From assembly GCA_963840855.1 (NCBI GenBank), contig CAWJBB010000087.1, positions 108,235 to 172,234 on the forward strand: a stretch of DNA of 64,000 nucleotides. The letters are read 5' to 3'. Below, piece by piece: positions 1 through 64,000 of the stretch. The DNA comes from an uncultured delta proteobacterium (GTDB lineage Bacteria > Desulfobacterota > Binatia > UBA9968). The notes below the pieces were generated by a model that searched no databases, had not been told where the DNA came from, and saw only the letters and a list, made by a program, of their open reading frames with translations. Each line of letters starts with the position of its first letter. The stretch's first letter is position 1. Position numbers and translations under genes: made by a program.

Positions 1-534
1 TTCATTTTGCCGAACTTATCCGCTTTCGGCGGTTCAACGGTCGGCGAGGGTTACGCCGTCCATTGGCATGTGCCCATCGATGATCAGACTCACTGGAAAT
101 ATATTTTCATGTTCAGCCGGAAGCGGGCCATCACTGCGGAGCTGCGCGACAAGAACCGGGCGGACATCTCGCCGGATTACCGCTTGACGCGCAGTCAAGT
201 CAACCGTTACCAGCAGGACCGCGCGTCGATGGCGACGAAAAGTTTCACCGGCATGGGCTTTAACTTCCAGGCCCACGATGCCTTCGCGACGGAAAGCCAG
301 GGGACCATTCAGGACAGGACGCAGGAGAATCTCGTTTCCTCCGACAAGGCCATTATCGCCGCGCGCAAACTGATCGTGAACGCGATCAGGGACGTGCAAG
401 AAAACCGCCGGCCGCAGCATGTGATGACGGATTCGGGGTCGAACCGCTTTCCCCATCTCATGGTAATATCCGAAGTCATCGACGACGCCGTGGACTGGAA
501 AGAGTATGTCAGGCAACTGGCCGGTAACCTTTAA
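1..534 (+). CDS. Rieske aromatic ring-hydroxylating oxygenase alpha subunit, C-terminal part (cut by window edge)
   Basis: WHVPIDD, FTGMG..FQAHDAFATESQG.I.DRT.ENL..SD motifs of phthalate-dioxygenase-like catalytic domains. Confidence 0.8.
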   Translation, partial: FILPNLSAFGGSTVGEGYAVHWHVPIDDQTHWKYIFMFSRKRAITAELRDKNRADISPDYRLTRSQVNRYQQDRASMATKSFTGMGFNFQAHDAFATESQGTIQDRTQENLVSSDKAIIAARKLIVNAIRDVQENRRPQHVMTDSGSNRFPHLMVISEVIDDAVDWKEYVRQLAGNL

Positions 535-536
535 AA

Positions 537-690
537 CCGTTCCAATCGTTCCAAACGTTCAAATAGTTCCAATCGTTGAAGGCAATTGAATCGTTCAAGT
601 TGTAGAGAATTTATGGAAGGTAAACCCTCCGAGACGGTTTGAACGATTTGAACGGCTTGAACGTTTTGAACAGGCCGACAAGGGAGGCAA
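537..690. repeat. Intergenic inverted-repeat element (TTC(A/C)AA array ... TTGAAC array), copy 1
   Basis: ~9-nt periodic gttccaatc/gttcaaata left arm and ttgaacgat/ttgaacggc/ttgaacgtt right arm, ending in gccgac..agggagg just before the next start codon. Confidence 0.8.
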
Positions 691-691
691 T

Positions 692-1675
692 TTGAGATTC
701 CCAAGCAAATGGATTTATGTTGCGGCTTTTATCTTGGTCTCGCCCATTAACACCGGTGCACAGGAACGTTACATGCTCGGTTACGCCGGGTTCGCCGGCT
801 TCCAGGTATCCATGTGGGCGGCGAAGGACCTTGGTTTGCTCAAAAAGTACGGCCTCGATGGCGAAGTGGTGCTGGTTCCCGGGACCACGCGCCAGATACA
901 GGCGCTCGTAGGCGAGAGCATCCATTTCGCGCATGTCGACGCCGCGGGTTACATTCGCGCCGTAATGCGGGGAGCGGAAATGGCGCTGGTCGGAGGGTCG
1001 TCGAACAAGTTTCCGTTTAGTCTCGTAACTCAAAAAGAGATTCGCAAACCGGCCGAACTGATCGGCAAGAAGATCGGCATCGTGGGATTTGGCGGCGGCA
1101 ATGATCTGGCCGTTACACTGCTGCTTAGAGAGTGGAAGATTCCGCGCGAGAAGGTCACGGTGCTGCAGGCTGGGGGAGGCGCGAACCGGCTCGCGGCTAT
1201 GATGGCGAAAGCCCTCGACGCAACGGTACTTTCTCATCCGGAGCTGGGGGAGGCGTTGCGCGCGGGCATGAACGAGCTGGGCAACCTGAACGATTTCAAG
1301 TCGGCCGATTATCCGATGAGCGCCGTCGCCGTGCGGCGCTCGTTCTTGCAGAATAACCGCGGTGTCGTGAAGCGTTTCTTGCAAGCCTACGCCGAAGGCA
1401 CGTACCAATTCATGAACGACAAGGAGAAAGGGATTAAGATTCTCAGGAACAGATTGAAGCAAGAAAACCCGACAGCGCTGGAGGAGACTTACCGGTATTT
1501 TGCCCCGCAGTTTTCTTTTCCGACGCGAGTTTCGCAGAACGGATTGCGCAACACCATTGAGATGATCGCTACAGAAAATGCCAAAGTAGACACCAATCTT
1601 CAGAAGTATCTAGACGAGAGCATACTTGACGAGCTGGAGAAGGAAGGGTTCTTCAAGCGAATTATTCAGAAATAA
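692..1675 (+). CDS. ABC transporter substrate-binding protein, NMT1/THI5/SsuA-like
   Basis: Signal peptide, KYGLDGEVV, L.GKKIGI motifs; RBS agggagg. Confidence 0.85.
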   Translation: MRFPSKWIYVAAFILVSPINTGAQERYMLGYAGFAGFQVSMWAAKDLGLLKKYGLDGEVVLVPGTTRQIQALVGESIHFAHVDAAGYIRAVMRGAEMALVGGSSNKFPFSLVTQKEIRKPAELIGKKIGIVGFGGGNDLAVTLLLREWKIPREKVTVLQAGGGANRLAAMMAKALDATVLSHPELGEALRAGMNELGNLNDFKSADYPMSAVAVRRSFLQNNRGVVKRFLQAYAEGTYQFMNDKEKGIKILRNRLKQENPTALEETYRYFAPQFSFPTRVSQNGLRNTIEMIATENAKVDTNLQKYLDESILDELEKEGFFKRIIQK

Positions 1676-1677
1676 TT

Positions 1678-1812
1678 CGCGTTCAAATCGTTCAAATAGT
1701 TCAAAACGTTCAAAGTCGTTTGAGAAAACCACGGAACTTCGAACCTCCGAGATCGGCTTGAACGATTTGAACAGCTTGAACGTTTTGAACACAGCCGACC
1801 GCAGGGAGGCAT
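1678..1812. repeat. Intergenic inverted-repeat element, copy 2
   Basis: Same architecture as 537-690, including aacctccga and ttgaacgatttgaac..ttgaacgttttgaac..gccgaccgcagggagg. Confidence 0.8.
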
Positions 1813-1814
1813 TG

Positions 1815-2850
1815 ATGAGATTCGCAGAGCAAATGGACTTCCTACTTCGGGTTTTTGCTGCTGCTGGTAATGCCCGTCGGCGCCGTCGCCCAGGAACGTT
1901 ACATGATCGGTTACGCCGGGTTCGCCGGCTTCCAGGCGTCCATGTGGGCTGTCAAAGACCTGGGCTTACTCAACAAGTACGGTCTTGACGGTGAAGTGGT
2001 GATGCTGCCTGGTTCGATTCGGCAGATTCAGGCGCTGGTCAGCGACAGCATTCACTTTGGCCATGTCGATGCCGCGGGTTCGATACGGGCAATCACGGGG
2101 GGCGCGGATGTCGTGCTGGTCGGAGGATCGCTGAATAAGTTTCCTTTTAGTTTTGTCACGCAAAAAGAGATTCGCAAACCCGCGGACCTGGCGGGCAAGA
2201 AAATCGGTATCGTTGGCTTCGGCAGCGCCCACGATCTGGCCATGACGCTGCTGCTTAAAGAATGGAACATTCCCCGGCAATCTGTAACGATTCTGCAAAG
2301 CGGCGGGGCGGCAAACCGTCTCGTTGCCCTTGCCGCGAATTCGCTGGACGCCACGCTGCTGTCTTACCCGGAGATCAGCGAGGCGAACCGGATGGGTATG
2401 AACGTGTTGAGTGATTTCAACGAACTAAAGTCCGCGGACTATCCCATCACCGCCGTTGCAGTGCGCCGCTCCTTCTTGGAGCAAAAACGGGATACGGTAA
2501 AACGGTTCATGAAGGCCTATGCTGAGGGGACTCACCTGTTCATAACGGATAAAGAAAAGGCAAGTTCAGTTTACAAACGGCGACTGAAGCAAAATAACCC
2601 GAAAGCGCTCGAAGAGACGTATCAATACTTTGCTCCGAAGTTTTCTTATCCACCGCGGGTCTCCCAGAACGGACTGCGCAACACATTGGATTTGATCGCG
2701 ATAGAAAATCCCAAAGTCGCTACGAATCTCGGCAAGTATCTCGACGAAAGTATTTTAGACGAGCTGGAGAAGGAAGGGTTCTTTAAGCGAATACTGGGAA
2801 ATAATTCGCGGTTCCAAACGTTCAAAAGTTCAAAAGTTCAAGCCGGTTGA
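1815..2850 (+). CDS. ABC transporter substrate-binding protein, tandem paralog of 692-1675 (5' frameshift)
   Basis: Highly similar protein (QERYM.GYAGFAGFQ.SMW; YLDESILDELEKEGFFKRI). Confidence 0.85.
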
Positions 2851-2933
2851 GAACAAGCTATCGGAAATTCAAACCTCCGTTGGACGGTTTGAACTGACTT
2901 GAACGATTTGAACCAACCGACCGCAGGGAGGTT
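2808..2933. repeat. Intergenic inverted-repeat element, copy 3
   Basis: ttcaaa arrays, aacctccg, ttgaac arrays, ccgaccgcagggagg. Confidence 0.75.
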
Positions 2934-2934
2934 T

Positions 2935-3798
2935 ATGTTAAGTAGAATTCAACACGCGGCCATCGTCAGTGAGAACTTCGTGCGCGAGGCCAAATTCTAC
3001 GAGGCCGTGCTCGGCATGAAGCGGTCCAGGCCTGGTTCCGCCGAAGAAGAAAAAGCGATCCGGACCAACTACGCGGTCAGCATCAGCGATGGCTACGTCG
3101 GCGTCACGGTGATTGGACGAAAACCGGGATATGTTCCGGGCCTGCATCATTTCGGCGTCGACGTCGATGATGTTGACGAAGCGATTCGCCGGATCAAGAA
3201 AAACTATCCCGACGTCGCGGTGTCTGAAGCGGCCGTCGAACCGGCCCTTCGCGACCTATGGGGCCCACGATCCCGAAGGGAATTATTTTGATTAACGCAA
3301 GAAGGAATGGCTAACCGAAGAGACGTTTACGCGGCTCGATCTAACTCGCCGCAAGTGGTTCGACCTGGCTCACCACAGGTCGAGCCGCCGCGGCGCATCC
3401 ATCACATCAAACTGCGCGTGATGAACCCCGCCAACATCGCTGCATTCTATCGCGACTCGTTCGATTTGCAGGAAGCGGAGAAAGCGCTCGAAGATCCCAA
3501 CTTCTATCTCACCGACGGCAAAGTCACGCTGATCGTTGCGCCGTGGAAGATGAGCGACTTCGAAGGCGCGGGCATCGACCGGCCGGGGATCGAACATATT
3601 GGCTTCAAGGTCGAAAATGTCGAAGCCTTCAAGAAGGATCTAGCCGCCTTACGCGAAGCGAATCCCGAGATGCGCGAGCGCATCGTCAGCGAACCGAGCG
3701 AAGGCGAACGCCGCCTCGCTTTGATCGCTTCCTGCCGCCACGGCCAACACCAGTTCTCCAGTCCGGACGGGATCTTCGTGGATATTTGCGAGACATAG
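2935..3798 (+). CDS. Two-domain VOC (glyoxalase/extradiol dioxygenase) family protein, frameshift near 3225
   Basis: IQHAAI, GLHHFG.DVDD, HDPEGNYFD, IHHIKL, GIEHIGFKVE, SPDG motifs across joined ORFs. Confidence 0.8.
3331..3378 (+). repeat. Two tandem 24-nt palindromic units in-frame inside the VOC gene
   Basis: gcggctcgatctaactcgccgcaa / gtggttcgacctggctcaccacag; same T(T)CGA.NNN.CTC core as intergenic copies at 53391-53414 and 59732-59755 (minus strand). Confidence 0.65.
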
Positions 3799-4039
3799 GG
3801 TACAAAAAAGACCAGCCTAGTCAGCAAGGAACCTTCTTTGTGGACACAGTAATTTGGTTGGATCCGCGTCAAGATCTTTCAAGTCCTTGAAGTTTAAAGA
3901 TAATTTAGTCAATATTCATCGTGAGTCCTCTGCGTATTTGTGCCCTCGTTGTGGGGTTGTATCCGTTTTTAGTGTGCTGTAATATTGTGCTTGACAACAC
4001 ACATTAGCTATGGCTTAATTTCTCCCACGGAGGTGTGTC

Positions 4040-4309
4040 ATGGGTCGTGTGAACGTATTCTTGAAGGATGAATTGCTCGACGAGATCAACGAGGAAGCCA
4101 AAGAAGAAGGGACCAATCGAAGCGCCCTCATCCAGACAGCGTTGGAGAAGTATCTCGAAGGCAAGCGCCGTGAGCGCGAGGAGGAAGAAAAGCGGAAAAG
4201 GATGCAAGAGGCTTCGCGCAATATAGACGAGCTCGCCAAAGAGCTTGGAGACTGGAACCCCGTACCCATTATTCGCCACTTCCGCGATACAAATCTGAAA
4301 GGCGAGTAA
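4040..4309 (+). CDS. vapB: Ribbon-helix-helix antitoxin (VapB-like)
   Basis: RVNVFL.DELLDEI...NRSALIQTALEKYL RHH pattern; directly upstream of a PIN gene; TTGACA at 3991. Confidence 0.8.
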   Translation: MGRVNVFLKDELLDEINEEAKEEGTNRSALIQTALEKYLEGKRREREEEEKRKRMQEASRNIDELAKELGDWNPVPIIRHFRDTNLKGE

Positions 4310-4765
4310 ATGGTTGCTCCGTATCACCAAGGGTACGTACTCGATGCGTCCGTGGTTACCAAATGGTTTGTTGAGCGTAATGAACCCGATCGCGAGCGAG
4401 CCCTGGCGCTAAAAGAGATCCATGTATCAGGACGCTCCATCATCTACGTAATGGAACTGACCTTCTTGGAAGTGCTTAACGCTATCCGCTTCGGTTCGGG
4501 GACAAAGGAAGAGCAGGGTGCAAGAGCCATAGCTGGGCTTGTAGAGTTGCAGCTCGAGATCGTGCGTACTGATTTTCCATTACTCCGTAAAGCCAACGCC
4601 ATCGCCTGGGCCTACAAAATTACGATCTACGACGCTCTCTATGTTGCCCTCGCCGAGCAAGTGGGATATCCCCTCATCACCGCTGATGAAAAAATGATTA
4701 CGAATCTAAAGGGCCACAGTATCGTCGTCCCTTTGCGGGAATTCGAATTCAGGGCTGAAAATTAG
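4310..4765 (+). CDS. vapC: PIN-domain toxin
   Basis: VLDASV, EVLNA, IYDALYVALA, LITAD PIN motifs. Confidence 0.9.
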   Translation: MVAPYHQGYVLDASVVTKWFVERNEPDRERALALKEIHVSGRSIIYVMELTFLEVLNAIRFGSGTKEEQGARAIAGLVELQLEIVRTDFPLLRKANAIAWAYKITIYDALYVALAEQVGYPLITADEKMITNLKGHSIVVPLREFEFRAEN

Positions 4766-4814
4766 CGCTTATTGATGTTCTTATTGCGACACTAGGTGTC
4801 AGAGTAAAAGTACA

Positions 4815-5081
4815 ATGTCCCCGATTCCCGTTTCGATTCGATCTGATGTACTGGCGCAGACTCGCCGGCTGAATCCGCGTCAAGCGGGAGCGCTGGATCA
4901 CTTGCTCGCCCATGGCAAGCTGACTTTGGGCGAGCTGGAAAGTATCTTTCCCGACGTCAACCGCCGAACTCTACAGCGGGACCTGAAAGCTATGCTCGAT
5001 AAGAGCTGCTTCGGGAGGTGGCCACGGGACCGACCGACCCCAATCGCCACTATGTACTTGGGGAGCTGTGACAAGCTATGA
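4815..5081 (+). pseudogene. 3' remnant, DeoR-like HTH of the kind found at Fic-protein C-termini
   Basis: LNPRQ..ALD.L..HGKLT....FPDVNRRTLQRDLK; no upstream domain present. Confidence 0.55.
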
Positions 5082-5240
5082 CATGGAGCTGTGACATGCA
5101 TTTCTATCCCCTTTGGATCGCGAAATGGCGACCTCCGAGTCGCAATTGCAGTTTCTTAGCGCGAATGGCTGAAGCCGAACCGGTGGGCAAGGCGATGTCT
5201 TTTGGGAATTTTGATTGCGGTGAACTTCAGGGCGATTAAC

Positions 5241-5461
5241 CGAGGCATTTGATGACGCAGACCAAACGAAAGAAGCGCCAAGATCCGAAAAAGCGGAAGA
5301 TGCAGGAAGCGTCCCGTAAGATGGATGCGTTGGCGGAGAAGTTGGGGAAATCGGATCCTCAGGCAACTATCAGGAAATTTCGGGACACGAACTTGAAAGG
5401 TGACGGCTGATGAGCCAGACAATGAACGAACCCAATGTCAATCGCCGGACAAGGGCGACCG
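5241..5461 (+). repeat. ~220-bp direct repeat, copy 1 (copy 2 at 15951-16174)
   Basis: Shared sequence from cgaggcat through gtcaatcg and agggYgaccg. Confidence 0.9.
5252..5410 (+). CDS. 52-aa orphan mini-antitoxin (C-terminal half of the VapB at 4040)
   Basis: MTQTKRKKRQDPKKRKMQEASRKMDALAEKLGKSDPQATIRKFRDTNLKGDG aligns with KRKRMQEASRNIDELAKELGDWNPVPIIRHFRDTNLKGE; open frame with gagg RBS. Confidence 0.65.
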   Translation: MTQTKRKKRQDPKKRKMQEASRKMDALAEKLGKSDPQATIRKFRDTNLKGDG

Positions 5462-5744
5462 GTTGATTTGGCCTATTTGATAACGCTGGAAGCCATTTCG
5501 TCGAGGCGGCATCTTGTCCCGGTCCTCATACTTCGGACCAGTCCTCCCCATCCGGGCTTTTCCGTTTAGCATTTCGGAGTTTAGAAAATCTTCTTTATTA
5601 CAGAGATCTTAACTTAGGCTTTCCGCGATAAGCCATTCTGGTTAGCGAGTCTTTCGGTAATCGTAAACCTGCCCGTGCCCGAAGTCTACGCCCAAACACC
5701 GACCCGCCCAAGGCCCCCGCTGGTTATTACGGTTTCACTGGGTA

Positions 5745-5783
5745 TTGACAGTTCTTATCAGTATCTGGTAAATATTGGATACT
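5745..5783 (+). promoter_or_regulatory. Putative sigma70 promoter with overlapping inverted repeat
   Basis: TTGACA-N18-TAAATA; AGTATC-N12-GATACT over the -10; just upstream of the ggggagg RBS. Confidence 0.35.
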
Positions 5784-5806
5784 CACAATGTATGGGGAGG
5801 TTGGAA

Positions 5807-6860
5807 ATGATGCCAAAAGTCCTCGTGGATCCTGAACCTGCGCCTATCACGCTATTACGATAGAAGGGCAAGAGGTCGAAGTTCAATCTGCTATGCTTCC
5901 AATTGATGAAATCAAGCTCGACCCGGAGAATCCTCGTATAAAAAGAGGCCTAAAACCTCCGGTCACCCAAGATACCATAAGGAAATTCCTTTTAGAGCAG
6001 CCTGGTGTACCGGACTTACAGAAGCAGATCCGTGATAACGGTGGCCTGATCGAACAAATCTTTGTAAATCAGGCAATATCTGCGCTGTCGAAGGAAACTG
6101 TCGAGCCGCTATCTATCGAAGGCTTCGGGACGCTCAGCAAAGCGACTCGCGATGGCAAAAGATCCCTGCGCTAGTTCTGCCGGCAGAGATTAGTGACGAA
6201 CAGATCGCGATAGTGCGCGCCATTTTCCATGTGCAGCCGAAATAAAATCAGGTGGGGCGCCTATGAGCAGCAGGAGCACCTTTACGATATGGCGACCCGG
6301 CTCAAAATGGACATCCCCCGAATCGCCCTCCTTCTCGGTGTCAGCCAGAACCGACCGTCCGGAGACTAATTGAGGCGTATGAGGGCATGACCAAATATTA
6401 TGTCCCAAATGCTGGCTCTATCGAGGGACGGCGGGTTTGGTCTTACTTCGACGAGTTATTCAAGAATCCAGGTCTGAAAGAATTTCGAGCGAGCGCAAAG
6501 AATATGGAGCTATTTTCTCAATTAGTCAAAGAGAAAAAGATTCCTCGTGGTGCCGATGCTCGACAGCTGGCGAATATTGTGAACGACAGCAAAGCATTTC
6601 AGAAGCTTCAAGCTAACGGTTTTAAGCCGGCTCTTAAACAGGCAGGACGCAGCCAACCCGCGAAAGTCTATCCGCTGTTTAAGAAGATACGACAAGCAAA
6701 GGTGGCGTTTGAGAAGATTACACAGGCAGATCTCGAGGATATCCAGAGGCAAGCCGGCCAGCAGAGTGAGCTGCGTGAACTCTACCGCGCCCTCACGAAG
6801 GTCGCCAAATTGGCGAATATTTCGCTCAAGTCGGAGGCGGAGCAAAATGGCAAGAAGTAA
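5807..6860 (+). CDS. ParB/Srx-fold + HTH protein 1 (several frameshifts)
   Basis: Rebuilt: LDPENPR, NGGLIEQIFV, VEGNCRAAIYR, WQKIPALVLP, WGAYEQ, WSYFDELFK. Confidence 0.75.
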
Positions 6861-7886
6861 CATAGCTGCAACGGCAGCCGAAAAAGTGGTAGTGGACGAA
6901 ATCACGCTGGATGGACGTAAGGTGGCTGTGCGCAACGAAGAAATTCCAGTCGAACGCCTCCGACTTGACGCGCAGAATCCTCGCATTGCTAACACTGTCG
7001 CCTTTAGACGCGATTTAAAAGCCGATTTCGAAAGTGCAATTGAGGATCTGTTGTGGTCGGACCCAGATGTTCGCGACCTGTACCGGCAGGTACTTGTGAA
7101 TCGCGGACTCATCGAGAGGATCATCGTTACGACGGACTTTACCGTTGTTGAAGGCAATTGCCGACTGATTGTTTATCGGAAACTGCGAGAAAAGTATCCG
7201 GGTGAACCACATTGGATGAAAGTCCCATCACGAGTGCTTCCCGATGACATTAGTAAGCGCAATATTGCGTTGCTCTTGGCCCAGCTTCATGTCCAGGGGA
7301 AGAACGAGTGGTCTAGCTTCGAAAAAGCTGGGCACGTTTATAAGTTACACAAAGAATTCGCGTTAACTCAGGATGAGATTGCCCTGAGGCTTCGCATGTC
7401 AAAGTCCAAGGTGAATCAGCTCATCCGTGCTTTCGAAGCGATGAAGACAGTGTTCCTTCCACGATTCCCAGACCCCGCTAACGTTCACAAGTTTTCGTAT
7501 TTTGAGGAACTCTTCAAGAAACCTGAACTACGGGAATGGGCAATGAATGATGTTGATGCTGTTCACCGATTTGCTGGGTGGGTTGGACAAGCAAACTCTC
7601 GCAGGGCGTTCAAGTCAGAGACCTATCAGCCATACTTGCGAGTCCAGAGGCCTTGGCTGCACTTGAGCACGGCGGCTACGTCGAAGCGCGAAAGGTACTT
7701 GAAGAAGATGATCCGACAATTTCATCGCCACTGTTTAGAAAAATGGTCGAAATGACTGAGGCTCTTCGTAATGCACGTCTTGACGATATCCAACGAGCAC
7801 GGCCGGATGGTAGTCGCGCAGCACGAAGAATTGTACGTGATTTTCAGCAGGCATTAACCCGTTTTGTTCAGCTGAGTTCGAATTAG
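6847..7886 (+). CDS. ParB/Srx-fold + HTH protein 2 (frameshift near 7595)
   Basis: LDAQNPR, RGLIERIIV, VEGNCR, HVQGKNEWSSFEKA, HTH LTQDEIALRLRMSKSKV, KFSYFEELFK. Confidence 0.85.
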
Positions 7887-7905
7887 TTATACTCGGAGGA
7901 AATTA

Positions 7906-8918
7906 ATGAAGTACACACGAAATGTTCAAGGCGCGCTCGTCGAACTCGAGTTGGTTGAAGTAGATCCCAAAGCAGTGACGCTCGATCCCACGAACCCTCG
8001 GCTAGGATTCTCAATCCGCCAGCTGAACGAGGAGATGTGTAATGATGCTGCCTGCACCTTGCTTTTAACGAGTCAGGAAGACGTCGAGGAACTAAAACGC
8101 TCGGTAGTACTCTCCGGTGGTGTCCAGGAGCCGATCTACCTCCGTGCGAACAATGTTGTCGCCGAAGGCAATCGGCGAGTCGTCGCGATGCGCTTGGCGA
8201 AAGAAGAATATCCCGGTAATCCTCGATTCGAGACAATACCGGCATGGCTGATTCCCGCTGACACCCCTGAGTATGTGGTCCAAAATCTATTGAATGAAAT
8301 ACACCTCGGTTCCGTGCGAGGCTGGGCACCATATGAGAAAGCCCTACAATTGCGGGCATTAATTGCAAGTGGGCTTATCGAAGAGGAGGTTGCTGAGCGT
8401 TACCGGATGACGGCGCGCGACGTACGCCAGTATATTGCGGCAGCAGAGCTCATGGACCGCGAATATTTCCCGATTACGAAGGAACCTACAGATATCGAGC
8501 ATCGGGCAAAGTTTTCGTATTTTCTTGAATTCCATAAGAACACTAAGCTTCAAAAGCGTCTTCAAGACGATTCTAATTTAGCTATTCGCTTTGTTACTTG
8601 GGTGGCAGACGGTCGAATCAATACCGGTGAGCGAGTAGACGTTTGCCACGCATACTGGAATCCACCAGAGCTGTCGAGCTGCTCGAAAACGTCGGGTTTG
8701 ACACGGCTGAGGAGTATCTCAGGCAGCAACATCCGGAAGAACAAGAGCTCTATGCACTCCTGGAGAAAACACGAGGACGATTAGAATCGATGACCGTTAC
8801 GGAGCTCGACGAACTCGGACCGAGCCGGGAGCGTCTCCAGATTGTGCTCGGATTGCAGTATGCAATCGATAAAATTTTGTCCGCCGTGGAACACCTGGGA
8901 TCTGAAAAGTCGGTTTAA
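7906..8918 (+). CDS. ParB/Srx-fold + HTH protein 3 (frameshift near 8640)
   Basis: LDPTNPR, GGVQEPIYL, AEGNRR, HLGSVRGWAPYEKA, HTH EEEVAERYRMTARDV, KFSYFLEF. Confidence 0.85.
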
Positions 8919-9346
8919 TGACCTCGATTCAACATCAGATCCTCGCCTTTTGGGCTGCCAGGAAGATGACTTGGGATGGCTACTGGATAGCCGGATTTGA
9001 CGGCCAAAGGGCACCGCGGGACGACTGGAACAAATTACCGCCGCCACCGATTGTTTGCGGTGTACGTCCGGACGTTTGGGGTTACGACGACAACGGCACT
9101 CAAGTGGCGATAGGTGAGGCAAAAACCGGTGAGGATGTTGACACCGCACATACCCACGCACAGCTTTGGGTTTTTAAACAAATGCGAGTTCCCACGGGAC
9201 TACGCTGCCGTCTCTATATCGCGGTTCCCCAGTCATCGGTGCACGCGCTCGACCGAGTACTTGCAAGACGCGGACTAATAGGGATTCGCGAGATCGTTCG
9301 AATTCATGTTCCCGACATCTTTCTTCCTCAAAAGGAGGACGTGTGA
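8918..9346 (+). CDS. Putative PD-(D/E)xK nuclease-fold protein
   Basis: RPDVWG...IGEAKT...QL motif; TAATG and GTGA overlaps with neighbours. Confidence 0.6.
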   Translation: MTSIQHQILAFWAARKMTWDGYWIAGFDGQRAPRDDWNKLPPPPIVCGVRPDVWGYDDNGTQVAIGEAKTGEDVDTAHTHAQLWVFKQMRVPTGLRCRLYIAVPQSSVHALDRVLARRGLIGIREIVRIHVPDIFLPQKEDV

Positions 9347-10812
9347 TCAGTAATGCTCGCATCATTCCATTTACTTACCAGGCTGAGGGAACTAAGTTCC
9401 TTATATCGCGACCCGCCGCGGCTCTATTCGACGAGCAGGGGCTGGGCAAGAGCAAACAGCTCATCGACGCAGTTGCTCAAGAGGTTATGGCCGGAACCTT
9501 AGACGGTGCCCTCATCGTCTGCCCTAACACGCTGAAATCAAACTGGGCGAAAGAGATTGGACGATACTCAGCGCTTCCGTATGCCGTCTTCGGCAGTGGC
9601 AAAACGGCCCGAAGGCTGGCTTTCTCAAAATTGACAGCGACTTTCTACATCGTGAACTATGAGGCCGTTGTTCGCGAGGTCGTCTCGCTTCGATCGCTCC
9701 TTCGATTCAAGCGATTGGCGCTGGTCTTAGACGAGAGTCATAGGATCAAAACTCCGAACGCGCGAGTCACCAGGGCAGTCCATCGACTAAGCAGTCATGC
9801 CGCAAAGCGAGTAATCATGACCGGAACCCCGGTGGCCAACAAGCCGGAGGACCTTTGGAGCCAGTTATTTTTTCTCGATGGTGGCGGCGCGCTAGCAACC
9901 AATTTCGACGAGTTTCGGGGCCGTTATTGCTCCTCGTCCGGCGGTTACATAAATATTGATGAACTCCGAATTCGGCTATTACCGCTCGTGTTAAGACGGC
10001 TTAAGATTGATACCCTTGATCTTCCGCCCAAATACGTTTTTCCGGTTCCGGTGCTATTACAAGGCCGTCAGGCGGAGCTTTACAACCGCATGCGCCAAGA
10101 TCTTTACCTCTGGGTCCAGAGTCTCTCGGGGGAAAAGGTGCTAGCTAATGCTGAAAACATACTCGTTCGGCTACTGCGGCTCGTGCAACTCGCCGCAAAC
10201 CCCAAGCTCCTAGATTCGTCATATCAAGAAACACCGGCTAAGGTCCAGGCGCTAGATCAACTTATCGGGCAGATTATGGGGCAATCGTCCAACCAAAAAG
10301 CAATCGTGTGGACTTCTTTCCTCGGTAATATTCCAACGCTTTGTGATCGATATGCGCAGTTCGAACCAGTGCCATTCCATGGTGAGATGGACAATAGACA
10401 ACGTGATTTAGCTATTGACGCTTTTTACTCTAACCCGCGTGTACGCCTCTTTATTGGCAATCCCGCCGCGGGCCGGGAGGGACTTACGCTTACCTCTGCG
10501 AGCGTGGCGATTTACTTTGATCGATCATTCAACTTGGTGGATTATTTACAGTCACAGGACCGGATTCATCGACTCTCTCAAACCGAAGTATGCCAGATTT
10601 ATCTGCTTATCGCCGAGAACACGGTCGACGAGTTTATTGAGTTCGTGTTAGCCCAGAAGCATCGTCTTGCTCGCTATGTCCAACACGATAGCGATTCCAT
10701 CAATAGGGCTGACCTCACGCTAGCTCGGCCTAATGTATTGCGTGCTCTGCTCGACCGATTAATGGTTAAAAGCGACGGAAATGGATTGAGAAGACTCTAC
10801 AAAAGAAAATGA
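9343..10812 (+). CDS. SNF2-family SF2 ATPase/helicase (core only)
   Basis: DEQGLGKS, IVCP, LDESH, TGTP, EGLTL, QSQDRIHR. Confidence 0.9.
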   Translation: MISNARIIPFTYQAEGTKFLISRPAAALFDEQGLGKSKQLIDAVAQEVMAGTLDGALIVCPNTLKSNWAKEIGRYSALPYAVFGSGKTARRLAFSKLTATFYIVNYEAVVREVVSLRSLLRFKRLALVLDESHRIKTPNARVTRAVHRLSSHAAKRVIMTGTPVANKPEDLWSQLFFLDGGGALATNFDEFRGRYCSSSGGYINIDELRIRLLPLVLRRLKIDTLDLPPKYVFPVPVLLQGRQAELYNRMRQDLYLWVQSLSGEKVLANAENILVRLLRLVQLAANPKLLDSSYQETPAKVQALDQLIGQIMGQSSNQKAIVWTSFLGNIPTLCDRYAQFEPVPFHGEMDNRQRDLAIDAFYSNPRVRLFIGNPAAGREGLTLTSASVAIYFDRSFNLVDYLQSQDRIHRLSQTEVCQIYLLIAENTVDEFIEFVLAQKHRLARYVQHDSDSINRADLTLARPNVLRALLDRLMVKSDGNGLRRLYKRK

Positions 10813-10858
10813 CAATCGGCGATTACAGTGCGCAGATAAACCACCTTCGATGGGTTTG

Positions 10859-12423
10859 TCATTTCGCCCGAAGGAGTCTTAGGATTTTGCTTACATAATC
10901 ATGGGCAACCGAGGTATCACTGATCACCTCATACATGGCCGAGAATACTTCGTTGTAAGCCTTTTTCTTCGCTGGCGCCAGGCGTTTAAACAGGATGCCC
11001 TTTGTCTTCTCGGACGCTCGGTCCACTTTTCGCCGTAAGTCAAAAACTCGTTTGAGTACCGTATCTCGTTCCCCATTTTGCGGCCAATGCTTTTCTATTT
11101 TCGCCTGCTGCTTGCTGATTAATTCGCGAAGTGTGTCTACATGCTTTTGCCGAAAGGGAAAATCGTAAGGCATAGAGCGAACCGTATCGAGATCATTTTC
11201 GATCTTCTGTAGGTTCTGCATAGTCGCCTTAATCGAATTTCTAGTTCCGGAACAAGCTCTGCAGGTACGGGATAGCTGAGTCGCGATTTTGGAGATGTGC
11301 GACTGGAAATTTACATAGTGGACGCTATGTTCGAAATTGTCTCTGCGACCGTTCGGAAGAATATTTTTATTCACGATATGAAACTCGCCGACACACCAAC
11401 TATCGAATCGAGGCTCAGCGAACAGCGATGCTACGATATCATTTTCTCCGACCTGAATGTTCCCTAGCCGCAGTCGTAATCCCCCGAAATTTAGTTTCTT
11501 CGGGAGAGCACCGGATAAGCATCGTGCAACACCCACCCAACGGCATCGAGCCCATCGACTCCTGGAATTCGAAGAACTCAATTTTGAGAAATTATCGTTC
11601 AGAATAGGCGTTCGTGCAAAGGCGTTTGATGCGGTCGCTGCACGGATATGTTCCCATTTATGGTTAGCTCAATTCCTTCTCCTACTCCGTGCTTATGGAG
11701 AAGTTCGTCGATTCTGTAACCGTAATCGAAGTTTGTCGAAATTTCACAGGGGCTACTTGTGATAGATACTCGAAGACGGCGTCTGAATTAAGCAGCACAT
11801 AATTTGATTAAAGAACTTTACGAAGCTGGATTCAAAAAATATGCATATCGCCAAAGACCATGGCAGAAGCAGTACCGCATGACGATTTCTCCGGACTGCA
11901 ACTTGGATACGTGCGCTGGCCACTCTGAGTTTCAGAAGATCCCTTGGCTTCCGTCCACTGCAGATCACTTCAGTCACAGGCTCGCGTGCTTCGGCACGCC
12001 CGCGAACGCGATCCTGACAATAACCCCCGCCCTGCCAGGCGGCCTCCTGCCCGCGAAAGCCGCGGCCTTCCCGGTTGCTGTAGGGCCTATGGCTAGGAGG
12101 CGCTGTACGGAATGGTGTGACAAGATGGAATGGAAGCGCCGTTGTCACGGATGCTGATTGTTTACTGCGGCAGTCTCAATGTGAACGTCGACACGTATAC
12201 TCTTGGTTTCCAGCAAAAATGGCGTTTCCGCGCGCTTCATCGATGGCGTCCGTAGCATTTTGTATGTCTCACAATAATCGTTGAGCAGGTCAACAAGTAG
12301 GTCGCCTGCGTAAGAAGTTCAAGAGAGGAGTAGTGTCCTACAAGGGCATCGTCCTTAGTCGAGGTACTGCTCACACCCTTCCTGAGAAGGGACAGCCTTG
12401 AACGGCGGGTCGGAGACTGTCAT
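10859..12423 (-). CDS. GHKL (HSP90/MutL/MORC-like) ATPase, 5' half heavily frameshifted
   Basis: Minus-strand fragments QNATDAIDEA, ISIRDNG, RGFRG..RLAG.GYCQ; C-terminal LRLRLGNIQVG, PRFDSWCVGEFHI, LPNGRRDNFE; GGAGG + ATG at 12423. Confidence 0.7.
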
Positions 12424-14031
12424 GCAGCCTCCGTCGAACCAGCATCTTGGACTCGTTTGATCGTCCGGTATGGAGTAGTCGGATTTCTGTTTTAGCTTGA
12501 GCGATGCTCGCGGCATATCGACCAGATTTCTTGCTCTTTTTTCCTCTGGCAGCGGTACATAGAATTCAAGGATTGAAGCGGTTTGCGCTTTGCTTTATGT
12601 AAGATTTCTTGACGGAACCAGAACTGGCTGAGCTCACAGGAGGTGGAAGGACAATTAATCCCGCTCTTTCACCATGGCTTGGTCTTTAAAAAACTATTAG
12701 GCCAAGTGATTCGGCAAACCGGCCACACCGGCAGAGCTCTTCATACCAGACCCTATTGAAGATGGAATCCTACAGTCGGGATGACACGGCGCTCAAAATG
12801 TTGTGCAGAATCACAAACACACGCTTGAAGAATGAAGGTGCACCGCTAACGATTCAGTCAGTCGCTTTACGAAGTATGCAGTCTGCATCAATCTCAGAAA
12901 ATATATGTTCCAATTCGGTCCGACATAGGATACGGTCCTTTTGATTTCGTTCGTTGGTAACGCATCGGAAACAAAAAATTATTATGTACCAATTCTTCGT
13001 TAAGGTCAATATTTCGCCACATTCAGGTGATACAGATCGCTTGTGGAATCATGGAAATTGTGAGCGTGTAATTTGACAGTACGCAGAGACCGATTTCATG
13101 GGCATCACAAATACCCTCAGTTTAGTACGGCTTACGTAAACCGATGTCATAGAAGGCAAATTATCACGGATCAATGTCAAATCTTGCTCATTTCGCGTAA
13201 ATACATCGGATCTTTGCATAGAATCCGAGCATCAACACCTTGGTTAAAATCTACTCGGCGCTGGACAGGGACTCGACTAGGACGCGTCAGCTTGGCACCA
13301 GGCGTGAACCCTAGATCACGTATTTCGGCGATGATGTTCTTAAAATTGGGCGAGGCCACAATGTTATTGTCCATGAGTGTGAGGTCTTTTTTCGGTCCAT
13401 ACCGCTCGTCAATACCTCTTACGATGCTAATGATCGAGGTTACATCGCGCTGATCGCCTTCGAGCTTCGGCACCCCGCAAAAATGGCATTTTCGTACGCA
13501 CCCACGGGACGCGTATGCGAAGTACGCGTCGTGAACTGGATACACGTACTCAGTCTTGATCTGATCAAGAATTGAGTAATCCGGAACTAAATCCTCGATC
13601 GGAGTTCCCGTGCAGTCGTCTGAATAGAACTCTTCCGCGAAGTCATCTAACTGCAATGCGATTGCTGGTGGTTCAGAAAGAAGGCCTTTGATAAAACGCA
13701 CACCGCTCCACTTAGACTCTTCCACAAATGACTCATGCATTAGTGAAGCAGCGATGCCGCCTACAAAAACCTTGCTTGGTTGGTTCTGAGACGCGGTAAT
13801 CGCAAAGTCGATGGAGCGGGAAATAGTTTTCCATTCGAAGGAGAAAAGGGTCGTCACGTAGATTCGATCCCAGACGATCTCGAATATCGTTTTGTCTTCC
13901 TCTCCCTTAATAAACCGAACATTATCCTTGTTTCCCCATGGCCCATGGTAAGCGGCCAGCTTCATTAGACCTAAAGGCGGGTACTTGTTTTTGTACCCCG
14001 GCTCAATCAAGAGTATGTTCTTTTTAGACAT
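12420..14031 (-). CDS. Radical SAM enzyme with B12-binding-like N-terminus (3' half frameshifted)
   Basis: ILLIEP..KNKYPPLGLMKLA; SRGCVRKCHFC (CxxxCxxC); DFNQGVDAR; downstream fragments FPMRYQ, VSGAPSFFKRVF, IFNRVWYEE; ATGA overlap with the GHKL gene. Confidence 0.8.
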
Positions 14032-14244
14032 CGTTTATCATTGTGCTCGCGGCCGGGTCTGGCTTTTTTAACCAGTCGTCCTTTTGATGGTTGGCCAATT
14101 AAGAGGCCGGCTCACCAAGACGGAAGTAGCGGTTGGCTCCGTGCTCTAAATCTGGATTTGACGGTTAAAGCCGAGAGTGGGCTGAATTTACCACAAAAGC
14201 TCGTTCTGCGGAACCTTTTTTCCTCTGTAACAGGGTGATTTTCT

Positions 14245-14480
14245 TTATATTGTTCAAACGGTATCCCCGTCTTCCGCGAGAGATGAACAAGTCATCCACC
14301 AGCGGCTTGATCAATGGACTGCCTTCTCTGCTGCTGCTCGCCTCTGCTTCTCGCTCAGGATCGCCGGGGTTGAGGGGACCGTCGGCGCCGGGGCGGGTTG
14401 GTATTGCGAAATGACGCGGCTCCAGTCGTCGAATCGTTTTCGGAATCTGTCGTTGTTCGATGGAGCCAGCGACCGGCAGG
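14245..14480 (-). pseudogene. Degenerate 3' remnant of an Ldh_2-family dehydrogenase
   Basis: Fragments DDW..FRNT, PAPGADGPL.PGDPEREAEA, PLIKPLVDDL, ISRKTGIPFE match the C-terminus of 45986-47098. Confidence 0.7.
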
Positions 14481-15003
14481 GACGCTGACTGACAGCTGGT
14501 TACCGCAGGGGCGGATGAGCCGAGCAGATTGCAGTCTTAAGGATGTGTACCTATTGTCACTTGATTGCGTGTGAGGCAATTTGGATGCAACGAGATACAA
14601 TCGTGCTTCGCCGTTGACCCGGAGCAGGAGGCTTTATTCATTTCCGGATTTGGTTATGACGGTCATGCGGTGTGACTCTTGTGCATTCTATTTTCCAGAA
14701 ATGCCTCGGAAGGGGATTTATTCTAGTATACAATGCAACCGCGAAGATCCAGCTCGGCGGCAGGACGCCCAGCTGCTGGCTTACCTTTTATTGCCTAAGT
14801 CGCGCACCGTATGAACGGGTGACGTTACCAGGCCATTCCAAATCACACTCGATTAATTCGCCCATTTTGGTTTTTTTGGACCTGTTTTGGTCGATGAAGT
14901 CTGGAAGGCGGGAATTTTACACGTCCCCAGTGCTGGTGTATTGTGGGTGTTGGATTTGGGAGGCCAGCTCAGTTCCAAGGCTGGATGAATAGGAGAGAAG
15001 CCG

Positions 15004-15246
15004 ATGGCAGAAAAAATGGAAATTGTGCGAGCCCTCCAAGGTTTGCCAAAGGATGCCCTGATAGAGGTCAAGGAGTTCATCACTTCCCTGAAAAAATGCA
15101 GAGGCAAAAGACGTGCTGCCGATCGTAACGGAGATACTTTGGCCAAAAAACAACTCTCTGTGATCAAGAAGTGGGCTGGGACCAGTCTAAAGGCAGGGTT
15201 TTCAGGGAGAGATCATGACACCGTCCTGTATAAGGATAATACGTGA
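15004..15246 (+). CDS. Putative antitoxin
   Basis: 80-aa ORF overlapping a PIN gene (GTGA); C-terminal S.R.HD.VLY motif. Confidence 0.7.
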   Translation: MAEKMEIVRALQGLPKDALIEVKEFITSLKKCRGKRRAADRNGDTLAKKQLSVIKKWAGTSLKAGFSGRDHDTVLYKDNT

Positions 15247-15659
15247 TCTTCGTCGACACTGGCGCGTGGTTTGCCGTCGCGGTCCGTAATGACCCAGATC
15301 ACAGCGCCGCCATGAAATGGCTGCAAAGAAATCGCGAGCCATTGGTTACCACGGACTATATTTTAGCGGAAACGGCGACGCTGATTCGGATGCGGGACAA
15401 AACGGCGCGCGGTCACCGATTGGCTGTGCGAATTGCGACTTCCATACTCAGAGAAGAATCCGCGATCTTTCAAAAGATTACCGAAACAGATCTTCACAAA
15501 GCTTTGCAGATATTTCGAGACTATTCCGAGCACTTATTCAGTTTTGTTGACTGCACAAGCTTTACAGTAATGGACAGGCTTGGCATCACTCACGCGTTCG
15601 CTTTTGATCGCCACTTTGACGAGTATCCCGGACTCCTCAAGCTGCCTCTAAAAGAATAA
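15243..15659 (+). CDS. vapC: PIN-domain toxin
   Basis: IFVDTGAW, TTDYILAET, SFVDCTSF, AFAFDRHF. Confidence 0.9.
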   Translation: MIFVDTGAWFAVAVRNDPDHSAAMKWLQRNREPLVTTDYILAETATLIRMRDKTARGHRLAVRIATSILREESAIFQKITETDLHKALQIFRDYSEHLFSFVDCTSFTVMDRLGITHAFAFDRHFDEYPGLLKLPLKE

Positions 15660-15699
15660 GCTTCCTCGCGACGTAGGGGATTCATTAGGAGCGCGGACG

Positions 15700-15950
15700 A
15701 CTTGTGCCGATAACCTGATCGCCGAGGAGAATCGATCTCATCCTCGCGACCCATGCTTGGTTCGAGCTGGAAGAGGCTATTGATAGCCTTTCCCGCGTCC
15801 TCACCGCCGGTGGGATTGATCTCTAAACTGGATTTTTTAGCGTCGGCTAGAAACTCCGGATCCTTCATGGTCTCCATGAAAGATGTTTGGAGAATTTTTA
15901 CGCGCTCTTTCGGGGTGCCCGGCGGAACCGCGTATAAACCCGCACCCCAA
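15700..15950 (-). pseudogene. 3' remnant of a TctC/Bug-type substrate-binding protein
   Basis: YAVPPGTPKERVKIL..F.ETMKDPEFLADAKK; truncated at the start of the 15951 repeat. Confidence 0.7.
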
Positions 15951-16174
15951 CGAGGCATGTGATGCCGGAGAGCAAACGAAAGAAGCGACGAAGATCCAAA
16001 AACGCGGAAGATGCAGGAAGCGTCCCGTAAGATGGACGCATTGGCGGAGAAGTTGGGAAAGTCGGATCCTCAGGCAACTATCCGGAAATTTCGGGACACC
16101 AACTTGAAAGGTGACCGGCTGATAGCTCAGCAATGAACGAGCCCATCGTCAATCGATCCAACCGAGGGTGACCG
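15951..16174 (+). repeat. Direct repeat copy 2, carrying a second mini-antitoxin (15962-16136, one extra base)
   Basis: Encodes RKMQEASRKMDALAEKLGKSDPQATIRKFRDTNLKGD, identical to copy 1 over this stretch. Confidence 0.9.
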
Positions 16175-16401
16175 CCGCATCGATTGGGGCGTGCTGTCAG
16201 ACTTAGCGTCAGCGTAGACATTTGCGACGCAAAGGTCGGAACTATCCAGACGAAAAACCCTCGCTGAGTCCGCTTCGTGCGATTGCCTGGAGATCAAACA
16301 CCCTTATCAACAAGGACCTGTTACCCCAAACACCTTTATTTTTTTGCTGACCTTTGTTATTGTCATCGCCAATGTGGCGATGCCTCGGATGAACTGATCA
16401 T

Positions 16402-18545
16402 ATGACGCTGGACACCTTGAAAGACATCGAGAAGCTCGAAGGGGATCTGTGGGACGCCGCGGATGAATTGCGCGCGAACTCAAAGCTCACCGCAAACGAG
16501 TACTGCATGCCTTTGCTTAGGCGTCATCTTCTTTGCGACACGCCGCCAATCGATACAACGAAGCGCTGCGGACAGATTGAGGCGATTCAGGCCGCCGGGA
16601 AGATGCCGAAACGTCCTCTCTAAAAATCGCGGACTTCAAAAAACGCAGGCGGGCAATGATGCTGCCGAAGGAAGCGCGCTACGAAGAACTGCTCGCTCTG
16701 CCGAAGGGCTCCGATGTTGGGGTGCCAGCCGACTCGTAGCGGCGATGGAAGCCATTGAAAGCGCAAGAACATCGAGAGCGGACTAAGGAACAGCTCCCAA
16801 GGATTACGAAAGTTTGAGAACGAGGTGCTGGAAGACCTGCTCCGCGTTTTCGACAGCGAGCTGCTCCGCACCGCCAGCGGCGACGTGTTCGGCCGCATCT
16901 ACGAATACTTCCTGATGAAGTTCGCCGATGCAGGGCGCGCAGGACAATGGCGAGTTCTTCACGCCGCCCTCGCTCGTGCAGATGATCGTCAACGTCATCG
17001 AGCCGGACCACGGCATCGTCTTCGACCCCGCGTGCGGCTCGGGCGGCATGTTCGTGCAGACCAGCCACTTCATCGAGCACGCGGCCAGAGACACCGCGCA
17101 GCGGGTGACCTTCTACGGGCAGGAGAAGAACCGCGACCACTATCCGCCTGGCCAAGATGAACCTCGCCGTCCACGGGCTGGAGGGCGACATCGGCGAAGG
17201 CCAACACCTACTACGAAGACCCGCACGAACTCTTCGGCAAGTGCGACTTCGTCATGGCCAATCCGCCGTTCAACGTGGACAAGGTGGACGCCGAGCAAGG
17301 TGAAGAACGACCGCCGTCTGCCGTTCGGCCTGCCGGGCGTGAACAAGGAGAAGAAAGTCTCCAACGGCAACTACCTCTGGATTTCCTACTTCTACAGCTA
17401 CCTGAACGAGAAGGGCCGCGCCGGTTTCGTCATGTCGTCGCAGGCCAGTCAGCGCCGGGCACGGCGAGGCCGAGGTGCGCCGCAAGATGGTCGAGACCGG
17501 CGACGTGGACGTGATGATCTCCATCCGCTCCAACTTCTTCTACACCCGCACCGTGCCCTGCGAGCTGTGGCACTTCGACAAAGGCAAGCCCGCCGAGCGC
17601 CGCGACAAGGTGCTGATGCTCGATGCGCGCAACATCTACCGCAAAGTCACGCGCAAGATTTACGACTTCAGCCCCGAGCAACTGCAGAATCTCACGGCCA
17701 TCGTCTGGCTGTATCGCGGGCAGTCCGACCGATTCATCGCGCTCGTGCAGCAACACCTCGAACGCCGCTGCACCGAAGCCGCCGCCATCGCGGACAAAAC
17801 CGCAGCGTTCGAGAGCATCGCTCGTCGACTCTGCGGAGCGCCGACGACGTTCGCAAAGACCGTCGATGACCGACAGACTCGCCGTTGCGCGAAGCAGAAA
17901 GCGTCCTGTCGAGCGGCGCCGAGCTGACGCGATGCGCAAGGCGTGTTTGAAGTCGACCGACAAGATGGACTCGCCGGCATCGCCAAGGATATGGAAGAAG
18001 CCGAAGCCACTACCCAGCGACGATCGACCGAACAGCAAAACTCGCTCGCAGAGCTTCGAAGCCTCGCCGACGGGCTCCGCGACCTCGTGAAGGACGTGGA
18101 CCTGGTGTTCAAACTCGCCGCTCGCGTCGGTGGACGCGCCGCGGAGGATCACGCCAACGCGAGGACGGCGACGACTGGGACGACGTCGGCCACGAGCCGC
18201 GCCACAGGCTGAAGAAGGAACTCGAAGCGGCGCAAGGAGGCGGTCGAACAACTCAAGCACCGCCTATTTCGAGCGGCAGCCGACTGGCTGCTCTACGATT
18301 TCCCGGCGCCGAAACTGCTGGCCGTGCCCGGCCTGGTGAAGCTGGTCGACCGCGAAAGACATTGAAGCCGCCGACTGGAGTCTCACGCCGGGCCGCTACG
18401 TGGGCGTTGCGCCGCCGGAAGTGGATGAGGATTTCGATTTCGAGCAAACCCTGCGCGACATCCACGTCGAACTGGCCGACTTGAACCAGGAGGCCGCCGC
18501 GCTAGCGGCGAAGATTCAGAAGAATTCGAGGAGCTTGGTGTATGA
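16402..18545 (+). CDS. hsdM: Type I R-M methyltransferase (m6A), frameshifted
   Basis: [53 protein letters not shown]. Confidence 0.9.
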
Positions 18546-19726
18546 GTGGCGGACCTCGCAGGCGAATGGCGATCTGGCGACGTTCTTTCGTGCACATGCT
18601 CCGTATCAGCAGGCGCAGAGTATGGATGGTGATATTCCCGGTCATTTCGTCATCAAGGAATCACCGGCATACACAGATGAATTGCTGAAGGCTGCAGGAG
18701 GACCCGGGTGTCGTCATGGTCGCTACGGAACATTGGGTGAAGTATTTCCCTATCGCTACACGACTATTGGCCCCTGAACACCGCGATTGTAGTCAACGAC
18801 CTCAAAGGGAACCATCCGCAATTCGTACTGATCCATAATTTCCTGATACACGTCCTTGCCAACTCCAGAGCAGATTAAGGCGACGCGCTCCGGCAATCAA
18901 CAAGAAACGTCCAAACATGAACTTTAGCGCTGTCGACCGTCCCGTGCCGACAGCCAGATTCAAGGATGCAATCGCCGACATGCTCTCCGCCTACGACGAA
19001 TTGATAGAGACCAACCGGCGGCGGATGGAGTTGCTGGAGGAGCGGCGCGGTTGCTTTACCGGGAGTGGTTCGTCCGCCTCCGCTTCCCCGGCCACGAACA
19101 CGCCCGCATCACCAACGGCACGCCGGCGGGCTGGAGAAAAAATCACTCCGGCGCAACTGTGCGATTCTATTGATTACGGCTATACGGCCAGCGCCCAGAG
19201 AAGAAAGAAGTCGGCACCCAGAGTTTCTCCGCATTACCGATATCGTTCCGCAAGTCTATCATTGGTCTTCTGTCCCTTACTGTGAAATTCCTGACAACAA
19301 GCGGGAAAAGGTCCCTGGTTTACGAGAAGGTGAACATTGTCATCGCCAGAACTGGTGCAACGGTAGGTTATGCTAAACGGCTTCATTAAGCGTCATCCCG
19401 GAAGCTGTTTTCGCGTCTCTATTCTTTTTGGTTCGGGTTACGCCTCAAGCTCAGAAGTTTGACGACCTCATGGTTGGGATTTTTCGTTGAATCAAGAAGA
19501 CTACAAGAAATCACGTCCAGTCCAACGCACACGGGGCGGGGCAGCGTCAGCCGAAATGCAAACGCGAAGAGTGCTCTCAGGGGCTTCAAATTGTTTTTGT
19601 GTTCCACCCATCCAGCATTCAAAAGCTCTTTCGGGCTAATCTGTCGAACCAATCTTTGACCCAGCGCGAGTCTGCTGCAAATCCAAAACCAAAAGCTGCA
19701 AAGCCGCCCGCGACCTGCTGCTGCCG
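18542..19726 (+). CDS. hsdS: Type I R-M specificity subunit, heavily frameshifted
   Basis: IADMLSAYDELIETNRRRMELLEE; REWFVRLRFPGHE; FLRITDI; IARTGATVG; RDLLLP. Confidence 0.8.
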
Positions 19727-20664
19727 CAACTAATCAAGTCTCACTTCGGTGACGAATCCGAGCGCTTTATAACGATCGCGCTCCAAGTCGCTGCCCATGA
19801 GGCACAGCAGGCTCAGGTGAGTTGGCTCACGAGATCCGGCTCATCGTGGAAAGGCGCGGCAGGATAAACGTCGCAGTAATCCTCAAGTTTCCGCAAGACC
19901 TCCGTGGCTTGGTTATTTCGGAGACTCCGACGGTTCCTTTAACCGCGCTTATCGTGCCAAGAGATCTCCGAACTAGAATTGAGCGCATCATTCACGAGCA
20001 TCGCCAGCAAGAAAAGCTAAATCCCACGGACTTCACACCGTCGTAAAATTTTATTGACTGGTCCCCCAGGGACAGGCAAAACAATGACTGCTCGAGTCCT
20101 TGCTCATGAATTGCGTTTGCCGCTTTATCCATCCAGGTGGACAAACTTGTGACGAAGTTCATGGGCGAGACAAGCGCAAAGCTTCGCCAGATATTTGACT
20201 TGATTCAGGAAAAGACCGGGGTCTATTTGTTTGATGAATTCGATGCAATCGGAGGCGAACGAACGCTTGAAACTGATGTCGGCGAGATGCGCCGAGTAAT
20301 CCATTCGTTTCTCCAATTCATCGAACAGGACACGTCCGATAGCTTGATCGTTGCGGCCAGCAACAGTCCAAACTACTTGACCGAGCCTTATATCGTCGGT
20401 TTGAGACGTGCTTTACTATGACCGTCCGGCGGCAGAAGATCGCAAACGCTTTCTGCAAAATGTGTTGGGATCCTTTTTACCGCCCGATCTAAACTTAGAT
20501 CAATCATTCGTGCTAGTTCGGGACTGAGCCATGCGGAGTTTGACAAGGCCTGCCGTGATGCAATTAAGCACGCAATCCTGTCGGAGAGGCAAACGGTTAC
20601 CACACAATTGCTTCTCCAGATGGTGAAGGAGCGCCGGGCTGCTCACCAGGGACGGCAACGATAA
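19727..20664 (+). CDS. AAA+ ATPase, IetA-like, copy 1
   Basis: LIKSH..F..IALQVAAHE; GPPGTGKT; KFMGETS; LFDEFDAIG; DVGEMRR. Confidence 0.85.
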
Positions 20665-20670
20665 TCCCGC

Positions 20671-23119
20671 ATGCCAGGCGAGCGATACCGCCATATTTTC
20701 TTACCTGGACCGACACTTACTCAAGGCTTCACTAATCCCCGCCGAGGAGGTGAAGGCCCGCGGATACCTGCCCGAGACCGTGGGCACATGGCATTCGATT
20801 ACAGAACGACTAGAAGCCTATGGCGTGAGGTTGAGTCGACGCAAGCCGTTGCCCATACGGAACGTCACGGGGTCTACATCGACTTCATCAGCGAACCTGG
20901 CTTCGATTTAGTGGTCAAAAGCCTCGAATCTATACGGATGGGAATCCGGCTCCTAAATGTTCGGAGACAGCAGGTTGAAGGGACACGAACAAACCTTAGC
21001 GACAGTCTACGTACCCCATAATCAGTGAGGTTACTTACTTAACAGGATCCCGGGCCTACGCGGAGGAGCAAACGAGACGGCAACCTAAAAACGCAACGTT
21101 GATCAATAGCATCTCGGACATTCGTCGTTCTGTATTGGAGTCTTTTTGGCAGGACGGATAATTTCTTACCTGATGATGATCCGCAATGGATCGAAGTGTG
21201 GTTGAGTAGCGATCAGGACTCAGTCGTTGACCGTTTCGGTGAGTTGGTGCGCCAGCAAAACATTGAACGGGCAGAAGGGGTATTAAGATTTCCTGAACGG
21301 TCGGTCCGAGTAATCCAAGCCGACCGTCACAAATAGAATTTCTAATTGAATGTCTGACGACATCGCGGAATTCCGACTTGGCCAAAGAGGTCGACTTCGG
21401 TCTTTATACAAATGGAGAACCGGGATCAACTCGAAAAGGTTCAGGAACTCTCTGGCCCGTACGCAATTTGAAGGGAACGGAAAGTCGACCGTGACAATTC
21501 TCGACTCCGGTATTAACAACGGGCATCTACTAATCCAGCCAGTGCTTGCTAGTGAGGATCTGCACACCGTGAAGGCCGAATGGGGTACGGAAGACCACGG
21601 CGGGCATGGTACCCTTATGGCCGGGACGGTCGCTTACGGTGACTCTTGAGGCGCTCAATTAGGTAGTACGATTCGGATATCGCATCGCTTGGAATCGGGA
21701 AAAATCCTACCACCACAAGGACGGAATCCAGAAAGATATGGGGATACGCAACGGCTCAAGGAATCAGCAGAGCAGAAATTCAGGCTCCCTATCGCCGGCG
21801 TGTAGTCTGTCTTGGCGGATAGCTGCTACCGACTTTCGGGACCGTGGTCGTCCTTCTTCGTGGTCTGGTCAATATCGATGAATTAGCGTCGGGGTACAAT
21901 GATAATCTTCAAAGGCTCTTCATCGTTAGTGCAGGGAACGTGAGGGAGGAGAGGAATTCGAAAGATATCCGCAATCGAACATCGACCAATGAGATACACG
22001 GATCCCGGACAATCGTGGAACGCTATTACCGTCGGCGCTTACACGGAAAAGATTCGCATAGTCGGACCAACAATGGGCGGTTACACGCCGATTGCGTCCG
22101 GAGGGCGGGCTCTACCTATAGTACGACGTCCAGCACTTGGTCTTCTCGGCCTCTGGCCTATTAAGCCGGATGTTGTTCTGGAAGGCGGGAATGTAGCACG
22201 CGGTCCAAACGATTCTGTCTTTAATAGCGATGATTTAGCCTGCTGTCCACGTATCGCGATCCGCAAGTGGCGCAATTCGCTCGGTTTGAAGCGACCAGTG
22301 CAGCCGCTGCCCCGGCAGCATGGATCGGCGCACAAATACAAGTCCAATATCCCGAGGCATGGCCGGAAACCATTCGTGCCCTAATAATTCACACTGCGGA
22401 ATGAACTGACACAATGACGGAACAGATTCTTGACGGGACGAGAGCAAAGTTTCGTAGGCTAGGCTGCTTCGTGTCTGCGGCTATGGCGTGCCGAACCTTG
22501 AACGCGCCTTATATTGTGCGGCCAACTCGCTTACGCTGATTTCGCAAGCTGAGCTACAGCCGTACGATAGAAGAGACGGGCGCTGGGTGACACGGGACAT
22601 GCATCTCTATACGCTGCCTTGGCCGACAGAGTGCTGCGGGATCAACTGTCCGAGACGAGTATAAAAATGCGGATTACCCTTTCGTACTTTATAGAACCTG
22701 GACCGGGAAGAAGTCGGATGGAACGACCGTATCGCTACCCATCTCATGCGCTCCGGTTCGCTCTAAATGGTCCCGGTGAATCGGAAAACGATTTCATCCG
22801 CCGAGTAAACAAGCAGGCCCGCGACGATGGTCAACATCCGGGTACGGAAGGTCCTGGCCAACGGTGGGTCATAGGCGACGCACGAAATGTGGGATCCGTC
22901 CACTCTGACACCTGGCAGGGTCGGGGGGCCGAGCTTATGCGTCGAATTTAGTTGCAGTCTATCCTGCGGCCGGCTGGTGGCGCGAGCGACATAGTCTTGG
23001 CCGGTGGAATAAACATGCCGGTACTCTCTGATGTGTCCATTTTGCTTCCTCCGATTGATGTCGATATCTATACGCCAGTTTCCATTCAGGTGGGCATAGC
23101 AATACCGATCCCAGTTTAA
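20671..23119 (+). CDS. S8 subtilase-family protease, IetS-like, copy 1 (frameshifted)
   Basis: Triad ILDSG / HGTLMAG / ATSAA; SAGN; IKPDVVLEGGN; WPETIRAL; LSYFIEP. Confidence 0.85.
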
Positions 23120-23258
23120 TGAGAAGAACAAATATTCGGTTCCCGTGATGTGCGCCCTCCCGATAAAGATGTATTCTCTTCTCGTTTGATTGCGTATAAA
23201 GCAATTAGCCCACAATGGAGTCACTGATGACCCAGAAAGCCAACTTGGTTGAGTCGAG

Positions 23259-26200
23259 ATGATCACCGACATCAATAGCGAAGATCGGCTGGTCCAAAAG
23301 ACGTTTGCCGACCATTTACATGATGTTCTCGGATAGGACAGCGTCTACGCATACAACGACGAAACCTTCGGACCGGCCGGCACACTGGGACGGGCCAGCC
23401 AGCGAGAGGCCGTGCTTTTGCGCGATCTGAGAGCGGCCCTTGAAAAGCTCAATTCGGGATTGCCGCAAAGCGCGCGCGAGCAGGCCATCGAAAAACTCAC
23501 GCGCGTGGACTTTTCGCGCTCGCTGCTGCAACACAACCGGGAGTTCTATAGCTATGTTTGCCTGGGCGTGCCCGTGGAGTGGCGCAATGAAAAGGGCGAG
23601 ACTCCAGCGTGTGCGCGCGCAGGTGATCGACTATCGCAACGAGTCGAATAATCGGTTTCTCGCCGTGCGCGAGCTCAAGATTCAAGGTACTAGGGTACCG
23701 CACTACAACCGCCGGGCCGAGCCTCGTTTGTTTCGTTAACGGATTGCCGCTGGTCTTCATCGAACTGAAAGCAGTTTATCTTAACATCCGCGCGGGGTTC
23801 GACAATAATCTGACGGATTACCTGCACGAGCACAGCATCGCACACGCCTTCCATCACAACACGTTTATGGTGGTGAGCAATGGCGACCGGGCTCGACTTA
23901 TGGGTCCATCACCAGCCAGTGGGAGCACTTTGCTGAGTGGAAGCGTAACGACGAGAAAGACAACGGACAACTTGACGCGGAATATTTGCTCAATGGCATG
24001 CTCGCCAAGGAGAAGCTGCTCGACATCGTCAGAATTAATTTTCTTTGATGACAGCAAACCGGGCGGGACACGGAAAATCGTCGCTCGGAATCACCAGGTG
24101 TTGGGGGTGAACAATGCCGTAGCCGCGGTTAGCCGCCAGGAAGAGTTGGAAAAACGGTACCCGCTGGAGCAGCGGCTTCTTTCGTACACTGTTGCGAGAG
24201 CTCCGTTGCCCTTGGCGGCGGATCCACATGAAGTACCTTCAAAGAGATTGAGCGCTTCGTCGTCGAGGACGATAGGGACGAGGATCTGCCGCTAGTTAAA
24301 AGAGCCCACCCTGATCTGGGCCGGCTTGGTGTTTTCTGGCATACGCAGGGAAGCGGAAAGTCCTATTCAATGGCCTTTTTCGTGGAAGATGTGGCGTTTC
24401 GTGCCGGGGAACTTCACGTTCGTCATCATGACCGACCGCGAAGATTTAGACGATCAAATTTACCGCACCTTCGTCGGGTGCGGCGTGGCGGACGACAAAA
24501 CGCCGCGGGCGAAGTGGGCGAGGACCTTCAATCACTACTAGGTGAGAACCACCGGTTCGTATTCAGCCTGATCCATAAGTTCAACCAGAATGTTAGGCGC
24601 CCTACAGTGAGCGGACGATATCATCGTGATCTCCGACGAGGCTCATCGCACTCAAGGCGGTAAGTTCGCACGCAATATGCGGCTGGCATTGCCGAACGCT
24701 TCGTTTATCGGATTCACCGGTACGCCGCTCTTTAAATACGATCACCTCACCCGGCGTATCTTCGGCGGTTACGTCTCGCGCTACGACTTTAAACGATCTG
24801 AAGAGGACCATTCGACGGTTCGCCTCGTATACGAGAACCGGGGCGAAAAGCTTGGCATCGTGCGACTCGATCTCAACGACCGCATCGCGTCGAAGATCGA
24901 GGAAGCCGAACTCGACCCGGACCAGACGGCACTGTTGGAAAAGCTCCTCGGCAAAGACTACGAAGTGATCACTGCGGACGACCGACTGGACAAACTGGCC
25001 GAAGACTTCGTCGAACACTGTGCGACGCGCTGGGAAGCCGGCAAGTCGATGCTCGTATGCATCGACAAGATCACGTGCGGTCGTATGTTGCAGCGCATCG
25101 AGTCACGATGGAACGCAAGATTATCGCTGGTGAAAGCTCAGATCCTAGGAGCCGAGGCGCAACTTGCGACGGCGACTGACTCGGATGAGACAGAACGACT
25201 CAGCAACAGAATAATGACGTTTCGTGGTCAGGCGGAGTGGATGGAATCGACCATCATCGAAATCATTATAAGTGAAGCACAGAACGAGATTCAAGATTTC
25301 AAGAAATGGGACTTGGACATCATTTCGCACCGCGTTGTCATGAAGAAGGGCTTTGAAACACCCGATGGGAAACGAGTTGCCGTGGATGATGCCTTTAAAG
25401 ATCCGCAGCATCCGTTCCGCATTGCGATTATATGTGCCATGTGGCTGACTGGCTTTGATGTAGAGTGCCTGTCCACGCTTTACATCGACAAACCGATGAA
25501 GGCCCATACGCTCATGCAAGCGATCGCGCGCGCGAACCGTGTCTACCCCGGCAAGGACTGCGGTGTCATCGTGGACTATAATGGCATGCTCAAAAGCTTG
25601 CGCGAGGCGCTCGCCCAATATGCGCTAGGGGATGAAGACGACGGAGGCGACACCGGCGATATTGTGGAGCCGATTGAAGAGTTGGTTAAGTCCCTCGTAC
25701 AAGCCATCGAAGCGGCGGAGAATCATCTCAAACAGCTCGGTTTCGAACCCTCACGATTGCGAGGTGCAAAAGGGTTTCAGCGGATCCAGGCGATGCGTGA
25801 TGCGGTTGACGCATACTATGTTTCCGAGGACGCCAAGCGGCGCTTTGAAATCATGGCACGGCAGGTCTTTGCTCGATTCAAAGCTCTGCTGATGGAGCCC
25901 AGTTCGTATGCGTACGTGGAACGGCACGACAATATCGAGACAATCTATAAAAAGCTCGAAGAGAAACGAGACACGGCGGATGTCACCGAAGTGCTCAAGG
26001 AACTGCACAAGATCGTCAACGAGGCAATTCGCGCGCAAGAGCCTGGAGACGATCACGCGGAGGGCCTCACGGTTGATTTGAGCCAGATTGACTTTGAGAG
26101 GCTGCGCCAGGAGTTTGCCAAACGTGTGACCCACAAGCGCGCTGCCTTGCAAGATATTCGTGATGTTATCGAGGCGAAGTTGCAGCAAATGCTCGATCGC

Positions 26201-26674
26201 AATCCGATGCAGATGGATTACTACAGAAAATATTTGGAAATAGTCGCGGAATACAATCGAGAGAAAGATCGAGTTACGGTGGAACAAACGTTCGCCGAAC
26301 TGGATTACCGTGGCGAACAGTTTCGACGCCGAACAACGACGCGCCGCTGAAGAAGGCTTGAGCGATGATGAGTATGTGCTATTCCAGATTGCTGTTCAAA
26401 GACAACATAAGCAAAGTCGACCGGGAGAAGCTCAAACAGGCAAGTAAATCCCTGCTGACATCGCTGAGGGATGTCATGCAGCGTATGCCCGCGTGGACTA
26501 AGAACTCCCAGACCCAAGCGGAGGTCAAGGTCCTTGTATTGGATACCCTTTGGCAGAGCTTGCCCAGGCCTGGTTTCTGACCAGGAAGCTGAGCAATTAG
26601 CGGACCGCGTCTATGACTATGTGTGGCAACGTAGCACAAGCGGGGCATCGTGGGGCGCGGAAGTTGGCGCCTAA
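23259..26674 (+). CDS. hsdR: Type I R-M restriction subunit, frameshifted
   Basis: LVFIELK, WHTQGSGKS, DEAHRTQ, FTGTP, WLTGFD, QAIARANR. Confidence 0.9.
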
Positions 26675-26742
26675 TCGAATCGGCAATGCAGACGCTGTAG
26701 ATCGAGATCGTGGGCTACTCATGACGCAGTTCGTGACCGATC

Positions 26743-28000
26743 CTAGTTCATGGCTGCCATTCGGATTCTCCACGGCCGGATCAAAAACAAAACCAGTAAA
26801 GTCGCGAACGTTAGCAGACTCAGCAAAATCCACAAAACCATCTCGTAACTTTCGGTCCGGTCGTAAATCACCCCGGCCATTAAGGTCCGGCAAAGCTTCC
26901 CCACATATAGAAGAAACTCATCATGCCTCTGATCGTGGCGAAATGGCGCCGGCCAAAAAAATCCCCACCGTGGCCCAGATGATGGGGAACGACGCATCCA
27001 GAAAAGTGAACGTAGTCGTGAACAGCAAGAGTTGCCAGTAACCGAGTCACGAAAAGCGGCGGCAGAGAAAGCGCCGGAAGAAGTGGCAAGCGGCCAAGAG
27101 TTTCGGCTTGTTCACCCGGTCGGCGATCCAACCGAGCAGGAAATGCGCCAGCAAATTGATAGATGCAAAAGCGCCGAGAAGGGTCGCGGCAGCGCCTTCG
27201 GATAGACCCTTCCAAACCATCAACGGAATAAAATGGACCGTCGCGGTGCTGTAGCAGGTCACGCGCGCGGTCATCGAAATAACCAGCAGCCAGAAAACCC
27301 AAGTTTTCATCGCCTCGACGACTGGTGAAATCGACAATTGAATTGCTGCCCGCCGCTTTGTCTGCGCTGGAAGTTGCTGTTGCCTCGATTGGTGCAATTT
27401 CACCGTCAGGCAATAGCCCCATGCTTTCCGGCGAGCGCTTCAACTGAAAACTCAAAGGCAAGCAGACGAGCAAGAAGATGCAGCCCGAAGCAAAAGCAGC
27501 CCAGCGCCAACCCATGGAAGCTGCCGATGGCTAACAATGGAGAGATCAGCGCTCCGCCAATGGGCACCGCGGCGCTCACGACGGTCATGGCGGGCGCGCG
27601 TTGACGAATAAACCAACTATTGGCGACCACCATCGGCGAGTGGACGAAGCCGGCAACGAACGCAAGGCAGATCACGCCGAGGTACACGACCATAAAGCCG
27701 GTGTAACTGGTCACCCAGGAAAGTAGGATGTAGCCGACTCCGGCAAGAAAAACCGCCGTAACGATGATTGGCCGCGGGCCGTAACGGTCGATGAGATAGC
27801 CGACGAGCGGCGCTTCTATCGCCCCTTGCGCGCGCGACAGAGAAAACGCCAAAGACGTTGCCGCCCGGCTGATGCCGAGATCCTGGCTGATCGGGAGAAA
27901 GAAAACCGTGAAGCCAAACTGATGCAGCCCGCCGCCGACGATGCGAATGGCCGATACCAATCCCACCATGTGCCAGCCATAAAAAATGGGGAAAAAATTG
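26743..28000 (-). CDS. MFS transporter (frameshifted; start uncertain)
   Basis: FYGW..V, GYLIDRYGPR, GWIADR MFS motifs; many hydrophobic helices. Confidence 0.85.
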
Positions 28001-28123
28001 GGAAAACTCTTGAAATTGATGGCGGCGCGGGAAAGTTACAGCGCCGACGTTATGTGAAGAAAAGGATCAGGGGCAAGGGCAAGTCGAAGCGGAAGAGAGG
28101 TGAAGGCTGAGAGAAAAAAGCTG

Positions 28124-28187
<64 letters not shown>

Positions 28188-28296
28188 GCTCGTCGCGAGT
28201 AAGTTGCAAGGTAGACAGAGATGGAGGACGAGAGAAAACCGACCGCTCGTCACGACTATTTCTTTGTAAAGGAAGAAAGTCCCCGCCGCTGGCTGC

Positions 28297-29132
28297 TTAC
28301 GCCTGCATCCACTGTACTTCGTAGACTCTGACGGAGCGATCGAAACCTTTTGGCGTTACTTCGCCTAAATCCGAGAACGGCAACTGTTTGCCCTGACCAT
28401 CGGTCCAGCACTGCCTGATCAATTAGAATCCGCGCAGGTTCAGCGTGCGCACAAAGGCGCGCCGCCAATTGGACTGCCTTGCCAAAAAGATCGCCATGTT
28501 CCTCAATAGGCTCGCCGGCGCTCAGCCCAATGCGTAAATACAGCGGCGTCTCCGGGTGTTCCAGATTATACGCAGTAAACGCCTTCTGGATGACAATCGC
28601 ACACTCCACCGCATCCGGTACCGAGGCAAAGGAGGCCATGATTCCGTCGCCTGTGTGCTTGATCTCGCGTCCTTGGTGAGCGTTGAGCGAGTTGCGGGTC
28701 AGCGCATTGTGGACATGAAGCAGATGGAGAGCCTTGGCGTCTCCATATATGTGGTCATCAGCGTCGAATCTTTCAAATCCGTGAACATGATGGCGCGGAA
28801 ACCCGAATCAATGGAAATCTCCCCGGTCTTTCCTGGTGACGCATCCATAGGCGGAGGATCCTTGATCCGACCCAAAAACGCGTCCACCACGGCGGGATCG
28901 ACCTCAAGAACTTCGTTGGGGACGAACCGTGAGCTTCGTCGTGGGCGCGCTCAATAGTTTCTCGATTGGGCGCCTCGATGAGGCAAAACGCGGTACAGCG
29001 CATCTCATCAAACCAGTAGGTCAAAAACTTGACGTGATATTTCTCCTGAAGCGCCAGATCCTTCTGGTGCGCATCTGCGATGGCGTGCCGAGTCGCGCCT
29101 TCGATGTAATGGCGATCCATGTAAACAGGCAT
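28297..29132 (-). CDS. DUF4242-like N-terminal domain + class III adenylate/guanylate cyclase (frameshifted)
   Basis: MPVYMDRH..AHQKDL; IMFTDL, KHTGDGIMASF, RIGLSAGEP, DLFG.AVQLAARL, KGF. Confidence 0.85.
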
Positions 29133-29219
29133 GTTTGGTCCTCTTGCGCTAGAAACCGCGCCTCCGAAGTCCTGTCAAGTTGGCTGCAAGGTTCGCTTCG
29201 GAGACGCGAGCTTCTTAAG

Positions 29220-29683
29220 AAGTCTTTGACCGCAGCTTCAGCCACAACTTGCCGCACGTACGCTCGCTGCCGCTGTTCGCCTTTCGCGACCTCGTGGCTC
29301 ACAAAATTCCCGAACGCTTCCCGGAACTGCGGTTTGGCTTCATCGAGGCGTCGGCCTCCTGGGTACCCTACGTGCTACACCACCTCGAACGGTCCAGCGG
29401 CGCCAAACTCAACGCTGGCGGCGACGCCGATGCAGCCATGGAGTGGGGCCCGAAGCTATTCAGCGACTACCGGCTCTACATTGCCGCCGAGGCGGACGAA
29501 GACCTGGCCTATCTCCTGACTCACATTGGCGAAGACAACATGATCATGGGCTCGGATTACGGCCACCAGGATCAATCCAAAGAAGATGGTATGGTGGGTG
29601 TGATGCGGCGCAAGAAAAGCATATCGCCGGCGGTGATCGAAAAAATTCTCTGCGACAACCCGCGTCGCTTCTACGGACTTTGA
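29220..29683 (+). pseudogene. Amidohydrolase_2 family, 3' part only
   Basis: ERFPELRFGFIEA.ASW, MGSDYGH.D, ILCDNPRRFYGL; no room for the 5' half. Confidence 0.75.
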
Positions 29684-29699
29684 CGATCATGAGACGTCA

Positions 29700-31290
29700 G
29701 CTTACCCCGACTCCGTCCGGAAATATCAAGACCAAAGACTTGATAATGTCCTGGCGGGCTCTCCGAGAAGCACTAAGGTTGGCGATGAGCCAACCCCAAA
29801 ACTTTCTCATAAGGAGGAGACGAAGATGAAACTGTGTGGTGCCATCGACTTGCACTCCAACAACAATGTCACGGTGCTGAGCAACGAAAAAGATGAGGTC
29901 GTTTACCGAAAGCGTTTGCCCAACGATCTCAAGTTAATCCTCGGCCAGCTCGCCCCCTATCAATCGGAGATCGCAGGGATCGTAGTGGAGTCAACGTACA
30001 ATTGGTCTTGGCTGGTCGATGGATTGATGGAGCAGGGCTATCGAGTGCACCTGGCCAACACCGCGGCAATCCAACAATACGATGGGCTGCGTACACCGAC
30101 GATCGTTCGGACGCGCGTTGGTTGGCACACCTCCTGAGATTCGAAGTCTTACCCGAAGGATATATCTATCCGAGAGAACATCGGCCCGTACGGGATCTAT
30201 TGCGCAAGCGCGGCCAGGTGGTACGGCAAAGGACAGGGAACCTGTTAAGCATTCAGGATCTGGATACCCGGAACCCGGCAATTGGCTGCGCGCCAACCAG
30301 ATCGAAGGACTGCAGGTCGAGGACATCGAGGGTAGCGTAGCGGCAAGGGATCTCGCCTTAGCGATAAGGCCAACCTTTCGGTGATGCACAGTGCCGATGA
30401 ACAGTTCCAGATCCTGGAGCAGACCGTCAGCGAAAGAGTCAAACTGTGAGCCGAGTTCAGGTCTCTAAAGATCGTCCCGGGGATCGGGCAGATCCTAGCG
30501 CTCGCGATAATGCTGGAGGCCGGGGAGATCAGGAGATTTCCCAGTGTCGGGAACTTCGCTTCGTACTGTCGCTGTGTGGGCAGTCAGAAGATCGGCAATG
30601 GCAAGAAAAAAGGCAAGGGCAACACCAAGAACGGCAACAAGTAACTTCGCTGGGCGTTGTGGAGGCGGCGACTTTGCGATCCGGTTAACTCCGAAGATTA
30701 AGAGATTCTATCAGAGAAAGAAGTCAAAGACCTAAGGGATGGTGGCGATCAAGGCGGTGGCGCACAAGCTGTGCCGGGCCTGTTACTACATAATGAGAGA
30801 TCGGGTCGCGTTCCCTCGTCGACCAAAGCCTTCGGCCAGAATAAATTTAACGGTTCGGATGGGGCAGTGAGCTTGTAATCGGGTTGGCTCGGAACCACGA
30901 ATGTAATTCCTCGCTGCCCGTCCCTGAATTAGACAACTCGGTGGTATATGATCAGAGGGTACGCCCATGCCGTGAGCCAGAAAAGGGTTGGCCCTCCGAA
31001 CAGGGAGAACCACAGGATCTGTGAATCTCCAACCCTTGGACGCGGCATGGTACCGACAGTTTTCTGGGGCAAGTAAACTTGCCAGGGGCGGGGGGAGGAA
31101 CTCCTTATTGGGATCACTCCACAGCCTTGATCCTGATGGGTGACTGGTGCGGACCAACTGGTTCGACACCGATAGATTGAAAACAGGGGCGCGTTCTCAG
31201 AGATCACGGATCACGGAGTTGAAAAAAGGGAACAAGAAGAATTCCTATCGAAACGTCTGTGCTTCTTGACCTGCCTGCTAATGGGTGACC
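29700..31290 (+). mobile_element. IS110/IS1111-family element 1 (transposase about 29826-30850, frameshifted; ends approximate)
   Basis: AIDLHS, VESTYNW, TDDRSDA (DEDD); VPGIG, FASYCRC, KNGNK; ~420-nt 3' non-coding end. Confidence 0.85.
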
Positions 31291-31432
31291 TTATTCACAC
31301 ATTCACATAGCAGCGTCTTCGACCAGCCTGTCGACCCTTCTTGCTCTTGACTACCGCGGACAGGGAAAGGAGAATGCCCGCGCTGGAGCAAAGAGCCGGC
31401 AAAATATCTTCTCATGAGCTGAGGGAACGGGT

Positions 31433-32623
31433 ATGAGGGACAACATGCGCGGCGCGGCCGCTATCGTCGGGATTGGCGAGCTGAAGCCAGAGCGGACGCG
31501 GCCGGGCCGCGATGCGATGAGCTTGCTGGCTGAGGCGGCGTATCTTGCGATTCAAGATGCTGGGCTGACAAAAGCGGACATCGACGGGATGATCCTGGAA
31601 GAGGGCATGACCCCGACCGGGAGCGGCTACAACCCGAAGATGGCCGAATACATGGGCATCTACCCAACTTTCGCCACCGGCTGTGATGCGCAAGGCGCGG
31701 CCGGAGTCACGATGGCGCTGCAGGCGGCTGCCTACATCAACGCGGGCTTGTGTGACTACGTGCTCTGCGGCATGAGTGCCGCGATAGACGGCTCGCGGCC
31801 CCGACGCCCAGCTGGGCCAGGTCACACGGAGACGGCTACCTCTGAGTTCTCCGCACCCTTCGGCCCAACCGTGGGGGCGAACGGCTGGTACGCCATGATT
31901 GCCAAGCGCTACGAGAAGCTGTACGGCGCTACCGTGGAGAAGCGCGCCAAGATCAGCGTGGACCTGCGCTACAACGCCAACCACAATCCGATGGCCATCT
32001 GGCACGACGTGCCGATTACGGTCGACGACGTGGTTAACTCGCGCATCGTGGCAGATCCACTTCATTTATTGGAATGCGTCATGCCCTGCGCCGGGGCTTG
32101 CGCGTTCATCGTGACCCGGGCGGACATCGCGCGAGGTATGCGCCATAAGCCAGCCTACGTGCTCGGCGGCGCCAACGGCGTGTCGCGCGGCAACCTCACG
32201 CACGTCGGCGAGATCACCATCTCCCCAGTGGGTCGGGCCGCGCGAAAAGCGTTCGCCATGTCGGGCTACGGCCCGTCCGATGTCCAGGTTATGGAGATTT
32301 ACGACTCATTCACCATCACCGTGATGTGTGAGCTGGAAGAGTCCGGCTTCTGCCCGAAGGGCACCGCTGGGGACTGGGTTCAGGAGCACGATTTGACCTT
32401 TAAAGGCGATAAGCCACTGAACACGCATGGCGGCCAGCTCTCCTATGGCCAGGCGTCAACCGCGGGTGGCTGTGCCCAGGTCACCGAGGCGGTGCGCCAG
32501 ATCCGTCGCGACGCCGGCGAGCACCAGGTACCGGGTCCTACCGATTTGGTCTACGTGACAGGCTCCGGCGGCACCTTCTCCCAGCAGTCGGCGCTGCTGC
32601 TAGCGAGCGGCGCAGCACTGTAG
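31433..32623 (+). CDS. SCP2/Ltp2-type thiolase-family protein
   Basis: AAIVGIGE, ADPLHLLEC, EIYDSFT, NTHGGQLS; paired with a DUF35 OB-fold gene. Confidence 0.9.
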   Translation: MRDNMRGAAAIVGIGELKPERTRPGRDAMSLLAEAAYLAIQDAGLTKADIDGMILEEGMTPTGSGYNPKMAEYMGIYPTFATGCDAQGAAGVTMALQAAAYINAGLCDYVLCGMSAAIDGSRPRRPAGPGHTETATSEFSAPFGPTVGANGWYAMIAKRYEKLYGATVEKRAKISVDLRYNANHNPMAIWHDVPITVDDVVNSRIVADPLHLLECVMPCAGACAFIVTRADIARGMRHKPAYVLGGANGVSRGNLTHVGEITISPVGRAARKAFAMSGYGPSDVQVMEIYDSFTITVMCELEESGFCPKGTAGDWVQEHDLTFKGDKPLNTHGGQLSYGQASTAGGCAQVTEAVRQIRRDAGEHQVPGPTDLVYVTGSGGTFSQQSALLLASGAAL

Positions 32624-33903
32624 GGCCGCACTCCTGTCATGCTCGAGGAGGAGAACCGTTATGGAAAATATCGCACTGGACGTTCACAAGACTACACATG
32701 GGCACGAGTAGAGAATACCAAAGGAGACCGCTTGTACGAGTGTCGATTGGCGCATGCTCATGGAACGATCAAGAACTTTGTTAAACGATGGAGTGCAGGA
32801 TCTCCTGTGGCCGTGGAGACGGTGGGGAACTGGTACTGGGTGGTCGATGAGATCGAAGCCGGAGGAGGAAAGCCGCAACTGGTCAACGCGCGGTTGGCGA
32901 AGCTGATGATGGGCAACGTCAACAAGAGCGACAAGCTGGATGCTAAAGGGATGAACCATCTGCAAAGAAACGGCACTTTGCCGACGGTGTGGATCCCGCC
33001 CTCTTCGGTTCGTGATGCCCGCGAGCTCCCACGCACCCGTATGGTGCTGAGCCGGCAGCGCACCCAACTTAAAAACCGCGTGCATGCCACGTTGGGCAAG
33101 TACGGATATGTCGTGGAGGAGGTCAGTGATGCCTTTGGCAAGCGCGGCCGTGAGATCGTTATGGAACTTTCCACTAAGCTTCCCTCTCATACCCAACAGG
33201 CTTTGCAACGCGTACTGAATCAACTGGATCACCTGGTCGAGAATCTCAAAGCGATCGAAGCCGAAATGATCAAGGTTTTTGTTCCCTGTCCCCAGACCAC
33301 CTGGCTCAAGACTCTGCCTGGAGTGGGCGAGATCCTGGCGGTGGTGATTTGGACCGAGCTCGGAACCATCGAGCGCTTCAGCCGTGCCGAGCAACTGGCG
33401 AGCTACTGCGGCTTGGTGGCGCGCGAGCACTCCAGCGGCGGCAAGATTCCGTTATGGGGCGGTGCGCCGCGACGTCAATGTGTATCTGAAGTGGGCCTTT
33501 GTCGAGGCGGCCAATAGCTCGATCCTTAATTGCGCGCGTTGTCAGTACAACCATATCAGCCAGCTTTACCAACGGATCAAAGCCCGCCGAGGTCACGGCA
33601 AGGCCAAGGTGGCGGTGGCGCGCCATCTTTCGGAAGCCAGTTTTTGGATGCTTAAGAAGGGAGAGCCCTATCGGGAACCGGTGTCGTCCACGCAACGCTA
33701 AGCGCGCGGAACCCATGGGTCCATCGAGACCCGTAACCTGATTGCGACAGCGTTGTGAAATAATATTCTGCCGCTTTAGACGGCGAATAGATGAGTCCGA
33801 TAACAACGGGTACGAGTTACGGATGACCGGGATAGGTTTGCTCAAGAACATTTTAGGAGTACTCGAAGCGAAAATTACAGCCACCTTGACAAAGCTTTCA
33901 TAG
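32624..33903 (+). mobile_element. IS110-family element 2 (transposase 32661-33701, frameshifted)
   Basis: IALDVHK, VETVGNW, KSDKLDA, LPGVG, SYCGL..EHSSGG; TAG at both junctions; TTGACA at the right end. Confidence 0.9.
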
Positions 33904-33965
33904 ATGAGCCCGCGGGCGAAGCATCCGTAAACCCGAAAAGCCCCAAACACGAAGGAGTCACCGAG

Positions 33966-34397
33966 ATGGCCACTACAAGCGAGTACAAGAAGCCTCTTCC
34001 TACCCCATCCCACGTCAGCCAGCCATTCTGGGATGCTGCGAAGGAACATCGCCTCACCTACCAACGCTGCACCGCATGTGGAACCCGGGTTTTCTACCCG
34101 CGCGACGTCTGCCCCGGGCCCGAGTGCTTCGGTGTTGGGACGTTGGAGTGGGTCGAGTCTAGCGGGAAGGGTTGGGTCTACGCTTCCTCGATCTCTTACC
34201 AGCCGGCCCACCCGGCGTTCGCTGACGACGTGCCCTACGTGCTCGCCATCATCGAGCTGGACGAGGGCGTGCGCATGCACAGCAATGTGGTCGGGATCGA
34301 TCCGAAAGAAGTCGAGATCGGCATGCGCGTCGAAGTCGTCTGGGACGAGGTCACGCCCGAGTTCAGCCTACCGAAGTTCCGCCCAATCCAGAAGTAA
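33966..34397 (+). CDS. Zn-ribbon/OB-fold DUF35 protein (thiolase partner)
   Basis: PFWDA, C..CG..FYPR..C, SSGKG, PYVLAIIELDEG.R. Confidence 0.9.
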   Translation: MATTSEYKKPLPTPSHVSQPFWDAAKEHRLTYQRCTACGTRVFYPRDVCPGPECFGVGTLEWVESSGKGWVYASSISYQPAHPAFADDVPYVLAIIELDEGVRMHSNVVGIDPKEVEIGMRVEVVWDEVTPEFSLPKFRPIQK

Positions 34398-34410
34398 TAG
34401 CCCGTAAGGG

Positions 34411-35001
34411 TCATGTCTTGGGGTCAAGTTGAGCTAGCTCCAAGACTTCCATGATGTGGCTGTTCCACTTGATCCAGCCGAACAGTTGAACTCTGGTGCC
34501 CGCCGCCGGTAAGCCATTGCTTCGTGGTTGGCTGAAACGACACCACAGCTCTCGTTGTTCTTCCAACCCGACGCAAAAAAATCCAGTGTCAGGATAAATT
34601 TCCTTCAGTTCGCCCTCATAAGAGACAGCCAGGCCGAATCGGCGCCAGAGCAATTTGACATAGAGGTCTGGCGCGTTATCGGCCGCCACCGGAGCGCCGC
34701 CGGCCGCATCTGTGTCGGTGGCTAACCAATAGCCTTGAATTCGATCGACTATGACCAAGGTCTCCCGCGGCAGACCGACGCCGTTGTACACTGATGCACC
34801 GGCAAAATTCAATTTTTTGAGATAGGCGACATCGTCAATCTGTTCGACGACCAGATCGAGGCTGCCGCGGCCGCGCCGTCCGGCCAGGAGGCGCAATCCG
34901 TCGAGCAGGGGTTCCGGCAATGGCGTATTGAAATAGGCGATCGTGTGGTCGGCCGATTCTAATCTGGCAACGAGGTCGCTTAGCGATATTCGCGGATTCA
35001 T
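34411..35001 (-). CDS. Hypothetical protein
   Basis: Open frame with protein-like composition; no clear family motif. Confidence 0.5.
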   Translation of the reverse strand: MNPRISLSDLVARLESADHTIAYFNTPLPEPLLDGLRLLAGRRGRGSLDLVVEQIDDVAYLKKLNFAGASVYNGVGLPRETLVIVDRIQGYWLATDTDAAGGAPVAADNAPDLYVKLLWRRFGLAVSYEGELKEIYPDTGFFCVGLEEQRELWCRFSQPRSNGLPAAGTRVQLFGWIKWNSHIMEVLELAQLDPKT

Positions 35002-35237
35002 CTTCGTTCGGTCTAATATTGCAATCGACGAGGGATTCTCGCTCGCGCCGCAAACCGGCGCAGTCATATGCAGCAATTCGGAAATTTGCTCGAAGTAGCC
35101 ACGCTCGAACTTTGAAGTTGGAACTTTTGAACCGCCGATAGGCCTTGAGCCGCGCGAGTTGCTGGAACGAAACGTCTGGAACAGGATTGAACCGCAGATT
35201 CTTCCAAATAGCCAATATCATGTCTGACTCCAAAGCG

Positions 35238-36787
35238 TTACTCGGCCGGCTTTTTCGACCGCGTGGCTGCGCGCGCCGGTGGCTTTTTCGGAGTCGCCTT
35301 TCGCGGCACACGCGCTGCCACAGGTGCAGCGGCCGCGACGCGGCTGCGCAGACGTCTCGGCTTGGTGCTATCGAGGGGCTCGGCCATCGTGTCGGTCGGG
35401 ATCGGCTCGACATTGAACCGATCCTCCTCGGCCTGTTCTTCCAGCTCGAATCGGTCCTTAGCTTCGACGGGTTGCGTATCCAGCGAGTCTAAACGCCCGG
35501 CTTCGGGTTCAGCTTTCGTCACTTCTTGGGATGGGTCGATCGCGGGCGACGGTCCGGTCTGCTGCAACGCCGGCCCCTTCAACACGCGCAGGCCTCCTCG
35601 ACGAGATCCCGCTCGAGTCGCACGAGGCCCTCGCGCTGACCTGCGCGCAGCAGATCGAGCAGCCCCATGAACCCGTATCGCCGCTCGTCGAATCCGCCCT
35701 CGGCGGCTCGTAAAAGCTGCTTGAAATTGCGCAAGTACATCGGCCACCGTGCCGTCGTGGCAGCGGTCAGGATCTGGCCCAGCGGACCGGACCCCGTCAG
35801 CCTGATCGCCCTTCGGCACGACTGGTGCCTCGACCGGGGCGCGCTGGGACGCCTGCACGGCCTCGGCCATCACCGCCCGCGGCTCGGTCTCGGCCGCCGG
35901 GCGCACCTGCATGACCTTCGTCGCCGGTCTCTGCGACGGCGACGGGCCGGCTCGCCACGACAGCGGTCGAAGAGCCGCTTTCGTCGAAATTTTCGTTCAG
36001 CTCAACCATAACGCTTCGACCGGCGTGCTTTAGCTGGACGAGACCCGATTGCGCCACCTTCTCGACGAAATCGAGGAACGACGACGTACCATACGTCCGC
36101 TCGGAGAAAGTCGAGTCAAGCTGGAGCAGCGTGCTCTTGAGCAGGCCGATCTGCGGCGAGACTTCGCGCTCGGACAGGATCTTCAGCGCGCGCCGCACAA
36201 TGGGGAACGCCTGCGCGATGGGCGCGGAGGCGGCGGGCACTGCCGGACGCCCGCTCCTGGCGACCCGGCGGCGGCCTCCCGTCAGGTTCTCATAGGCGAT
36301 GAACTCGTGGCAGTTGCGCTGGAGGATAGTGCTGGTGAACGCTCGGCCGCCGACGACGAACACTTTCTTATCGTATTGCTTGAGCTTTTCGACAAGCGAG
36401 AGGAAGTCGCTGTCGCCGCCGACGATCACGTACGCGTTGATATGCGGGTGCGTGAAGACCATTTCGAGGGCATCGAGCGCCAGGTTGATGTCGGCCCCGT
36501 TCTTGTCGCCGCCAGGGCATGAGGTTGCGCTGTACCAGGCGGATGGCGTGCTGCGTGAGATGCCGGCTGTATTCGCCCGCGCGCGTCCAGTCGGCGTAGG
36601 CGATCTTGGTGACCACCTCGCCGCGCTCCTTTAAGGCGTCGAGGATGGCGCCGACGTCGAAATTTTCACCAAGCGTCGATTTGACGCCAATCTCGACGTT
36701 GTCGAAGTCGATGAACACCGCGATGTTGAGACGGTCCTGATTGGGCAAGGGAACTTCCTTTTCGTTTCTACTACCGACAGCTGCCAT
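35238..36787 (-). CDS. NYN (LabA/DUF88) domain protein with OST-HTH and low-complexity tail (frameshifted)
   Basis: AVFIDFDN, AYADW, KNGADINLALDA, GDSDF, FSERTYG.SSF. Confidence 0.8.
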
Positions 36788-37612
36788 TTCCGCCCCGCCC
36801 GGCCACCCGGTGCGATGTATCGAAAATTTAAGCCACCTGCGTTCTGACCTAAAATTTATCGCTCAACGAGCGAGGATGTCGATCGTCGTAGGAGGAAAAT
36901 TCGCGGAGAGAGTCACGCGGTCTGGCCGCCACTTGGAAGATCAGGACGTTGCCGAATTCGAGTTTGAAAAGCTGCAATCTTGAAAGGGGTTAGCGCTTCT
37001 CTCGTTTGAAGATGGAGCGTCCTTGGCAATGAAAACGGGCGAAGAATCAGATAGCAAACAACTAAATCCCAACACCATGCCCGTGCCGAAAACCGTGGGC
37101 GTGACGATGGCGCGAGCCGGCGGGCGGTGGAGCTTTGCGGCGCCGTGACGCCTAGCGGTTGGCATTCAGCGGGGTCCGTACTCGACGGGATCGGACGAAT
37201 GAAAAGCGGGACAAATCGCTGTGGCGGCCCATAATCGAGCGCTAGATGTCAAGATTCAAAATTTGACCCTAATCACCACTCCTTCGACCTATCCGCCCCG
37301 ATGGATCCGATGGCAATGTGGCGATGCAGAATAAGTCATAACTCAAGCCAGACCCTTAGCTTCACTTTATTCGACGCAAGCTAACCGGCTCACTCCCGCG
37401 CGCACCGCAACTCCGCAGCGATGATGTCGTCCCTTGACAGCAAGAGTCAAGATTTGACCCTTTACATCCCCTGGTTAGCAGAGGGGGGAGACTTTTGTAT
37501 TTCAACTTTTTGTCAACTGTTGTGATTTAAAAGTGACCCGAGCAGTCTCGTTTAAACTGAGAGAAGTCTATAGGTGTTAGCTTTTACTCTGGCTCCCCCG
37601 CACAAAAAGATT

Positions 37613-37708
37613 GTATGGTGAGCGTGATGCGGCGCAAGAAAAGCATATCGCCGGCGGTGATCGAACAAATTCTCTGCGACAACCCCGCGACGCTTCTACG
37701 GACTGTAG
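37613..37708 (+). repeat. Duplicated 3' end of the amidohydrolase (matches 29589-29683)
   Basis: gtatggtg..gtgatgcggcgcaagaaaagcatatcgccggcggtgatcgaa.aaattctctgcgacaaccc..cgcttctacggact nearly identical. Confidence 0.9.
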
Positions 37709-38184
37709 CGGGAGATTTGTCTTTTCGTGTTTAAGCGAACCGTTTAACTCTAGAGTGGCGACGATACCGACCAAGTAGGAGAATCAAGGGGAGCCAACTC
37801 AGACTTCATTTCTATACTTCGTTTCAAGATAGTCATGATATAAAAGTCTGCCCCTTGATCCTTTACTCTCAAGTGGCCCAGAATGTTTGAGGGAGGATTC
37901 CGGGCAAGCTGCGCGGGAATTGGTTAAATGTCAAGAAAGACGTGCCCCCCTACCTTTTCGTACTGCGAGCGCTATAACCGCATCCATTTGACTCACCAGC
38001 GATAAGCCGCAGAAGCCGACGATATGGCAGGAAAATGTGATGTCCAACGATCCCAATCGGCTATACTACGTATATGCAAAAACGCCCAAGGCTTTCGCTT
38101 GTATCAGTACCTCACTTATTGACAATTCGGTGGATAGATGAGTAGGCATATGCCATAGTGCGTCCTATACGGATTACGAGAACT

Positions 38185-39164
38185 ATGGCAAAAGCCGAAC
38201 AAATTATCGAATTGCTTAAGAGTCACGTCGCCGGTGACGATCATCGTTTTTTCGCTATAGCCATGCAGGTTGCTGCGCATGAAGCACAGCAAGGGCACGA
38301 AAAATTAGCCCAAGAACTCAAAGCGTTGATTGATAAAGCGAAGGAAAAGCAATCCGCCATTACGAACAAAGCTTCCGTCACAAATCTTATCCAGCCCAAA
38401 GGGGATCTGGCGAATCTGCTCTCGGCCGAATATACGGACATTACCTTCGCACGCCTGACCTTTTCGGCCGCTCTCACAAGACGATTCAAGCGTATCATTC
38501 GTGAGCAATTGCAGCACCAGGCGCTCTCTCGGCACGGACTTAAACCCCGAAGGAAAATTCTTCTCTATGGCCCTCCCGGCACCGGCAAAACAATAACTGC
38601 TTCAGCACTGGCAGGAGAATTACATCTCCCGTTGTTTACGATTCGGCTGGACGGTCTCATCACCAAATTCATGGGGGAAACCGCCACCAAACTCCGCTTG
38701 ATCTTTGACGCGATGAAAACAACTCGCGCGGTATATTTCTTTGATGAATTCGACGCTATCGGCGGAGCCAGACACCTAGGCAATGATGTCGGTGAAATAC
38801 GTCGTGTGCTCAATTCTTATTTGCAGTTCATGGAACAGGATCAATCAGACAGTATTATTCTGGCGGCTACAAATTTTGTAAAACTGCTGATACTCCTCTC
38901 TTTAGGCGTTTTGACGATGTCATTGAATACGGCTTGCCTGACAAGGATCAAATTGAACGTGTTATTCGTAATCGTTTGCACGCCTTCACGCTGACACCGA
39001 TCGACTGGCAGGGCGTCGTTTTGGAAGCTGAGGGGTTAAGCCATGCGGAACTAACCCGCGCTAGCGATGAGGCGGCTAAGGAGTCGATCCTATCCGGGTT
39101 AGAAGCTGTTTCTCAGCAATTACTCTTGGACGCGATTCAGGAAAGAAAACATGCTGGTGCTTGA
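38185..39164 (+). CDS. AAA+ ATPase, IetA-like, copy 2
   Basis: MAKAEQI..LLKSH, GPPGTGKT, FFDEFDAIG, DVGEIRR; frameshift near 38890. Confidence 0.9.
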
Positions 39165-41662
39165 ATGCCGCCTCGCACACAATTGCCGCACATACAGCTG
39201 CCCGGCACCATCGAGCGGACTGATTTCTCTCCCATAACAAGACCGCCCGGCGACAAACCACCGCTAACAGCTAGGCAACAGCGTTATCTCCACGCCAACA
39301 CACTGACAGAAGAACTCGCTATGGCTGTGCAGCAGCGTATCGAGATGATTCAGCGCCTGCGCATCCCCGATCAAGAAATAGTACCGGGCGTCTGCTTGGA
39401 TATTGAGGGATCAGCAGCCAATCGGCTCGATCTCGATGCATTAGAAAATAGATCCTCGCCGAAATTTCCTATTGAACTCTTGAATGTGCGGGTAACCGAC
39501 GGCAACTTGAAAGCCACCATTTTCGTGCCCGAAAAGCGGCTTGAATCACTTAGAGCCAGGATTACTAAGTATGGCGATGAATCAGCTGACCCAAGAGGGA
39601 ACAAAAGGCTTGACTATCTCTATCGACTCGATCGAGGCTCTAAAATTAGCCGATCTAAATTCCTTTTGGATGGAAAACACTGAACTGCCGATTGATAAAA
39701 ACCACGCCTACGTTTGGGAGGCTTGGCTTAGAAAAGGTGCTGTCGGTGCGCTAAGAAACAAGGAAAGATGCCTTAGGCATCAAAGTTTCCGCACATTCGC
39801 TCAATTTCCATGAATGTGAAATCTGCTTACTAACATCGTCACTAAATACATTGGCTATGCTGCAAATCGCGGCGGCGCCACTAGTAGCATTCCGTCATCG
39901 AGAAGAAGCGCCGAGTTTTTTCACCAGCCTTTCACCGGCAGACCAAGCGGACTGGGCAGACAATTTACAAGCGCGCTTGCAATCAGCGCCGCAAGATGCC
40001 CCAGCAGTATGCGTGTTGGATACCGGCGTGCTGAATTCAAATAGGCTGTTGGCCTCGTCTTTAGCGGATACTGATTGCGATACTTACGATACAGCGTGGG
40101 GCAAGGATGATTCTCATGGTCATGGTACAGAGATCGCCGGACTCGCATTGCTTGGGGATTTAACGCCTCTGCTGGTCGATAGTGAATCCGTGACGCTTAA
40201 GCACCGCCTCGAGTCAGTGAAGAATTGCCGGTATCGGGACAGAACCCCGAGGAACTATACGGCTGGATTACACAGGAAAGCGTTTCGCGCGCTAAAATCA
40301 ATGCGCCACGGCGCAAGCGCGTACTCTGTGTTGCGGTCACAAACCCGGGTAAAAATACGAACGGCAGGCCGACCGCTTGGTCTGCGACGATTGATAAGCT
40401 CAGTATGGGCGTGGGCGCTGGTTCGGACTTTCCTATCGATGATGAGGATAAAGAAGCTCTTTTTCGTATCCGTCGGCAACATTCGCGATAATCTACGGCA
40501 TGGCGAATATTCAGCAAGGAATGATGTTGAGCCGGTCGAAAATCCGGCGCAATCATAGAATGCCTTAAGCGTCGGTGGTGCCACCTTCACAACCTTTAGC
40601 GAAGAAAGAGAGTTGGATCGTTGGAGTCTGGTCGCCGGTAGGGGGGACATTTCCCCCACCAGCCGAACGTCCGTAGCCTGGGACGAAAAGGATTGGCCGA
40701 TCAAGCCGGATATTGTCCTTGAAGGTGGAAATTGTGTTTCCGATGGTAGCCTAGTCTCGCATGATGCAGATCTCGGCTTATTGACTACTGGGCGCGATAT
40801 ACCGCTGATCTATACCTGCGAAACCAGCGCCGCTACTGCCCAGGGGGCGCGCATGGCTGCTACACTGCAAGCCGAGTATCCTGACTACTGGCCGGAGACA
40901 ATTCGGGGATTGCTAATACACAGCGCTCGGTGGAATAACGCAATGTTCCGCAATCAGCGACTTAACCAAATGCGGGCCGAGGATAAAAAGAAAATCTCCT
41001 CCGGCGATTTGGCTATGGTGTGCCTGATTTTGGGATTGCTCAATATAGTGCATCCAATAGGGCTTGTTTGATTTCGCAGCACCATATACAGCCATTTACC
41101 TGTGGAGATGATGAGAGAAACGCTGGGTATATGGATATGAATATCCATACGCTGCCCTGGCCTTCCGAATATTTGAAAGAAAATGGCACGGTCAAGGTAT
41201 GGCTGCGGGTTACGCTCTCCTATTTCATTGAACCCAACCCAGCGGAAAGATTGCCGACGCAAAAATATAGTTACGCTTCGCATCGGCTGAAATTCGAGTT
41301 GCAGCGCCCACTCGAAACTTCTGATATTTTACGCCAACGAATGAATAAAAGGGACAGGCCAGAAGGAATTAAATTTAAATCCGTCGATAGCACGAACAAT
41401 TGGCTCCTAGGCCCGAATAGTCGCAACAAGGGTTCTATAGTTTCTGACGTTTGGATATGCACGGCAGCGGAATTGGCAGATCAAAACACCATCGTCATCA
41501 TACCAGAAGGAGGCTGGTGGAAGTATCGCAAGCATCTTAAACGCGGCAATGAAAAAGGCGCGTTACTCCTTGATAGTTACACTTGAAACCGAAAATCAGG
41601 AACTCGATATCTACACTAGAATTCAAAACGTCATTGCTGCGCCCACGGTAATAACGACTTAA
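39165..41662 (+). CDS. S8 protease, IetS-like, copy 2 (frameshifted)
   Basis: VLDTGV, HGTEIAG, ETSAA triad; IKPDIVLEGGN; WPETIRGLLIHSA; LSYFIEPNP. Confidence 0.85.
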
Positions 41663-41717
41663 CCTTACTCCTTAACAAGCTGAGGGAATAAGTTGAGGGT
41701 CAATGCGACCCCAATTG

Positions 41718-41890
41718 CTCCTTCGACATCGACGTAGAGCGCGACAAGCGGCGCGGGCGCACGCCGGGCTCGCCCCAGCGTAAGGAGTTTCCCTTCTTGA
41801 CCGGCCAGCCGGAGGATATCCGGCAAGCCTTCCGCCGCGCGATGGGTATCGACGCCGAAGTGCCGCGCGACGTTCGCTCGCCCGGCTAAA
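41718..41890 (+). pseudogene. GC-rich 3' gene remnant of unknown family
   Basis: Codon-like frame SFDIDVERDKRR...RSPG* with no start, after a gggtc..gacccc mini-hairpin. Confidence 0.4.
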
Positions 41891-41908
41891 CTACGTCGAG
41901 TTCCTCGA

Positions 41909-42694
41909 TCAGACTGCCGCCAGATTCTTGCTCACATCCGGCCACGGATCGGGCATCTTTTCGTAGCGCTGCCAATCCTGCGGGCGCAACCATTGGGTAA
42001 ACGCCTTATCGTAGGACGGGCGCGCTTTGGCGCGCTCCCACCACGCTGTGATGCCGGGCTTGTGATCCCACAGGCGCGCGAGCCGCAACATCTCCAGACG
42101 CATCATGTAGGGAATGGCGGCGATGTCGGCCAGCGAATAGTCCGGGCCGGCGAGCCAGGCGGATTTTTCCGTCGACTCTTCGATCCACTTGAGCAACTTC
42201 ATGAAGCTCTTGGTCGCTTCCTTCCCTGCCGGCGATCCAATGCCTTCCTCGACGCCGGCGCGCTTGTACTCGGCCTGGCGCTGCAGCGGCATCTTGGCAT
42301 ACTGCTCGGAGCGTTGTTCAGGAGTCAAGCCGGCGAAGCGGCCGCGGTTGGCCGTTGCAAACGTATAGACGATGCACGCCGGATGGATGTATTCGTCCAT
42401 GAGCTTTTTGAAAAGATGGGCGCGCGTCCGGTCGAGCGGCGCGCGCGGCATCAGCGGCGGATCGGGAAAGAGATCGTCGAGGTAGTGGATGATCACGGTG
42501 GACTCGACGATGATCGTGCCGTCGTGTACCAGCGTCGGCACCACGCCGTTGGGATTGATCTTCAAATACTCCGGGGTGAGATGATCGCCGTTCAACTCAA
42601 GCAGGTGGCTCTGCCACTCAAGCCCCTTTTCTGCGAGAGTGAGCCGCACCTTCTGCGCGCACACCGAAGTGGTGCCATGATAAAGCTCCAGCAT
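41909..42694 (-). CDS. Glutathione S-transferase family protein
   Basis: SVCAQKVR, INPNGVVPTL, ESTVI..YLD, YSLADIA. Confidence 0.9.
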   Translation of the reverse strand: MLELYHGTTSVCAQKVRLTLAEKGLEWQSHLLELNGDHLTPEYLKINPNGVVPTLVHDGTIIVESTVIIHYLDDLFPDPPLMPRAPLDRTRAHLFKKLMDEYIHPACIVYTFATANRGRFAGLTPEQRSEQYAKMPLQRQAEYKRAGVEEGIGSPAGKEATKSFMKLLKWIEESTEKSAWLAGPDYSLADIAAIPYMMRLEMLRLARLWDHKPGITAWWERAKARPSYDKAFTQWLRPQDWQRYEKMPDPWPDVSKNLAAV

Positions 42695-43064
42695 GATTCC
42701 TCCCGATTCATCTAACCACGAGGCGATGCATGAGCTTACGTTACAGCGAAAATGAAAACCATAGAGATCATTCGCGGCTTGTCGGATCCAAATAGGTCAT
42801 TCGCACGACAACGGGTTACCCGCAGTTCGTGACGCGGCGGGTCTTGGCCACGAGTGTGGGCGGACATCGGGGACCGCTCAACCTGACCCCATGTGTGATC
42901 CGCAATGCCTTGGTGCTCGGCACAGAGCTTTCCGTCAGTTGTTAGCTCCGCGTGAGCATCGCAAGCCCCCGCCTTCTGGAACGAAGGCACAGTATAAAAG
43001 TTTCTCATTTTCCGATAAGACAAGAGGTCAGATGTTCGAGCGAGCGGTAAGGTTACGGAGACGT

Positions 43065-43697
43065 ATGACGAGTATGAAAACTTTCTCTGCGCTATTTTTG
43101 CTGGCGGTTTTGTTGTCCGGCTGCACCCCGACGTTTCGGGCGGCGAGCGCGGTCACGCTGGGAAGGCAGGAGTTATTCCAGGGACAAAATGCAGACGCGC
43201 TCGAATCTTTTGAAGTCGCCGCGCGAGTGTCTCCGGATTATTCGTTCGGCATCGATCGTCCCGAGGGCGTTCTAAGTTATCTGGGCCGATCGCAGTATCT
43301 CAACGGTCAATATCCTCAGGCGCGCCAGACCTTGGAACGTGATCTTGCCCGAGACGAGGGTAACAGTCTATCGCGTTTGTATTTGGGCCTGACGTTGGTT
43401 CGGCTCAACGACCGGCAGAACGGGCTGCGCGCTATGATCTGGGGCTTGAGTGGAATCCCTTTTTACATCAACTACGTCGTTGACAGAGCGGATGCGAAGG
43501 ATGTTCGTCGCTTCTGGGATCGTCACAATCAGATACGGAACGCAGTCGCTATTGCTCTCAAAATGGCCGAACGCCAGGATCTCAATTGGAACGCGCTTAT
43601 ATCACTCAGCGAGAGAATCGCCCTGGCCTGGGAGCAGGAGCCGGATTTTACCCGAATGTCGCCTGAGATGAATCGCCCCTACAACCTCACTCCGTAG
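43065..43697 (+). CDS. TPR-like lipoprotein
   Basis: Lipobox LLSGC; helical YLGRSQY/LYLGLTL repeats. Confidence 0.65.
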   Translation: MTSMKTFSALFLLAVLLSGCTPTFRAASAVTLGRQELFQGQNADALESFEVAARVSPDYSFGIDRPEGVLSYLGRSQYLNGQYPQARQTLERDLARDEGNSLSRLYLGLTLVRLNDRQNGLRAMIWGLSGIPFYINYVVDRADAKDVRRFWDRHNQIRNAVAIALKMAERQDLNWNALISLSERIALAWEQEPDFTRMSPEMNRPYNLTP

Positions 43698-43867
43698 TGA
43701 ATACTTTACCTGACTACAAACTCATGGCCGTGTGACCATGAATATTGTGCAAATGTGTGTGACGCCCATGTGTGATGGATATCGGCAGGGCTCGAAACGG
43801 CGGCAGGCTTTTGCACGGGCTGGCGGCTTCGTATAGTCGTATCAAGTAATTTTATAGGGGAAAAACA

Positions 43868-44725
43868 ATGGCGGAAATGCACCTGCCCGACATCGATCTT
43901 GAGGGCCGTGTCGTCATCATGACCGGCGCCGACCGCGGCCTTGGCCGCGCGATGAGCCTCGGCCTCGCAAAAAAGGGCGCGCGCCTGGTGCTGGCCTCGC
44001 CGGTCATAGACGGTCTCAACGCGGTGGCGGGGGAGATCGCCGCCATCGCCGGGCCGGGCCGGGCGCTCGCCGTCGAGACCGACATCACCGATTTGAAATC
44101 CTGCGCAAACTGTCTGAGGGCCGCCGTCGACGCCTTCGGAGTGCTCCATGTGCTGGTCAACAACGCCCGCCGCCTGCGCCGCGACTCTGGTAAGCCGGAG
44201 GCCGCCGGGCATCTCCCCTTTTGGGCCGTCGATCCGGTTCTGTACCGCGAGACGGTGGAGGTCAACGTCGCCGGCACCTTCTTCATGTCGCGCACCGTCA
44301 CGCCCTACTTCATCGAGATGGGCTACGGCAAGATCATCAACCTCACTACCTCGGTGCGCAATTTCTACTCGGTGGGCCAGAGCCCCTACGGCGTCACCAA
44401 GGCGGCCATCGATTCGTCCACCTATATTTGGGCGCGCGACCTCGAAGGCAAAGGCGTCACGGTCAATGCGCTGCTGCCCGGCGGCGCCTGCGACAGCGGC
44501 GACGTCAACCGCCCGCCCGAACCCGGGCGCACGCTGCTCCCCGCCGATATCATGAACCCGCTTCTGGTGTGGATGTGCTCGGCCCGCTCGGACGGCGCGA
44601 CCGGCACGCGCTTCGTCGGCGCGCTCTGGGACAATTCCCTTGACCCGGATCAAGCCGCCGCCGGCTGCCTGGAGGACGCCTCGATCCGTGGCGCCGGGGC
44701 GCGGGATTCTAAGGTCAAGTCTTGA
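43868..44725 (+). CDS. SDR family oxidoreductase
   Basis: TGADRGLG, LVNNA, YGVTK (YxxxK), NALLPG. Confidence 0.9.
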   Translation: MAEMHLPDIDLEGRVVIMTGADRGLGRAMSLGLAKKGARLVLASPVIDGLNAVAGEIAAIAGPGRALAVETDITDLKSCANCLRAAVDAFGVLHVLVNNARRLRRDSGKPEAAGHLPFWAVDPVLYRETVEVNVAGTFFMSRTVTPYFIEMGYGKIINLTTSVRNFYSVGQSPYGVTKAAIDSSTYIWARDLEGKGVTVNALLPGGACDSGDVNRPPEPGRTLLPADIMNPLLVWMCSARSDGATGTRFVGALWDNSLDPDQAAAGCLEDASIRGAGARDSKVKS

Positions 44726-44768
44726 ATCTTGCTGTCGCCTCGTTTTAGACCGTTTGCTACCGGTCACT

Positions 44769-45270
44769 CTACATCTTGGCAACCAAGCCACTACCATGTT
44801 CGGCAATCACGGCGTCATAATCGTCGACCCGCGTGTTCACGTCCATGGCCCGCACGCGATAGACGTCACCGTGGGACGCGGGGAAGGGTTCGATGCCCTG
44901 CTGGAGTTCACGGGCCAGATTCAGCAGCCGGCGGCGCGCCGTGATGATCGCCGGGTCGCTGGTGCCGAGGTGCTCCTTGCGGCGGTCGTAGATCGGGCCC
45001 ATGCTTTCCTGTATTGCGCGATCCTGATCGTTGACGCCCCAGATACCGGTGTAGGTCGTCGTGCGCTGGATCTCGCGATCGAGCAGGTAGTCATTCGCCA
45101 TATTGCGCTTCGGTATGAACGTGCCGGGGATTAAGTCAGGGGGAACGCGCGACCTGTGCGGCGCATCGCAAGGTCCTGGTCGGTCAGCGGACGCTCCGGG
45201 TGGTAGATGATGTAGAAGGTCATGGTGCGATTGTCGTCGACCGGAATCCAGGCTCGTCCGCCGGCTGGGA
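44769..45270 (-). pseudogene. 3' remnant of a Rieske oxygenase alpha subunit
   Basis: AWIPVDD, DREIQR..YTGI.GVNDQD.AIQESMG, EHLGTSD; 5' part absent. Confidence 0.75.
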
Positions 45271-45416
45271 AGCGGAGCGGGTTTGGTATTTCTGAAAACC
45301 GGATTTCAGTCGTCGATTTGCATGGCGCTGAAGAAGTGTCCGATGCCCTTGCCGGGGCACTTATCGCGAGTATTTGCGGGCTTGTGGGTAGGACTCTGAT
45401 TGCGTAGTATTTCTAC

Positions 45417-45731
45417 GTGGACCTGGATGCGCTTAAGGAAAAGGTTCGGACGGGGAAATACAGCATTGCGTTTACTCACACAGACAAATTACGTAGACGG
45501 CGCATAAGCGCAGGTGACATTGAGCTCTGTATCGAAAATGGAATAGTCATCTAGGATTATCCCACCGATGCACGAGGTGCCAGTTGTTTGATTTTGGGTG
45601 TTGTTGGTGGACGGCCGTTGCATGTTGTTTGCGGACGGTTGGATAGCGAGGACATTCTAATCATAACCGCCTGTGAGCCGGACCCCGATGAGTGGGAAGC
45701 CGATACGCGGACACGAAATGGGAAGATCTAG
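45417..45731 (+). pseudogene. DUF4258-family putative toxin with an internal TAG at 45552
   Basis: G.VI*DYP.D.RG.SCLILG...RPLHVVC...IITA.EPD..EW; not in the ORF track. Confidence 0.75.
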
Positions 45732-45735
45732 TACG

Positions 45736-45972
45736 ATGAAGGACTGCTATTTTTGCAAGGGAAAGTTGATTGAACAAAAGGTCAAAGTTGATTTTCGCTG
45801 GGGCCAAAAACTCAAGATTATAGAGAACGTTCCAGCGAATGTGTGTCAGCAGTGCGGCGAGCAGTACTTTCAATCCGGCGTTTACAAGGCTATGGAAAAA
45901 CTGGCGGCGTCTCGGAAGAAACCGTCGTCGCGGCTGACCGTCGATGTCCATCGGTTCAAAGCCGCTATGTAA
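45736..45972 (+). CDS. YgiT/MqsA-type zinc-finger antitoxin
   Basis: CYFCKG...IENVPANVCQQCGE. Confidence 0.85.
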   Translation: MKDCYFCKGKLIEQKVKVDFRWGQKLKIIENVPANVCQQCGEQYFQSGVYKAMEKLAASRKKPSSRLTVDVHRFKAAM

Positions 45973-45985
45973 TCACAACGTAGAG

Positions 45986-47098
45986 TCACCTATGGTTTAG
46001 CTTCGAACCGTATCCCTGTCTTTTCGAAATATCCAGCAAGTCATCTACCACCGGTTTTAACAGCGGAATTCCTTCTTTGCTCCGGATCGCTTCCGCTTCT
46101 CGCTCCGGATCGCCCGGAATGAGCGGGCCATTGGTGCCGGGAGCGGGTTTTGTTTTTCGGAAAACTTGAATCCACTCGTCGATCTGTTTTTTGAATTCGT
46201 CCTTGTCGATGAAACCGTCGATCTGCATGGCGCCGAAAAAGTGGCCGATGCCTTTGCCGACGCTGCGCGCGGGGATTTCTTGCCGGAGCGCGAAGGGTGG
46301 CGCGAAGGGACCCCAGTTGGCGCCGCTCAAGACGCAACAAAGAATATCAACCATCGAAGCAAGGCCATAGCCTTTGTGGCCGCCCATTTCCCGATTGGAA
46401 CCGAGGGGCAATTGCGCGCCGCCGTCGATCATGTCGCGCGGATCGGTCGTGTCGCGGCCTTCTTTGTCGATGATCCAACCGTTGGGTATCGATTGGTTCT
46501 TGCGCAATGCGATTTCGATTTTTCCATAGGCCACCGCGCTGGTGGCCATATCGATGACGACGGGCGGCTCTTTATAGCCGGGGAAGGCAATCGCAATGGG
46601 GTTTGTTCCGAGCATTCTCTCCGCGCCCCAAAGAGGGGCGACGAGCTTGGTCGAATTGGTCATCGCCCAGCCGATGAGGTCCCGCTCGAGCGCTTGCAAG
46701 GGATAATAGCCCGCGAAGCCGAAATGATTGGTGTTGCACACGCTGACCCAGCCGGAGCCATGCCGCTCGGCTTTGTCCATGGCTGTCTCGTTGGCTTTCG
46801 GCCCAACGACGAGGCCCAAGCCGTTGTCGCCGTCGACGGTCGCCACACTGGCTTTTTCACGGACGATCCTGATCTTCGGTTTGGGGTTGATTCTGCCGAG
46901 CTCCAGCATCTCGAAGTAAGTATGTAGCCGCGCGACGCCATGCGAGTCGATGCCGCGCAAATCACTCTTTATCAGTACGTCGGCGGCAAGCGCGGCGTCG
47001 GCTGCGCCGACGCCAAAATGCATGAATACCGCAGTGGCAAAGTCGCGGAGATACGCGGCGGGGAATTTATGGAATTCTTGGTCGTCCATTTTGAGCAT
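45986..47098 (-). CDS. Ldh_2 family (malate/L-lactate/sulfolactate dehydrogenase-like)
   Basis: DLRGIDSHG, NHFG, GTNPIA, DMATS, GHKGYGL. Confidence 0.9.
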   Translation of the reverse strand: MLKMDDQEFHKFPAAYLRDFATAVFMHFGVGAADAALAADVLIKSDLRGIDSHGVARLHTYFEMLELGRINPKPKIRIVREKASVATVDGDNGLGLVVGPKANETAMDKAERHGSGWVSVCNTNHFGFAGYYPLQALERDLIGWAMTNSTKLVAPLWGAERMLGTNPIAIAFPGYKEPPVVIDMATSAVAYGKIEIALRKNQSIPNGWIIDKEGRDTTDPRDMIDGGAQLPLGSNREMGGHKGYGLASMVDILCCVLSGANWGPFAPPFALRQEIPARSVGKGIGHFFGAMQIDGFIDKDEFKKQIDEWIQVFRKTKPAPGTNGPLIPGDPEREAEAIRSKEGIPLLKPVVDDLLDISKRQGYGSKLNHR

Positions 47099-47127
47099 GT
47101 CCTTGTCTGAAACATCGTCAACGACTA

Positions 47128-47204
47128 CGTTCAAGGTTCAATGTTCAAAGTTCAACGTTTCAATGCGGTTCGGATTTTGAACTTTAAACTTGAAATTCTG
47201 AACG
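47128..47204. repeat. 7-nt TTCAA/TTGAA inverted tandem array (a related array lies at about 35104-35193)
   Basis: gttcaag gttcaat gttcaaa gttcaac ... ttgaact ttaaact tgaaatt ctgaacg. Confidence 0.7.
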
Positions 47205-47259
47205 CCCGGCCTTAGATGTCGCAACAAGGTAACTAAAGTGGCGCGGCGGAGTCAATCCG

Positions 47260-48297
47260 TCATTGGCCGTTCTTGGGAAGAAGGAATTGAAAAAGCAAGG
47301 TGCGTTGCAACGGAAAAAAGTTGTCGTCGGAAACCATAAAGATCATCGTACCCTCGCCGGTCTCCATTACCGCGACGCCTTCGAAGTTGTCGGTATGTAA
47401 CGGTGGTTCGAGCCGAAGTAGCTCTTCTCCCCTAAGGGTAGCGCCCGGCCGGATATGGTCCGCCTTGATCAGTGTCAGCCGCGCGGAAAAACGCAGGGGC
47501 AGGCTATGACGCCGTTCCACTACGATTACGTCGCCGTTTTTGAGCGCGGACGAGTCCGATACGCTGAAGCCGCTGTCGGGTTGATAAGACAGCTCCGCGA
47601 AACCAGCGTCGTCCACCAACCAGGCCTTCAAGCTTCCATCGGGATTTTCAAACTCTTCGGCGATGGTGAAAATCCGTCCGTCGGGCAGGACGCTAACCGC
47701 CTCAAGGCCGCCGTTTCGAGGGGCTTTAAATATCTCACTCGGCATCGAAACCGGCACCGCCGGACTTGAAAATGTCTCGGGTGGAGCGCGATAACGCCAG
47801 ACCCGGTGGGCGTGTTCAAACCCGACGATAAACGATCCATCCGGCGCCTGGGCGAGCGCCTCGGCATCCGCTAACAACTTATTGACGGGCTTCTTTTCAG
47901 GAGTAAGCAGGGGCGCGATGTCCCAATCCGCTAGATTCAACAACCGGCCGCTGGAGTCGAGATGCATGCGCGCGGACAACCAGAAGCCGCGGTCGGAGAC
48001 CGCGTAAAGCTTGCCGTCCGCGCCAATCGCGAGTCCGGAGAAGCCGCCGAAACGCAAGTTCTTCGAACTTAGCTGGAACGCGCCCAGAAGTTTTAACCGG
48101 TCGAATTCAACCCGCTTGGGATTCTGCTTATCGATCTCGATTGGGAGTAACTCGACGCGGAGATCGTTCGCCGCCGACGGGGAGACAAAAAATTCGCCGC
48201 ACGCGGATATTTCAGCAATAACAAAAGCGGCAAGCAAAAAGGCAGTGAATCGGTTGGATTTCACGAGAATGTTTGACGTAGCATATCTTGCCATCAT
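47260..48297 (-). CDS. Esterase-like phytase-family beta-propeller protein
   Basis: FGGFSGL, VSDRG, DAEAL, NGGLEA, DNFEGV, VSDDNF. Confidence 0.8.
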   Translation of the reverse strand: MMARYATSNILVKSNRFTAFLLAAFVIAEISACGEFFVSPSAANDLRVELLPIEIDKQNPKRVEFDRLKLLGAFQLSSKNLRFGGFSGLAIGADGKLYAVSDRGFWLSARMHLDSSGRLLNLADWDIAPLLTPEKKPVNKLLADAEALAQAPDGSFIVGFEHAHRVWRYRAPPETFSSPAVPVSMPSEIFKAPRNGGLEAVSVLPDGRIFTIAEEFENPDGSLKAWLVDDAGFAELSYQPDSGFSVSDSSALKNGDVIVVERRHSLPLRFSARLTLIKADHIRPGATLRGEELLRLEPPLHTDNFEGVAVMETGEGTMIFMVSDDNFFPLQRTLLFQFLLPKNGQ

Positions 48298-48538
48298 CGC
48301 ACTCAATGGGCGGCGACTCAAGCACAAGGGTGACGTTCCAGGTTCGCAGCCGGTGAACCGGCAAGGCTGGAATTGTTCGCTACCGCGGGTTGCGCTATCG
48401 TTTTCGCAGTTGAACGGCAAGGAATGCGAAACAGCGGTTGGCCAGTAGAGGCAGGTAGCTTGCCAGTCAGACTGAGGCTGATCACAAATCAAGCTTCCGG
48501 CTCGGCCTGAAGTACATGACTGAAATAAGGGGAAAGAA

Positions 48539-49561
48539 ATGAAAATCGTTGAGATTGCAAGGCTAGTGAATGGAGAATTACGAGGTGAGGAAAGCGTGGA
48601 CATCAGCGGTATCGCAGCGCTGGAAAGCGCTGGCCCCGCGGACCTTACATTCGTTGATGGCGCACGCGCGCTCGAGCAGGCGAAGCGCTCGACGGCGGGT
48701 TGCTTTCTCGTTCCATTGAATAGTGTGCTGCCGGGGAAAACAACCATCGCCGTAAGCCATCCCAAGGTAGCGTTGATCAAAGCCGCGGCAGCGCTTCTAC
48801 CGGCGCGGTGCCCGGAGCCGGGCATCGATCCAACCGCGGTGGTCGCTTCCAGCGCGCGGGTGGCGCAAGATGCCAGCATCGGGGCGCAAGCGGTGATCGA
48901 AGCCGGCGCAAACATCGGCGCGCGCACGCATATCGCCGCCGGGGCATGCATCGGGCGCGGCGTGGAGATCGGCGCTGACTGCATGATTCATCCGCGCGTA
49001 ACCATTTATCCGGACGTTCGTGTCGGCAATCGCGTGGTTATTCACTCAGGCGTGGTGATTGGCTGCGACGGGTTCGGCTATGTTTTCGCCGAAGGCTGTC
49101 AACAAAAGTTTCCCCAGCTCGGAAGAACCATCATCGAGGACGACGTTGAAATCGGCGCTAATACGACCATCGACCGCGGCTCCTTGGGCGACACCGTCAT
49201 CGGCGAGGGTAGCAAGATCGACAACCTGGTGCAGATCGCACATAACGTGACCGTTGGGCGCCACTGTGTGATCGCCGCGCAGGTCGGAATCGCCGGCAGC
49301 GTCCGCATCGGCGATTACGTGATGTTCGGCGGCCAGGCCGGTGTCGGCGACCGGGCGCGCATCGAAGATCAAGCTATGATCGGCGGCGGCGCTGGTGTGT
49401 TGCCGGGTAAGTTGGTACGTCGCGGCGTCTTTGTATGGGGTACGCCCGCAAGGCCCTTGCCGGAATACAAGGAAACTTACGGGCAGATTATGAAGCTAGG
49501 GAAGCTCGCCAAAAAAGTGGACGAGTTGTCGGAACGGGTAAAAGCAGGATCAGCGACGTAG
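48539..49561 (+). CDS. lpxD: UDP-3-O-(3-hydroxyacyl)glucosamine N-acyltransferase
   Basis: Hexapeptide repeats; [26 protein letters not shown]. Confidence 0.95.
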
Positions 49562-49589
49562 AATACGGCATGGGATGACAGTGTAACGG

Positions 49590-50639
49590 TCATCGCTGCA
49601 AATATTTTTTGGTGAGGTTCTTGACGAAATCCTGCACGCCGGGAGAAACAGTAAGCAACTGGCGCAGGATCGCTTCTGCCTCCTTAGCCGAAAGAAGTTC
49701 GGCGTCATCCCCCGCTATACGGGTAAGCTCAGCTGTGAATTCCTTGTCGCCCTCGAGCCGGGAAAAGGCTTCGCGCAGCAGCCGCGCGACATCGCGTGGG
49801 GTGTTTGCGGGAGCGAAGAGAGGCCGTCCCGCGCCGTCCGCTCCAGCCCAGCTTACGTAGGCTTGCCAGGCGACGCCCGCGGGCCGCTTTTTGTCGATGA
49901 GCTCGGCGAATGTTGGCACCTTCGGAAACTCCGGTCGGCGCTGAAAATTTCCCGATGCCCCAAGCCTGCCTTGCTGGACAAAGGGCTGAAACCCAGCGGC
50001 AATCAGTTCCTGAAGCCCCGGCAAGTTGGCGGACGCGTACAGATCGGTTTCGCCGCGTTGAAACGCAAGCCGCATCTCTCCGCCTCCACCGTAGCCTAAG
50101 ATCCAACGTACGTTCCACTTTAGATATTCCGCGCCCCATAAATACATCGTGTTCCAACTGTCGTCACCGGTTCGAGAGCCCACCGCCAAGGCGGGTTTAG
50201 ACGGGTCGGTTAACCGGTCGAGCTTTTCCGGTCTGACCATTCCAACTGACGTGCTTCGGACAATGCTTCCGAGCAACTCCCAGTTTTTCAAATCGAATTT
50301 TACTCCCTCGCCGCCGAAAACCTGCTGGGTGATGGAGCTTGAACTTATATATTGAAGGGTCAAGCCGTCGGCTTTGGCAAGCGACTCAAACCAATTCGCG
50401 GCCACCATGCCGCCGGCGCCCGGCATATTCCGGACAATCAGGGTCGGATTACCTGGAATATACCGCCCAAGAAAACGCGCCAAAAGTCTGGCCTCGCCAT
50501 CCACGCCGCCACCGCTGGGATAGCCCATGATAATCGTGACCGTTTTTCCTTTAAAAAATTCCTGCGCAGGCAGTTGGCCGCAATTGAACAAAAACACCAA
50601 CTGAACGACCAAGAGGAGTGAATTCCGCGACATCGACAT
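49590..50639 (-). CDS. TctC/Bug tripartite tricarboxylate transporter substrate-binding protein
   Basis: GGGVD..AR, IPGNP..IVRNMPGAGG, GY.GGGE.RLA..RGE. Confidence 0.85.
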   Translation of the reverse strand: MSMSRNSLLLVVQLVFLFNCGQLPAQEFFKGKTVTIIMGYPSGGGVDGEARLLARFLGRYIPGNPTLIVRNMPGAGGMVAANWFESLAKADGLTLQYISSSSITQQVFGGEGVKFDLKNWELLGSIVRSTSVGMVRPEKLDRLTDPSKPALAVGSRTGDDSWNTMYLWGAEYLKWNVRWILGYGGGGEMRLAFQRGETDLYASANLPGLQELIAAGFQPFVQQGRLGASGNFQRRPEFPKVPTFAELIDKKRPAGVAWQAYVSWAGADGAGRPLFAPANTPRDVARLLREAFSRLEGDKEFTAELTRIAGDDAELLSAKEAEAILRQLLTVSPGVQDFVKNLTKKYLQR

Positions 50640-50836
50640 TCTCCCTCGAAATTTAAATGGTGCCTGCCAGGCGGAAGTAAGCTATCCGCGCAGAGCATTT
50701 CTTGTCAACACCTCGAGGCAGGCAACTAACCTTGGCTTGACACGAAACCATGACCACCGTTATAGGGAGGATGTTTTTGGCTTGATGTCTCATTCGGGGG
50801 TGGTTAACGTCCCCTGCCGTCAAGCAAAGAAAATAT

Positions 50837-50920
50837 CCGTCATGCCCGCGAACGCGGGCATCCAGTTTGGCAGCCGAGAGGACACAAAAACCTGGATTCC
50901 CGCTTTCGCGGGAAAGACGG
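50837..50920. repeat. REP-like double palindrome
   Basis: ccgtcatgcccgcgaacgcgggcatccag ... ctggattcccgctttcgcgggaaagacgg. Confidence 0.8.
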
Positions 50921-51042
50921 AAGGGGAAAGTCTGTTTCGAGCAGAAGAATACTTGAATCGATCATTTCCACCGCAATGTCGAAGAACATGCGTGCCACTC
51001 CATGGATGCTATGCTGATAGCCGCGAAAGGAAGCCTAAATAA

Positions 51043-53283
51043 ATGACCGCAAAGGAAGCTAATTATTCCATTGTCGGCACTTCGGTCCGGCGCGTCGATG
51101 GCGCTGACAAAGTTACCGGCAAAGCGAAGTATACGGGCGATCTTGTCGTTCCAGGGTTGATAGAGGGGAAGTTTCTGCGCAGCCCCTACGCTCACGCGCG
51201 AATTGTTTCCATCGATACTAGCGAGGCGGAAGCGATGGCGGGTGTCGTGGCGGTGCTGACGCGCAAAGATTTTAGCGATATTAGCCCCTATATCGGCCGA
51301 GGCAAAACCAAGGACCACCCGATTATCGCCCTCGATCGCGCAATTTTCGCGGGGCAACCGGTGGCGGCGGTGGCCGCCCTCGATCGCGCGACGGCCGAAG
51401 AGGCAATGGGCAAAATACATGTCGAGTATGAAGAACTGAAGCCCGTGATCGACGTTGACGAAGCGATGGCCGATGGCGCGCCACTGGTGCACGACTTCGC
51501 GCCGCGAAACATCTGTTTTCAAACCGAACTGGTCAAAGGAAACGTCGAGCAAGGCTTTGCCGAAGCCGACGAGATCTTCGAGGACTCCTTCGAGTTCCCG
51601 ATGATTTTTCACTATTCGATGGAGCCGCACACGGCGATTGCGCAATTGGACAGCGACGGCATCCAGGTATGGACTTCCACCGGGCATCCCTTCGGCGTGC
51701 GCCAGGAGGTAGCTGAAATCTTCAACTATCCGTTGGCAAAAGTTCGTGTGCACGTGAATTTTGTCGGCGGCGCCTACGGCGGCAAGTCGGGCGGAAAGAT
51801 CGAGCCGCTGGTGGTGGCGCTGGCGCGCAAAGCGCAAAGGCCGGTAAGAGTGGTACAGAGTTTCTCCGAGGCGATGGTGACCTGCCGCCGTCACGCCATC
51901 AAGTGCAAAGTAAAAACCGGCGTGAAAAAGGATGGCACCTTGGTGGCCAAACAAGCGGAGATCTACCTTAACACCGGCGCGCATACCGAAACCGGCCCGA
52001 CGGTCACAGGGCGGACGTTGACGCGTATTCTCGGCCCCTATCGTTATCCCAATCTCAAGATCAACTCGTATTGCATTTTCACCAATACGGTTTCCGCTGC
52101 TTCTTTTCGATCAATCGGCGGGCCCCAGACGGCCTGGGCCACGGAATCCCAACTGGATATCATCGCGCAAAAACTTGGCATCGATCCGGTTGAGTTGCGC
52201 TTAAAGAATTTAGTGAAAAAAGGCGAGGAGATAAGACCCAAGTACAGGCCCCTCGATGCGGACCTGTTCAAAGGACTCAAGTTGGTCACCGACAAACTCG
52301 GATGGGATGGCCCGGTGTCGAAAGAGGGGCGTGGCCGGGGAGTCGGCTTTGGCACCACCGATCCGGGGGCGCCCCTGGCTTCGACGTCGACCGTTCACGT
52401 GCTCGCGGATGGCAGCGTAGTACTTTTGTGCGGCACCTCTGAGCTGGGCCAGGGGGCGAAAACCGTGATGAGCCAGATCGCCGCCGAAGAGCTGCGCGTT
52501 CGACTTGAGAGGGTCACGATCCAGCCCATCGACACGGGTTATACGCCTTTCGACCGCTCGACGGGATCGAGCCGCTCGACCACGGTGATGGGAAAAGCGG
52601 TGGAACTCGCGGGCGCCGATGGGCGCCAGCAAATCCTCGAACTGGCTATCGAGCACTTCGAATGCCCGGAGGACGCAGTCACTCTTCAAGATGGCATGGC
52701 GATGGCCGGCGGCAAGAAAATTTCTTACGGCGAATTGATCCATAAACATTTTGCCATGCAGGGCGGCGAGCTGGTGGGAAGGGGCTACGCGCACAGCGGC
52801 ATGGCGCCGACGCCTGCCAACCCGCTTTTTTGGGAAATCGGCATCGGCGCGGTGGAACTGGCAGTGGATCGGGAAACCGGCCAGGTTCACGTCGAAAAAT
52901 ACATCACCGCGGCGGACGCCGGCAAAGCGCTCCATCCGCTCCAGTGTGAGGGACAAGACGAAGGCTCGGCAATGATGGGTTTCGGCCACACGTTTTATGA
53001 GTCTTACCAATTCGAAGGCGGCCAGATCGTCAATTCGACCCTGGTGGATTATAAAGTGCCGACTTTTAACGACGTGCCCCATGAGTTCGAATCGATTTTA
53101 ATCGAAGACGGTAACGGACCAGGCCCCTATGGCGCCAAAGGGTTGGGCGAGGGCGGGATTATTCCCGTGGCGCCGGCGGTGGCCAACGCGGTAGCGTGGT
53201 GCACCGGCGCGAGAGTGAAAAGCTTGCCGCTTACACCGGAAAAAGTTTGGCGGGCGCTTTGCGAAAAAGACAAGAACCGCTGA
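51043..53283 (+). CDS. Xanthine dehydrogenase-family molybdopterin-binding subunit
   Basis: RVDG.DKVTG.A.Y, RSPYAHA, VGGAYGGK, FRSIG, ELGQG, GAKGLGE. Confidence 0.95.
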   Translation: MTAKEANYSIVGTSVRRVDGADKVTGKAKYTGDLVVPGLIEGKFLRSPYAHARIVSIDTSEAEAMAGVVAVLTRKDFSDISPYIGRGKTKDHPIIALDRAIFAGQPVAAVAALDRATAEEAMGKIHVEYEELKPVIDVDEAMADGAPLVHDFAPRNICFQTELVKGNVEQGFAEADEIFEDSFEFPMIFHYSMEPHTAIAQLDSDGIQVWTSTGHPFGVRQEVAEIFNYPLAKVRVHVNFVGGAYGGKSGGKIEPLVVALARKAQRPVRVVQSFSEAMVTCRRHAIKCKVKTGVKKDGTLVAKQAEIYLNTGAHTETGPTVTGRTLTRILGPYRYPNLKINSYCIFTNTVSAASFRSIGGPQTAWATESQLDIIAQKLGIDPVELRLKNLVKKGEEIRPKYRPLDADLFKGLKLVTDKLGWDGPVSKEGRGRGVGFGTTDPGAPLASTSTVHVLADGSVVLLCGTSELGQGAKTVMSQIAAEELRVRLERVTIQPIDTGYTPFDRSTGSSRSTTVMGKAVELAGADGRQQILELAIEHFECPEDAVTLQDGMAMAGGKKISYGELIHKHFAMQGGELVGRGYAHSGMAPTPANPLFWEIGIGAVELAVDRETGQVHVEKYITAADAGKALHPLQCEGQDEGSAMMGFGHTFYESYQFEGGQIVNSTLVDYKVPTFNDVPHEFESILIEDGNGPGPYGAKGLGEGGIIPVAPAVANAVAWCTGARVKSLPLTPEKVWRALCEKDKNR

Positions 53284-53494
53284 CTCGCGCAAAGACGAAA
53301 AAGATCCGAAATGGGTTTCCCCTAACTTTGCGTCTTGGCGTCTTGGCGGGAGATGAATCCGATTCCGGAGAAGAGTATCCTCGCGCAAAGCATGTCCTGA
53401 GCTACGTCGAAGGGGCGCAAAGACGCCAAGGTTTTCGGAAAATCTATCTTAAAGTAAGAATCTAACGAGGCCGGCGTCTCGGGGGAGGAACTGT

Positions 53495-53992
53495 ATGAAA
53501 CCGGAAAAAGCGCAACTGGTGGTCCAGGGGCTCAAAGAAGCGGGCGTCGATTTCGCCGCCGGGGTTCCCGACGCCCAGTTCATCGAAGTCTACAAGATGC
53601 TCGCCGAAGATCGCGATATTCACTACGTCGGCGCGGCCAACGAAGCGGAAGCAACGGGCATCGGTTTCGGAGCTTGGTTTGGCGGCAAAAAGCCGGCGCT
53701 GATTCTCGCCACCTCCGGTCTGCTAGTCGCGACTTATCACCTGGCGCGCATCAATTTGTTGCACGAAGTGCCGGTGCTCGTGGTGATTCCCTACCGGGGC
53801 GATATCGGCGACCCGCGCTGGCTGGGGCTTTACAAGAAAACCACCGAGCCCGGTCTCAAGGCCATGGATATACCCTATCGCGTGGTGAGCCGGCCGGAGG
53901 ACATCAAAAGAACGATCAAAGATTGCAACGAGTCCGCCCGGGCTTGGCTCAAACCCGTCGCCGTGTTGCTCAATGAGGAGGCATTATGGTAA
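53495..53992 (+). CDS. ThDP-dependent decarboxylase alpha subunit (sulfopyruvate decarboxylase ComD-like)
   Basis: GVPD, NEAEATGI..GA..GGKKP, SGL, YRGDIG. Confidence 0.75.
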   Translation: MKPEKAQLVVQGLKEAGVDFAAGVPDAQFIEVYKMLAEDRDIHYVGAANEAEATGIGFGAWFGGKKPALILATSGLLVATYHLARINLLHEVPVLVVIPYRGDIGDPRWLGLYKKTTEPGLKAMDIPYRVVSRPEDIKRTIKDCNESARAWLKPVAVLLNEEALW

Positions 53993-54612
53993 CGCGATTT
54001 ACTTTGCTCAAGGAGCTGTCCGCCTTGGTCCCCGATGACGTGTTGGTGCTCACCAGCATCGGCAACAACAGCGGCTTCTGGGGCCAGCTCAAAGACCGGG
54101 AAGCTAATCTTTTTCATCTGACCATGGGTATGTGCAGCTCGACGGCGCTGGGCCTTTCGCTGGCGTTGCCCAACCGAAAAATCGTCGCCCTCGACTCCGA
54201 CGGCAACCTTACGCTAAACCTCGGTGTCCTCGGTACCATCGCCAATCAGGCGCCGAAAAATTTGACCATCGTCGTCATGGACAATGGCAACTATCTCGGC
54301 AGTCACAAAGATGAGCCGGGCATGCCCACGGCGACCGCCGGCAAGATGAATTTGGAGGCAGTGGCCAAGGGCTGCGGCATCGAGAGCGCGTGCACCATCG
54401 AAGATGTCGCGGCGTTTCGCGCCAAGATTCAGAGCGCGCTTGCCAGCGCCGGCCCGCATTTAATTCGCGCGCGCGTTGAAGCCCTCGACCAAGACGGCCC
54501 CAAGAAATCTAAACGCGTGCCCGACCCGCGTGAGAACAAGTACCAGTTCGCAGGTTACATCCAAAGGACCGAAGGCGTGGAGATCCTCGGCAGCGGTCTC
54601 GGCGGAGGATGA
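53986..54612 (+). CDS. ThDP-dependent decarboxylase beta subunit (ComE-like)
   Basis: MG.....LGL.LA.P, DSDGN...NLG.L.T, DNGNY ThDP motif. Confidence 0.75.
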   Translation: MVTRFTLLKELSALVPDDVLVLTSIGNNSGFWGQLKDREANLFHLTMGMCSSTALGLSLALPNRKIVALDSDGNLTLNLGVLGTIANQAPKNLTIVVMDNGNYLGSHKDEPGMPTATAGKMNLEAVAKGCGIESACTIEDVAAFRAKIQSALASAGPHLIRARVEALDQDGPKKSKRVPDPRENKYQFAGYIQRTEGVEILGSGLGGG

Positions 54613-55580
54613 AAATGATTTACAAGGTGCCCCGGCTGGCTCTCCTCTTGGCGCTGTACGTCATCTCCTCCAGTGTTGCCGCAGCGCAAACCAAGATGAC
54701 GATGGCGTATTCGTCAATCGGCCCGATGGCAACCGGCGTCTGGATGGCGAAGGAAAGCGGCGCTTTCGACAGATACGGCATTCAAGCCGATGTTATTTTG
54801 ATCACCTCGGGTCCGGTAGCTGTGCAAGCCCTGATCGGCGGGGATCTGCACGCGGTTAGCGCGGCCAGCAACGCGGTGATTAACGCGATCTTGAGCGGCG
54901 CGCCGATCATCGCCGTGGGCGGGACGGCCAACCGGCCTTATCATAGGCTCTTCGTCCAGCCGGAGATCAACCGGCTTGAAGATCTGCGGGGTAAGACGCT
55001 GGGCGTCACACGGTTCGGATCGATCACAGATAACTTGACGCGGATTCTCTTGCGCCGAAACGGTTTGGAAGGCGCAGTCAACGTCCGGCAAATGGGTGGA
55101 ACAATCGAAGTGGCGGCCGCCTTTCAGAATCGCTTGATTGCGGGCGCCGTTACTTCTGAATTGCGCGTGACTCCGCCGAGCCAGCCCAAGATCCTGGTGC
55201 GGCTCGTGGAGATGGGAATTCCGTATTCCATGAACATGATCGCAGTGCAGCGCGAGTACTATCGACGCAATCCTGAAGCAGTCGAGAAAATCGTGCGAGC
55301 TTACGCCGATGGGATTGCGTTCCTGAATCAGAATAAGGAGCGCGCGATAAAGATCATCACTAAACACTCGCGTCTCACCGACCCAAGGATGATCGAAGAG
55401 CATTATAACGACTCGGTGACTTATTTAGATCGCATTCCGCGAGCCGAACCCGAGGCGGTGCAAACGATCCTGGAGTTCATGGGCAAGAAAGGCATTCCGG
55501 CGGAAACTTTCCAGGACAATTCGATTATCGACAAGCTAACGCGCGAGGGGTTCTTCGAGAAACTGTACAAGAAGTCGTAG
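54609..55580 (+). CDS. ABC substrate-binding protein, NMT1/THI5-like
   Basis: Signal peptide, WMAKESG.F..YG, DLRGKTLGVTRFGS. Confidence 0.85.
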   Translation: MKMIYKVPRLALLLALYVISSSVAAAQTKMTMAYSSIGPMATGVWMAKESGAFDRYGIQADVILITSGPVAVQALIGGDLHAVSAASNAVINAILSGAPIIAVGGTANRPYHRLFVQPEINRLEDLRGKTLGVTRFGSITDNLTRILLRRNGLEGAVNVRQMGGTIEVAAAFQNRLIAGAVTSELRVTPPSQPKILVRLVEMGIPYSMNMIAVQREYYRRNPEAVEKIVRAYADGIAFLNQNKERAIKIITKHSRLTDPRMIEEHYNDSVTYLDRIPRAEPEAVQTILEFMGKKGIPAETFQDNSIIDKLTREGFFEKLYKKS

Positions 55581-55824
55581 TTCAAGTACCAGGATTCACC
55601 ACGAAGAGCCTAGCGCGGCGAAGCCGCAACCAACCGGCATGAAGAGATTTAACCACAAAGGGCACATAGAAAAGATTGTAGTGGGTAGATCTGGTGTCGG
55701 ATCGATCTGCGAAGATCCGCACCTCGCGAGACGCTCATGCCAGCACAACGTTCGATCAGGAATGACTTCGAGCTATGTGACTATGCCTCGGCGCGATCAA
55801 TGAATTCAGGCGGAGGATTGTCCG

Positions 55825-56559
55825 ATGACGAGAATCGTTACCCGTGGGTTGAAAGAGGAAAAGGACGGCATCGAGGGGTATATCGCTCATCCCGAGCGCG
55901 CCGAAAGGGGTCCCGGCTTGTTACTCATCCATCAGCATTCGGGCCTGACCGGATACTTGAAGAACGCGGCTTATAAATTCGCCCAGCTTGGTTACACGAC
56001 TGTGATTCCCAATCTTTATCACATGCTCGGCTACCCGGCGGAGCAGCACATCGACACGGGCACCGAGATTCAAAACAAAACGCCGGACCCGGATTTCGTT
56101 CGCGTCATCGACCGCGGCTGGCGCTATTGCCTTTCGCGCAACGACGTCGACGGCTCGCGGGTCGGTGTGATCGGCTACTGCATGGGCGGCAGAATCGGCA
56201 TCCACTTCTGCGCGGCGACGCCGGCGGCGCGCGCGTTCGTCGCCTACTATCCCTCGGTGCGAGAAGAAGAGCCGACTCGAATCAGCCCGCGCCATCCTTA
56301 CGACGCCGCGCGTGAAATCAAATGCCCGTCGATGGTGCTCTTTGGCGGTCAGGATCGCACCAGCACTTTTCCCATCCAAGTGAAAGTGATGGAGAACTTC
56401 CACGCCAACGGCCAGCCGTTGGAGTGGCATTACTTTCACTTCGGCAATCACGGTTTCGCATCGACCGAATCGGACGGCTATCAGCCTTATCTGGCCGACC
56501 TAGCCTGGCCGCTGGTGACGGAATTCTTGCGCCGCGAGTTGATCGGTCCCGCCCTGTAG
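55825..56559 (+). CDS. Dienelactone hydrolase family protein
   Basis: GYCMGG nucleophile elbow, GGQD, HGF. Confidence 0.9.
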   Translation: MTRIVTRGLKEEKDGIEGYIAHPERAERGPGLLLIHQHSGLTGYLKNAAYKFAQLGYTTVIPNLYHMLGYPAEQHIDTGTEIQNKTPDPDFVRVIDRGWRYCLSRNDVDGSRVGVIGYCMGGRIGIHFCAATPAARAFVAYYPSVREEEPTRISPRHPYDAAREIKCPSMVLFGGQDRTSTFPIQVKVMENFHANGQPLEWHYFHFGNHGFASTESDGYQPYLADLAWPLVTEFLRRELIGPAL

Positions 56560-56606
56560 CGCGGGAAATAACTTCGTTGCGAAATAAAAATCAGACCTTC
56601 TTCCCA

Positions 56607-56769
56607 CCCTCGCCCAGGGGACTGTGTCACAATAGTCGAAATGGCCTATTTGTTCCCTATGTCATTTCGAGCGTAGCGAGAAATCTAGATCCCTCGCATT
56701 CGCTCGGGATGACAACCTGCTATCCCGGAGATTACGACACAGTCTCCCGAGGGAGAGCGCTGGTGAGGG
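56607..56769. repeat. Three nested inverted-repeat elements
   Basis: ccctcgcc/ggtgaggg outer; gactgtgtcacaat/attacgacacagtc middle; tgtcatttcgagcg..cgctcgggatgaca inner. Confidence 0.7.
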
Positions 56770-56913
56770 CCGTTATGCTAGACTGCGGCGAACGTCCCAT
56801 TCTATCTCAGGGGCAAAGGAAAGAGCGGAGAAATATGAATGAGAAAAAAAAGTGAGAGAGCAGAGGCAGAGAGCAAAGGGCATAGCACAGAAAGAAGACG
56901 CGGGAGAAAACTT

Positions 56914-57914
56914 ATGAGAAAGAACGTCATTCGTCTTACGCTTTGCGCTATGCTCCTTGCACTTTGCTTCTCTGCAGAAGCGCAGCAGCCGAAGAAAGTC
57001 CCTCGGATAGGGTACCTATCGCCGTTCGATCCAGCTACTGAGTCCACCCGTTCCGAGGCAATTCGGCTAGCTCTGCGCGAGCTTGGCTACATAGAAGGAC
57101 AGAACATCGCCATCGAGTACCGATATTCGGAGGGTAAGGCCGATCGGTTCCCTGAGCTTGCGGCCGAGCTGGTGCGTCTCAAGGTTGATATCATCGTGGT
57201 ATCGGGAGGGGACAGGCTGATCCTGGCGGCCAAGAATGCGACCAAGACGATTCCCATCGTTATGATGGGCGGTGGGCTCGATCCTGTCGAGGCAGGCCTA
57301 GTTGAAAGCCTTGCCCGTCCCGGCGGTAACGTCACCGGCCTTACAAACCTTACCAGAGAACTAGGCGGGAAGCGGCTGGAGCTGCTCAAAGAAGCCGTTC
57401 CCAAAGTTGCCCGTGTCGCGGTTCTCTACGATCCGACCGCTCCGGCGCAGTGTACTCGAGGTGAAAGAGGTTCTCCCAGTCGCGGCGCGTGCGCTGCGGT
57501 TAACTATTCAGCCTTGGGAGGTACGAGCTGCGGACGGTTTCGAGAAGGTATTCGCTGCGCTAAACAAGGAGCGCCCGGATGGACTCTACGTGGCTCGGGG
57601 CGTCCGCTGATGAATTGCTAACCAAAAACGGATTGTCGGCTTTGCGTTAAAGAGCCGATTACCGTCGATGTACCAGCAGGAGAGAATCTGTAGATGCCGG
57701 TGGGCTCATGTCCTACGGGGCGGACCTACGCGGACCGCTACCGGCGCGTCGCCATACTACGTGGACAAGATCCTGAAGGGAGCCAAGCCTGCCGATCTGC
57801 CGGTGGAGCAGCCGACGAAGTTCGAGCTGGTGATCAATCTCAAAGACCGCGAAGCAGATCGGCCTGACGATTCCGCCGAATGTGCTGGCGCGGGCGGATA
57901 AGGTGATTCGATGA
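56914..57914 (+). CDS. ABC_sub_bind-family substrate-binding protein (frameshifted)
   Basis: [48 protein letters not shown]. Confidence 0.85.
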
Positions 57915-58004
57915 GGCAAACTCGGTGAGGGGCGAACGTGTTAGAGGTTAGGTGAAAACTCGATTTTAGAATGGGCAAAGAAACCCAACTAAACGTGTTT
58001 CTCT

Positions 58005-58339
58005 TCATCGAGAGGGCAGTTCGAGAGCGTGAGCAAGGGCACGGTTGAGTTGGGCGAGTTTGAACGCCGATAAGGTGGACACAAAGTGAGTGAGCTTGCT
58101 CTTGAACATCAGTGTAAGAAAATCGCAGCGTATAGCGGAAGTGCGTGGCAATCCATCTTCTGGTCCGAGCACGACCTCCGTTGTGAGGCCGAGGACTTCT
58201 CCGTAAACGGGGGCACAGATCACGGTCGAGACATCTTCGTGCTCCGCGACAAAGGTTCGGGATACTACGACGTAAAAACCGGGCTTTGCGCCACGCTCGG
58301 CGACACGTTCGCGTGTGCGATAGATTTCCCGCGCCTCAC
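58005..58339 (-). CDS. PemK/MazF-family toxin
   Basis: MRRGEIY (one base missing), VVVS, TVICAPV, EVVLGPEDGLPRTSAIRCD. Confidence 0.8.
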
Positions 58340-58565
58340 GAGCGCGCTTGCTCCGTGATGAGCACGCGGACTTGGCGGGCGAGGCGTTTGCGGTGTTTGC
58401 GGAATACTTCGCCGTCCTTGGTCTCAGTTTCACGCCGTCGTTGGCGTTCGCATACTGGCGCAATGCCGTACGAACCAGCGCCGCGCGGCTTTGGCGTCGC
58501 GATGACGTTTCGGTCAGCTCATCCAAGAGCTTTGAAGTAGCTTCATCAATAGCAATCCTTTTCAT
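58336..58565 (-). CDS. RHH antitoxin (frameshifted)
   Basis: RIAIDE..LLDEL....SRAALVRTALRQY; GTGA overlap with the toxin. Confidence 0.7.
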
Positions 58566-58696
58566 ACGAAGGATTATATCAGCAGTTTTAGATTGCGCTC
58601 AAGGATCGGGCTCTGTCCCGCCGACTCGGGCGGATAAAGTGATCAGAAGTTAGCAAGCAGAGAGGCGTGAACAGCAAGAATGCGGGAGAAAATCTC

Positions 58697-59696
58697 ATGA
58701 GAAAGAATTTCATTGGTCTTGCGCTTAGCGCCATGCTCTTTGCGCTTTGCTTTCCGCTCGAGGCGCAGCAGCCGAAGAAAGTCCCGCGGATAGGGTATCT
58801 ATCGACATGCGATGCAGCTACTGAGTCCGCCCGTGCCGAGGGAATTCGGCTGGCTCTGCGCGAGCTTGGGTACGTAGAAGGACAGAACATCGCCATCGAG
58901 TACCGATATGCGGAGGGGAAGCTCGATCGGGACCCTGAGCTTGTGGCCGAGTTGGTGCGTCTCAAGGTCGATATCATCGTGGCAGCAGGAGGGCCCCCGA
59001 GGATCCAGGCGGCCAAGAATGCGACCAAGACGATTCCCATCGTTATGGTGGGCATTGGGATCGATCCTGTCGAGGCAGGCTTCAGTTGAAAGCCTTGCCC
59101 GTCCCGGCGGCAACGTCACCGGCATTACAAACCTTTCCAGAGAACTAGGCGGGAAGCGGTTGGAGCTGCTCAAAGAAGCGGTTCCCAAAGTTGCCCGTGT
59201 CGCGGTTCTCTACGATCAGGCCCATCCGGGCATTGCACGCGAGGTGAAAGAGGATCTCCCAGTCGCGGCGCGTGCGCTGGGGTTGACTATTCAGCCTTGG
59301 GAGATACGAGATGCGGACGGTTTCGAGAAGGTATTCGCTGCGATGAGCAAGGAGCGCCCGGATGGACTCTACGTGCCCGCCAGGGGCTCGCTAATGGCTG
59401 CTAACGAAAAACGGATCGCGGACTTTGCGTTAAAGAGCCGGTTACCGTCGGTGTACAGCTACAGAGCAGGCTGTAGAGGCCGGTGGGCTCATGTCCTACG
59501 GGGCGGACCTCGCGGACAGCTACCGGCGGGTCGCCATATTACGTGGACAGAGATCCTGAAGGGAGCCAAGCCTGCCGATCTTCCGGTGGAGCAGCCGACG
59601 AAGTTCGAGTTGGTGATCAATCTTAAGACGGCGAAGCAGATCGGTCTGACGATTCCGCAGTCGATGCTGTATCGGGCGGATAAAGTGATTAGGTGA
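58697..59696 (+). CDS. ABC_sub_bind-family substrate-binding protein, close paralog of 56914-57914
   Basis: Long near-identical DNA stretches; frameshifts near 59085 and later. Confidence 0.85.
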
Positions 59697-59994
59697 AAAA
59701 GGCAATAGGCAATGGAAAGGGCGGACCGACGCCTGCCCTGAGCCGAGTCGAAGGGTGTCCGACCGATTGGAGGGCCGACACGCAGATCGAGCCCCTACAT
59801 GCGTCCTGAAATCCAAAAGCGGCCCCGCAGACGAAAATCCAAAATTGGAGTGAGGTCGGATAAAGTAATTCGGTGAGGCGTAACCGGGTAGAGGCGATGA
59901 GGTTTTTGCTGACGGGAGTCCGTTTGGCAGCCGGGGCGAATTTTTATATACCGGAGATGCCTACGTTAAAGGATAAGATCGAAGGAGAGGCCTA

Positions 59995-60798
59995 ATGCAG
60001 GTCCCGGAATGGCGCAGGGTTATCGGCGAGATGGTGCGCGACCATATGCGCTCGCCTGAACTGGAGCATTATTTTTCCGTCAAGATGAACAAGCCGCGGG
60101 CGCAGCTCATGATTTCCCAGCTCGGGCTTTATATTCGCCACCGCCGGGATTGCTGGTCCCATGTATCGGGAAACTGTCCGATCATGGCGATCAAGCAAAA
60201 AATTCTCGAACATGAATTTGGCGAAGTCATCAAGGACCAGTATTCCCAGTACGGCCATCTCCAACTCATCGTAAAGCAGGCGCAAAAGGTCGGCATGACG
60301 CCGGAGGAATGCTTGAGCGTAAAACCCATTCCAACGACGACGGCGACGCTCTATGCCTGGGGCTGGATCACAAGGGAGAAAAGCTGGCTCGAAGGGCTTT
60401 CAGCGTTGACGGTGACCGAGTGGACCAACGACGATCGTCTGTTGAACGATCTCGGCGGCGGCCATTCCACGCGTATGGGCAAGCGCTGGATGGAGGATAT
60501 GGGGATGCAGTGGCGCGACATGCCGAACTTCGACGTGCACCGCCAGGCGGATGAAGAGCATAGCGACATGTTTCTGCCGTTTCTCGAAGAATACGCGACG
60601 GGAGAAAGAGAAAAGGCCGCGCTCGACGCCGTGAAAGAGTCCCTCGATCTTTTCGCGCTCTACCGCGAGGGAGTGGCGCGGGCGATGGAGAAGGTGCCGT
60701 TGAGTACTAGGGTCGTACTAGTCGAGGATGGAAGATCGAGTATGGAAGTTGGAGCAAAGACCGTGAGAGAAAACATTAGAATACTGAATGGAGGTTGA
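59995..60798 (+). CDS. Heme-oxygenase-like diiron enzyme (TenA/PqqC/CADD superfamily) 1
   Basis: EHEFGE..YGHL, TEW, HRQADEEH metal-ligand pattern; true stop may be nearer 60700. Confidence 0.75.
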   Translation: MQVPEWRRVIGEMVRDHMRSPELEHYFSVKMNKPRAQLMISQLGLYIRHRRDCWSHVSGNCPIMAIKQKILEHEFGEVIKDQYSQYGHLQLIVKQAQKVGMTPEECLSVKPIPTTTATLYAWGWITREKSWLEGLSALTVTEWTNDDRLLNDLGGGHSTRMGKRWMEDMGMQWRDMPNFDVHRQADEEHSDMFLPFLEEYATGEREKAALDAVKESLDLFALYREGVARAMEKVPLSTRVVLVEDGRSSMEVGAKTVRENIRILNGG

Positions 60799-60800
60799 AT

Positions 60801-61139
60801 ATGGAAAAGCCAAGAATCAGACATATCGCGCTTAACGTTGCCGACCGCGAAAAGAGCGCGGAGTATTACAAGAAAATTTTCGGCATGGAAGAAAAGTATC
60901 GCGGGCCGGGCGGCACGATCTATCTTTCCGACGGCCATTTCGATCTCGCGCTGATCAGCACCGATAAGTATCCCTGGGGCATCAACCACTTTGGTTTCAA
61001 GGTCGACAGCGTCAGTGAGATCGAGAAGATCGCCGACACCAAAGCTGAAGCCAACACCTTCGGCGCCGTTGCCGAAAGTTGGATCAAGGACAATGAAGGC
61101 AACCGCGTGGATGTTTCCGAACACGGTTGGCCGATCTAG
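60801..61139 (+). CDS. VOC family protein
   Basis: IRHIALNV.D, GINHFGFKVD, DNEGNRVDVS. Confidence 0.85.
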   Translation: MEKPRIRHIALNVADREKSAEYYKKIFGMEEKYRGPGGTIYLSDGHFDLALISTDKYPWGINHFGFKVDSVSEIEKIADTKAEANTFGAVAESWIKDNEGNRVDVSEHGWPI

Positions 61140-61140
61140 G

Positions 61141-61277
61141 CAGGCTGCCGAAAAGACTCATGGGGATCGCTTTGTTGCGCTCGATCGAGTTCGCGAAATC
61201 ATCGTACTGGTGCACGTGCTCGGCTCATCGAGAAAAACTTCGCGCGCCTCGCCTCTGAGATCTTTTTGGGCAGCCTG
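61141..61277. repeat. Small MITE-like element with terminal inverted repeats
   Basis: caggctgccgaaaagactc ... gagatctttttgggcagcctg. Confidence 0.6.
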
Positions 61278-61387
61278 CCAGAATGCGTGTTTCAAGATTC
61301 TGATACACTCAAATGCGCCAAGAGGTTAATTGCGAGTTCGGATCTTCGGGTGATTTTAACCCTCTTTGAAAAGAGGAGACGGAGAGA

Positions 61388-62372
61388 TTGCTCTGCTCGG
61401 CGCGCAAATACTTCGTGCGGCGGTTAGCTCGGGCGTGGGCTGTGCGCTTCTCTCACTACTCTTGCTCTGATTGCCCAAGCTTCGCTGGCGCAGACGCCGG
61501 CGAAGGTTGCCGTCGCCTATTCCGCCGTAAGCCCGATCTTTGCCGGAGTCTGGATGGCGAAGGAGACGGGAGCCTTCGAGAAGCAGGGCTTGAAAGCCGA
61601 TCTGGTTTACATCAGCTCCGGAAGCATCACGGTTCAGGCGATGGTGGGCGGCAATCTGGATATGTCCGTTGCCGCGAGCAATGCCGTCGTCAGCTCGATT
61701 CTCCGGGGCGCTCCATTGGTTGCCGTGGGCAGCATCACCAACCGGCCGGCCATGAGTTTGTTCGTTCAGCCAGAAATCACCCGGCCTGAACAGCTTCAGG
61801 GGAAAGTGCTTGCGATTACCCGCCATGGTTCCTCGACTCATTTTTTGACTCAATTCGTGCTGGAAAAATTCGGCCTCCAGGACAAAGTCAAAATTCAGCC
61901 GATGGGCGGCACCCGCGAAGTGGACGTGGCCGTGCGCACCGGCATGGTCGCCGGCGCGGTGAGAAGCATGAAACCCGGTCCAAAAACTCGCATGCTGGTG
62001 GACCTGCCGGATTTGGGAATTCCTTTTTCCATGGATCTTATCGCGGTGAAGAGGGATTTTTACAAAGCCTCACCGAAAACCGTCGAAGGGATGCTCAAAG
62101 CGTATGTCGAAGGCGTGGCGGCGCTTAGAACCAGAAAGGATTTGGCCTATAAGGTTTTGGCCAAATATTTGCTTGGGGCCGGCGATTCGCTGGACGAAGC
62201 CTACGAATATGCCGTCAAGTATCTCGACCGCCATGCGCGGGTGGAGCCCGCGGTCATTCAAACAGTGCTCAATTGGGAAGGGAAGGGCGAGCTTCCGGTG
62301 CACGATTTTTTCGACAACATGGTCATCGACCGGATCATCAAAGAGGGGTTCGTAGAAAAGTTATATAAGTGA
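61388..62372 (+). CDS. ABC substrate-binding protein, NMT1/THI5-like (5' frameshift)
   Basis: WMAKETGAFEKQGL, LQGKVLAITRHGSST; paralog of 54609-55580. Confidence 0.85.
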
Positions 62373-62472
62373 CGCCGCTGCTTTGTTTTGGCATCGGTGT
62401 TCATTCTAATTCGCGGCGTCATCCCGAACCAAGTGAGGGAACTCAACAAACACTGCCAAGCGGAAATTTATT

Positions 62473-63179
62473 ATGAAGCAACTGAGTGGCGGCGCGAGCT
62501 CGGCGAAGTTGTCCGCCAGGCGATGCGCTCGCCAGAGTTGGATCATTATTTTCGGGTCAAGATCACCAAGCCCGGCGCTCAGGTCTTGATCACCCAGTTG
62601 GGTCTCTTTATTCGCCACCGGCGCGATTGTTGGGCTTATGTTTCAGGGAACTGTCCGCATATGTCGGTAAAACAAAAGATCCTGCAGCATGAATACGGCG
62701 AGGTCATCAAAGACGAATACACGGAGCACGGACATTTGGAATTGATCGTGCGCCAGGGAAAGGCGTTGGGATTGACGCCCGATCAGGTTCTGAATGTCGA
62801 ACCCTTGCCCTCGACTATGGCCACTCTCTATGCGTGGGGTTGGATGACGCGAGAAAAAAGCTGGCTCGAAGGGATGACCTCTCTGACGGTCACCGAATGG
62901 GCCAACGACGACCGGTTGCTGCACGATGTCGGCGGCGGGCTGTCGAGCCGGATGGCCAAGCGTTGGATGGACGATCTTGGTTTTGGCTGGGAGCAAATGC
63001 CCAATTTCAAAGTTCATAGCCAAGCGGATGAAGAACATAGCGACATGTTTCTGGAAGACCTCGAGCGATTCGCCACCGGCGACAAAGAAGCGCTGGCTTA
63101 CCAAGCCGCCAGGGAATCCATGGAGCTGCTCAAAATGTTCCGTTTTGGAATCGCCAACGAAATGGAAAAGTTCGCGTAA
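62473..63179 (+). CDS. Heme-oxygenase-like diiron enzyme 2
   Basis: RHRRDCW.YVSGNCP, QHEYGE..EHGHL, TEW, HSQADEEH. Confidence 0.75.
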
Positions 63180-63300
63180 ATGAAGTTGGAATGTAATATT
63201 GGCTTGATCGTTTAAAAACCGGGTATTCCATTATTCAACTAGTCAATGTCAAGCCTTGGTCTGGTGAGCCTCGACCCGAAGAACCTGAAGAGGAATTCCA

Positions 63301-64000
63301 ATGAATGCTAGAGAGTTGGTCTGCGGCTTTCGGCGAACTCGCCCGGCAAACGATGTTATCGCCGGAGCTAGAGCGCTATTTTTCCATTCCTATCACCCGG
63401 GCGCGAGCGCAACTGATTCTCTCGCAGCTTTCGCTCTACGTCCGGCACCGCAGAGACTGCTGGGCCTATGTGTCGGGCAATTGCCCGCTGTTGCCAGTGA
63501 AGCAAAAAATTCTCGCCCATGAGTACGAAGAGGTGATCCGCGACCAGCACTCCGAGCATGGACATCTCGATTTGATTATTCGCCAGGGTAAAGCCATAGG
63601 TTTGAGCGCCGACGATATCCTGGATGCCAAGCCGATCCCGAGTACCACGGCCACGCTGTATGCGTGGGGTTGGATCTGCAAGAAGCAAAACTGGCTCGCC
63701 GGACTCTCGGCCATGAGCATGACCGAATGGAACCAGGACGACAGGCTCCTCGCCGATATCGGTGGCGGCCACGCCTTTCGGATGGGGCAGCGCTGGGTCG
63801 ATCAGTTGGGCATCACCTGGGACGACTTGCCCAATTGGCGTGCCCATCGCGAAGCTGACAAGGGACATGTGGATATGTTTCTGCCGGTCTGGGAGGAATA
63901 CGGCAAGGAAGAAAACCAAACGCTCATTCTCCAGGCGGCGAAGGAGTCGGAAGAACTCTACCGCATGTATCAGGCCGGACTGGCCGATGCGATGGAGAAG
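63301..64000 (+). CDS. Heme-oxygenase-like diiron enzyme 3 (frameshifted, runs off the window)
   Basis: RHRRDCWAYVSGNCP, AHEYEE..EHGHL, TEW, HREADKGH. Confidence 0.75.

Follow-up and report, generated by a model that had tools for sequence, protein, structure and literature searches.

Do the ParB-like, nuclease, SNF2, GHKL and radical SAM genes that lie side by side in the window, the whole 64,000-nucleotide stretch of DNA analyzed here, form one system, and what might it do? The genes are one conserved, horizontally spread and co-inherited cluster found in many phyla, and the copy in the window is badly damaged and non-functional as assembled. By its appearance, the cluster is a new bacterial defence system with a link to DNA modification.

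Gene content and setting of the window cluster

All seven genes of the radical SAM/ParB/SNF2 cluster reported by a sequence-only reading were located at 5836-14031 of the window:

5836-6860, plus strand: ParB1 (ParB-like paralog 1), from family profile and tblastn, disrupted
6847-7886, plus strand: ParB2 (ParB-like paralog 2), from family profile, frameshift near 7575-7596
7906-8918, plus strand: ParB3 (ParB-like paralog 3), from family profile, frameshift at about 8637
8918-9346, plus strand: small stand-alone PD-(D/E)xK nuclease, 142 aa, predicted, frame open
9343-10812, plus strand: minimal SNF2-family ATPase, 489 aa, frame open, Pfam matches
10859-12410 (upper end approximate), minus strand: Hsp90-like GHKL ATPase gene, N-terminal ATPase half degraded
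12415-14031 (lower end approximate), minus strand: B12-type radical SAM (rSAM) gene, residues 1-284 open

The tight coupling claimed for the plus-strand genes was borne out, with a 14-nt overlap between the ParB1 stop and the ParB2 ATG, TAATG common to the ParB3/nuclease junction and GTGA common to the nuclease/SNF2 junction. The ATGA coupling described for rSAM and GHKL is not visible in the window because the junction is degraded there, but the two genes overlap in the intact relatives L011 and L015. As had been suspected, the cassette is more AT-rich than the rest of the DNA of its host, its G+C content (49.7%) being 6.5 points lower than that of the genome (56.2%), and it lies among toxin-antitoxin (TA) and restriction-modification (R-M) loci, namely, VapBC-type and PIN TA genes and type I R-M fragments on its flanks.

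The ParB-like, PD-(D/E)xK, SNF2, radical SAM and GHKL domain calls held in Pfam, profile and structure comparisons. The ParB-like proteins have the domain order ParB N-domain, HTH and helical C-domain and fall into three separate, well-supported ortholog clades in the tree. The motifs noticed in these diverged paralogs are conserved across 33 aligned sequences, LDPxNPR and EGNxR (N31 P32 R33, G89 N90 R92) and the tryptophan W141 being invariant and S205 and E209 of FSYFxE at least 90% conserved. The ParB assignment is weak because the Pfam scan gave no match to ParB_N and HTH_ParB on ParB2 stayed below its cut-off (19.7 versus 22.6 bits); canonical ParB was matched with E 0.0017 (7bnr) and 0.0039 (hhalign), with NPR, GxxR and the HTH aligned.

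The 142-aa protein is, according to its AlphaFold2 model (pLDDT 92.6), a PD-(D/E)xK fold, and Foldseek matched the model to EndoMS/NucS 5gke (E 7.4e-4), XisH, MspJI, BstEII, EcoO109I and SfsA. Residues D28, D52, E67-A68-K69, D73 and Q82 were invariant in 17 sequences. No family in Pfam or PADLOC matched it; its own family comprises 1157 representatives at E<=0.001, of which the best 150 span 78-165 aa. The SNF2 ATPase matched Pfam SNF2-rel_dom (7.6e-31, 107.7 bits) and Helicase_C (4.1e-12, 46.8 bits) and carries GLGK and DE(S)H motifs, of which G33 L34 G35 K36 and D130 E131 were invariant in 15 sequences, including that of the window.

In the intact system, the rSAM protein combines an N-terminal cobalamin-binding-type Rossmann domain with a single CxxxCxxC cluster, and its model resembles MiaB, MgmA, TsrM and AprD4 in structure comparison. 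Intact GHKL orthologs matched Pfam HATPase_c_3 and HtpG (6e-11). Usually, an additional DGQHR/DndB-like gene overlaps the rSAM start, and the DGQHR, rSAM and GHKL genes overlap one another; the DGQHR protein matched TIGR03187 (2e-32) and, weakly, DpdB.

Conservation and modules of the intact cluster

After near-duplicates were removed by clustering at 95% nucleotide identity, loci of at least 12 kb were counted. The rSAM gene stood beside the SNF2 gene in 18/19 metagenome loci and 20/23 genome loci, so that the proposed co-conservation, at 38 of the 42 non-redundant loci, is far beyond chance. When metagenome loci were seeded with SNF2 alone and the counts limited to those with enough upstream DNA, three ParB genes and the nuclease were present in 44/48 loci (at least 3.7 kb upstream), and rSAM in 35/36, GHKL in 34/36 and DGQHR in 29/36 (at least 6.4 kb upstream). 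The absence of DGQHR from 7 of these 36 otherwise complete loci counts against the best explanation given below.

The cluster consists of two modules. Module 1 comprises the DGQHR protein (DndB/DpdB-like, ParB-superfamily), the B12-type rSAM and the Hsp90-like GHKL ATPase; module 2 comprises two or three ParB-like paralogs, the PD-(D/E)xK nuclease of about 140 aa and the SNF2 ATPase of about 480 aa. A pair of PIN_8 and a second GHKL gene (GHKL2) often lies nearby (6/23 genome and 2/19 metagenome loci of at least 12 kb). The earlier description of a seven-gene system is therefore right in treating the genes as one unit and too narrow in number, with a usual eighth gene (DGQHR), often PIN_8 and GHKL2, and at least three architectures. 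Module order and strand vary, the modules lying on the same strand in L011 and L015, convergently in the window and with a downstream placement in L012. In L074, a different module of DGQHR, 656-aa GHKL and B12-rSAM adjoins the same module of three ParB genes, nuclease and SNF2, and rSAM modules without SNF2 have other DndB-domain proteins (L025, L027, L029, L033 and pNL1). Such varying order and exchanged modules are typical of modification plus restriction pairs.

The same variation suits the reading that rSAM-GHKL-DGQHR, ParB-nuclease-SNF2 and PIN_8-GHKL2 are independent systems piled up in defence islands, as does the presence of the PIN_8-GHKL2 pair in some loci only. Among rSAM-seeded loci, GHKL was adjacent in 24/27 and the ParB/SNF2 module was present in 15 of those 24; four loci with full flanks (L025, L027, L029 and L033) were without it, and the modules can therefore live apart. 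We consider independence improbable, since adjacency of rSAM and SNF2 in 38/42 loci lies far above island co-location. Of the four exceptions, L019 has an unrelated SNF2, L016 ends at a contig end, the upstream ParB genes of L014 are missing in the fetched DNA, and L047 has a variant module just where the DNA fetched for it ends. In L011 and pR132505, all seven or eight genes form single-strand runs with overlapping or near-adjacent junctions.

Intact copies occur in Rhizobium leguminosarum WSM1325 (pR132505), Novosphingobium aromaticivorans (pNL1) and a Variovorax isolate (L011), cultured soil bacteria in which the system could be tested. The defence-island and plasmid setting that had been suggested was seen in the TA and R-M neighbours and in 12 plasmid copies, 7 of them on conjugative plasmids; a type II R-M system lies beside L033, and ArdC and a TraG/VirB4-like P-loop ATPase adjoin L015. 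The plasmid copies, and the ArdC and T4SS genes beside L015, could also speak for a role in plasmid or ICE biology (partition, establishment or anti-restriction) or in the epigenetic control or the repair of the host chromosome. ParB-like proteins that carry an HTH are the textbook agents of partition. Invading elements also employ ParB and SNF2 domains (PMC5512222). Such a non-defence role appears rather implausible, given that a ParA partner was found in none of the scanned or annotated operons, many of the loci fetched come from large contigs of chromosome size, the nuclease is a fixed component, and the damaged window copy and the locus broken by IS elements in a finished Methylobacter genome follow the course typical of defence genes that are costly and dispensable.

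State of the window copy

The window copy cannot work because it has no DGQHR gene, the rSAM gene has stops, the ATPase half of GHKL is wrecked and ParB1-3 are frameshifted. Only the nuclease and SNF2 genes have open frames on the plus strand. ParB1 has at least three frames or frame changes and an in-frame stop at 6243-6245; the family profile matched it at 5845-6075, 6081-6236 and 6354-6821 in differing frames, and its pieces P1a-P1d matched ParB1 orthologs of relatives in tblastn. The ParB2 (6874-7596 and 7575-7877) and ParB3 (7894-8637 and 8637-8900) matches each occupied two frames, with 50-60% and 61-70% identity to the respective orthologs. The open rSAM frame at 13177-14031, 68-76% identical to orthologs, encodes residues 1-284 including CxxxCxxC and is followed by 11 stops in the same frame; the profile matched positions 1-282 of 525 only. 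In GHKL, the C-terminal half is open at 10859-11668 and the profile matched 10868-11518 only (profile positions 301-518 of 522), the N-terminal half having at least three frame changes; of residues 48-302, tblastn gave faint matches spread over three frames from 12265 down to 11515.

The view that the frameshifts merely need polishing was not upheld: the C-terminal half of rSAM and the N-terminal half of GHKL were not recognised by the family profiles, and the DGQHR gene is absent from the whole 94%-complete genome, window included. No second copy of the system was found in that genome. Because the damage is patchy, genuine decay of the genes has about the same probability as a local error of assembly. 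Assembly or consensus errors in an organism that really has an intact system would account for this patchiness, a pattern not predicted by uniform pseudogene decay: rSAM is undisrupted over its first 855 nt and then has 11 stops, 8 indels relative to a related strain fall within the next 300 nt or so when those up to the ORF boundary at 13177 are counted (eight 1-nt indels are listed in 12927-13177), and the 1.9 kb of nuclease and SNF2 are clean. The related strains, from four metagenome runs of four studies and about 85-99% alike to the window, showed a gap relative to it in every listed contig piece that crosses a region of ParB frameshift, with 3 gaps at 6084-6574 in ParB1 (X1, a contig of a 96%-alike strain), 1 each at 8473-8713 (X1) and 8226-8690 (X2), and 2 at 6842-9283 (X3). 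Their degraded patches are of near-equal length (171 versus 169, 149 versus 148 and 1617 versus 1597 nt). Against assembly error, the genome as a whole is cleanly assembled (positions outside any 100-codon open frame make up 6.1% genome-wide versus 44% in 12001-14000), DGQHR is missing genome-wide, likeness to the related strains ends exactly at the rSAM start codon, the adjoining type I R-M genes are fragmentary too, the indels listed show no obvious tie to homopolymers, and the Methylobacter locus documents natural inactivation.

Proposed function and comparison with named systems

A defence function is probable. There is about an even chance that this widespread, unnamed, horizontally mobile cluster is a conflict system of the Dnd/Dpd-style modification-plus-restriction type; an R-M-like logic with an rSAM-made DNA mark is a more tentative proposal, somewhat short of even. 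If Dnd and Dpd are taken as the model, the cell's own DNA would receive a radical-SAM-dependent mark from module 1, with the DGQHR protein and GHKL ATPase providing the kind of nucleotide-driven handling of DNA that DpdA owes to DpdB. The ParB-like proteins of module 2 would be nucleotide-gated DNA binders or clamps that recognise DNA status and recruit the SNF2 motor and nuclease, so that unmarked incoming DNA would be destroyed; the clamp and effector roles are putative. GHKL ATPases are linked to DNA in MutL/MORC. DndB-type (DGQHR) proteins have been tied to DNA-modification systems, DpdB is described as a ParB-like ATPase driving base insertion by DpdA (PMC12839542), and in conflict systems, domains of the ParB superfamily are reported to serve as DNases regulated by NTPs or as NTPases (PMC5512222). 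The solved folds nearest rSAM act on tRNA, proteins or small molecules. We know of no DNA-modifying radical SAM enzyme in this rSAM family, which counts against the proposal.

The rSAM might instead make a modified nucleotide or small molecule and no DNA mark, with SNF2 and nuclease as the effector of a defence system. The ParB/DGQHR proteins, of a nucleotide-binding superfamily, would then sense or consume nucleotides. Known rSAM defence enzymes, viperins and Ophion among them, work on nucleotides or small molecules, and AprD4, a diol dehydratase, was the solved structure with the top TM-score by query length (0.52); ParB-superfamily domains are NTPases (PMC5512222). This reading is unlikely, because the rSAM family, which has a B12-type N-domain and resembles MiaB, TsrM and MgmA, differs in architecture from the viperin type without any relation to it, a DGQHR/DndB-type protein and a GHKL ATPase are invariably coupled with the rSAM, and the modular pairing resembles Dnd/Dpd.

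Modification plus restriction remains our preferred reading, and no name for the cluster was found in PADLOC 2.0, NCBIfam, RefSeq annotation or the literature searched. The PADLOC run gave domain-level matches only (PDC-M38A, PD-Lambda-5_A and the SNF2 of ZorD/DpdE), in line with the sequence-only reading, which did not recognise the combination as a named system; nuclease, rSAM and GHKL matched none of the PADLOC 2.0 models. PD-Lambda-5_A (2.7e-8, ParB3) and PDC-M38A (9.3e-13 for ParB2, down to 1.3e-13) match the N-terminal ParB-like region of the paralogs, and of the 473 and 715 model positions these matches take in only some 200. Canonical ParB (ParABS, a CTP-gated clamp) shares the N-domain, HTH, C-terminal helical domain, NPR and GxxR at weak scores (E about 0.002-0.004), whereas the cluster has no ParA and joins three diverged paralogs with a nuclease and a translocase in one operon.

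Zorya type I ZorD (1.3e-48) and DISARM DrmD (1.5e-24) have a similar SNF2 core, ZorD matching in its SNF2 portion only, and ZorD, described in PADLOC as SNF2 helicase plus Mrr-like nuclease, combines the same two activities as the adjacent cluster genes. However, the ZorABC and DrmABC partners are absent, the cluster nuclease is a separate 142-aa protein, and NCBIfam ZorD gave 84.6 bits against a cut-off of 1500. Viperins are single enzymes making chain terminators. In viperins and Ophion (rSAM, PHP and PRTase; bioRxiv 10.1101/2025.09.30.679545), a radical SAM enzyme is likewise obligatory in a conflict system, but rSAM architecture and partners differ.

In the Dnd/Ssp phosphorothioate systems, as in the cluster, a DndB-family (PF14072) protein accompanies modification genes, and the restriction modules that partner the modification module are interchangeable; the cluster chemistry would differ in being radical-SAM based, and DndA, DndC, DndD, DndE, DndFGH and SspE were absent among the scanned neighbours. 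The Dpd system of 7-deazaguanine DNA modification and restriction (DpdA-C plus DpdD-K) differs in its TGT-like DpdA and DpdC, in place of which the cluster has the B12-type rSAM and Hsp90-like ATPase; the cluster DGQHR protein falls below the DpdB equivalog cut-off (47 versus 300 bits), and its SNF2 has about 480 aa versus 850-1290 in DpdE models. We know of no Dpd counterpart for the three ParB paralogs and small PD-(D/E)xK nuclease. The cluster nevertheless resembles Dpd in a DGQHR/ParB-like protein adjoining a putative modifying enzyme (PADLOC DpdB 1.2e-10), in having an SNF2-type helicase on the restriction side (DpdE 4.5e-36, SNF2 portion only) and in its two-module, horizontally mobile islands.

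The cassette in the window and its surroundings

The block of seven genes proposed in a sequence-only reading as a defense system is present in the window, with coupled plus-strand genes, conserved motifs, low G+C content, and toxin-antitoxin (TA) and restriction-modification (R-M) neighbors. The genes of this cassette are arranged as follows.

5836-10812, plus strand, five tightly packed genes: ParB1, ParB2, and ParB3 (about 340 codons each), a 142-codon gene (nuclease), and a 489-codon gene (SNF2)
14031, minus strand, start of the gene for a radical SAM enzyme (rSAM)
10859, minus strand, end of the gene for a GHKL ATPase (GHKL)

The ParB1 stop and the ParB2 start overlap by 14 nt, TAATG is common to ParB3 and the 142-codon gene, and GTGA is common to the 142-codon gene and the SNF2 gene. 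The G+C content of the cassette is 49.7% versus 56.2% for the genome, and it is flanked by VapBC-type and PIN TA genes and by type I R-M fragments. Gene order, overlaps, domains, G+C content, and TA and R-M neighbors thus uphold the initial observation. Pfam families were found in just 3 of the 14 translated window pieces scanned.

The window copy is broken or badly assembled. ParB1 is spread over at least three frames, ParB2 and ParB3 carry one frameshift each, and the rSAM reading frame remains uninterrupted over 284 codons, 68 to 76% identical to orthologs of other phyla, followed by 11 stops and poor similarity. The family profile for GHKL detected only the C-terminal 217 positions; the half with the ATPase domain was undetected, and its traces hop among three frames. 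The nuclease and SNF2 genes are the sole open frames with catalytic motifs. When the entire 7.1-Mb genome (94% complete) was searched in six frames with family profiles, there was no second copy, no gene for the DndB/DpdB-like protein DGQHR, which is usually the eighth gene of intact copies, and no pair of genes for PIN_8 and a second GHKL protein (GHKL2).

Real decay and assembly error account for the damage about equally well. Decay is favored by the share of positions without a 100-codon open frame (6.1% genome-wide versus 44% at 12001-14000), by the fragmentary state of the adjoining R-M genes, and by the finished chromosome of Methylobacter sp. sgz302048, in which the same system is broken by IS3- and IS21-family insertions. 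Assembly error is favored by the patchiness of the damage, which uniform pseudogene decay does not predict, with 855 nt of the rSAM gene undisrupted and 11 stops thereafter, and by eight listed 1-nt indels relative to a related strain within about 300 nt past the open rSAM part, counted to the ORF boundary at 13177. It is also favored by the related-strain contigs in four metagenome runs, which are gapped relative to the window at each ParB frameshift region spanned by a listed piece, and by degraded patches that are almost equally long in the related strains. Homopolymers as the cause of the indels were unsupported by the 12 listed sites. No near-identical relative was found in metagenome contigs, where protein identity was at most 67%.

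A direct repeat at 5241-5404 and 15951-16115 (94% identity over 125 nt and about 220 nt at lower identity) encloses a 10.7-kb segment with the cassette and a PIN TA pair. It may be an insertion or recombination boundary or a duplicated gene end, and its unit at 5297-5404 is arranged differently in the related-strain contigs. The 64-kb window contains no tRNA genes and therefore no tRNA-linked integration site. Within 16500-18500 and 23744-26350, a segment with a G+C content of 61 to 64%, compared to 50 to 55% around, overlaps an ORF with an N6_Mtase family match in its first approximately 70 residues, and HsdR-like pieces are spread over separate ORFs. Together these pieces resemble a type I R-M system that is broken up and contains a foreign or chimeric insert. 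A further long gene with frameshifts is suggested on the minus strand at 34411-36462, where four ORFs of 190 to 225 codons overlap in different frames.

Intact loci, co-inheritance, and variants

Homologous loci (designated L) were collected from genomes and metagenome contigs with the SNF2 protein as a seed (17 genome and 80 metagenome loci) and with the Variovorax rSAM protein (27 more genome loci), and all were scored with family profiles built for this analysis. The locus of a Variovorax isolate (L011, 2125-11389) has all eight genes on the same strand, with overlaps between the DGQHR stop and the rSAM start and between the rSAM stop and the GHKL start.

L011, one strand, DGQHR, 343 aa (TIGR03187 2e-32, DndB Pfam, weak DpdB)
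L011, one strand, rSAM, 527 aa
L011, one strand, GHKL, 519 aa (HATPase_c_3)
L011, one strand, ParB1, ParB2, ParB3, nuclease, and SNF2

The seven genes initially proposed as the full extent all belong to the system, but its size was underestimated, the intact form being larger and usually including DGQHR.

Three ParB genes and the nuclease gene were present in 44 of the 48 SNF2-seeded metagenome loci with at least 3.7 kb upstream, and the nuclease adjoined SNF2 in 64 of 66 SNF2-seeded metagenome loci. With at least 6.4 kb upstream (n = 36), rSAM was found in 35, GHKL in 34, and DGQHR in 29 of these loci. Redundancy removal at 95% nucleotide identity reduced 109 loci to 87 clusters; among the remaining loci of at least 12 kb, rSAM was present in 18/19 from metagenomes and 20/23 from genomes. 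The exceptions without rSAM were these.

L019, unrelated SNF2
L016, contig end reached
L014, a single partial ParB gene left ahead of the nuclease in the fetched DNA
L047:46-3127, DGQHR and a 654-aa GHKL reaching the edge of the fetched DNA

GHKL adjoined rSAM in 24 of the 27 rSAM-seeded loci, the other three being distant Firmicutes rSAMs, and the ParB/SNF2 module was present in 15 of these 24. That the genes represent co-located but independent systems is improbable.

Three architectures and a variant module were distinguished.

Type A (window type), ParB1, ParB2, ParB3, nuclease, SNF2
Type B, ParB, nuclease, SNF2, ParB, often with a further DndB-like protein in front
Type C, SNF2 module absent, with an approximately 765-aa protein with a DndB domain instead (N. 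aromaticivorans pNL1, L025, L027, L029)
Variant module, L074:6613-13334, SNF2, DGQHR, 656-aa HATPase_c_3 GHKL, 471-aa protein, different B12-type rSAM

Type B on the R. leguminosarum WSM1325 plasmid pR132505 forms a seven-gene single-strand operon; the whole locus there spans 9828-21617 and has nine genes. The extra DndB-domain protein (378 to 404 aa) precedes type B operons at L023:17295-19046, L037:17095-18883, and L030 approximately 17389-18057, and L023 and L037 also encode an approximately 196-aa protein with no Pfam family. The rSAM of the variant module (569 aa) is B12-binding and matches PF04055 (2e-20), and the 471-aa protein has no Pfam family; in L074 and its relative L047, this module adjoins the same genes for three ParB proteins, nuclease, and SNF2. 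Beside types A, B, and C, many loci carry PIN_8 and GHKL2, a paralog about 31% identical to the first GHKL. PIN_8 (about 640 aa) and GHKL2 (about 520 to 540 aa) form a coupled pair adjoining the rSAM module at L011:11636-15174, and the pair also occurs in L007, L012, L013, L022, L024, L041, L042, L127, and L128. This pair may constitute a third module or, alternatively, a separate two-gene system that is undescribed. In the Methylobacter chromosome (L028:7698-17269), the DGQHR gene is split by an IS3-family element and a ParB gene by an IS21-type IstA/IstB pair, SNF2 is cut to its last approximately 150 residues, and rSAM and GHKL are intact.

The hosts, as named in the records, include Acidobacteriota, Alpha-, Beta-, and Gammaproteobacteria, Nitrospirae, and Chthoniobacterales, with further metagenome-assembled genomes (MAGs) of Cyclobacteriaceae, a "delta proteobacterium," and two Woesearchaeota. 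Plasmid copies numbered 12 among 72,556 records, 7 of them predicted to be conjugative, and ParB3 relatives were absent from all 50,697 records of a phage collection. Members of the family are numerous in metagenomes of soil and fresh water, and its value lies in the intact members in cultured bacteria rather than in the window copy. The RefSeq names of the system genes are generic.

Predicted functions of the encoded proteins

The last plus-strand gene encodes, by sequence, an SNF2 family ATPase, with matches to Pfam SNF2-rel_dom (7.6e-31, 107.7 bits versus a cut-off of 24.9) and Helicase_C (4.1e-12, 46.8 versus 23.5) in the window 489-codon gene and with GLGK (Walker A) and the DE of DExH invariant in an alignment that includes the window protein. 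The 142-aa protein is predicted to have a PD-(D/E)xK nuclease fold with a D52/E67-x-K69 catalytic motif: D28, D52, and E67-A68-K69 are invariant in 17/17 sequences of the family, and an AlphaFold2 model (pLDDT 92.6) had EndoMS/NucS, XisH, MspJI, BstEII, and EcoO109I as top Foldseek matches (best E 7.4e-4, TM about 0.45). Its sequence profile gave only chance matches against PDB sequences. The nuclease family comprises 1,157 representatives at E ≤ 0.001. A complex prediction for SNF2 and the nuclease scored 0.00, which is evidence neither way.

The ParB-like proteins share LDPxNPR, EGNxR, and W141, invariant in 33/33 aligned homologs; within FSYFxE, conservation reaches at least 90% at S205 and E209. 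Their profile matched the solved ParB structures 7bnr and 7bnk weakly (E 0.0017 to 0.0018), and hhalign against canonical ParB aligned NPR, GxxR, and the HTH (E 0.0039, probability 8.6%). Pfam ParB_N gave no match in these paralogs, and HTH_ParB stayed below its cut-off (19.7 versus 22.6). In a maximum-likelihood tree, ParB1, ParB2, and ParB3 form separate clades (support 94/95, 98/97, and 100/100) and are therefore long-retained, non-redundant paralogs; ParB3 is joined, with moderate support (83/63), to the type B paralog that also adjoins the nuclease. A ParABS partition system was ruled out, as no ParA-type protein was found among the Pfam-scanned or RefSeq-annotated neighbors. Some other plasmid or chromosome function outside defense is quite unlikely.

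On its predicted structure, the rSAM protein is assigned to the radical SAM superfamily. The model (pLDDT 86.7) has MiaB, MgmA, TsrM, AprD4, OxsB, CysS, RimO, and TokK as its closest folds, with E values of 2e-10 to 1e-8 for the first five, and its predicted architecture is an N-terminal Rossmann (cobalamin-type) domain followed by the rSAM core; the Pfam PF04055 score was below the cut-off (21.3 versus 29.5). The fold resembles TsrM, OxsB, TokK, CysS, and AprD4, the last of which is not known to bind cobalamin, and NCBIfam B12/rSAM models scored far below their cut-offs. C176, C180, and C183 (CxxxCxxC) are invariant in 27/27 rSAM sequences. Since they are the sole invariant cysteines, and the N-terminal three-cysteine auxiliary cluster is missing from the 27-sequence alignment, a methylthiotransferase (MiaB/RimO) identity was ruled out. 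A viperin-like small-molecule role of rSAM has a slim chance of being correct. A short acidic C-terminal tail, PxDExVEDAGL (e.g., L011:4660-4732), is conserved throughout the main rSAM clade, where it follows a low-confidence linker; it resembles a peptide for docking to a partner protein. The family exceeds 6,600 protein clusters at E ≤ 1e-20, named "hypothetical," "radical SAM protein," or "Radical SAM core domain-containing protein" among the matches listed.

Intact GHKL orthologs are classified from their sequences as Bergerat-fold Hsp90-like ATPases. They match HATPase_c_3 (36.2 bits versus 25), the N-box (ExxxNxxD), DxGxG, and glycine-rich lid motifs are invariant in 24 sequences, and the related N-domains are of the Hsp90 type (HtpG 2ior, 6.3e-11, and also TRAP1 and Hsp90). 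ESM Atlas returned nothing but "ATP-binding protein, HATPase_c_3" clusters, and RefSeq names the genes "ATP-binding protein."

Comparison with known systems and a possible mode of action

The claim that the system is undescribed passed all checks run. PADLOC-DB 2.0 gave domain-level matches only (PDC-M38A, PD-Lambda-5_A, the SNF2 portions of ZorD/DpdE/DrmD, and DpdB for DGQHR) and none for the nuclease, rSAM, GHKL, PIN_8, or GHKL2, and no NCBIfam equivalog was reached by the system proteins. Membership in Dpd was ruled out, as the DGQHR protein fails the equivalog DpdB NF041060 (47.3 bits versus 300) and TGT-like DpdA is absent, with no TGT-family match among the scanned neighbors. Dnd was ruled out as well; the DndB-family domain occurs alone (PF14072, 30.7 bits versus 29.1), with no DndC-, DndD-, or DndE-type matches in the scanned loci. 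The same holds for Zorya type I, with no ZorABC matches and an SNF2 match spanning only positions 446-884 of the 908 in the ZorD model (NCBIfam ZorD, 84.6 bits versus 1500).

The literature searched does not describe the gene combination, for which a candidate entry in the supplementary tables of surveys is conceivable. It is absent from the available text of PMC10853773, PMC3226654, PMC12839542, PMC3632139, PMC5512222, the Tiamat preprint (10.64898/2026.09.30.754977), and the Ophion preprint (10.1101/2025.09.30.679545), the last of which presents a different rSAM system, made up of rSAM, PHP, and PRTase. According to two of these sources, DpdB is a ParB-like ATPase driving modified-base insertion by DpdA (PMC12839542), and GmrSD, Osa, and other systems use ParB-superfamily domains as NTP-regulated DNases or NTPases (PMC5512222).

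The cluster is probably a defense or conflict system. Its closest analogy is Dpd or Dnd, with a DGQHR/DndB-type modification module and interchangeable restriction modules. From this analogy and the DpdB and ParB-superfamily literature, a marking module and an attack module are proposed: DGQHR, rSAM, and GHKL would mark self DNA, and DNA lacking the mark would be the target of the ParB paralogs, nuclease, and SNF2. The proposal fits the shuffled module order across loci, the swap of rSAM modules beside the same ParB/SNF2 module, and the replacement of the ParB/SNF2 module by other DndB-domain proteins. A logic like that of R-M systems, in which rSAM makes the DNA mark, is put forward tentatively by analogy. 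A fuller version, which we regard as rather doubtful, is that this would be the first R-M-type immunity built on a cobalamin-type rSAM, in which a chemically new DNA mark would be installed with DndB-like and Hsp90-like help, and heteromeric ParB-like nucleotide-gated clamps would read the mark and steer the SNF2 motor and minimal nuclease to unmarked DNA. Intact copies exist in cultured, nonpathogenic strains with finished sequences, and the question is therefore directly testable.

Should the proposed marking and attack be confirmed, a new DNA modification could be revealed, and ParB-like proteins, which are familiar mainly as partition clamps gated by CTP, would serve as recognition subunits in a nuclease-translocase machine for immunity. 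To our knowledge, the few chemistries by which bacteria distinguish self from foreign DNA comprise methylation, phosphorothioation, and 7-deazaguanine modification; a B12-type radical SAM enzyme would, if confirmed, be a new enzyme class among them.
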